Assembly (NCBI GenBank): GCA_004022145.1
Contig: RCNU01000019.1
Length of the DNA stretch: 37,393 nucleotides
From: Paecilomyces variotii
Lineage: Eukaryota
Strand: one strand, 5' to 3'
Positions within the stretch are counted from its first letter, which is position 1. Each line of letters begins with the position of its first letter. The notes below the pieces were generated by a model. That model saw only the letters and a list, made by a program, of their open reading frames with translations. It did not search any database and was not told the origin of the DNA. Positions 1 to 37,393 of this stretch are shown piece by piece. The translations under genes were made by a program, and so were the position numbers.

Positions 1-79
1 CACCGTCTCCCGTTCTTTCTTCTGTCTTCATTTCCCGCCTGGAGATATCTTCTAATATCTCTAACGTTTTATTACACAG

Positions 80-355
80 GGTGCAACCGAGTCTTTCGTT
101 CTCAATTATGCCAATGAGTCAAAATGCGCAGTTGAAGCTGCTGTCGCAAAACCGGGGTTGATTAATGCACCGGGCAAAATGAACATGGCAGTCAATGTAT
201 TGTCCACAATTGGCCGCTCCATTATCGGCCTTCCTATGGTGGATGTGAGTGAGGTTGCGGCAACACTCATAGATCAGTCTGTCAATGGACTGGAGAAGGA
301 GACGCTCCTCAATGAGGACCTGGTCAGGATAGGGCAGAAGGCGTTGGCAAGATAG
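80..355 (+). CDS. Last exon of a gene starting upstream of the window; resembles the C-terminus of fungal NAD(P)-binding / NDP-sugar epimerase-like proteins
   Basis: Branch point CTAAC (61-65) and CAG acceptor (77-79), then an open frame GATESFVLNY...AVAKPGLI...VDVSEVAATLIDQSVNGLEKETLLNEDLVRIGQKALAR*. Family call is from remembered similarity only. Confidence 0.65.
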   Translation, partial: GATESFVLNYANESKCAVEAAVAKPGLINAPGKMNMAVNVLSTIGRSIIGLPMVDVSEVAATLIDQSVNGLEKETLLNEDLVRIGQKALAR

Positions 356-1215
356 CAGGAGACTTAATTTTTTTCTATTCAGTATCTCTTGAGAGCGCCC
401 TTCATTTACGATAGTGGGCTAGTTTTATGATTTCCGGTTCACTTGGCAATATTTATGTGTTTGAGAAGCTCGAAGAAGGGCCATGTTATATGAACCGAAG
501 ATTATATTGGTGTGCCCCCGTTAGCTTGACTACTTACCTATGATAGTCGGGTATCGTTGAACTGGTTTGATCGCTTGTGGTTTGCTCATGCTCACGATAG
601 AAATATCGTTAGAACAGATGATAATTGGCTGACCACCGCGAACTTGGATCAAATTCGTTGGGATAACACCTAAGACGCCACTTAAGCTATCTAATTGATT
701 TGACTTCAGTGTATATCACTCCTAATCTGATACAATATGTCGCGGTCTGCGACTCCCGGTTCGATTGTTACTAGTGAACAAAGACGATGCTTAAAAGAAT
801 CTTAGCCCTGCGCCGGGCCCAACCCTAAATATCGGCCATGCGAAGATAAAGTTCCCGATCGTTCCAGCAGTTGACGAACGGTTCGGTTTCGGTTCTCGTG
901 CGGCTGAGGTATCCGAACTGTTCCTCGCGATAGCTGACACTGGACAGTGCATTTGCAGTCTCCACAGTAACTATCCCAGAAAATGGGAAAGAGAAAAAAA
1001 AAAAATAAACTTCTAACTTCATACTTTCTGGCTCAAAAGGGGATTGATTGACTTTGGGTGCCTGTGGTTCCTTGCCGTGCTCGCATGAGTCTCGGATTTT
1101 ACTGCAGCCATTTTGGTGAGATGGTTCTTCAAAAAGAATTATCTCTCTTGTATACTGGAATTCCTTTAGTGATCACTCATTTCTAGGGAGCGCACCTTGC
1201 ATAGATACCCAAACT

Positions 1216-1955
1216 ATGGTTTCCCCTTCTCTTCTGCTGGGCCTGTGCGCTGCTGCGCTAGCCAGCACGACAGACGCTGCTCTGACCACGCGCCAGTACC
1301 AGTCCTTAACATCCAGTTCAACTGGCACAGACGGCGGCTACTATTACTCGTTCTATACAAACAGTGACTCAGTCACCTATACGAATCTTGGTGGTGGAGA
1401 CTACAACGTAACATGGGATGGAAGTGGGAGCTTTGACTTTGTTGCCGGGAAAGGATGGAATCCAGGATCTGAGAGGCAAGTGCCTTTTTTTCGTTACTTT
1501 GTTCATGCCAACCTATATATATATTCATATATTGCTGCAACTAACAAGATAATAGAACTGTCACTTACACTGCCAACTATCAGCCTGATGGTTCAGGCTA
1601 CTTTGCCCTGTATGGATGGTTTACGGATCCATTGGTAGAATACTACATTGTCGAGTCGTGGGATGGATATGACCCGATCAACAGCGGAAAACATCTGGGA
1701 ACAGTTGAAAGTGATCATGGAACGTATGATATCGTCAAAAGCCGTCGCGATAACGATCCGTCAATTGTTGGGACAGCGACTTTCGACCAGTATTGGTCGG
1801 TGCGACGAACCAAGAGAACCAATGGCACGATTACTACAAAGAACCACTTCGATGCATGGAAGAATGCCAATCTGACGCTGGGCACGTTTAATTATCAGAT
1901 CCTGGCAACCGAATCGTGGGACGGCAGTGGCGAGGCGTCGGTGTCGATTCACTAG
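1216..1955 (+). CDS. Secreted endo-1,4-beta-xylanase, glycoside hydrolase family 11 (exons 1216-1475, 1556-1955)
   Basis: Signal peptide [19 protein letters not shown]11 motifs [35 protein letters not shown] (nucleophile Glu), [21 protein letters not shown] (acid/base Glu). The 80-nt intron GCAAGT...CTAAC...TAG joins the frames as SER-TVTY. Confidence 0.96.
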
Positions 1956-2144
1956 GCGCTGTATACAAATGACGTCCTATGGCTTTAAAGGGCATGTGGG
2001 CTATTGGGCTATTCTGGATGCGCAGAAATGTTAAATGTGAAGACGTGTAACCTCTCAGGCACGGGTGCAGAGGGATTGACTTACTTACTATATGACTTTA
2101 CAATAGATACTTCAGTGTCGATACACGCCTAAGCAGTATCACAT

Positions 2145-2732
2145 ATGCAAAATCGACAATTCTCTCTTCCCGTTGACAGATGAGCACATCAGATTCTTTG
2201 ATCAACACGGTTATCTCATTGTTCGAGATTTCTTCTCTCCCGAAGACACGAAGAAACTGTAACAATGGACACAGGAAGTTCACGATTTGCCCCATGATAA
2301 AGACGTTCCGTGGATGCCATGAGGCGAGCATACCCTCCTTTGAGAAACAAGGTACCCGCCAGGAAGGGTAACATAACACTAACTTATGGACTGCCTGAAG
2401 GAAGTTAATGCACAAGGCAAAAGTGCGCTGGTCGTACTGAGAATTTTGCCAATAGTCACTCCAGTTTCAAGGACTTCTTGCGCGGGAAGCGGATTTTCAA
2501 TATCCTCCAGCGGTTGGGAGGCGAGGAGATGCTTTTGTTCAAGGAGAAGATCAATTACAAGCTCGCTGGTAGTGGTGCATGGTGACAGCAACAGGACGAA
2601 ACAATGCACAAACTGACGGACCTAGGTGGTTTTGGACCGCATATCGACGCCAATGCCTATACACATGTTACGAATATCAGCCATTTGACCGTCCTTGCCG
2701 CGGTAGATGATATGAGTATCGAGAACGGTGGG
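2145..2732 (+). pseudogene. Phytanoyl-CoA dioxygenase (PhyH)-family Fe/2OG dioxygenase pseudogene
   Basis: Manual translation gives FPLTDEHIRFFDQHGYLIVRDFFSPEDTKKL*QWTQEVHDLP..., EVNAQGK...RTENFANSH...EEMLLFKEKINYKLAGS, GGFGPHIDANAY (HxD)...AVDDMSIENGG. In-frame TAA at 2260-2262, frameshifts, and similarity lost after ENGG. Confidence 0.8.
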
Positions 2733-3114
2733 AGCACAGGAAGTTCAAGGTATCGGCGATTCTGCTGGTGTCTAAAATTGACCTCTCGTTCACTACCGGG
2801 TTTCATTCCATTAGAAAATCATTCCCAGCCATGACAATAGAGGAAGTACTAAGACACTAAGGGTCGAAATCTTGAGTCCGCTCCTAGTTTGCAAGGATTG
2901 CTGGATCTAATAATCGGACAGACAGGTCCAACTGTCGTAGATTATCTAGACTGTTCATACGTTTCCCTCAGATGGTTTCTCGGACAAGTGACGAACTAAT
3001 AGGGAGTCCTAGGATATGATATATCTGCTGCACTACAGATCTTGAAGATAACGGACAACTTGTAAACTCGGCGTATTTAATCTGAACCTAACGGGCTATC
3101 ATGGCCACTATTGT

Positions 3115-4234
3115 TCACATTTCGGTATAGGCATTCAGCGCGAGCTGGCCTCCCAGGTGCGCAAACAGCACCTTGCTGCCTGCGGCTATCTCTCCACGAC
3201 GAACAAGGTCTATCAGACCTGCCAGACTTTTACCCTCATATACAGGATCCGTAATGAAGCCCTCTGACGAAGCGCCAAACTTGATGGCTTCGACAGTTGT
3301 GGCGTCGGGGATACCATAGGTGCCCGCATGGTACCGGTCATCAAGGATGATATCAGCTTCTGTGATGTCGTCGCGTGACAATCCGATCTTCTCTCCAGTA
3401 GCTTTCGCGATGCGTAAGATCTGGTCAAAGGTCTGTGGCACCGTCGCAGATGCATCAATGCCAATAACCTTGCGAAGCCGCGAGCCGTTCACCTTCTGTG
3501 CCAGCTTGAATCCGGCTACCATACCGGCCATTGTTGACCCGGTCACAGCGCACACGATGATGGTGTCGAAAAACAGCCCGAGCCTTTTCTCTTGTTCCTC
3601 AACTTCAAATGCCCAGCGCGCAAAGCCCAGTCCACCCAACGGGTGATCAGATGCGCCTGCAGGGATGTAGTAAGGCTTTCGTCCTGCAGCCTCGATCTCT
3701 GCCATCAGATTGTTGAGGCTAGCCTTGTGCTCGATTCCGAACGGAGAGGGGTCGAGTCGCGTATCAGCGCCCATAAGCCGTGATAGTTGTAAGTTACCAG
3801 CTTTATCATATACAGGATCATTCCAGTTCACCCATTTCTCTTGCACCAGCGCAACTTTCATGCCCAACTTCGCACCTACAGCGGCCACCTGCCTTGTGTG
3901 GTTCGATTGGAAACCTCCGATACTGACAAGCGTGTCACATCCTTTTGCTAAAGCGTCTGATGCGAGATATCTGTACAGTTAGCGATGGTTAGCAATCCCC
4001 TGAAAACGGAACGTGGTATCCGATGAGGCGAAAGGGGCAGCGTTACTCCAGTTTTCTAGTCTTGTTCCCCCCAAATGCTAGTCCAGAATTGCAATCCTCT
4101 CGTTTAGCATAAATGTCGACTTCGCCGCCAAGGGCCTTGCTGATGTTTTCCAAGTGCTGGATCGGCGATTGCCCAAACAGGAACGACTCCCGTGGGATGC
4201 TGGCGAAAGGTTCCGGAAGAACTGGAGAGTCCAT
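3115..4234 (-). CDS. acdS: 1-aminocyclopropane-1-carboxylate (ACC) deaminase, PLP-dependent (exons 4234-4047, 3970-3115)
   Basis: [21 protein letters not shown] (PLP Lys), [38 protein letters not shown] and AHLGG. The last two carry the Glu and Leu equivalent to E295/L322 that separate ACC deaminases from D-cysteine desulfhydrases. GT-AG intron 3971-4046. Confidence 0.95.
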
Positions 4235-4344
4235 TATTATTGTTTTAATTAACTGATGTCCTAGGATGACCTTGTTTATTTCCGCGTTGGCTGGCTTTAT
4301 ATAATGGATATTCACAGGTAGGTGTCTAGTATCATCCGAGTTCC

Positions 4345-4527
4345 TTTCCCGACGGGAAACCCTGCCAAGTCAGATGTCGACTAGAATCATCAATATCCTT
4401 CCCACAGCCTCCTGTGATTTGCGCTCGTATACTAGCTAACTATCCTTGCCGGTCCTAAAAATCAGCGTGAATCCAGGTCGTTTTCGCAACAAGACGCTGC
4501 GGGGTATGTATCTTTTCCGTCGGCAAA
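4345..4527. promoter_or_regulatory. Two everted CCG-N1-CGG elements upstream of acdS (candidate Zn2Cys6 binding sites)
   Basis: TTTCCCGACGGGAAA (4345-4359, perfect inverted repeat) and TTTTCCGTCGGCAAA (4513-4527); further TTTCCG half sites near 4279, 4571 and 4644. Confidence 0.4.
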
Positions 4528-5140
4528 CTCGTCGAGAGCTTGTCTTATCGCATCTCGTTCAACATTCTGTTTTCCGAAGGGTCCGATACTTACCTAGACA
4601 CCCGTCGCCATTATTTCCAAATGAGCTGTACTTTTTCAACTTGTTTCCGTGCGAGGAAGAGTTGTCGAGTATCGATCGGTCCATGTATACTTAACCTCCT
4701 GATCAAATTAAGTTACGTTCGAAGGTTGTCACATACACTAAAACGGCGAGGTTCTATAAGAATTTTGTAGAGACAGTAATCTGTATTATTCGCCTTTAAC
4801 TCTACCTGAATTATATAAAGAGTTCGTATTTAATACCTAGCTAAACCTTTCATAGTACTTAACTCTTTATTGTTTATTTATTATTTAGATTTTTGCACTA
4901 GCCCATAAACAGCTATACCCCTTTCTTAAATTTCCTGAAAGGAAGGAAGATCAATTGATCGGGGATTGACAGTTTAAACGGTTATAGACTAGCTCTTAAA
5001 TCCGGACGGAACGAAAGGGGGTGAGTCTATATATAGCCTTGCCATCGATTATATTATATGATTGTACCTGGACCGGCTCTTCTTTGCCGTGTTCTATGTA
5101 TCATGTCTTTCCACCAGGCCGATGTCTTGGCGGACATGCA

Positions 5141-7578
5141 TCACGTATAGCCATCCATGTAAGGCATGGGCCAAAAGTCTGGAAAGTACTGAATCTCCGG
5201 TGCAACGATCTGACCCAATCCGAACATTGCACTGCTGTTGAGTAAGTCGTCCATACATACCATGGTACTTCCAGAGGCCATTGATGCTGTTGCTTCAGAA
5301 CTCTCGGGCATATAGATAGTCGAATCCAATGGCCGGAAGGAGGGTTGTGAGTCTTCAGATTGGACTTCTGTGTCACCGGCCCCCGCTGGTATGCTGAAAC
5401 CCGCCCTCTCAGTACCTGAGTTGTTCAGACCACTGGTTGACGCATGACGATCTCTTCTGCGCGAGGCTAGGTAGCCATTGTCTGTCAACTTCTCGACTAT
5501 TGTTTCGCTCTGGTTTATGCAGATATCTCCCAAGTCCCAGTTCCAATTATGCTTGGCGGCCCGGAGAAAGTCTAGTAAATCTTTTGCGCTCGTCACACAT
5601 TCTCGCGCGGTATTGTCATCTTCAGTCTCCAACGCACAGCGGAGTATAAGCGTCACCGCAGAAGCGAAATGATAAGCGCTGTCTGATTACATGTGTCAAG
5701 ATTATCGAAGGACATGTGCTGCAATGGAGATGACCACTTGCATATAGCGGAGGCATAATACTTACAAGGGAGCCAGAATGCATCAATTTCTGTTCTGTTG
5801 AGTGACAGCACGAAGTTTATGATTGCTTGGGCGGTCTTTCTGCATTGTGAAAGATAGTAGCGTCTAGCTTCCCAGTCATCGTTATCGTCTCTGTGAACAG
5901 TTTCCTTAGAGAACTATCAGCATAATACACCAACAGGGCCAGACTGAGAGTCATGGGGCGTATTACCTGGAGAGCAATTCGAGAAATGCACATCTTCACA
6001 GCTAGAGATGATAGCTGTAAGTTGAGGGCACCAGGAGCTATTTTTTGGAAGTCCAAGCTCCCCGGACGCAGCCAGGTATCTAGGTTATCTTCCCATTCAT
6101 CCATCTTTGCCTCGAGCCTCCGTAATGACTTCAAGCAATTGTGTTCTCTTGATGGCTTCAATGTATATACCAAGGCCAAGATGTCCCCGAGAATCTCGGT
6201 CAAACCACACAGAGCAATGAATGACTTAGCACCCTGCATCCACGCATCTGGGAAGGAATCTGCCGTGGAGACAGTGCCCATCAATAGTGAATCAATGTCA
6301 GGTAGCAAGACATCCCATTGCGATGAATGAATATGAGGCGGGGTTCCGTGAGAAAGACTCGCCCTATAGATCATTAGAGTGCTTCATGACTAGTACTTAA
6401 TGGAGAGAGGCCGCACCAGGTATCATGTATCAAAACGCCCCACCAGGTTCGAACTCGCAGACTTTTCTGACGATGGTCCAAATTCCAGTTTGCAGGGTCT
6501 CGGTTCAATCCTAGACTCAAGGATAGCGAAACTACCCGTCCAATATTGACTGCGTTGTAAGTTATAGACGTTATTGGCCGGCCAAGAAGGTCTAGTATAC
6601 ATGCCAGAATCGTAGAGAAATTAGGAGCCAAAAAGTCTTCATTCATTGCGTTGACGGCAAGATTCCACATGTATTTGATGTCTGGCGACGGACGTCTTGT
6701 CTCCGATATTATAGGTGAAGTGTTCCAGAGAAGCAGCGAAACAGCGTATATTTCACAGATGAGTGTGTATGGGAGGCCATCCTTGCTGTAAGCCTCGCGC
6801 ACTGTCTTCTCATCGAGGATAGGGAAAGCCGGATGGATATTATCAAAGTAGCTTCGAAGAGTGAGTCTTTAAAGTACAGCCCTTTTAATCTAGAACTCCT
6901 TACATATGAAACAGTTCTGGTCCAAGTGGCTCCAGGATCTTTTGCATAGTCTCGAACTGACTGAAACTGGATGTACCGTTTCCCGCAGGCGGAATCCCTC
7001 GTTGTCGAGGAACTTTCATATACACGACCGGATTCCTAGGATCATCAGAGTAAACGCTGTAAGGGGTTGATCGCGCATACAAACTCGTTGTATTTCTATT
7101 TCTGGTTGGCGACAGGTGTTGTTCCAAAATTTGTGCATCTCTTGCCATGGCTGGACCGATTATATGGCCTGATTGATCGAATGTGCTTTTAGACGCAGAG
7201 GCTGGGGCATCATGAATATCATCTGTCTGACTAGATGTGGAATTTTCCTTTTGGTGATCCTTCGCGGACATATTAGCATCTCGTCGTGTCACCCTGTGGT
7301 GATGTGCGAGCGCGCTTTCTCCTAGGAACCGAATGAAACTCCAGAGTTTCATGGCTTCTGGATTGGCTGTCGATTGCAGTCGAACATTGTGCTCCGTACA
7401 TGCGACATGGGAGGCATTCTTTGTCAACATTGTCCCTGGTACATCGAGTTTTGCGACGGCGACAAAAATCGCACGCGGGAACCTTATGGGATCTGTACGG
7501 ACGACTACGAGGTGTCGAACTCGTCGACGCATGTTGGACACTGATAGCTCCTATATCGTGGCTGGGACTCTCTGCCAT
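5141..7578 (-). CDS. Zn(II)2Cys6 fungal transcription factor with a Fungal_trans middle homology region (multi-exon; one frame junction unresolved)
   Basis: RPYRSHKVPACDFCRRRKTRCTRDNVDKECLPCRMYGAQC zinc cluster; YFDNIHPAFPILDE and SLGLNRDP...RVRTWWGVLIHDTW...SHGTPPHI. Introns at about 6852-6903, 6364-6416, 5905-5966 and 5683-5765. The frame switch near 7220-7295 is either an intron or a frameshift. Confidence 0.88.
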
Positions 7579-7764
7579 CGACTATTATGGTTCCCAACAT
7601 CAAGCATGGAAATAATAGAATATGCACCAGGGGAGAGTCGGAGTGGAAACCCATACTTAAGTAACGCGGCGCGGCCAAATCTTAGTCCGATACAGCTCAA
7701 GACAAGATAAGACTCCCAAACAACTCGGCGATAATCATCTCATTCACTCCTTTAGCACTTTTCC

Positions 7765-8794
7765 ATGAAGTCATCACCAGCTTCGCCATCAAGAGAGCCC
7801 TCACCTCCGCTTGCAGCCTTGTCTATATACCAACTCGCTCGATTGAATTGCAGAGAACGACTTCTCGTCGACCCTCTATATTGGACTAGCCGCCATGTCT
7901 CACTCCTACAATGTCATTTTGACAGTCCCGCTCCGGCGCCATCACCATCAGAATCACTAACAGTCTCCACTGACGGACAGCCTAACCAAAAGGTCATTGA
8001 TCATGTCAAGCGACTTTGTTCTCGCGGCCAAGCTTTTCGGCGGGATATCGGCATATGTGGCATTCTTACAGGTCCCGGGTGTCCATTTACATATGAGTCA
8101 GTGTCCAGATAATTCCAACAGACCCTTGTTCTCTTCCCTCTAATTTTATAAGCATTATAGAAATAACCTTGATTTTTATTTCGACGGACGGCGTATCAGA
8201 ACCCTACCCTGCATTGTCTTCTTTCTTGGGGACGACCCCGTTGCCGCAGCCAAAGGGCACTTACCTCCCGTAGCTGCATTTATCAACCGTTCCGATATCA
8301 AGCACCTACGCGCCGACACCTTTAGCAAGCGTTATCCTAGACGGTATAGCAAACCTACCTACTCTCTGCTCAAACTCCAGTTCAAGAAAATCATTCCTCC
8401 GGAGCCTTTGCACGACCCGTATATTGTAGCGCTCTTGATAAGCTTGGCATACGAACAACGTTATTTTGCGCAACGAAGCGGGCAAGAAAACCAGGTTGAT
8501 CAGTCTTTCTTGGTACAGTTTTCTTACTCCGTGAATCTTATATTTTATACTAATAGTGTATCCATTTAGTCCCAAGTATTAGTAGCCAACGATAAGGAAA
8601 ATCTCCACTTGTTCACTGCAGATATATCCTCTTCTTTTCTGCACAAACTCGATTTTCCTGCACTTCCCCCCCCAGGTCCTGTGCCGCCAATTGTGTCCAT
8701 CCGGCATACAATGATCCCATTCTCACCGTTCGAAACTTTCAGAGAGCGTCTCTTGCAGTGTCTGCTTCCTACATCTGACAACCACAGTAGCTAA
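7765..8794 (+). CDS. Spliced hypothetical protein (exons ~7765-8096, 8161-8512, 8570-8794), divergent from the transcription factor
   Basis: Two GT-AG introns (8097-8160, 8513-8569) give a continuous frame: SIYQLAR...DPLYWTSRHVSLLQCHF...DPYIVALLISLA...LHLFTADISSSFLHKLDFP...IPFSPFETFRERL. Confidence 0.75.
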
Positions 8795-9756
8795 TGGAAA
8801 CGTCACACAGTCGACGTTGGGTTGCAGGACACCCCAATGACTGGCACCAGTTTCCCAGTAGTTTGATTGATGTAGAGCTACAAAACTCAATGCTTCTCGA
8901 GATGATGCAGCCTCGACAAAGTCCCTCGGGGTTCTAATGGTGTCGTAATATGCCATGATTGATAGGCTGTTTGGGGCAAAGATACAATGATAATGCAATC
9001 AATAATTGAGGAAAGAGATGTGTGCAGTTAGCAATACAACTCTCCCAATAGAAGAAATACCCGATATATAATACTTCGCACTCAGAAAGTTAATCCGTTG
9101 ATGACTCGATAATTTCCCACCAGGCAGTTATCACAGCGTGTTAATGCAGTATCTTCCCGTTTGATATTGATGAGACCTAGATAAGAATCCTCGGATTAAA
9201 GGGGGTTGAGTAGTATTCAATTTAAATTATATGGTATAGGTATTCTTTTCATTTGGTGGGGGCCGGAATGCGGATCGTCGAATACTTTTGACGTAGAACT
9301 AACTGTATGCGCCCCTTAGGAACAGTTCCCGTTCGTCCAGATCAGAATCTGCCGAGATAATAAGTTCATTAAACTGCCCCGCGTGTTCTTCGACAAGCCA
9401 GTTGAAAAGACGAAGGAGCGTGGCAGTTCCAACATAGCCTCACGGTGGAACCCAAACCAGCCTTGGCTAACATCATCTCTCCGGAAATAGCATTTTCAAC
9501 GTTGCAATGCTTTCTGTGGTCTTTACTTAAAAGTCTAGTAGTTCCCTCGGGACAAAAGTAGTCGAAAAGCACTTGACGAAATCTAGGGTTCTCTTCTACA
9601 TATTTATTTTGAAGGACAATACAGATATATACTTATATAAGCTCCCCGGATTCCTTCTCACTTGGCATAACACGACAACGCGCTGCGGCATTCTTTCGCT
9701 TCGATAAGCACTGAGAAATTTACTTTTTCTAGGAGATAAACGCCTTTTCACTCATC

Positions 9757-10089
9757 ATGCGTCTTGACCTTGGTGCTTTGTCTCCTCATCCTGGTGGCAC
9801 CGGCCACTTCCTTGGTGAAGGTGGTATCGAGGCTGCTGCCCGGCGAGGCCGCGAGAGAGCGCTACGGGAAGCAGCTGCACGAGAGGAGGGCAATTCCGTC
9901 TCCAAAGACCTCGGAGCTGAAACAACAAAGGCTACTTCCGACGACAAACAAGAACACAATGCCGAGGACCGGTCTATTGGTGCCGAAGAATCGGAGGACG
10001 CGCGAAGGATCCGAGAAAGAAGGGATCGGTCTTTATGGCAAGCATTAAAGAACAAATTCTCTACACAGAAAAAGGAACAGGAAGCTTAG
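9757..10089 (+). CDS. Small hypothetical ORF, possibly a frameshifted small secreted protein
   Basis: ATG at 9757 opens 110 codons; the +1 frame just after ATG CGT C encodes a signal-peptide-like LTLVLCLLILVAPATS. A TATA-like TATATAA lies near 9634. Confidence 0.35.
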   Translation: MRLDLGALSPHPGGTGHFLGEGGIEAAARRGRERALREAAAREEGNSVSKDLGAETTKATSDDKQEHNAEDRSIGAEESEDARRIRERRDRSLWQALKNKFSTQKKEQEA

Positions 10090-10176
10090 TGGCTACCATT
10101 GTGGGATATCATATCGTTATGATTCATGTCATAAACACATCAGATCCTGTCTTCTTTCTATACCCGCATCCGCAGC

Positions 10177-10992
10177 TTAGACCTCTTCCTTGTGGGTTGC
10201 AGTGACTTCCTTATCACCAGAGATGCTGTTCTTCGCGTGTCGTTCAATCTCCTCAGCAAAAATGTCTTTCACCTGCGCACTCCGCCAGGGCTTGACGTCG
10301 GTGTCGAAGAGAATGTCAATCTCCTCCAGAGACCGACGTGCGGTTTCGGGGTACGTGAAGAAGACGTGCACGGTCATAACGGTACAGAACACGCCGAAGA
10401 TGATATACGTCTTCCATTCGATGTTGTGGAAAGCGGGGGCAACGAAGTATGCAAGTGCAAAGTTGAAAATCCAATTAGTGGCGGCGGATATTCCGACGCC
10501 CTTTGCACGGTATTTAAGCGGGAAGATCTCTGAAGAGTAAATCCATCCGGTAGGAGCCTGTTTCTGCTGTTAGATCTTCGTGGTTCAAAAGGTCTCGAAG
10601 AGAGCCATTTGCGCAGTGTACATACCCAAGTCAAGCCATAGACACCCACAAAAATATAAGAGCATGCAATCACACCCTTTGCTGAGGCGCCATGAATCTC
10701 CCAGCGCAAATTGCTATTTCCGTTCACATCGGGGACAAAATGGCCATCAGTTGCCATTAGTCCTGCAATTGCGAAATGTAGCGCCATGCAGATAGCTGAA
10801 CCGCTAAGCAATAGCAGACGTCGACCGATGCGATCAATCCGTGGCAGCATGATACCAGTCGTAACCAGGAAGATGACATATTGGATCGCAGAACTGTACA
10901 GAGTTGTGTTGCCGCTCTGGTGGAATCAGTGACTTGAGGCGCGTAGTTAGTGGAATAGAAGTACGTACCATTCCAGCCATCTCGAATATATA
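10177..10992 (-). pseudogene. 3' half (about TM7-12) of an MFS sugar porter (high-affinity glucose transporter-like), 5'-truncated
   Basis: YIFEMAG...IDRIGRRLLLL...LTWAPTGWIYSSEIFPLKYRAKG...ATNWIFNFALAY...YPETARRSLEEID. Introns 10917-10968 and 10558-10625. In-frame TAA (10995-10993) immediately upstream and no N-terminal half seen in the window. Confidence 0.88.
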
Positions 10993-11336
10993 TTAACCGG
11001 ATTGGGAGGAAGTGCGGGGTTGAATTTCAGCGGGCAATAATGCCACTTCCGTATGTCGCGATAAGTGGCTTTGAAACCCGCAAGTTGTTTTCTCTGATCA
11101 CGAGGTTTTGCTTAATAATACAGTTCAAAGACTAACTATGGAGGGGCACGGAGGTGCTGGTTATTTAGTCTATATTTAGATCCTACTGCTATGGCCAAGT
11201 TCTGGCCGTCAGATATGGGCGGCGTTAAGGGATATTGATATAGAGTCAAAATTGTAGGGCCTTATTTAAGAAGTGGCTCTAATTCGGCTCTTTTAATAAC
11301 AAGCCAAATAATTAGAAACGCCTTAACAACAGCCTC

Positions 11337-11577
11337 ACAATGATGATCTGAGGAACCAACAAATCACGTCTAAACGAGGTTAGAATATGTTTACTGCGAT
11401 CGTCGACGCGTCGCAGCAGCAGTTCTCGACCCCAACTTGTCCCTACAGCAAACCTGGCTAACCTACGCTCAATCTGCGAACCGGAGGTATGTTTCACACG
11501 GCGATTAAGTGAGGAGCCACACCTCCACTACACGTGAAGCAAGCTGACTTCTAAAGAGTAGGTCCTCTCGAGCAAAG
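11337..11577 (+). repeat. Diverged direct repeat, copy A (exon-intron-exon gene fragment); copy B at 14284-14579
   Basis: Shared blocks ACAATGATGATCYGAGG, GCAGCAGTTCTCGA, ACACGGCGAT and GCTGACTTCTA...AGTAGGTCCTCTCGAGC; both copies include a GT...CTGAC...TAG intron. Confidence 0.8.
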
Positions 11578-12677
11578 TAGCGGTGATTTTCTGCCCAATG
11601 GCGTGGGTTGTCGCGTCGACACGCTGATCTCCGCATGACCGACTCAACTGATTGATGACCAGAGATGCACTGAGCGCTTCGTCTATGGTCATGGAGCTAT
11701 ACACTATCACAACTCGGCTCTGGGTAGAAAAGGCAAGAAAAAAAAAGATAATAATTTGTTAGCAATGTTATCTCTGCGTTCTGGGAAATATGCAGAGTTG
11801 TTCTGTATGGAATGACCCCTCCACTAGCAAGACATAGTGGGAGAACTGAAGGATGTACTTAGGAGTAGGTCGCGGGCTCTTCTGCGGAACTCTCTGGTCG
11901 CATCATTAAGGGTAGATCTGTCAATGCGCCAGTCGACTGGGAACATTTGTTGTTTCTTTATGGTCCCGATCGGATTTCGATGCTGTCTACTGTGGCGAAG
12001 AACGATGTAGATAAGGATAACAATACAGTTCGACACTATAATATTGAGCAATTGTCCGTCGAGTACTGGGTAAGAATATTGTTAAATGTCTTGTCAGATG
12101 GCTTGGCTACAGGCCATAATAATACAATATTTGGAACTGCTTAGAGGATCTCGCAAACGCTTTTTGGCGCATAAAAGCTCAATATAGGTCAGCCAAGGAG
12201 ACGCGGAGCAGGTCTAGCGTAGCGACGCCGTCTATTGGTATCGTCGCATCTATGATGAACTAAAATTGCCATTCCTTGAGAGAGGGGGGCAGCTTAGCAT
12301 AATCGGATAGGTATCCAAGACATCGGATCTCTGGCTTCACGCCGCCACTGGGTCCATCAAGATTAATCGTGGTGTGTGTGTGTGTGCGCGCTGTATCGGA
12401 CCTTTTCTCCTCTGCAATTTCGTCTCAGCAGAGGACGAAAAAGATTGTATCCGTTGTTTATCTCTGTTGCGGAAAAATATCCTATGGCAACTTCAAACGT
12501 TTCAATATTGCTCCTTTTATTGACGGTGACCTTCTTAAAACAACAATACAATGTGCATTGTTGGCTAATAATGATTCCTTAAGGAATACCGAGCCTTCGT
12601 GAGATAGATAGATAAATATGAAGCGTTTCACCTTTTTCGAGTAGCATCTTTTTGGGACACGATCTTTAGGAGACTTG

Positions 12678-12734
12678 TTGGTGGTGGAGACTACAACGTA
12701 ACATGGGATGGGATGGAAGTGGGAGCTTTGACTT
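12678..12734 (+). repeat. Copy of 52 bp of the xylanase coding sequence (1388-1439) with an internal 5-bp duplication
   Basis: TTGGTGGTGGAGACTACAACGTAACATGGGATG[GGATG]GAAGTGGGAGCTTTGACTT is identical to 1388-1439 apart from the bracketed bases. Confidence 0.95.
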
Positions 12735-14283
12735 AGAAGTGTCCATCTAGATACACGATGCAACCCTGCAAGGCCCTGGGACCTTTGCCCTGTACGGCAA
12801 CAGAGATCACAATAGAAATGGCTCTTATCGCGCCGGTCTCGCACTCGACCAGCTTGTGCGACAGCGACCGAGCACTTTGGAGGGGCCACGGTGCCGGGTC
12901 CCATTTCGACGATTCCCGTGAGTATTTCAGATAGCACTGCGGTCGATGGATTGACTCTTCATGAAGTCACGACCGCCATGGCGCAGTCCACGCTGACAAG
13001 GATGTTAGAGTCAATATATAAAGAAAGAAAAAGCTCGTATTACAGCAGCAGCTCATTTTTGCTGCAATGCTGATGTTCGCCGCTCACCCGGCCACTAGCT
13101 TAGTCATCTAGTTAGATAACTAACTAACTAACTATCTAGAGAAGATCCTGATCTCCGGCGTCAGGATCTCCCTGAATCAAGCTTCAATCCAGTTCAGCTC
13201 AAGATTACCTAGCCAGTCAGTATATACTCCACAGATAGGGACTTACTACACACTCTTTCGTGCTACTATAGCACAGTATTACGACAGTTATCGATTGCTT
13301 TCTAGTCTCCTATTACCGTACTACTTCGTCCCCTGTTCTATATGCCCTAGTCCGGTCGTAGCATCGTCCCTCCTGACTTCCGCGCTTTCCCCGTGTCAAT
13401 AGTCATAAGTTAGCAACATGATGGTTCTTGTTAAGCGTCCATTTAATACATAATTCAGCATCCATTGCGCTTTGCAATATCTTTTTTGATTCGCAAAAGC
13501 TGCCACCAAATGTTAGACTCCTACACACCACATTTCTCCCTTCCTGCTCAGCACCAAAGGTGTATTGTTGGGAACTTCTGATACTTTCACACCACATCAT
13601 TCAATCTGGTTACTGGTCTATTCACCCACTCAGCTCACCTTTCTTGTATTCAATTTAGAGCGGGGGTTCTACTTCCCGTCAAATTCGATGAATATGAGTC
13701 AGACACGTACCCCTCCTCAAAGGAATATATCAACCGGCCCTCGCATCTGGGAAAGTCTCAGCTTTTGCTTCCTTCAATATGCCATAAGGTTGTCAAGGTG
13801 CCATATTGGGCCCGGATCTCTTACATTTATATAATGTGAAGTCGTATCGCTCTTATTAATTCTTTATGCTTTCATTATAGCTTTAAGAGAACTCGATATA
13901 AAGCGGATAGATCTCTGATCTCCAACTTCTTTCTAAAGAATCTTTCTCACTATCATCATCATATACAACAAGTAACAGTAGTATCCTGTCAAAAAACCTT
14001 ACTAGAATTCGTGAGGTGATTTCAAAAAGCTCGTTTCTCAAAAGACCCGTTAGTGGAGTCGCCATACACACTCTAGATGTCTGTTCGGATTGTTTCTGTG
14101 CCGTACAGCTGGTACAGGAAAACCGCATATGTTACCTCAAGACCGCGTCCATTTTGTCGCCGGCTTTGAAAATGAGAGTGAAGAGCACAAGTATATCACG
14201 TCCGGTGATGCGATCCGAAAGCTGAAGATTCGGTGCGTTTTGACCGATAGGCAAATGGGCAAAAATGTGACGAAGGTAGCCTT

Positions 14284-14579
14284 ACAATGATGATCCGAGG
14301 GACGAACAAATCGACGTCCGAACGAGGTTCCCACATTGGAACAGCTTCATGTTCACTACAATCGTCAACGCAGCAGTTCTCGAACCCAAGTGGGGGATCG
14401 GCTGCTCGACAGACCACAGCTCTCGTGTGACGAAGAACGACCTTCGAAGCGGTCGAACAGATATCAAAAATTGCGCTTGTTATGCAGGTAAGTAGTGTTT
14501 TACACGGCGATCAATTGAGCCACACCCTCAAGACTCCTGAAGCATGCTGACTTCTACAAAGTAGGTCCTCTCGAGCGAA
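14284..14579 (+). repeat. Diverged direct repeat, copy B (paralogue of 11337-11577)
   Basis: Same shared blocks as copy A; intron GTAAGT...GCTGAC...TAG at about 14488-14564. Confidence 0.8.
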
Positions 14580-14746
14580 GGATACAGATCCTAGCAAGGT
14601 TGAACTAGCAACTTAACGAGATCAAAAATGCATGCATGGTCGGCCATCAGCCAGGGACCTGCCCTGAGGATTCTGCAACCACATGTTGCGTACCGGCGTA
14701 ATAGAATGAGCTACGGAATATGCGTTCATCGCAAATTCATGGATTA

Positions 14747-14910
14747 CCACGACTTCAACCTCGAGCGCCTGGATCCCGAGGTGCGAAATAACCTCAAAAC
14801 TAATAAATCACTTCGAAAGGGCTTTGTGAATATTATAAAAATCGCTGTGGAGTGTTTTGAGGCGAAAAGAGTTCCCACCGCGGAAAATTTGGCGTGGTTC
14901 TGTATTGAAG
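14747..14910 (+). pseudogene. Fragment resembling the C-terminal region of a fungal protein family often annotated as ankyrin-repeat containing
   Basis: HDFNLERLDPEVRNNLKTNKSLRKGFVNIIKIAVECFEAKRVPTAENL; the LKTNKSxRxGF motif is recognised from memory. Confidence 0.45.
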
Positions 14911-15870
14911 CGCGCTGCACTGAGAGCAAGATGCGTTTGAGATTCAAGGCATCAAATTTACCCTGCCGGTTCCATTCTACTTCTCGACAACATCATCATC
15001 GGGAGATACTCCACTGATTCTGCAGACAAGCAACCCACATAATTGGGTACAAGAAAAAACAAAAGATTGCAGCTTTTGATTTATAGCGACGGCCTTGGGA
15101 AACAGATTTGCTCGCGATGCCAAGGATTGGAAGTGCTGGCATCCGGTTCCCACTCTGAACGGTTCCAAATCGCCGTTGTCTCCAACCAGAAGAAAATCAG
15201 TCTCCAGAGGGAGATTGAAGGTGGTTATAGCAAATTGAAGAGTCTCACAACATTCAGATTATACTTTTTTTCCCTTCCTTGTCGGAGATGCAACTTGACG
15301 GCCGGGAAACCACTCATATTCTGACCGGGACTTTGCTGCAAACATCGAGATAATATTCAAAACACCGCAAAAGTTCTTCCTTGGGAAACCGCCCAAGCCC
15401 GTTTCGCAAGTATTTGACCCTGGTATATATATCAAGGAAGAAAAGAAAGTGGTCCTAAACCAGTGACCTTCAAAAAATACAGCCCCCTCGACTTAGTTAT
15501 CTTTTGCAATAATCCCAGCGCAGGCAAATCAATATTTTATTAGAAGTATTTACAGCCTCTTAATTACTAGCGTATAAACCAGGATACTTCAAAGACTCAC
15601 CAGAAATACATCAAAATTGCCAACAAGTACGTTATCTAGAAACAAAAGCATGCTGGATAGAGATAGTGTGGGAAGATAATATCCTATACCTCACCTTAAG
15701 TTATATCAGCACAACAACGCTATGTGCGCAGCAAATCGCAATCTAAACCATACAATTCTACCTGTTGCTTTCGGCCTCCAGAACTCTCAGAAGGGTTCCA
15801 AGATGACCAAAAGTGGTAGTTCACCTTATATTTTGGTGTCCGGAAACCGCATCGCGCGAAAACAGAAGCC

Positions 15871-16080
15871 ATGGGTGCTTCTGCTTATATGGGCGTGGCT
15901 CGGTATATTCATCAAGAGTGCATGCGCTCTGAATTCTGGGAAAAGATAGAAGAGCCTAGCCAGGACATGTATAATGTGGCCTTCCATGTCTTTGATCGAT
16001 ACGGAACACTCAAAACCAAAAGAGGAACTGGTGTGTGGGGAGACGAGCTCGATTATGGCCCTCTTTTCCTGATTGAGTGT
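15871..16080 (+). pseudogene. Fragment resembling the N-terminal region of the same fungal family
   Basis: RSEFWEKIEEPSQDMYNVAFHVFDRYGTLKTKRGTGVWGDELDYGPLFLIE; the FDRYG and GxGVWGxELD motifs are recognised from memory. Confidence 0.5.
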
Positions 16081-16333
16081 CATGGTTCTATTCCCTCCCT
16101 CAATATCAGAGCATTGTCAACTGCTGATGGAGCGATATCGTCGCCAACAATCAGGATCCCAAATTGTTTTACAATGCTGGGTTACTGTAATAATAGTCAA
16201 ACAAATAGTCAAGCCTTTTCAACCAGAGGACAATATTCATACTTTGAGAGTGTTCGGCACGCATCCGCGTGAGAGATATTTTTCGGGGGCCAGGGATGGC
16301 CGTGTTTCGCCATATCAGGTGCTCCCTCACGTC

Positions 16334-17374
16334 CTTCTATATATTTAGCTAGCAGCCTTAGTAGCAATGAGAACTCAGACTCTTCGACAACACCTTTTCT
16401 CTTTGCTCCTAGCACTGTTATCCCCGAGATAACAGATACAAGTTTGTATCTGCTTATACTTCTCGAGGGCCAGCGTTCGGCACGGAAGTAACGGTATGAA
16501 TTGGACTTCCTACTTATCATCACATCTGGGATAGCGTTTGTAAGAAGCTGGGATTCTAGCACATATTAGAAGAGTACCTAACATATATGCATGCAGTCAT
16601 TTATTGAAGCAAGACCTTCCCGCATTGTTATATCATTCGACAAAGTTGACTACGAATATAGAGCTGCTGGCTCCGCTACACGCGGTATAGTGGAGTTTAT
16701 ATATGACTTGGAGCCCATATAATGCCGTAAGGAAGACACTGAAGTCAAGAGGGACGATGCTACGATCAAACTAAGGCGTATGAGATAGAGAATAGCGAAG
16801 TGTAATAACTAGCAACTGATAAGCAATCGGTAACCGTGTAGTAATGCTATACTATAATAAGGAAAGAACTGTCCTATCCCGAAAGAATCGTTCGTGCTGG
16901 CAAGCAAGGCAGTTTGGGATCACAAAAAGGCATAGATATTATGATGTTCCGCGATCTCCGTGTAGCCATCGCATTCTGAGGCAAGCATAGCGTGCTGGCG
17001 AGGATACAGCCGTACAACGCCGGGGTTCGTACCTTGCGGCCATACAGCGAACGGATTGGCCAGATTTGCTTGCAATAGGTTCCATTCCCATGCTTGCTGC
17101 GCAGGAATCCAGGCTGAAGGGACGCTTTGAAAAAGCTCGAACTTGGTGGTATTGGGGGCAAAGAACTGGACGAAGCCAAGAAAAAGTTCGGTGGGGGATT
17201 CGTTGGGGGTCAGCTTGGCTCAAGAGCAATTGGACCTGGCAGCTTCTAGCGTGGAACTAAACAACAAAGTGGATCATAATAGCAAAGAGGAATGCTAGGA
17301 GCAATGGGGGAAAAGTGGTATTAAGGAGTCTGGGTTCTCATTGCTACTAAGGCTGCTAGCTAAATATATAGAAG
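16334..17374. repeat. Inverted repeat pair: arms 16334-16414 and 17293-17374, spacer about 880 bp
   Basis: The outer 41 bp are identical in reverse complement (CTTCTATATATTTAGCTAGCAGCCTTAGTAGCAATGAGAAC); the rest is diverged but ends in a shared TTGCTCCTAGCA. Confidence 0.9.
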
Positions 17375-17949
17375 CATATGAGGAATCGCCTAATATATCG
17401 AAATAGGGTCTGCCTCCCCTAAAGACCAGTCCCGGATATACCAGTTTAAAACATCCCCAGAGTTGTCATCACTCCTTGGCAAGTGCTTCTTTAATCTCCT
17501 CCGAAATTTGCGCGATCCTATTATCCAACGCTGTATTAGTCGCTTGCGTGGAATCGAGTGTCTCAAGGAAAAACCATATCGGTTTCCCGTATCGTATCGA
17601 ACATAGGAAAAGTATCCTTATCTGCCTTCATGGTCTGGTTCAGCGACACAAAATATAATTGGACGCGACTATTATTCTTTATCTTCTCTATATAATCTTA
17701 CCCCGAGCTCCCATACTCAATATACTTTGTTTTGTTCCTGTGCCCACCGTTCCTGCGCTTAATATGGGCTGTTCTATTGCTGCGTTCGACATGGGCTGCC
17801 TTGTTGCAGCGTCCAATGGCGGTGGTCGTGTATTACTCGTAATGTCCACACCTTAGCCCGACCGCGCATCTTAAGATCCTGGTTTTGATCATCGTATTCT
17901 TTCTGATACCAGCGTGGTTCCCCAGGTTTAGGAACATAATGTTCCCCCG

Positions 17950-19508
17950 AGCGCAATGGCGTGCGTATCGGTGAAGGTTAGCCCCGCTTCTAATTGCTGC
18001 AACGTTGTAGGGAACGCTATCTGGCGAACAGCTCATACATTTTCTTCCTGGGTAGTCACACCGAGACGAGACATGTGGTGTCCCAGCATCGATATGGAAG
18101 GGTATGTATTGAAGATAACGAAATGCCCGATCCATCTAGTGTGGTAAGCACTTTGTTAAGATACTGTAGGTGCTATTCCTTTGACTGAAATATCATCAAT
18201 ATATACTAGGAACAAAATACCTGGGCAGTGAGGATGAAACTTCAGATAGCGACGACAATGAACTGGATACCGATGATGATGATCTCTTCATCATTCCTCA
18301 TGGACCCAAGAACAAACCCAGTATACCCAAAAACAATCCAGCGCACCCAAGAAGGAATCCAGTATACTTCGCGATACTTGTAAGGAATAGAATAAGGTAG
18401 CGTGATAAGTAGCAATATTTGCGTAATCGCTGAAGATCTGAAGGCGCACCGTGAGGTGCGCTGCTGAAGGAGCAGTCTTATGGGTCATGTGACCCCCGGT
18501 CACGTACATCTCGTGGTGTGCGCAGTGAGGATATGGCAACGGGATATATTCAATCGGTCTTTAGTTGGACTTCAAGCGACCAGCGAACCAAGACCTATAA
18601 GCCTCTTCCCTCTAATGAGAAACCATTTGTCAATGAGCCGTCCATCATCCGTTGTGCCTCGTCCAATATCATCGATGAGGGTAAGACCAGTAATCGGGAC
18701 CACACACCGAAGACGCCAAACCATCTACAGCAGAGCAGAGACTTACATGAGACTCCGTACTCCGTCCGCTCTTCTGCTTGGAATAGCTAGCCTCCACGGT
18801 GAGTCTCTATTACAATCGCCTAAGATCCCTTATCCTTTAGGCCAAAACCTTCACGTGCTGATTTCTTGGTTCTCATAGGTGCCTCTCGGATCTTCAACTG
18901 TCTGCCTTCTCTCAAATATCGAATACGCTCGTTATTAGTCGCTCTGATAGCTTTGCAGGCCTTGGATTTACAACAGATAACAATCGTTGTAATATTGCAA
19001 TAACCCGTGCAAAGCAATGTTTCATCCTTATTAGGAAAGGTAGCGACACGGCCTCCACGCAGCAATAGAGGAAGAGGGAGACAGACGACAACTGTCTGTG
19101 TGAGCAAAACGTCCGATAGGGGAGGTTGCAGAAATTTTCTCTTCATTGAGTCTAAGCGTTTCCCGCGCAGTTCGTGAGACCGCGGTGATAGGAAACTCTC
19201 GTGGTACATCATCGACACTTTCATTCCACTTCTATTGCTCTTGAGGTCATTTAAACTGATTGTTGACCCTTCACTATTAGTATTATGCCCGTCTCATCTT
19301 CAAGGGTCTCCTCCAGGAGGATCCAGGTACCGAGGAACTGCCTAACACTTATTCTGCCCATGGTTTCCCATTTGAATCCCCCTACGGTCACCTCTGGCTC
19401 GAGTTGAAGAAGGATATTGTTAAGCGCAAGTTATGGGAAGATGCCGTTCAGCACAAGATAAACATCCTGACCAACCTAATCATAAATAGTTGGGCCAAGC
19501 CCGAGTAA
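17950..19508 (+). pseudogene. Decayed spliced gene(s), including a Upf1/Dna2-like SF1 helicase motif VI fragment at 18928-19041
   Basis: Intron-like GTAAGC...TAG (~18144-18209) and GTGAGT...TAG (~18799-18878); acidic tract SEDETSDSDDNELDTDDDD; LVISRSDSFAGLGFTTDNNRCNIAITRAKQCFILI; scattered in-frame stops. Confidence 0.5.
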
Positions 19509-21239
19509 GGGTTTAGGCTTCCACTCCTAACTCTCTACCTGGACCTCGTGCAGGTTCGAACAACGGCCGCGCTTCCGCCGATGGACCAGGATCAATCATA
19601 GTTAACGGTCAGCCGATTACGGTCTCCAACCTCAGCAGCAGCGGAAGCTCCGTTCGCCGCCCCAGCAACGTCCTAAACCAGTGCCATGGGTATCTAGCTT
19701 CTACTCCTGACTCTTCGCTTAAACTTTATACCATCGATCTTACGGCGGCGCGGCTAGTGAGTCCCTATCCGTCCGTCCATAATAGGTGATTCTGAAACAT
19801 ACCGACCGGTACCGGACTACAGTAGCTAACTTAAAATCCTGCAATGGTTTGACCTGGATAGCATATTTAATTATTGACATTCTTTGGTTTCTACGTAATC
19901 AACTGTCTAGCATTTCCGACCATATACCGTTTTCTGTTAGCAATGTCGACGAATTAAATCGATTTTTTTTCTCAACAGTCAGCAAAATCAACGTTAAAAC
20001 TGCAAAACGTTTCTAACAGTTTCTTAACCTTCTAAACACCTTTCCAATCATTTTGCGGTAGTAATGTTTAGAGATCAAACCATTAAGATAACAGATTAAA
20101 CGTTCGGACACTAGTCCGAACATTGTAGAAGAGAAACATTGAAGGTTCCAACCATTAAAAATCTTTTGGGAACGTTACATTAACCTTTCGCATTCCATAC
20201 CTTTTAACTCTACGATAATTCATATACCTTTTAAATCTACAAACCTTTTACATATATAACGTTAGAAAAATATAATGTTAAAAAATTATTTTAATGTTCT
20301 TTTGATACTTCTGTTAAACATGTCGACTTTGCATAAGTTACCGATCTTTAACCGAGTTCTTACCATTTAAAGTCCCCATCAAGGACCGGTATGGTACGCA
20401 GGCCCCACCAACACTTTATCCAGCATCACCTCTTCTGCCTTCCTCCATGTCATGCCACACGCTCGCAGCTAGGAATCACTCTATTATGAACGGCAGATAT
20501 TTGGTAAGTCTCTGTTCCCATTGTGTACAACGAGATTTTGACATGTTATTTCAGCCAAGGAACAGAGACCTCCTGAAACCCCGCTTTTGCCACTGCTGGG
20601 TTAGCGATAAGTAAGCAGGATCGTGGATCAGCATGAAGCTTGGGAGGGAGGTGTAGTATCGGGCGGGAGGAGGAGCAGGCCGAGCTGGCCGGATGCTGTG
20701 TGTACGGACGATGTTCTCACCGTGGTGAGATCCGGCCCGTGTTCCCCATCGATCCCCAGAATTGTGCCATGGGGGTGCGATCCTAACGGCATCCCGACAG
20801 GGAGTGGAATCACATGATGATGTTGTCGCGATAAGCTTTGCTGTTGACAGGGCTGCATCTAGTGGGTCTAATCGCCGTTGGCGGATGGGCCCCCCTGACT
20901 ATATGATTGCTATGATCAATATCAACTGGGCGGAGCCCCAGGGCCTAAATACAATCAATCTCTGGTGAAAAAAACGCCTGCGTTGCCCCGCGCGTTATTG
21001 TCCTTTGGCCGCGTTGGTCAGGCTTATTTCTCTTCTCCTCTTTCTCCTCTCCTCCTCATCTTTTCCTCCTTCTCGTCTCCCATCCCTCCTCCTTTCTTTC
21101 TCCTTCTTATTCCTCTCTCCCTTGTTCCTCTCTCCCCTTGTCTGTTGTGCTGTACCCTTCTTGGGTTATATTTTTTAGTGCCCTGGTTAGATTCTTAGAT
21201 TCCCCTATCTTTGCTTAATCTGCATTATCCAAAATAGCC

Positions 21240-24219
21240 AATATAACAGATGATCCTATTACGGGATTGTAATGGCTCAACCCTAATATAATAATGAATT
21301 CCAACCCCTCCTGCAAGAAGAAGTATTAAAAGTCTAAATTTAAGATCCAACAGTTTAGCAACATGATTGAGGCTGATACGCGGAAAATGTTTTGGTTTAT
21401 TGTGTTGGTCGACATTGCCCCTTTAGACCCTTTCTGGGGATACGGCCTGGCCGCCAATTATGCTCTTTTGGATTCCTATATGGCCAGTATAATCGATATA
21501 TTAACACAAAGAGGCATCCGGCGCTTTGATGCTGAAACGCATCTTTAGGTTGCTATACTTAGTTATCTGGTGAATGCAATCTGTCATAATATGGATAAGC
21601 AGACCCGAGCCTTGGCTAACAACTTCGCCGCTATTACTATCCAGGACTACCCTGTTGTCAATCTTAAACAATACCTGAACTTAAGAGATTAGATACGCCT
21701 TAAGGCTGGTCAATATTGGCGGGCTGCTATTATAAGGATGAATGGCCTGTCTAATATAGCCCGCGAAGGCATCTTTATATAGGAACTGGATGCTATTTGC
21801 GAACAGGTGAGTTATAGGGCCCTATATATTTCCCTCTGGGATAGATTGACTAATGTCCCCGGAGCTGATTATGCCGTCTCCTCAGGATAGTTATGTTGTG
21901 CCGTGCTTCTTCTTCTTCTTCTTCTTTTTGCTCACCATAGTAAGATTTATGCTGACCGGTGTGGCGGGTTAGTCAACCATATGGGCCATTGAGGTGTACG
22001 AGCTTAAGTCCCTTGATAGGTTGCCGATCGTTCGGAACTGGATTATTAGAAATAAAATTAATATTACCTGCCCTGCTAGTAGAGGAGATCTCTTCAGCTG
22101 GTTCTATTAGGCGTAGAGCGGTTTAACACCCGAGCAACGGCAAGAAGTCAAGTCCTCTTATCTGAACTTTGATAAGTTTCTTATAGTGATTTTCGGCCCA
22201 GATCCCAGTTATTACTATAAGATCTATCCAATCATCAAACATGGCCTGTAAAATAACTGCTGCGTCCGCCTGTGCTCCATTCTGTAGACGCGCGAATATA
22301 TAGTGCTTGGGAACCTGTCCAGTGCCGTCAGCGCACATATCCCTCGCGTATATAATTTTTAGTCTCCCCCCCCCCCCCCCCCTTTCTTTTTTCTGACTAT
22401 AATGAGATCAATACTAACTGGCACTGCGGGCGCGCCAGTACTTCCTGGGGTTTATTAATAAGATCCTAAAATAGTTCAAAACTGTTATTAGTTTAGCGGC
22501 CGAGCAAATTAGTCCCTTAGATATAGATCTACTAATACATAAATCTAGCTATTTTACAGGAGTTAAGCTAAGACTACTATTCTTCCCTATTCTGTCCGAT
22601 TTTAGAGTTAATTAAGCCAAGCAGATGATTACCGGGAATACCGCCCGCCTAAATAAAGCATAGATGCTTAAGCACCCTAATACTAAGCCCAACTGGCCCC
22701 GCCTAGCGACGCCATTCCGCAATATAGATAGTAAAGCATACCCGTTCTAGCGCCTAAAGTTCCTGGCCAACTTGAATAATACTATATATATAGATCTCTA
22801 CCACCATCTCCTTAGCAATAATATAGTTAACGCCCCCTTTCTGAAATAGGATATAGTTATAGTGCATAATGCCCGGAAGGCGGGCTTGCTTACTAATCGC
22901 ATCCTAGGATATATAATCTAGTGGTTCAATCCCAATGCAAAGACCCCCGGCACTAAGAATAAGAATGCGCTCTTATGGTTCTGGGACAAGATTATAAAGA
23001 AATATATTATCAATCGCCGCAATAATATATTTATCCTCCCGCTCTGTAATGGCCCGCATGACTCTACAGCTAGTGCCCAGGCTCTAATTAATGCAGTCTT
23101 CCAGATCTGCAAGATTTACTATCAGGAGCTAGACACGGGCAAATACAAGCTGAAGGTACTATCCTCCCCTCCCCTCCCCTGCCCTTAAGCCCCCTGCTGA
23201 CCGATCTGTCTCTAGCTTAAGGATCTCCCCGCCGGCCCCAACAACTATAAGCAGACCATTATATATAACGCCTGTTTTGCCCAGCATCAGTAGAATAGTC
23301 TTTTGCTCCTGGCGTGGGATTTTACCGGCGGCGCGTTCCTAACTCCCGGCGGGCTTAAAGGATATTGGGACTGCACGCAGATCGTAAGTACCCCCCTCCG
23401 GCGGCCTAGTGCCCTTAACTAACCCCGCGGCCGGCAGGTCAATTGCAGTCTGCCCTGGACCATCTAGGGAGACGTCATAGTCCGCCATATGGCCACTGCC
23501 AATCCCGAGTTGCGCAGGATTATACCTATCCTTGGGTTAACCGCCCGGACCGACCTCTGCCATAAGGGCAATATATTTGGGGCGCATTTTATATACTGGC
23601 AGCTCAAGCAGATCTAGACTGAGAATCGCAGCCGGGCTCAGACGGCAACTGTTGGGCTATCTAACTAGCTAGGCATCCTGACCTAGATAAGTCTTTGCCC
23701 TATTCTTACTATGGTGAGAACTACCCTGCGCTGACCGATCCCCAATAGCACTAGCGCATTATTATTAAGGAGGCCTTACACTGGTATACTAAGCTGCTGA
23801 ACTTATTGTCGCCTAACCATATAGACCCCCTTAACCCGAACGAGCCCTTTCATACAATCCGCTTCTCCCACAATTTCTTCCCGAGTATATCTGCTACTAA
23901 TCATGCCCCTCTAGATACTATATAAATCAATTCAGCCCCCCAGGCAACTATAGTAATTAACTCAGTGCTCCTAACAGCCCCCATGCTTACTTCTATTATC
24001 TTACACATCCTATCCTGCATAATAGCACTAATTATCGTCGTGGACCCTTTTATAGAGATAGGTCCGCCGCAGACCCCCAGCATAAACTGCTTTATTCTTA
24101 ATAAACTCAAGCGCAGCGGGGCAGGCTATAGTTATTATTGCCGTGCCAGCAGCGGTGTTAGTAACTTAGGTAGTCCTAGCTCTAATCACAGTAGTCGCAA
24201 GAGGCTGAGGGGCCAGTGA
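21240..24219 (+). pseudogene. RIP-inactivated multi-exon gene of unknown function
   Basis: Long coding-like frames broken mainly by TAG/TAA at CAG/CAA-compatible positions. Clear introns at 23156-23215, 23384-23437 and 23687-23748 (donor mutated to ATAAGT); others at about 21808-21864, 21890-21972 and 22360-22438. TpA excess. Confidence 0.7.
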
Positions 24220-25386
24220 GCCTCCCCAGCAATCCCATAATAGGGAGTAAGATAGATGGGTTAGTGATTTAGGATGGTGGCGCGGTTTTTTTTCTTTTAG
24301 TTTTCTAAAAGTTCGGTAGTGGTTTAATTCTGTGCTTCAATCCGCCTCTTCCATGTATGAATAGTATTTTTCCCGATGTTTGTTAATACTTGAATACAAT
24401 CTCCGACTGCCGTACTGTGTCTTGTCTCCCCGTGTGGTCCGGGTGGCGCGCCAGATCGATGATGCCTTGGGGTGACCCCAGAATAGAGTACCTAGTGGGT
24501 CCGAGCCGCGCCGTTGGGGTGGATCCCCACGCTTCGGCCAACCTCCCGCGCTTGATAGGAAATGCCGATTCAGATCCTCACGCCGTCCCTTCGCCCACAA
24601 TCAGACGAGACCTTTTTCTCCATGGTGAGCAAAAGAACAGTTCTCGCGCTTCCGGTGCTCGTCCATCTTTGCCCCCCCTGGTCGGGGTTCGACATCGGTG
24701 ACGCCCCGCTGGCCACCCGCGTGGTTGCGTTGCCCTCCCCCTGTCTCTCAGCCAGCTTCCCCGCCGCGGCCATCGGGCCATCCGGTTTAGCGGTGAGAGA
24801 CGCAGCGCACTGTCTGTGGAATGTCGGTGCAGATGTGGCAGCAGCTGCTAGAAAGAGATCCTGTAGCCAGTTCTAGTATCAACTACCTTATTCTATTCGT
24901 CCTGACCTGATTTCCGAGTCCACACCTTGACACTCTTGTTCAATCCAGGAAATTTACATAACAATATCTATTGCATACTATCGAAACATATTGTACATAT
25001 GACTATGCATATAGAGGTATTTCGATTATATCATCCGGATAGACCGTCCTGCACAGTCGTAACTTCGTAATTTGTCACTTAAAACTCGATATTGCTTGTC
25101 GGCGAGGGCGGGGGGTAAGATATCTGTCATTCGGAAATGCAGAGCTGATCTGCTGCGATAAGTGCTATTGCTGTAGGATCGCACAATGTGAGGTATACAG
25201 GCCACGTATAAAATATGAAAGTATTCGATCATCGCTAGATGACACCAATATGGCGGAGGCGGGTTGGCTGGAGGTTCCGTTCTGCCACAAGATCAACAAG
25301 AGACCAGAAAAAGCCCCAAACTGATCTCTGGCGCAGTGATAAACGGGGAAGGAGAAGCGTCTCTGTATACCCCTTGATATTAGCTT

Positions 25387-28035
25387 TTAGCCAGAAGACG
25401 GGGTTGTCATGCTTTCATCGGATTCTGGTGGAGACAGTTTTCTCTTAGGCTGCTTACGCGGAACGTATTCGGCGACTTTATCCGCGTTGAAGCCATGGTA
25501 CAATCGTAGATGCTCTTTGAGGGCATCCGCTGAATTGAAAACCTTTGATATACAACCTGCAACTTTGCATTTTGAAGGCACCCAGCTGGGATCGTGACAT
25601 CTCATTTTGTGCCTTATATAGGCACCGTAATTGGCATACGGTTTTCCTCCGTTGCAGCCGTATTCACACGCTTGTGTGCTCTTCGTGTGACTCGTTATAT
25701 GCGTTGCCAGGCTGCTATACTTGGAGTATGCCTTTCCACAGCCATGGGGACAGACAAGTGCGGGTGGCGGCAATTTTGCGGGCGGCTTCGTAGGATCACA
25801 TCGAGACACGTGGGAATCAATGCGTCTTCGTGTCGGATGCTTGTAATCACACACGGAGCCGTCGACGAACTTGGTTTTGCAACGAAATTCATAGAGTGTC
25901 GGCGGGTCTCGGCTATTGCCGGTGGCGACAGAGTTATATAGACGCTGTGGTTCATTGAACATCTCCAGAGCCACTCTTTGACACAAGACAATGTTGATTC
26001 TGGCAAAGAAGCGGATGAATTCTTCTCCGGACATCTGCGTCCAGAACTGTTGCGACTCAGGTTCCATATACATGATATCTGCTGTAGCTAGTTTTTCCGC
26101 GTCGGTAAGGTGCAACGGTTCAGAAAAAGCATTATCCTTGCCGGGGGTTGGACTGGAGGAAGTCCCCGCTAGAAATTGCATTTCCTGGTCATCTTTTGGG
26201 ACATAATGAGAGCTGCCTGTTCCGCAGCCAATCAAGTCTTCAAATTGACTCATCATTGTCATTTGCAAGTCGACGTTGTCGTTGCCTGCTTCTACCGAGT
26301 CTCCATCTTCATCGTCACTAACCATGATTTGATCATAGCCAGAAATCTTTCCAGTTTGAGCCTCTGTGGTCATCAACAGGGCTGGATCTATATTGGACGG
26401 TGTTGTTTCCTTGCGCTCGACATTTGGGACCTTAATGTTATCACCAGATGCCTCGGCTTCAGTTGGGGTTATACCAGACGTAGTCCCAAGTGTGTCTTGA
26501 CCAGTCCTGTTTGAAGTAGATTTATGTATGGGGCCCTTCACCGCTTCCTCTTTCCATGCGTCGAACTCGGATCGGAACAGGGCCCTCGCTGCCTTACGAC
26601 GGTTGCTCTGCGATGAAGGATCAAGACCGCGTTCTTGACACCAGCTAGTGAGCTCTGGGGAATTCTTGCGTCTTCTTTTTTTCTTCATGGACTCGTCGGC
26701 AACAGGTGGGGCGAAGGGATCCTGGAAGGGATGGGAAGCTCTGGCTGTAGTGGTGTCGACGCCGAGTCCCCCCATATACATCTCCGTTACACCGGCGTGC
26801 AATGCTTTACGACTATGTCCCAAAGCCCTTGCGACATGTTCAGCACTTGTAAGAGGAAAAGCTTCTGCTGGCACGTGGGCGAGATCTCGGGCAGAACCGT
26901 ATCGGACAGCATGAGATGAGAGCTTTTGGCAAACACCAGCTTTAAGTCCCATATCCTGGATAGTAGCGCGTAATTGCTGGGTACGTGCTGGAATGTCGGC
27001 AGAGAGAAATCCATGCTGCTCGATGCCACATATGACAGGACGCTGGGGGATCTGCCAAACAACTTTGTGGTCACGTCGTGAAAAGGCTTGCTGCAGAACC
27101 TCATCTAGTGTAGTGAGCGGAGAATTGGGATCCTTCTGGGAAGCACATGCTCCTTGACGAAGAGCATGAATCAATAATAGCTTGACAGCGTCGATCGCGA
27201 ATAGCTCTGGAGCTTCATATTGTCTAACAATATGCGTACGAGCCTCGTGAGGACGGTCTTTTTCTCCCTTAGCGTAATGAAGGGAGACTCTCATGATGAC
27301 GTTCTCGAGGCATGGCTGTTTCTCCACTATCACTTCGATATGCTCGTATAGTAAGCATGCCTTCCCTTCATAATGCTGACTCAGTGCAATATCGCCAGCA
27401 CGAGAGCAACATGCGTGCATCAGTACAATGCTTAAGAGACGAGAGATGTGTATGTCCCACGACCGGCAGCCGTTTTCGAGCCCGTCTTCAATCCACGCTC
27501 TTGCCATATTTCGAAGGAGGATAAGACCCACAAAGCAGCCTTGCTTCCTGGCCCCTTTTATGAGCTTACCCTCCTGTCTGAGGCGAGCAATGCACGAATC
27601 AAGTCTTTTGGCTTCGCCATTCGTCATCCGATAGTCCGGATATCGGAAAGACAAACCATCTACAAGTAAGGAAATCGAGCCGCGAATAGTGTATTCTGAT
27701 ATGGCATGGCCCTCACCATAACGGGATTTCATGTTGCGTACCACCGTTTCGACAAACCGGATTAGCTCGTCACCAGTAGGAGGGCCGTCTGGGGGGTTTC
27801 TGGAAGTCGCCCTGAATGCGTCGAATCGATTCATGGTCATTTGGCGCATTTGCTGGGTGGATGGAGCGCCTCGCTGATCAGTAAGGGTCTTGAGTCGTTT
27901 CTTGGAGTGGGCTCGGTCTTCAAATTGGTTCTCTTGCATTTTCTGAATACTGGCAAAACCTGCTCGTGCAAATTTATTCACCGGCGGCTCGTCAATTTCA
28001 ATATCTGATGAATTGAAATCTTGCGTAGCTGCCAT
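25387..28035 (-). CDS. Tyrosine recombinase (phage-integrase fold) with a basic NLS and C-terminal C2H2/C2HC zinc fingers, 882 aa, intronless
   Basis: Catalytic set in the correct order: R212 (CCSRAGD), K256 (HYAKGEKD), H375-x-x-R378 (SSHAVRYGSA), H407 (RALGHS), Y420 (VTEMY). NLS MKKKRRRK; acidic linker; fingers CPHGC...HITSH, CEYGC...HKMRCH, CKVAGC...HLRLYH plus an upstream C-x9-C-x12-H-x3-C. Confidence 0.9.
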   Translation of the reverse strand: MAATQDFNSSDIEIDEPPVNKFARAGFASIQKMQENQFEDRAHSKKRLKTLTDQRGAPSTQQMRQMTMNRFDAFRATSRNPPDGPPTGDELIRFVETVVRNMKSRYGEGHAISEYTIRGSISLLVDGLSFRYPDYRMTNGEAKRLDSCIARLRQEGKLIKGARKQGCFVGLILLRNMARAWIEDGLENGCRSWDIHISRLLSIVLMHACCSRAGDIALSQHYEGKACLLYEHIEVIVEKQPCLENVIMRVSLHYAKGEKDRPHEARTHIVRQYEAPELFAIDAVKLLLIHALRQGACASQKDPNSPLTTLDEVLQQAFSRRDHKVVWQIPQRPVICGIEQHGFLSADIPARTQQLRATIQDMGLKAGVCQKLSSHAVRYGSARDLAHVPAEAFPLTSAEHVARALGHSRKALHAGVTEMYMGGLGVDTTTARASHPFQDPFAPPVADESMKKKRRRKNSPELTSWCQERGLDPSSQSNRRKAARALFRSEFDAWKEEAVKGPIHKSTSNRTGQDTLGTTSGITPTEAEASGDNIKVPNVERKETTPSNIDPALLMTTEAQTGKISGYDQIMVSDDEDGDSVEAGNDNVDLQMTMMSQFEDLIGCGTGSSHYVPKDDQEMQFLAGTSSSPTPGKDNAFSEPLHLTDAEKLATADIMYMEPESQQFWTQMSGEEFIRFFARINIVLCQRVALEMFNEPQRLYNSVATGNSRDPPTLYEFRCKTKFVDGSVCDYKHPTRRRIDSHVSRCDPTKPPAKLPPPALVCPHGCGKAYSKYSSLATHITSHTKSTQACEYGCNGGKPYANYGAYIRHKMRCHDPSWVPSKCKVAGCISKVFNSADALKEHLRLYHGFNADKVAEYVPRKQPKRKLSPPESDESMTTPSSG

Positions 28036-30399
28036 GGCTGTTGTAGATTGTGATGAAGCGAGCGTGTAAGCTGTTTGGATCGACCAGGTGAAACTAGAGG
28101 TCTGTCAAATCTCACGACGAAGCGGGTGGTACGGCGGTACAGAAACTAAGGATACATTTCATATTAGTATTTTGAAGTAACAAACAAGACAAGAGACTTA
28201 CAACGAAGTGCGTGACTTAGAAGTGCCACAACAACAGCAGAGCAAGTTAAGGGTAGCTGCTGAGAAGGTGAACATAGGATCTCACAAGATTACCGACTGT
28301 TCATATTAGACTATTTGATACAACTAGGCGAGCAAGAAGCTTACTATAAGATATGCAGCTCAGCTGCATCACAGAAGAAGTAATAGAATAAATAGGAGAA
28401 TGGGGATCGAGAATGAATGTAGAAGGATATGAAAGAAGAATTTGAAATTGTCAGAGAAAGCTTTGGCACGGCAATATCTGTCTGGGGATAAAACCCAGAC
28501 TGAAAATTTTGCTCGATAGCACGCTGAATGTGGGAACGAACGGTACTCGGCTGGACCACGATGGAAGATGAGCGAGAGACGATGAAAGATGAGGGAGAGA
28601 GGAAGACGAGAGAAATCCAGACCGAGGGGCAGGCCGGGTACTTGTTAGATCGTGGCCTCTTTATCTTCGCTCCTGCCTTTAGCAGAACAATGACGCAAGA
28701 GACAGCCGTCAGAACACTTACCGGAGCCTCACTGTCTGCACATTTCTCTAGGCATAGTCTCTTCTCCTCGAGTGAGATAACCTTTTGACCCGCATTACAC
28801 AGAAGGAAAGGGTCTGTATGCACTGGTGCCCTTGTTTCTGTTGCTTCCATTATGGAGCAGACGGACGATGTCTATATCTACACCTCCTTCCCAACCCCTC
28901 AAACTGCCTGGTATGCCAATTGCCGCGATACTGCTTACATCTACACGGTGGTCTCCCATTTGACGTTTCGGAAGTTGATATTAGAACTATCTTCTCGCAG
29001 TATTTTAACAGTAACCGTACATGTAAGTCTAATGTCTTTTAGATCTTCTTGACCGGGAGACGAATCTCGTATGCTGGAGCCGAGATCCCACAGGAGAGTC
29101 CGTGGGGGATTCCCATTGTGAATCAAATGCACCACCGATGTTCCGCAATGGCTCGATCTGGTTTCTCACCATGGTGAGATTGAAGCCATTATGAGTCCGT
29201 GTCTCACTGCCAGCGGTCGAACCCAAATCTCACCAGGTGAGATCAAGTAGCCTGACTTCTAAAACTCCCTCTCTCTGCCTTCTCACCTGGGCTCGCCGGG
29301 ACCCCGCACAACCCACCCAGAAGAGAAAGAGCGTGCAAAACCCCGAGCAGACCACCGTACCAAAATTCTTTTCTTCTCTTTCTTCCTCATCTTCTCTCTG
29401 TCGGTTCTGTCGATTATCCATGGACAGCTCAGTTCTATATCTCCTCTACCTCTCCTCCGCCATCCTCCTTGCTCCTTCCCTCGAAACCCAGCCTGCACAC
29501 CAGATTCTTTATCAGACTTCAACATCCCCGGGGCCCTTGCGAGTACGGTAGGCTATTGGTTGAGGGTATTAGGGGTTAGATATAGCCCAGGGACAAACAG
29601 CTTCAACTTCAAAGACCTGTCCGTGAAAAGAGGTCACGGTGATTACTTCAACATAAAGCCAGTCCGTGGATCTTCTCCACCAGCCAGTCTTGCCATATTG
29701 ATCAGAGGTTGGATCTCCATAAAGCTGGAATCCAGGGCATATACGGGTCTGCCGACAACCGCGCAGACGGCGGCAATAACGAATGGATTGGAAAAGCAGA
29801 CGCAGGCGGAGTTAGATGCAGAGAATTAGGGAGCCGGAGGACCTGCAGGAGAGAGATGGGGAATCCCGATATAGTCTTTCTTGCTGGTTACTAGCCCTTT
29901 CAAGTCAAATCTCACCATGGTGAGATTGGTGGCCCCTGGGTTGCGATTGGCCTAGCGCCCAGCCTTAACATTTCCACAGAGAACCTTTTCAACCTGTTGC
30001 CGTTCCTCCTTATCTTCCTACTGACCGTTCCACCCCCTGCTCTCTTATCATCGCTATCCCCTACACTAGGTTCCTTGATGTCGCACAAGATAGCCAACTC
30101 TACACCCTCATGGCGTTCCTGAGAACCCTCGCGGATATCCTGAGGTGATCGGCCACCTTCTAGAGCTCTTAGAGAAAATGTGCGCAATAATGTGCAGTTT
30201 CTGGGCCTTTCTCTGGCCAACCTGGTGGATTTAATAGATACAGACTTCTTTAGCCGGTCGGCCTCTTTTTGGCGCGGATTTAGATTCTGTATAGAAAGTA
30301 GGTTGCTAGCGGCATATATATATAACTTTGATAGAGCAATTCGCGGCGGAGAGCTGAGGGAATTTTTTAACATCTGTATATCTTACTTCTGTAGCTAGA

Positions 30400-31640
30400 G
30401 ATAGCAAGCTATTATTATATATAAGAACCTTACTATAAGAGACTTTATAAATTAGCAATTAGCAAACTATCTAGAAATCTTACTATAGTGAAATTAGTTT
30501 CAATTTAAGTTTAAATAATATTAGCTCTTATAAGACTATAGATTAATCTAGGTAATTTAAATTTATTCTCTATTCTTTTTAACTAGTTATAAGCTTAAGT
30601 AATACAGATAACGATAAAATAATGGTTTTTGTAGCTTAAATACCAGAACTTTAAATAAATTTAGAGGATAAAGCTTATCTTCTCCTACCTAGTAGGAGAA
30701 GGAGACTATATCTAGCTAATACTTATATAACAGGATGCTTATACCTTTATACCCTTCTCTAGTCGCTCTATTAGTAGATCTATATTAGAATCCCCCCTTT
30801 TTATTAAATTAATATCCTTATTATAACTCTCTTATATTTCTTATTTAACTTCTATAGCTAAAAATAATTATTCTATTCTTTATTTATAAAAGTATTAAAA
30901 TATTTAATAGTTATAATTAATTCTATAGTTATACCTATTAGCTAAATAATATTTAGCCTATTTATAAATAGTGTTTATTTTTAATTCTAGTAGGCTTTTT
31001 TTTAATTATTATATTTATTCTTAAACTATAATATTATAATCTATAAGTATATATAATATATTATAATAATTATAGTTATTAAATCTATTTATACTTTTTT
31101 AATAGTTATTTTAAATATAAGTAATATATATTTTGCGGAAATAATAATATTATTTTTATTTACCTATAAGTATCTAAATAATATATTAGTTTCTTTCTTA
31201 AGAGTAGGCTAAATATAAAGTATTTATCCTTTATTTTTAGAAGAATTTATAAGTAAACTAATTAATATAAAAAAGAGATATTATAAATTAACTAATATAG
31301 GTTACTTAAATAGAGTAATATTATAATAAATAACTAATATAAGGAAGAATTATAAATTAAAATATAAGAAAAGAAAATATTTTCTAATAAATAAAAGTAA
31401 TTCTATATTATCTTATATTATAAGGGTAATATTATTATTATTATAAAGAGAATCTATAATTATAAGATTAGTATAAATAGGTAATTAAATTAGCTCTTCT
31501 ATTTATATATTAATAAATTATATTTATAATAATAATATCTTTAATAATATTAATACTAGTATAAATATAAATTATAAGAATTAAGGAATAGATTTAATTA
31601 TTTATATAATTATTTCTATTATAGTAAAGTATTCTAATAA
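30400..31640. other. Heavily RIP-mutated AT-rich DNA of unresolved origin between the recombinase region and the retrotransposon
   Basis: Abrupt drop in GC near 30400, near absence of CpA/TpG, and a RIP-mutated copy of the palindrome at 30476-30495. Confidence 0.6.
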
Positions 31641-31643
31641 TAC

Positions 31644-34600
31644 TGTAGTAGGGAGAATTAGTGTAAAGAATGTAATTAGTTAAGAGGTTATATGCTTTTG
31701 CTTAAAGCCTTTAAAAAGTCTATAAGTAAAGCAGAAGAGGAGGAAGAATAAGAGAGAGATAATATCTTTCAGTTATTTAAAATAAAATAATTAGTTTTTC
31801 CTTTCTATTATTGTTTAATATTAGTTTAATATTAGACTATTATTAGTTTATTATATTAGTTTATAGCTAAAGCTTCTTCTCTAACTCTACTTTAAGCTCT
31901 AAAACTAAATACTCTTCTCTTCTTTCTTAATATCTACTTACTTAAAGACTCTATACTAAGTCTTAATATATCTTCTTATAATAAATTAAAGCTAAATATA
32001 AGGGGCATTAAAATATTAAATAAAAATAAGGGAGAAAAGAGAATTAGAAACTAAGATTAAGGCTAAAACTAAAAAAAGGGATAAAAAATAGTAAAAAAAT
32101 AAATAAAATAGCTAAAGAAGATTACTATTATAAATAAAAAGAGATAAATATATTTCTTAAATTAATAAAGATAGTAAATATAATATAAGGCAAAAATATA
32201 TATTAATAATAAGAGAAAAGAAAAATTATTAAATATAAAGAAGAGCTCAGCAAATATAAAAGAGAAATAAAAATTTAAAAAAAATAAGAAATTATTAAAT
32301 AAGAATTATTTATTAAAAAATAGAAGAATTTCTTATTATTATTTTTATTACTATTTTTTTAAAAAAATATAGAAAAAAATACTAATCTTTTTAATATTAG
32401 TTAAGATAGAAAAACTCTTAGCTTTTTAATATTACTAGGTTTAAAGATATAAATAACTCAGGTATTTAAAAATATAGGACTACTAATAATATAGCTAATC
32501 TAGATTATATTAGCTCTATAAATACTAATATCTAAAAATTCTAAAATACTATATTTTAAAAAAAATAATATTACTTATTATCTAAGGCTTTTTAAAAGGC
32601 TATATAAGGTAAATTAACTTTTAAAAAAGGAAAAAACTAAATAATTTATAAACTATTATAGCCTATCGGTATTATTTTAAATAAATACTTAATCTAAATA
32701 TAAAGAGAAGAATTATTTAAAATTAGTAAAAATAATTAAATAAAAATATATTTATTATAATAAATACTAAAAGAAATATAATATCTAATAGCTAAAAAGG
32801 TTTAAAAATATAAAATATAATAGCTCTAAGGATCTAAAAGAATATAATTAAGAATATTAAGCTATATTAAAAGCGCTAGTAACTTTAAATAAGTTAAGCT
32901 AATACTTATAAAAAGTTTAATATCTTTAAGAACTTCTAAAAAAGTTTAAATAATAAATAGTTTAAAAATTAAATATAGACTATTATACTCTATCTATTAT
33001 TAAATATACTAATTTTTATAAAAAAATAGTAAATAAGATAAGAATAATTAAAACTTTTTATTATCTTAATAATAACAAACTAGAGAAAGATTAAGATATA
33101 ATAGCTTTAATAAAGATAAAGATAATTAAAGAAAATAATATATAATTTTTTATTAAATTTAATAGAACCTATCTAGATAAGAATAAGAGTAAGATTAAAT
33201 AATAAAATATTAAAGTAAAGTTAATAAAATAGTTATAAATTAATTAATTAATAAAAGAGTTTAAGAAGTTAAAACTATATAATATATAATATATAAAAAG
33301 GCCCAATAATAATATACTTAATACTAATATAAATATATAAGCTAGGGCGCCTTTAGGATTTAACCTAACTAAAGGATTTAAAATACCTCTAAATTTATAT
33401 AACTTTTATTAAGCTCTTAATTATATTTAATCCTACTGCTTAGATTTAAAAAGCCTTTTAAATTAAAAGCTTATTTATTAAAAAGAAGACTATAAATTTT
33501 ATTTTAGACTAAAAAGATAAAATAGAGAAGTTATTTATCTTATATAGGGGAATATATTATAAAAGAAGATTATTAAATAAAGATTAAAAAAAGAATAAAA
33601 GAATATTAGCTTAATTAGATATAATATCTAATTAATTATACTAGGATAGCCTAAGAATAATTTAAGCTCTAAGAAAAAAGCTAGGAATATTATAAAAAAT
33701 TACTACTCTATTAATATAATAAGATTAGATAAGTCTTAAAAAATAAAAAAAAGATAAAGTAAGACTAAATAATTATATAAAAAAAAGCTATAAAAAATAA
33801 TTAAATAAAAACAAAGATTTTCTTTAGTTAAGATAAACTAATTTAGCAATTATTAGCCTCTAAATATAATTAAAAAAGTAAAAATAATTAAAAAAAAAAT
33901 AAAAAATATGCTTAAATAAAATAAAGATAAAAAGATTATTAAGATAAAGGAGAAGCAAAAATTAAAAAGGTTTAAAATTATAAATAAGCTAAAAGGAACT
34001 ACTAATATAATAGGGATTATAAACTAAATATTAAATATTAGAGTTTAAATATTAATTTAAGATCTTATTAGTCTATCTCCTAATTTATATAAGGCCTTAT
34101 TTACCTTATAACTATAATAGGTAATAATAAAGATAATATTCTATAATACTAAAGGAATATAGTTTAATGCCTTTATATTAAATATAAAGTATATAATAAA
34201 TAATATAGATTAGTATACTTGCGCATTCTTATAATTTAAGCCTCTTAATAAAGATAAAGTACTATATATAGCTATAACTCTAAAATTACTAATTAAAATT
34301 AATAGTTATAAAGAGATATAAAATATTATAATAAATAATAGAGCCAAAATTAATATAATATATAAAAATATAATAAATTACTATAAACTTATTATAAACT
34401 AAAAATTTAAAGATAATATAATATCAGCAGATAATAGGCAGACCTCTTTTATAGGTCTTTATAAAAAAGTGCCTATATAGGTAAAATCTTTTTATTATAA
34501 GGTCTCTTTTTTTATAATAAATAATAAGATTAACTATAATTATATTCTGGGACGGCCTTTTAAATATTAAGTATATTTATAATATATTACTCTATTAAAT

Positions 34601-37393
34601 AAGATAGTAAAGAGTATAATTTATTTTATAGACTAAAAAAATTAAGCTATTATTTAAATATTTTTAATAGATAACCTAAAAAATAAATTAAAAGAAGAGA
34701 TATTGCGCGATTTATTATCCTAAATATAAGAATTATTAAATTAAAGCTAAAAAAGAATAATAGATATTAGATTAAGAATAAAGAAGGCTTATAGGAGCTA
34801 TATTTAATAAACAATATTAGCTTTAAAATAAGCGAAGAAATTAAAAGTAAAAGAGTAGAGATATTTAAACCTACTAAATTAAATAAAGGAGTTAAAAAAT
34901 TATAGGAGTATAGACTATTTAAAAGATATAACTTTTTTATTATAAAAATAAAATATTCTATTAATATATAGTATAAAAAGAAATATAAAAAGGTTTATTT
35001 AATAAATATATTAAACAGACCTATAATAGCTCTAGAGAGATTATTAAGATAAAAAAAATTATTAAGAAGCGCTATTATAAAAACCCTTAAAAAAGTATAA
35101 AAAAAATATACAGAGGATTTACTAAATATATCTAGCTAAAAATATTAGATATTAAAAGAAGAATAAGATTAATACTAGATTATCTAAAAAATCTTATTAT
35201 AAATAATAATTTATAGCTAAGAGAGAAAAAACTATTAATAAAGGTACTTTTTACCTAAAAAATAGTCTTTATCTAAACCTTTAAAAAGATTAAATAAATA
35301 TACCTAGAAGTTATACCTCTAATTATTATTTAGACTATAGATTATAAACTATAATAGGCAAAGAGCTTCCTAATATTAAAAGCATTCTATAATATAATAT
35401 AAAAAATAATAAAAAAAAGGATAAATATAAGGATCTTTAAATATAATTAAGGACTCTACTAAAATCTATAGTTCTTAATAAAAAAGAAAAATAATAAATA
35501 TTAGCTAATTAATATAGTTATAAAAGTTAATTAAGTAATAATATAAAATATTAATCTACCCCCTTTAATTAATAAATTCTTAAAAGAGTTTAATAAAATA
35601 CTAATATTAATACTTATAGACTTATTCTCTAGATATAATTAGTTAGAATTAGCTAAAAAATTATAGGACTTAACAGCTTTCTATATATTAGAAATTAGTT
35701 TAGTTTATTAAGCCAGATTATTCTAAGGATAAATAAATATAATACAAGAGTTTATATAAAGAATTATATAAGTATTAGCAGATAATATTCTTAATATCTA
35801 TAATATATTTCTAGATAATATACTAATATAAGAACTTAAGACTAATTATAGGAGGGAAGAAACACTGCCAAAAATTAAAAGGTTTATATTTAAATATATT
35901 CAGAATATTAATAAAGTACTATATAATCTTAAACTTATAGGTTTAATAATTATTAGGAAGAAATTATAATTTATAGTATTAGAAATTAAAATAATAGGCT
36001 ATATATATAATACTAAGGGGAAATATCCTAAGTTAGTTAAAATAATTAAAATCTTAAAATAATTATTTTATTAGAACTTATAGAAAATAAGAGAATTTCT
36101 AAGGATTATAGTCTATTATTAGATATAAATTAAAAAATATATTATTAAAGCTAAGCTAATATACTTAATATTAAGAAAAAAATAAGACTTCTTTTAAGAG
36201 CTAAAATAATAAAAAATAATAAATACTTTAAAAATAGCCCTAATAATAACATTAATATTTAAGCTAATTAACTATAAAAAGAAAGGTATAATTATTATTA
36301 ATATTAATACCAGTAATAATAAATAGAAGATATAATTTACTTAAAAAAAGAAAAAGTTTAATAAGAGACACCTAGCCAGATATAAAAGTAGAATATAGAT
36401 ATAGATAGAGAGATAATATAATAAAAAAAAACTAGAGTATAGGGCAGTACTAAAGACACTTCAGAAATTCTAAGTATACCTATATAATATATATTTTTAA
36501 CTAGAGATAGATATAAAAACTCTAATTATATAATTAAATAAAATAGCTATAAACTTCTTTAAGTTAATAATTATTTAGTAGATTATTTAGATTTAGCTAT
36601 TTAACTTTAATATTATCTATATATTAGGGAAAAAGAACTTAATTATAGATAGATTATCTTAGAAGCTAATAATAAAGTAAGACTTAAAAGAGGTAAAAAA
36701 TAATAATATAGAGAAGTTCCTAGACCTATAATTTTATATAGTCTATTATACTAATATATAAGAAGTAAAATTAAATAGTATCTCTTAATTAACGCCTATA
36801 TTATATTAATTAGAAAAGTCTTTACTAATTATAAAATAGTTATAAATTATAATAAAACTAGATAATATAAATTAAGAATAATATGCTAAGTTTAAAAAGA
36901 AGGCTATAAAGTATATAATATAAGATAGTATCCTTTTCTGGAGAGTATAATAAAATTAGCCTTATTAAATAATTATTAATAATAAAAGAAAGTAAAAAGA
37001 GATCCTTATTGCCTTTTATAAAGAATATAGATATTAGAAATATAAAGCAATATATAAGAAAATAGCTGATTAATATTAGTAAAAAGGCTTATATAAGTAT
37101 ATTATTAAATAGGTAAAGATATATAATAAATATTAGAAGGCTAATAAAAAATATATAAAAGAAGCTTTATAGTTAATATTTATTCTACTAAAGAGATTAA
37201 AGCTATATTTAAATATCTATAAGATTATACTGTCTAATAAGAGAAAGATTTATATTATTATATTTTAAGATAACTTTAGCTAAATTAAATATAGAGCATT
37301 TAATAGCCTTACTTTAAAAGCTATTACTAAGTTTTTATAAAAAGACTAGATTTATTATTAAAAAATAATAGAGATTTTTATTAATAATAAAGA
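31644..37393 (+). mobile_element. RIP-inactivated Ty3/Gypsy LTR retrotransposon (putative 5' LTR ~31650-31820, then gag, protease, RT, RNase H, integrase; continues beyond the window)
   Basis: Allowing for C>T/G>A changes: zinc-knuckle-like YC...H...C (~33435-33495); protease INNRAKINII (D-x-G-A-E-I-N, ~34330-34360); RT NLPPL...IDLFSRYN, DLTAF, FLDN = FLDD (35808-35819), GEETLP; RNase H NTS = DAS (36306-36314), KRHLARY, KKLEYRAVLKTLQKF, IDRLS = ADGLS; integrase zinc-binding region from ~37000. The order RT-RH-IN indicates Gypsy. LTR limits are approximate. Confidence 0.9.

Follow-up and report, generated by a model that had tools for sequence, protein, structure and literature searches.

A zinc-finger tyrosine recombinase of Paecilomyces variotii as the probable transposase of a Starship- or Crypton-like element

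Introduction

Does a solitary long reading frame in the genome of Paecilomyces variotii encode the enzyme of a mobile element and, if so, of which kind? Tyrosine-recombinase transposons are, to our knowledge, less well understood than any other DNA transposons of eukaryotes, and recent work has shown that Starships carry large gene blocks from one fungus to another. An initial annotation of the DNA analyzed here (a stretch of 37,393 nt, hereafter the window) proposed an intact zinc-finger tyrosine recombinase that may define an uncharacterized class of fungal element. We find that the protein, P0001, is probably the transposase of a Starship- or Crypton-like element that is itself still undefined.

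An intact and transcribed gene

P0001 is encoded on the minus strand at 25387..28035 by an uninterrupted frame of 882 codons plus stop, running from ATG to stop. It is the sole ORF of at least 190 aa between ~11 kb and the end of the window, in agreement with its earlier description as the only clearly intact gene there. Spliced (GT..AG) RNA-like contigs at 18.8–21.0 kb are a caveat to this description; no long or convincing reading frame is present in the spliced transcripts of 18.3–21.0 kb. The recombinase ORF is covered by contigs of a run that has four GT..AG joints elsewhere and zero within the ORF, i.e. the gene appears to be transcribed and unspliced, and the lack of introns first proposed holds as far as RNA contigs show. 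TpA/ApT stays at 0.5–0.8 across the ORF, so the signature of repeat-induced point mutation (RIP) is absent. In the public collection, 3 contigs carry the identical protein, and a named P. variotii protein has 98% identity to it; as anticipated, P0001 and its relatives are publicly called "C2H2-type domain-containing" or "hypothetical."

Such a frame could be a decaying relic, i.e. the final copy of an extinct element that still looks intact, open by chance, transcribed by read-through, and inactive. The DNA around it is degraded: composition is RIP-like at 19.5–20.5 and 22–24.5 kb, and a 7-kb AT-rich block borders the locus (30500..37393; for the most part 15–18% GC, with a composite RIP index >1). 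Other strains carry mutated alleles, and no partner sites were identified. However, a frame of this length with all catalytic and zinc-ligand residues intact and no RIP signature would hardly be expected unless it had been under selection, or had arrived, recently, and the identical protein on 3 contigs also argues against decay. We regard a relic as highly improbable.

Predicted fold and active site

The predicted structure of P0001 has the two-domain fold, core-binding (CB) plus catalytic (CAT), of the tyrosine recombinase superfamily (Cre/lambda-Int). At the N-terminus lies a motif strongly conserved in the family, DFNSSDIE (aa 6–13; 27997..28020, minus strand), which is invariant in a 9-sequence alignment and, across 73 sequences, retains S9 in 60, S10 in 57, and D11 in 53. 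The helical CB domain spans about aa 51–165 (27541..27885, minus strand) with pLDDT >90; ranges of the model that align to Cre, IntI, and XerH start at aa 46–51, while CB-only matches comprise aa 51–165. Fold matches and residues place the CAT domain at about aa 166–441 (26713..27540, minus strand).

Both the sequence and the family alignment give the canonical order R, K, HxxR, H/W, Y. Specifically, all six residues of the catalytic set first listed are present under the same numbers and in family-conserved columns (minus-strand codons and retention among 73 relatives in brackets): R212 (27400–27402; 70/73), K256 (27268–27270; 71/73), H375 (26911–26913; 60/73), R378 (26902–26904; 70/73), H407 (26815–26817; 70/73), and Y420 (26776–26778; 70/73). 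The top structural matches over both domains, Cre, XerH, and integron integrase, share this residue order; they are bacterial or phage enzymes, whereas P0001 is eukaryotic and has about 440 extra residues including the fingers. The family profile has 0 matches to solved recombinases in the PDB at E ≤ 10, and PHROGs contains no integrase match for the recombinase, i.e. no kinship to solved or phage recombinases is detectable by sequence alone. Identity as a genuine tyrosine recombinase thus follows from the predicted fold together with the catalytic residues, and as part of our best overall explanation P0001 is likely to be an active-looking, site-specific enzyme with predicted DNA cleavage.

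A conserved zinc-finger tail and nearby palindromes

The nuclear localization signal (NLS) proposed earlier corresponds to a basic run, KKKRRRK (aa 451–457; 26665..26685, minus strand), which is present as described and is NLS-like as read by eye. A long disordered linker connects it to the finger array, in which a conserved GNSRDxP motif (aa 706–712) precedes a C2HC finger and three fingers of the C2H2 type (aa 719–847; with the motif, 25495..25920, minus strand), fixing at four a number previously given as 3–4. Their ligand sets are C719/C729/H742/C746, C762/C766/H779/H783, C790/C794/H809/H814, and C823/C828/H842/H847, and the ligands of each finger are kept in 34–39 of 40 relatives. Pfam zf-C2H2 (PF00096) matches aa 761–783, scoring 25.7 bits where 25.2 are required, PDB sequence matches of the tail are to GLI (E = 1.5e-6) and YY1 fingers, and the C-terminal model resembles the tandem C2H2 arrays of CTCF, TFIIIA, and WT1. 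Ligand pattern, Pfam, and tandem-finger fold together identify a C2H2 array, and DNA binding is predicted.

Short palindromes are clustered around the gene. TCTCACCGTGGTGAGA lies at 20715..20730, the perfect palindrome TCTCACCATGGTGAGA occurs at 29164..29179 and again at 29910..29925, and a variant of it with a shorter spacer is found at 29228–29242. The left half of the copy at 29910..29925 plus flank (GTCAAATCTCAC) recurs at 28104–28115, i.e. 70–81 nt upstream of the ATG. Flanks of the six palindrome sites do not align past the palindrome, and no recurrent palindrome was found near the homologues in loci L001–L015 except for one unrelated pair in L014. On a speculative and rather unlikely reading taken up below, AATCTCAC-CATG-GTGAGATT, clustered around the gene, would be a lox-like palindrome read by the four-finger array, with AATCTCACCATGGTGAGATT as a candidate binding site.

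Relationship to Starship captains and other recombinase carriers

The initial annotation held that the protein fits none of the main fungal carriers of tyrosine recombinases well. P0001 itself has zero matches to DUF3435 (PF11917; gathering cut-off 25.8 bits) or to Phage_integrase in Pfam, even at E ≤ 10. Among 49 relatives, by comparison, DUF3435 is passed by 9 (26.0–40.2 bits) and found below the cut-off in 14, with the remaining 26 lacking a match at E ≤ 0.01; these matches are marginal (≤40 bits) and limited to profile positions ~25–210 of 418. The nearest neighbors of P0001 in language-model and structure atlases are also DUF3435 clusters (score 0.98, TM 0.69), Crypton-type clusters being farther away. 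Two relatives, Cercospora PIA90313.1 and Bacidia KAG8533760.1, are listed among Starship recombinases as "tyr," "clade03," with no family (starfish Tables S3/S4, PMC11162782). The proposed profile check gave a divided answer, negative for P0001 and positive for part of its family, and the claim that no known carrier fits is not supported.

The meaning of the "clade03" label is less direct. Clade 3 Starship recombinases carry YxxR and clade 2 captains HxxR (PMC11162782), and because the P0001 family keeps HxxR (60/73), the label may mean only a peripheral placement. The same catalogue holds 4 classified recombinases from three P. variotii genomes; none is "clade03," and P0001 itself was not found among the P. 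variotii entries.

Starship captains, such as HhpA of Hephaestus and Kirc of Enterprise, are likewise fungal, combine Cre-like CB and CAT domains with the R-K-H-R-H-Y set, and are similar in size (882 aa for P0001 vs a median of 812 aa for predicted captains; PMC11162782); with clade 2 captains, the P0001 family has HxxR in common. According to the available part of its description, Kirc also joins a recombinase to a zinc finger (PMC8092012), so that a zinc finger on a captain has a precedent. By contrast, the DUF3435 model fits captains and fails altogether on P0001, and the P0001 family is set apart by its conserved C2HC plus three C2H2 tail and N-terminal DFNSSD motif. Starships are also giant cargo elements with the captain at the 5' end, bounded by direct repeats (sometimes TIRs) and often holding companion genes; at this locus, no giant cargo element, no direct or inverted terminal repeats, and no companions were found. 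Specifically, ORFs of at least 60 aa between 11 and 30.7 kb include no cargo and no DUF3723, FRE, PLP, or NLR companions.

Other carriers fit less well. P0001 has no Pfam match to GCR1_C or NDC10_II at E ≤ 10 and therefore lacks the domain composition of CryptonF, in line with the initial annotation; CryptonF is defined, in the extract of PMC3212892 at hand, by a tyrosine recombinase plus a GCR1_C DNA-binding domain, in place of which P0001 has the C2H2 array. The same extract gives 6-bp direct repeats as Crypton termini (PMC3212892). Reverse transcriptase (RVT) and RNase H, which accompany the recombinase in DIRS and Ngaro, are absent from the ORFs of at least 60 aa between 11 and 30.7 kb, in line with the earlier claim of no linked reverse transcriptase; the sole other Pfam domain in these ORFs is a sub-threshold AAA_12 fragment, and the AT-rich block at 30.7–37.4 kb has no ORF of at least 90 aa.

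Could P0001 instead be the mobilizer of a separate, undescribed class of fungal tyrosine-recombinase element outside Starships and Cryptons? This would account for the missing DUF3435, Phage_integrase, NDC10_II, and GCR1_C matches in P0001, for the marginal, partial DUF3435 matches of its relatives, and for DFNSSD[IV]E, HALRxG, and the four-finger tail, which are absent from the captain descriptions in those parts of the literature consulted. Members also occur in Lipomyces, while the starfish catalogue gives 0 Starship recombinases for Lipomyces starkeyi (PMC11162782), and Imshaugia CAF9909759 is missing from that catalogue although its genome was screened there. Against this stand the two "clade03" relatives, the DUF3435 clusters as nearest feature and structure neighbors, the precedent of Kirc, and the lack of a delimited element at the locus. 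A separate class is in our judgment decidedly doubtful, and we favor as the probable reading that the family is a divergent branch of the DUF3435/Starship-captain recombinase radiation. Of the uncharacterized class first envisaged, there remains a large, unnamed family whose nearest known kin are Starship captains.

A fast-evolving family with a patchy distribution

Clustering at 50% identity yields 1821, 1142, and 348 family clusters at E ≤ 1e-3, 1e-10, and 1e-30, respectively, and no account of a family of this kind turned up in full-text literature searches. Judged from these sequences, it is a large, unnamed, fast-evolving, fungal family. For example, recombinase identity between two Paecilomyces species is only 62%, and paralogues within one genome have fallen below 50% identity to each other (3 in Penicillium decumbens; 2 each in Elasticomyces, Vermiconidia, and Lipomyces tetrasporus). 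The distribution is patchy: members reach Lipomyces (Saccharomycotina), and a tree built from 21 named members separates the two Paecilomyces proteins from the remaining Eurotiales and puts Lipomyces inside a group of Pezizomycotina. Related loci have no DNA similarity beyond the ORF. Word-based protein searches added little (9 matches for the 73-row alignment and 1 for the C-terminal part).

A host function must be weighed here, i.e. that P0001 is domesticated, either as a recombinase-derived, sequence-specific DNA-binding or regulatory factor or as a recombinase for programmed rearrangement, at a fixed locus and with no mobile element. Relatives in other fungi sit among ordinary housekeeping genes (ESF1, RPA34, XPG, and SNF2 helicases), the gene is transcribed, and its C2H2 array is transcription-factor-like; it is also single copy at seemingly the same locus in the runs compared, and element ends were not found. 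The patchy distribution, the divergence of paralogues, and the low identity within the genus argue against such a role, as do the many broken relatives: of 6 distinct metagenome loci with sufficient length for a verdict, 5 have a homologue broken over several frames, and L002 alone has an intact one. Domesticated relics, moreover, usually lose catalytic residues, with DUF3504 and Ndc10 as cases in the accessible text of PMC3212892, whereas the P0001 family keeps all six positions. Loss-of-function alleles within the species, described below, point the same way, and domestication appears unlikely.

RIP-type alleles and the limits of the element

Alleles from other strains show RIP-type changes. 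In P0010, the allele of another P. variotii strain, 8 of 399 residues are changed, and C>T on the coding strand accounts for every one of them; the changes include H290Y, R293C, and catalytic H375Y, and the truncated gene model stops just before a CAA codon. In run X11, a single contig of 12,047 nt over 17345–29395 has 680 differences from the window, nearly all transitions (G>A 233, T>C 255, A>G 194, C>T 6; transversions 5), while the left flank at 11500–17363 has 2; individual positions are at hand for 40 of the 757 differing places in this run, and for only a minority of those inside the tract. The existence of RIP-type alleles in other strains indicates that the P0001 gene is dispensable, and it suggests a past duplication. 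RIP can leak from adjacent repeats into single-copy DNA, and such alleles are therefore no proof that the gene itself was duplicated.

The resulting RIP-like tract (17688..29395), with near-only transitions against the other strain's contig, is a candidate once-duplicated unit, and this ~12-kb tract at 17.7–29.4 kb is our best candidate for the limits of the element. The recombinase gene would then lie 1.4 kb from its right end, reading inward. The distinct DNA element first proposed was not delimited: neither the window nor 4 runs yielded a second copy, terminal repeats, or a target-site duplication, and by self-BLAST the ORF lies in no repeat. Each DNA-like run of the species with the stretch has it seemingly at this same locus. 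The strain alignment proposed for finding empty sites gave no bridging contig among the 4 runs and brought out the RIP-type tract of X11.

Several candidate signals were set aside. The candidate ends have just two 11-mers in common, a number that chance would allow. A joint of 17999 to 28592, seen in one contig in each of 3 runs, was rejected as an empty site, one side measuring only 22 nt and the flanks matching nothing here. Some Starships target 5S rRNA or tRNA genes. The short pieces 29366–29489 and 29602–29693, which occur in many contigs, are not such targets, Rfam and ARAGORN being empty in the window; 29366–29489 is CT-rich low-complexity DNA. Peaks of summed depth in run X7 (bins 20614–21264 and 29077–29727) are unusable as copy number because they add the depths of all contigs together in the presence of low-complexity DNA.

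Single X7 contigs at 28118–29395, 29445–30569, and 20146–20859 have 5–12 times the depth of neighboring contigs, which hints at repeats beside the recombinase gene. Cover is lacking at 29728–30378 in X11 and at 21916–23217 in X7.

Proposed role and significance

Taken as a whole, the most likely role of P0001, and one we consider rather probable, is that of a "captain"-like transposase of a tyrosine-recombinase DNA element, whose mobility we infer. In this mechanism the fingers would pick the DNA site and recombinase subunits would synapse two sites, after which Y420, helped by R212, K256, H375, R378, and H407, would form a 3'-phosphotyrosine link; strand exchange would then excise or integrate the element, probably via a circle. 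A bolder proposal, speculative and on balance unlikely, would set the family beside Starships and Cryptons as a separate lineage, equal in rank, of eukaryotic tyrosine-recombinase elements. Its elements would be small (about 10–13 kb), led by a recombinase with a four-finger array reading a lox-like palindrome, and would reach beyond Pezizomycotina into Lipomyces yeasts, with the P. variotii copy still active.

The locus provides an intact and apparently expressed representative of a large recombinase family, one missed or unclassified in current catalogues, and the conserved built-in zinc-finger array could explain how the enzymes of this family choose their sites. A working excision assay for a Starship exists in P. 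variotii, as reported in the available section of PMC10104507, so that both mobility and the choice of sites can be put to a direct test there. Should the fingers determine which targets are used, nature would have supplied in this family an example of a zinc-finger-guided recombinase.

A zinc-finger tyrosine recombinase with a Cre fold

The recombinase gene (25387–28035, minus strand) reads from ATG to stop as 882 uninterrupted codons and is by far the longest frame of the window, the runner-up encoding 287 aa. The initial annotation described it as the only clearly intact gene from ~11 kb to the window end, and no other ORF of at least 190 aa is present there. In the encoded protein, P0001, all six residues of the proposed catalytic set (R212-K256-H375-R378-H407-Y420) are found as numbered, and a basic run at aa 451–457, KKKRRRK, would correspond to the nuclear localization signal. 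In agreement with the poor fit to known carriers noted initially, the Pfam profiles DUF3435, Phage_integrase, NDC10_II, and GCR1_C have no match in P0001 at E ≤ 10. No solved recombinase (PDB search) and no phage integrase family is reached by sequence alone from the family, i.e. the fungal relatives of P0001.

A confident structure model of aa 1–480 (mean pLDDT 90.7, pTM 0.84) was built from 73 relatives, and the top 25 rows of a Foldseek comparison contain Cre-type chains only, the best with E 8.5e-6. In the 73-row alignment, whose rows are hits chosen for covering most of the N-terminal half, with short fragments excluded, the catalytic columns are kept in 70 (R212, R378, H407, and Y420), 71 (K256), and 60 (H375) rows. 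Strong conservation across the family extends to a short motif near the N-terminus, DFNSSD[IV]E. So far as computation can show, P0001 is a tyrosine recombinase with a predicted Cre fold.

The sole Pfam match of P0001 is a C2H2 finger at aa 761–783 (25.7 bits vs. a cut-off of 25.2), and its PDB sequence matches are finger proteins only (e.g. GLI, E 1.5e-6, and YY1). The C-terminal half consists of a poorly conserved linker, a conserved GNSRDxP motif, and then the ligands of four zinc fingers, of which one is C2HC and three are C2H2, which settles at four the 3–4 fingers originally counted. Every ligand is retained in 34–39 of 40 full-length relatives, and a model of aa 620–882, confident across aa ~660–860, resembles the tandem DNA-binding finger arrays of CTCF, TFIIIA, ZFP568, and WT1. 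The layout of recombinase plus four fingers therefore goes back to the family's ancestor and did not arise by local fusion.

Sequencing run X12 looks like RNA: at other places in the compared stretch it shows four GT..AG joints. Its contigs cover the P0001 ORF (24677–26590 among those listed), with depth in all bins to 28425 and no splice joint within the ORF; the gene thus probably gives an unspliced transcript, as expected from its description as intronless. Spliced (GT..AG) RNA-like contigs also occur at 18300–21000, together with an AAA_12 helicase fragment and no long reading frame, and probably represent a transcribed pseudogene or a noncoding RNA.

Kinship to Starship captains

Among 49 relatives, DUF3435 matches 9 above the Pfam cut-off (26–40 bits, spanning just positions ~25–210 of the 418 in the profile) and 14 below it, while 26 have no match; Phage_integrase gives sub-threshold matches in 6 of the 49. 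In the protein atlas, P0001 aa 1–480 has DUF3435 clusters as its neighbors (score 0.98; structural TM 0.69), followed by NDC10_II.

Two family members, PIA90313.1 of Cercospora beticola and KAG8533760.1 of Bacidia gigantensis, are Starship recombinase genes assigned to "clade03" and to no family in the starfish tables (PMC11162782). Among the entries listed there, the member from Imshaugia (CAF9909759) is absent, its genome having been screened, and Lipomyces starkeyi has no Starship recombinase. Three Paecilomyces variotii genomes yield five calls, of which four are classified (families 2, 5, 7, and 7) and none is "clade03" (PMC11162782). These absences count for little. According to the same source, ~9% of representative Starship recombinases are still unclassified, and YxxR is found in clades 1 and 3, while HxxR is retained in clade 2 (PMC11162782). 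The P0001 family has HxxR, as in clade 2 and unlike clade 3, so its "clade03" label may mean merely a peripheral position.

CryptonF proteins have GCR1_C (PMC3212892), unlike P0001. The Tangerine family was ruled out because it is reported in clade 1 without a CB domain (bioRxiv 10.1101/2025.11.25.690456). Pairing of a recombinase with a zinc finger is already known from Kirc, the captain of Enterprise, which also carries a chromodomain (PMC8092012); for the P0001 family itself, full-text searches on recombinases, DUF3435, Cryptons, and Starship captains with zinc fingers gave no description.

Family size, spread, and turnover

A profile of the N-terminal half, run against 1.84 billion representative proteins, recovers 1821 clusters at E ≤ 1e-3, 1142 at E ≤ 1e-10, and 348 at E ≤ 1e-30. 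Named members (15 of 20 matches looked up) come from Eurotiomycetes, Dothideomycetes, and Lecanoromycetes, and the initial search adds Diaporthe (Sordariomycetes) and Lipomyces yeasts. Without exception, their annotation reads "hypothetical" or "C2H2-type domain-containing", much as had been predicted of annotation pipelines.

Several genomes carry two or three members more than 50% different from each other (three in Penicillium decumbens; two each in Elasticomyces, Vermiconidia, and Lipomyces tetrasporus), and the nearest relative of P0001, from Paecilomyces lecythidis, has only 62% identity. In an unrooted tree of 21 named members only, with no outgroup, the Paecilomyces pair sits on a separate long branch apart from other Eurotiales, all three copies from P. 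decumbens fall into a single clade, and the Lipomyces proteins (P0004–P0006) nest among Pezizomycotina beside the lichen fungus Imshaugia (SH-aLRT 95). Horizontal transfer could explain the Lipomyces nesting, and so could an old origin with subsequent losses. Of 15 metagenome loci with relatives, six are distinct and long enough to judge; one homologue is intact (L002, 986 aa) and the other five are split across frames, being either broken or, less likely, intron-bearing. Given the paralogues, the low congeneric identity, the tree, and the split copies, a selfish family that is turning over fits better than a conserved host gene.

An SNF2-family helicase gene directly adjoins the homologue in two unrelated metagenome loci, L002 (12448–16385) and L015 (7764–9512), once on its downstream and once on its upstream side.

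The locus and its RIP-type alleles

Ordinary genes (a GH11 xylanase, a PALP enzyme, a fungal transcription factor, and a sugar transporter) lie left of 11 kb. Pfam searches of ORFs of at least 60 aa at 12–25 kb and 28–30.5 kb return only the AAA_12 fragment (18862–19065, plus strand), a sub-threshold match. An AT-rich block of ~7 kb (~30500–37393; 15–18% GC) with an extreme RIP signature adjoins the locus; the P0001 ORF itself has none.

Part of 24–31 kb is present in 18 public runs, of which four were compared over 11.5–31 kb; no contig among these four bridges an empty site. In X11, a different sample with the same organism label, the flank at 11500–17363 is near-identical to the window (2 differences), and one contig of 12,047 nt over 17345–29395 has 680 differences, all but 5 of them transitions (G>A 233, T>C 255, A>G 194, and C>T 6). 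Among the 40 listed of 757 differing places, 31 form an unbroken G>A run (17803–20625). P0010, the 399-aa allele of another P. variotii strain, differs from P0001 at 8 residues, each explicable by coding-strand C>T and including H290Y, R293C, and catalytic H375Y, and its gene model ends just ahead of a CAA codon. The X11 transitions and the P0010 changes indicate that in some strains the gene has been inactivated by RIP-type changes. The intact protein, for its part, is present on three contigs in the public collection.

RIP targets duplicated DNA, which suggests that a tract of ~12 kb around the gene was once present in two copies. RIP can also leak out of neighboring repeats, and such leakage could have produced these alleles with no duplication of the tract. 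In a further run, X7, single contigs at 28118–30569 and 20146–20859 match the window almost completely and have 5–12× the depth of neighboring single-copy contigs, which suggests that un-RIPed repeats flank the gene in that sample.

Other repeats were also observed. An inverted pair, MITE-like in look (16305–16414/17293–17403; 82% over 111 nt, enclosing ~0.9 kb), falls at X11 contig breaks just left of the start of the RIP-type differences. A 57-nt piece at 12678–12734, where contigs of two runs stop exactly, shares 91% identity with a segment of the GH11 xylanase gene 11 kb off (1388–1439). Two direct repeat pairs downstream of the sugar-transporter gene (14496–14580 vs. 11490–11577; 14278–14329 vs. 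11331–11381) share 82–87% identity at ~3 kb spacing.

A palindrome cluster around the gene

A 16-nt palindrome, TCTCACCATGGTGAGA (16–20 nt in the cluster), has six matches with up to 3 mismatches, all within 20.7–29.9 kb and none in the remainder of the window; the mean in shuffled sequence is 0.10, and six are attained in 0 of 100 shuffles. Those at 20715–20730, 29164–29179, and 29910–29925 are perfect or have one mismatch, and the others lie at 21930–21945, 23704–23719, and 24615–24630. Changes in the three degenerate copies are mostly transition-type. A variant with a shorter spacer occurs at 29228–29242, and at 28104–28115, 70–81 nt upstream of the P0001 ATG, there is a half-site that shares the left flank (GTCAAATCTCAC). 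Sites 24615, 29164, and 29910 have in common a GGGRAWTSCCGAT-like box ~50 nt upstream; the flanks of the sites do not align, and no similar motif recurs near the relatives in the 15 metagenome loci. The palindrome could be a site for the recombinase or its fingers; alternatively, it could belong to a small, unrelated repeat or have a regulatory role.

Placement of the recombinase

The initial annotation proposed a distinct class of YR element. P0001 is indeed no ordinary, well-classified Starship captain, but the DUF3435 kinship and the two "clade03" relatives speak against a separate class. By sequence and model, P0001 is a Cre-fold tyrosine recombinase whose tail is a conserved array of four DNA-binding fingers. 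It belongs to a large, unnamed family that would lie on the margin of the Starship-captain radiation, and it is most likely, now or recently, the transposase of an undelimited element.

What the first reader, a model, noticed from the sequence alone, without database searches (positions are those of the whole stretch)
25387..28035. Intact zinc-finger tyrosine recombinase that may define an uncharacterised class of fungal YR element
Seen: an uninterrupted 882-codon ORF with the full R212-K256-H375-R378-H407-Y420 set, an NLS and 3-4 C-terminal zinc fingers. It is the only clearly intact gene between ~11 kb and the window end. Known: the main fungal YR carriers are Starship captains (DUF3435), Cryptons (CryptonF often intron-containing with a GCR1_C domain) and DIRS/Ngaro (YR alongside RT/RNaseH). 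Inference: the phage-like HxxR...LGH...Y motifs, zinc-finger tail, lack of introns and lack of linked RT fit none of these well, so this may be the mobiliser of a distinct DNA element that annotation pipelines would label simply as a C2H2 protein.
Basis: partly seen in the sequence, partly recalled or inferred. Interest (0 to 1): 0.88.

Follow-up and report, generated by a model that had tools for sequence, protein, structure and literature searches.

The report
Starship-captain-type recombinase with zinc fingers
This intact fungal gene encodes a DNA-cutting tyrosine recombinase with a zinc-finger tail, of the kind that moves giant "Starship" transposons; it sits at the edge of a strain-variable, mostly decayed DNA segment and is a new example of a known kind rather than a new class.

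Summary
An uninterrupted 882-codon ORF lies at 25387-28035 (minus strand), with R212-K256-H375-R378-H407-Y420, a KKKRRRK patch and four C-terminal fingers. A model of residues 1-480 matches Cre, XerA, XerH and lambda Int. The tyrosine is kept in 128 of 128 relatives.

The "uncharacterised class" reading does not hold. Pfam sees only C2H2 in the query. But 22 of 50 relatives hit DUF3435, the Starship-captain family, 8 of them above Pfam's cutoff, and these lie scattered around the query in a tree. The nearest ESM Atlas clusters are DUF3435. DUF3435 plus a zinc-finger InterPro entry is already a listed captain architecture.

A near-identical fragment is named Paecilomyces variotii. Two runs with the same species label lack the gene and leave the window at 10993/10994. 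The gene therefore lies near one end of a variable segment of at least 19.4 kb that holds only pseudogene scraps. The right end, terminal repeats and captain family remain unresolved.

Verdict: new member of a known kind; modest interest.

The parts
25387..28035 (-). Complete 882-codon CDS of the tyrosine recombinase (P0001), intronless.
   Evidence: The exact sequence is on record in NCBI on 3 contigs.
27568..27885 (-). Core-binding (CB) helical domain, about residues 51-156.
   Evidence: Model helices. Aligned to the CB domains of Cre, XerA and XerH, and alone to N-terminal integrase domains (rows 1-3, 34, 48).
26743..27537 (-). Catalytic (CAT) domain, about residues 167-431. Codons: R212 27400-27402, K256 27268-27270, H375 26911-26913, R378 26902-26904, H407 26815-26817, Y420 26776-26778.
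   Evidence: Lambda Int 1z1b Z 12.8, rmsd 3.3 over 168 residues; 1ae9 Z 11.8. Positions; conservation.
26665..26685 (-). Basic patch KKKRRRK (residues 451-457), a putative nuclear localisation signal.
   Evidence: Sequence. The function is inferred.
26056..26595 (-). Poorly conserved T/D/S/E-rich linker (residues 481-660).
   Evidence: Alignment A1 is gappy here. Composition.
25492..25890 (-). Zinc-finger tail: C2HC 719-746, then C2H2 762-783, 790-814 and 823-847. It is preceded by a conserved GNSRD motif (706-710).
   Evidence: A tail with at least one C2H2 motif is present in 83 of 90 relatives that have 200 aa or more after the YR domain.
10993..10994 (.). Left breakpoint of the strain-variable segment.
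   Evidence: An X18 contig matches 10600-10993 and then leaves the window. The same joint appears in 22 raw reads of X16 (tables 5 and 8).
10994..25386 (.). Decayed interior ('cargo') between the breakpoint and the 3' end of the gene. It holds a PNK3P scrap (15299-15463, plus strand), an AAA_12 scrap (18862-19065, plus strand), and a block at about 17.3-24.8 kb that differs from other strains almost only by transitions.
   Evidence: Pfam; strain differences; TpA/ApT 1.16-1.20 at 22-24 kb.
28036..30400 (.). 2.4 kb between the start codon and the sharp GC-to-AT junction. This is the candidate position of the captain-side end of the element. The end was not mapped.
   Evidence: GC falls from 0.43 to 0.21 at about 30400. 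Depth in X18 and X16 is about zero over 25.9-28.6 kb.
10180..10993 (-). Flank: the 3' part of a sugar-transporter gene whose frame decays at about 11.0 kb.
   Evidence: Sugar_tr profile positions 288-452 only. ORF listing.
30401..37393 (.). Context: an AT-rich block (GC 0.15-0.18) with a RIP-type dinucleotide bias.
   Evidence: (CA+TG)/(AC+GT) 0.14-0.25 and TpA/ApT about 1.3.

Best explanation
The ORF encodes a Starship-captain-type tyrosine recombinase of the DUF3435 superfamily.

Anatomy:
- A Cre-like core-binding domain (about residues 51-156).
- A catalytic domain (about 167-431).
- A basic, NLS-like patch (451-457).
- A disordered linker.
- A tail of one C2HC and three C2H2 zinc fingers.

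Context: the fungus is probably Paecilomyces variotii or a close relative. The gene lies near one end of a strain-variable segment of at least 19.4 kb. Its 3' end faces the interior of that segment, as captains do in Starships.

Proposed mechanism (inferred):
- The protein enters the nucleus.
- The CB domain and finger tail bind the element ends and the target site.
- Protomers synapse the ends.
- Y420 attacks the DNA backbone and forms a 3'-phosphotyrosyl link, assisted by R212, K256, H375, R378 and H407.
- Strand exchange excises the segment and re-inserts it elsewhere by cut and paste.

Here the cargo has decayed to pseudogene scraps and RIP-mutated repeats. The recombinase is the only clearly intact passenger.

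Shown: the fold, conservation of the catalytic residues, family affiliation, presence/absence between strains, and the left breakpoint.
Inferred: catalytic activity, the roles of the finger tail and basic patch, the captain-side end, and current mobility.
For: Fold:
- Foldseek against PDB ranks Cre first (1crx_A, E 2.1e-6, probability 1.00), followed by XerA, IntI, Flp and XerH.
- The Foldseek-independent aligner gives Cre Z 15.6, XerA 13.9, XerH 13.6, lambda Int Z 12.8 at 3.3 A over 168 residues.

Catalysis:
- Among 153 relatives, counting those with a residue at each site: Y420 128 of 128, H407 130 of 130, R212 140 of 143, K256 142 of 145, R378 129 of 133, H375 115 of 133.
- The full hexad is present in 100 of the 116 relatives that cover all six sites; R-R-Y in 114 of 116.

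Family:
- 22 of 50 relatives hit PF11917 (DUF3435) at E <= 0.01, 8 of them above the 25.8-bit cutoff.
- In a 61-row tree the query lies in an SH-aLRT 95 clade of 20 rows that holds 5 above-cutoff and 6 sub-cutoff members. The label is unclustered: 8 changes for 8 rows against a shuffled mean of 7.7.
- The nearest ESM Atlas clusters are 'DUF3435 domain-containing protein': feature score 0.98 with 200 of 256 features shared, and structure TM 0.69 over 388 residues.

Architecture in print:
- IPR021842 + IPR013087 is listed as a captain signature (GBE 2025 Table 1 passage). IPR013087 is named as a zinc-finger entry in iScience 2026 methods.

Variability:
- For 21.5-31 kb, organism-A runs hold 1.00, 0.99, 0.98, 0.97 and 0.68 of the sampled words, and one genome-sized run of the same label holds 0.00.
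- Laid on 10.6-30.6 kb, X18 and X16 match up to 10993 and then leave the window. Both have about zero depth over the gene.

Context of relatives:
- DUF3723, a listed Starship-associated gene, lies 6-8 kb downstream of the YR remnant in L005.
- A split HET-domain gene and a Zn-cluster transcription factor lie downstream of the YR remnant in L001.

Size is compatible: Paecilomyces Starships are reported at 16-403 kb with 1-123 genes (bioRxiv 10.1101/2025.02.28.640899, sections 9 and 33 read).
Against: - The query itself gives no DUF3435 or Phage_integrase hit, even at E <= 10. A YR-only family profile finds no PDB chain by sequence.
- The captain-side end was not mapped, and no flank-to-flank empty-site joint was recovered. 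In X18 and X16 the sequence after 10993 is a 46-nt piece resembling 24849-24895 on the opposite strand, not the window's 30.4 kb junction.
- No terminal inverted or direct repeats rise above chance. The best is a 13-nt ATATATAT(T)AAC-like match at 10986 and 30314, E 6.2.
- The sugar transporter is truncated at the same place in strains that lack the segment. So the breakpoint may be the edge of an older variable, repeat-rich compartment and not an insertion site.
- No intact cargo gene and no DUF3723, PLP, FRE, NLR or MYB/SANT gene was found in the window.
- No placement against the named captain families could be made.
- No expression or transposition data were available.
Confidence: 0.6

Rival explanations
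1. Orphan ('solo') captain. The recombinase gene is intact, but its element has lost one or both ends and no longer moves. The presence/absence pattern would then reflect deletion or turnover in a repeat-rich accessory compartment.
For: - No terminal repeats and no clean empty site.
- The cargo is decayed to scraps.
- RIP-type differences between strains inside the segment.
- The transporter is truncated at 10993 in carriers and non-carriers alike.
- The Paecilomyces survey reports that on average only 19% of annotated captains per genome could be tied to a full-length Starship.
Against: - The ORF is free of stops and of RIP bias: TpA/ApT is 0.53-0.71 across 25-28 kb.
- All six catalytic residues are kept.
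- Contigs from a run labelled as another organism (X12) match 26234-27791 with 0 differences. That is easier to explain by recent movement.
Confidence: 0.2
2. A compact Crypton-like transposon. The recombinase gene plus a few kb of flank would be the mobile unit, sitting by chance inside a larger variable region.
For: - It is a YR without RT, with no long terminal repeats.
- No intact cargo.
- Some relatives sit on short contigs.
Against: - No GCR1_C domain or any Pfam family other than C2H2.
- The nearest clusters are DUF3435, not Crypton-derived DUF3504. The DUF3504 cluster ranks 23rd by features.
- Non-carrier strains lack the whole 11-30.4 kb stretch, not a 3-7 kb unit.
- No sign of extra copies. 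X11 contig word depth is 28 over the gene and 28-31 beside it. The tool warns that this depth is not a copy number.
- Nearly all relatives' 90% clusters are singletons.
Confidence: 0.08
3. A domesticated host protein. A C2H2 DNA-binding factor would have kept the YR fold as a DNA-binding module, as in Ndc10 or QRICH1-type Crypton derivatives, and would no longer recombine DNA.
For: - The finger tail, the NLS-like patch and a conserved N-terminal motif suggest regulated nuclear DNA binding.
- Ndc10 (Z 8.4) and QRICH1 (Z 7.6) appear among the fold matches.
Against: - The nucleophile Tyr and the second His are invariant, and the R-R-Y core is kept in 114 of 116 relatives at about 30% identity.
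- The gene is absent from two runs with the same species label.
- The distribution is patchy and mostly singleton.
Confidence: 0.05
4. One reading: the mobiliser of a distinct, uncharacterised class of fungal YR element, separate from Starships, Cryptons and DIRS/Ngaro.
For: - The query and 28 of 50 relatives are invisible to PF11917 at E <= 0.01.
- The clade has its own conserved N-terminal acidic motif and a GNSRD motif.
- Members occur in Lipomyces, outside Pezizomycotina.
- No placement in a named captain family was possible.
Against: - Pfam-positive members are interspersed throughout the clade.
- The nearest Atlas clusters are DUF3435.
- The DUF3435 plus zinc-finger architecture is in print as a captain type.
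- Starship-associated DUF3723 lies next to one relative.
Confidence: 0.07

Closest known systems
Starship captains (DUF3435 / PF11917 tyrosine recombinases such as HhpA of Hephaestus in Paecilomyces variotii, and the Enterprise captain, which carries a zinc finger)
   Same: - Two-domain Cre-like YR fold with the full catalytic hexad.
- Homology to PF11917 shown through relatives.
- A C2H2-type tail is a listed captain architecture.
- Low copy number and strain-variable.
- Lies near one end of a variable segment with its 3' end facing inward.
- Relatives are followed by DUF3723 or HET genes.
- The probable host genus is known to carry 33 Starships.
   Different: - The query itself does not reach any PF11917 score.
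- The segment is small (at least 19.4 kb) and holds no intact cargo or auxiliary genes.
- The ends and direct repeats are not defined.
- The captain family is not assigned.
- Relatives also occur in Lipomyces yeasts.
CryptonF DNA transposons (Goodwin et al. 2003; used as outgroup to Starship YRs in NAR 2024)
   Same: - A fungal YR-encoding DNA element without RT.
- No long terminal repeats.
- A DNA-binding domain C-terminal to the YR.
   Different: - No GCR1_C domain.
- Intronless.
- Not multi-copy.
- The nearest clusters are DUF3435, not Crypton-derived families.
- The variable unit is much larger than a Crypton.
Tangerine-family captains of lichen-forming fungi (bioRxiv 10.1101/2025.11.25.690456)
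   Same: A divergent captain lineage. This protein's clade also has Lecanoromycete members (Bacidia, Loekoesia, Imshaugia).
   Different: Tangerine captains have a truncated CB domain and are described as endemic to Lecanoromycetes. This protein has a full CB domain (residues 51-156) and its clade spans five Pezizomycotina classes.
Cre / XerA / XerH / lambda Int (bacterial, archaeal and phage tyrosine recombinases)
   Same: The CB plus CAT fold and the catalytic residue positions. K256 lies at the end of a beta strand next to a hairpin, HxxR lies in a helix, and Tyr lies on a late helix.
   Different: - No detectable sequence similarity.
- A roughly 400-residue eukaryote-style extension with an NLS-like patch and zinc fingers.

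Membership tests
Tyrosine recombinase superfamily | Two-domain fold: a helical core-binding domain plus a catalytic domain | tested here: met
   Foldseek: Cre E 2.1e-6, probability 1.00. VIA-align: Cre Z 15.6, XerA 13.9, XerH 13.6, lambda Int Z 12.8 at rmsd 3.3. The model has pLDDT 69.7 overall and 80-93 in the core.
Tyrosine recombinase superfamily | Catalytic R-K-H-R-H/W-Y set | tested here: met
   Present in the query. Y 128 of 128, second H 130 of 130, R-R-Y core 114 of 116 relatives.
Tyrosine recombinase superfamily | Recombination through a 3'-phosphotyrosyl intermediate | not testable with these tools
   Needs biochemistry or an in vivo excision assay.
DUF3435 (PF11917) / Starship captain | Direct match of the protein to the PF11917 model at the gathering score | tested here: not met
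   No PF11917 row for the query even at E <= 10.
DUF3435 (PF11917) / Starship captain | Homology to PF11917 proteins, shown by nesting among members that pass the model | tested here: met
   22 of 50 relatives at E <= 0.01, 8 of 50 above 25.8 bits. The query lies in an SH-aLRT 95 clade with 5 above-cutoff members, and the label is unclustered. The nearest Atlas clusters carry PF11917 in 93% and 89% of members.
DUF3435 (PF11917) / Starship captain | [quoted passage not shown] | tested here: inconclusive
   The gene's 5' end lies 2.4 kb from the GC/AT junction at about 30.4 kb, and its 3' end faces the mapped breakpoint at 10993/4. The captain-side end itself was not mapped.
DUF3435 (PF11917) / Starship captain | Presence/absence polymorphism of the whole element between strains | tested here: met
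   Four organism-A runs hold 0.97-1.00 of the words and one holds 0.00. X18 and X16 have about zero depth over 25.9-28.6 kb and leave the window at 10993.
DUF3435 (PF11917) / Starship captain | A clean empty site with flanking direct repeats (and TIRs in some families) | tested here: inconclusive
   No flank-to-flank joint within 10.6-30.6 kb. No repeat above chance. The right end may lie outside the laid stretch.
DUF3435 (PF11917) / Starship captain | Carries cargo other than the captain | tested here: inconclusive
   14.4 kb lies between the gene and the breakpoint, but it holds only PNK3P and AAA_12 scraps.
DUF3435 (PF11917) / Starship captain | Placement in one of the named captain families (11 in NAR 2024; 6 found in Paecilomyces) | not tested
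The NAR supplement could not be read, and bioRxiv supplements are closed.
Tangerine-family captains | Truncated CB domain | tested here: not met
   A full CB domain at residues 51-156 aligns to the CB domains of Cre, XerA and XerH. The feature is taken from preprint passages.
   Pfam gives only C2H2-type families for the tail.
CryptonF | A compact element present in several copies | tested here: inconclusive
   No second copy in the window. X11 word depth is 28 over the gene and 28-31 beside it, but the tool warns that this depth is no copy number. No whole genome is held.
DIRS / Ngaro | YR linked to reverse transcriptase and RNase H | tested here: not met
   No RVT or RNase H hit in 50 ORFs of 93 aa or more across 0.8-30.4 kb, nor in 141 ORFs of 55 aa or more flanking the gene.

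The most novel reading that the evidence does not exclude
The C2H2-tailed clade would be a separate deep lineage of captain-like recombinases, defined by the DFNSSDIEF-type N-terminus, the GNSRD motif and a C2HC plus C2H2 finger tail, and mostly invisible to PF11917. Current Starship family schemes would not cover it. It would reach beyond Pezizomycotina into Lipomyces yeasts in at least two clades. It would mobilise compact, nearly cargo-free elements, with the finger tail choosing the target. That would make it an intermediate between Cryptons and giant Starships.
Probability: 0.15. Interest if true: 0.6.

Novelty: new member of a known kind. Interest (0 to 1): 0.3.

Why it matters
The practical value is in annotation. 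This recombinase and many relatives are filed as 'hypothetical' or 'C2H2-type domain-containing protein', and more than half of the sampled relatives escape the DUF3435 model. Captain counts based on that domain therefore undercount this lineage.

The locus also offers a small test case of about 20 kb, with one intact gene. It could be used to ask whether a zinc-finger tail guides captain target choice, a question the Starship literature raises (NAR 2024 passage). Nothing found here changes the picture of fungal mobile elements.

Tried and rejected
- Direct family scans of the query gave no YR family from Pfam or from PDB by sequence.
- A full-length family profile against PDB found only zinc-finger proteins. 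A YR-only profile found nothing. The link to bacterial YRs is therefore by fold only.
- No whole genome is held for the window, so copy number and second sites could not be searched.
- Rfam found no family in the window.
- Repeat searches gave no TIRs or long direct repeats around the gene. The ATATATAT(T)AAC match at 10986 and 30314 is at chance level (E 6.2), and I do not use it.
- The word-indexed protein search found only 10 and 12 relatives, against 1077 by the exhaustive search. It was little use for taxonomy.
- The NAR 2024 supplement could not be read, so I could not check whether this protein is already a listed captain.
- Tangerine family rejected because this protein has a full CB domain.
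- DIRS/Ngaro rejected because there is no RT or RNase H.
- The joint 17999->28592 in X11 and X12 has only 22 matching letters on its shorter side. I read it as a short repeat and do not treat it as a deletion form.
- Searches for a printed link between Starships and Lipomyces found 2 papers, neither reporting captains in Lipomyces.
- A search for Starship + captain + C2H2 found 3 papers, seen only as a listing.
Full report
**1. The observation**

The ORF is real. It runs from 25387 to 28035 on the minus strand and encodes 882 aa from ATG to stop. The stop-to-stop frame is only 23 codons longer. Nine of the ten aligned relatives begin with the same N-terminal motif, so the start codon is credible and no intron is needed.

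KKKRRRK lies at 451-457. The tail holds one C2HC finger (719-746) and three C2H2 fingers (762-783, 790-814, 823-847). Pfam scores zf-C2H2 just above its cutoff, 25.7 against 25.2 bits. PDB phmmer matches five-finger GLI at E 1.5e-6.

**2. It is a tyrosine recombinase**

Sequence tools alone do not show this. Pfam gives no integrase or DUF3435 row for the query even at E <= 10. A YR-only family profile finds no PDB chain.

The fold does show it. An AlphaFold2 model of residues 1-480, built on an 11-sequence alignment, has pLDDT 69.7 overall and 80-93 in the core.
- Foldseek places Cre first (E 2.1e-6, probability 1.00), then XerA, IntI, Flp and XerH.
- An aligner that does not depend on Foldseek gives Cre Z 15.6, XerA 13.9, XerH 13.6, and lambda integrase Z 12.8 at 3.3 A over 168 residues.
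- The match covers a core-binding domain (about 51-156) and a catalytic domain (about 167-431).

In the model, K256 ends a beta strand beside a hairpin, HxxR lies in a helix, and Y420 lies on a late helix. That this is the classic YR layout is my own knowledge.

Across 153 relatives the conservation is as follows.

| Residue | Conserved |
|---|---|
| Y420 | 128 of 128 |
| H407 | 130 of 130 |
| R212 | 140 of 143 |
| K256 | 142 of 145 |
| R378 | 129 of 133 |
| H375 | 115 of 133 |

This holds at about 30% overall identity. It argues for live enzymes and against a domesticated DNA-binding fold.

**3. Which recombinase**

The exhaustive HMMER search with residues 1-480 finds 1077 representative clusters at E <= 1e-3, 523 at <= 1e-10 and 117 at <= 1e-30. 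This is a large family.

Of 50 relatives scanned with Pfam:
- 22 hit PF11917 (DUF3435) at E <= 0.01.
- 8 of those score above the 25.8-bit gathering cutoff.
- 4 touch Phage_integrase weakly.

In a maximum-likelihood tree of 61 YR domains, the DUF3435-positive rows are scattered at random: 8 changes for 8 rows, against a shuffled mean of 7.7. The query, together with its 64%-identical partner from Paecilomyces lecythidis, sits in an SH-aLRT 95 clade of 20 rows. Five of those rows pass the cutoff and six are sub-threshold. The query's own silence in Pfam is therefore a sensitivity limit and does not mark a separate class.

The ESM Atlas agrees. The two nearest clusters by features (0.98; 200 and 194 of 256 features shared) and the nearest by structure (TM 0.69 over 388 residues) are all 'DUF3435 domain-containing protein' clusters from Ascomycota.

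DUF3435 YRs are the captains of Starship giant transposons. [quoted passage not shown]

The zinc-finger tail is a family trait. Of 90 relatives with 200 aa or more after the YR domain, 83 have at least one C2H2 motif and 73 have two or more. The tail is not new for captains either:
- The Enterprise captain is said to carry a zinc finger.
- GBE 2025 Table 1 lists IPR021842 + IPR013087 as a captain signature.
- iScience 2026 methods name IPR013087 as a zinc-finger entry.

The Tangerine family is excluded. Its captains have a truncated CB domain, and this protein has a full one.

I could not place the protein in one of the named captain families, because no reference sequences were available and the supplement was unreadable.

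**4. Host and distribution**

The exact protein is on record in NCBI on three contigs. A 98%-identical 399-aa fragment is named Paecilomyces variotii. The window therefore probably comes from that species or a very close relative.

Named relatives come from the following genera.

| Group | Genera |
|---|---|
| Eurotiomycetes | Paecilomyces, Penicillium, Exophiala, Rhinocladiella |
| Dothideomycetes | Vermiconidia, Diplodia, Elsinoe, Friedmanniomyces |
| Lecanoromycetes | Bacidia, Loekoesia, Imshaugia |
| Leotiomycetes | Botrytis, Glarea |
| Sordariomycetes | Fusarium, Diaporthe |
| Orbiliomycetes | Orbilia |
| Lipomyces yeasts | Lipomyces |

The class assignments are my own knowledge. Seventeen of the 20 clusters looked up at 90% identity have a single member.

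The Paecilomyces genus has been surveyed: 33 Starships of 16-403 kb with 1-123 genes, from six captain families. On average only 19% of annotated captains per genome could be tied to a full-length element (preprint sections 9 and 33).

**5. The locus**

| Window position | Content |
|---|---|
| 1-2 kb | GH11 xylanase |
| 3-4.4 kb | PLP-dependent enzyme |
| 5-7.6 kb | Zn2Cys6 transcription factor |
| 10.2-11.0 kb | 3' part of a sugar transporter; frame decays at about 11.0 kb |
| 11-25.4 kb | only a PNK3P scrap and an AAA_12 scrap |
| 25.4-28.0 kb | the YR gene |
| 28.0-30.4 kb | three ORFs without Pfam hits |
| 30.4-37.4 kb | GC falls to 0.15-0.18 with strong RIP-type bias |

The gene itself shows no RIP bias.

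**6. Variation between strains**

For 21.5-31 kb, four runs of organism A hold 0.97-1.00 of the sampled words and one holds 0.68. One genome-sized run with the same species label holds 0.00.

I laid X18, X11, X12 and X16 on 10.6-30.6 kb.
- A 17.8-kb X18 contig matches 10600-10993 with 9 differences and then leaves the window.
- The same joint is seen in 22 raw reads of X16.
- Both runs have about zero depth over 25.9-28.6 kb. Across the rest of 11-30.4 kb only short pieces were listed for X18 (70-154 nt, about 90% identity); for X16 the tool printed no pieces, only low depth in some bins.

So a segment from 10994 to at least 30.4 kb is present in some strains and absent in others, and the recombinase lies near its far end with its 3' end facing inward. 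This fits captain geometry. That captains are transcribed toward the element interior is recalled knowledge.

The evidence has clear limits:
- The captain-side end was not found.
- No flank-to-flank joint was recovered.
- After 10993 the non-carriers continue into a 46-nt piece like 24849-24895 on the opposite strand. In X16 that piece is a multi-copy repeat flanked by AT-rich sequence.
- No terminal repeats rise above chance.
- The transporter is truncated in non-carriers too, so the breakpoint may mark the edge of an older variable compartment.

**7. Relatives' context**

Five metagenome-collection loci encode relatives.
- In L005 a DUF3723 gene lies 6-8 kb downstream of the YR remnant. DUF3723 is listed among Starship-related genes in GBE 2025 Table 1.
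- In L001 a split HET-domain gene and a Zn-cluster transcription factor follow it.

Only two loci are informative, so this counts as weak support.

**8. Verdict**

This is a captain-type (DUF3435-superfamily) tyrosine recombinase with a C2H2 tail. It most likely belongs to a small, decayed Starship-like element (confidence 0.6).

| Rival | Confidence |
|---|---|
| Orphan captain in a variable compartment | 0.2 |
| Compact Crypton-like unit | 0.08 |
| Domesticated host factor | 0.05 |

Its claim of a class apart from Starships is not supported. Novelty: new member of a known kind. Interest: modest, mainly as an annotation lesson and a compact test case for how finger tails guide captains.

Noticed in passing
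window 17345-24833: Strain X11 covers the whole segment. Its contigs over 17345-22353 and 22369-29395 differ from the window at 212 and 264 places, almost all transitions, while 10.6-17.3 kb differs at 0-2 places per contig. X12 shows about 10-13% differences at 22441-24833 but 0 at 26234-27791. At 34 of the 36 places listed between 22.1 and 23.34 kb the window has T or A where X11 and X12 have C or G. This looks like independent RIP on a nested repeat (RIP index).
   Followed up: partly
window 24847-24897: A piece of about 50 nt is multi-copy in the non-carrier genomes, where it is flanked by AT-rich sequence (313 and 254 loose-end reads in X16). In reverse orientation it is what follows position 10993 in X18 and X16. 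It has no second copy in the window.
   Followed up: partly
window 26234-27791 versus run X12: Contigs from a run labelled as a different organism (B) match the recombinase gene with 0 differences over 1568 nt. This may reflect recent horizontal transfer, a close relative or a labelling issue. I did not pursue it.
   Followed up: no
window 20146-20859 and 29276-29942: Very high contig word depth in X12 (696 and 1035), and pieces of about 90% identity in X18 at 29366-29693. These are probably dispersed repeats.
   Followed up: no
window 10180-11026 (minus strand): A sugar transporter is represented only by its C-terminal third (Pfam Sugar_tr positions 288-452). It is frame-broken near 10.93-11.0 kb and is truncated at the same point in carrier and non-carrier strains.
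   Followed up: partly
window 30401-37393: At least 7 kb of 15-18% GC sequence with (CA+TG)/(AC+GT) of 0.14-0.25. It is a heavily RIP-mutated block that begins sharply at about 30.4 kb.
   Followed up: partly
window 15299-15463 (plus strand) and 18862-19065 (plus strand): Isolated pseudogene scraps: the last 26 positions of a PNK3P domain (E 2.7e-5) and the end of an AAA_12 helicase domain (E 5e-6).
   Followed up: no
window 11487-11577 / 14492-14580; 13267-13380 / 16741-16856 (inverted); 16305-16414 / 17293-17403 (inverted): Short degenerate repeats (76-82% identity) inside the decayed interior.
   Followed up: no
relatives P0005, P0007, P0008 (L. tetrasporus, L. kononenkoae) and P0025 (L. 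starkeyi): Captain-like YRs occur in Lipomyces yeasts in at least two separate clades. P0025 groups with Glarea P0035 (SH-aLRT 97) and Diaporthe P0003. The two papers in the library that hold both 'Starship' and 'Lipomyces' do not report this.
   Followed up: partly
P0001 residues 6-18 and 706-713: Two conserved accessory motifs of unknown role. An acidic N-terminal DFNSSDIEF-type motif occurs in 36 of 153 relatives within the first 150 aa, though many sequences are N-terminally truncated. A GNSRD-type motif lies just before the fingers in 46 of 90 relatives with long tails.
   Followed up: partly
P0003 (Diaporthe eres): This protein carries a precomputed Pfam label PF26218.1 in the protein collection. 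The local Pfam copy did not report that family at E <= 0.1, and I could not find out what it is.
   Followed up: no
L005 16841-18112; L001 10793-12916: A frame-broken DUF3723 gene lies next to a degraded YR relative in L005. A HET-domain gene split over two frames lies next to another relative in L001.
   Followed up: partly
window 1120-7581: Ordinary fungal genes to the left of the variable segment: a GH11 xylanase (two exons), a PLP-dependent enzyme and a Zn2Cys6 transcription factor.
   Followed up: no
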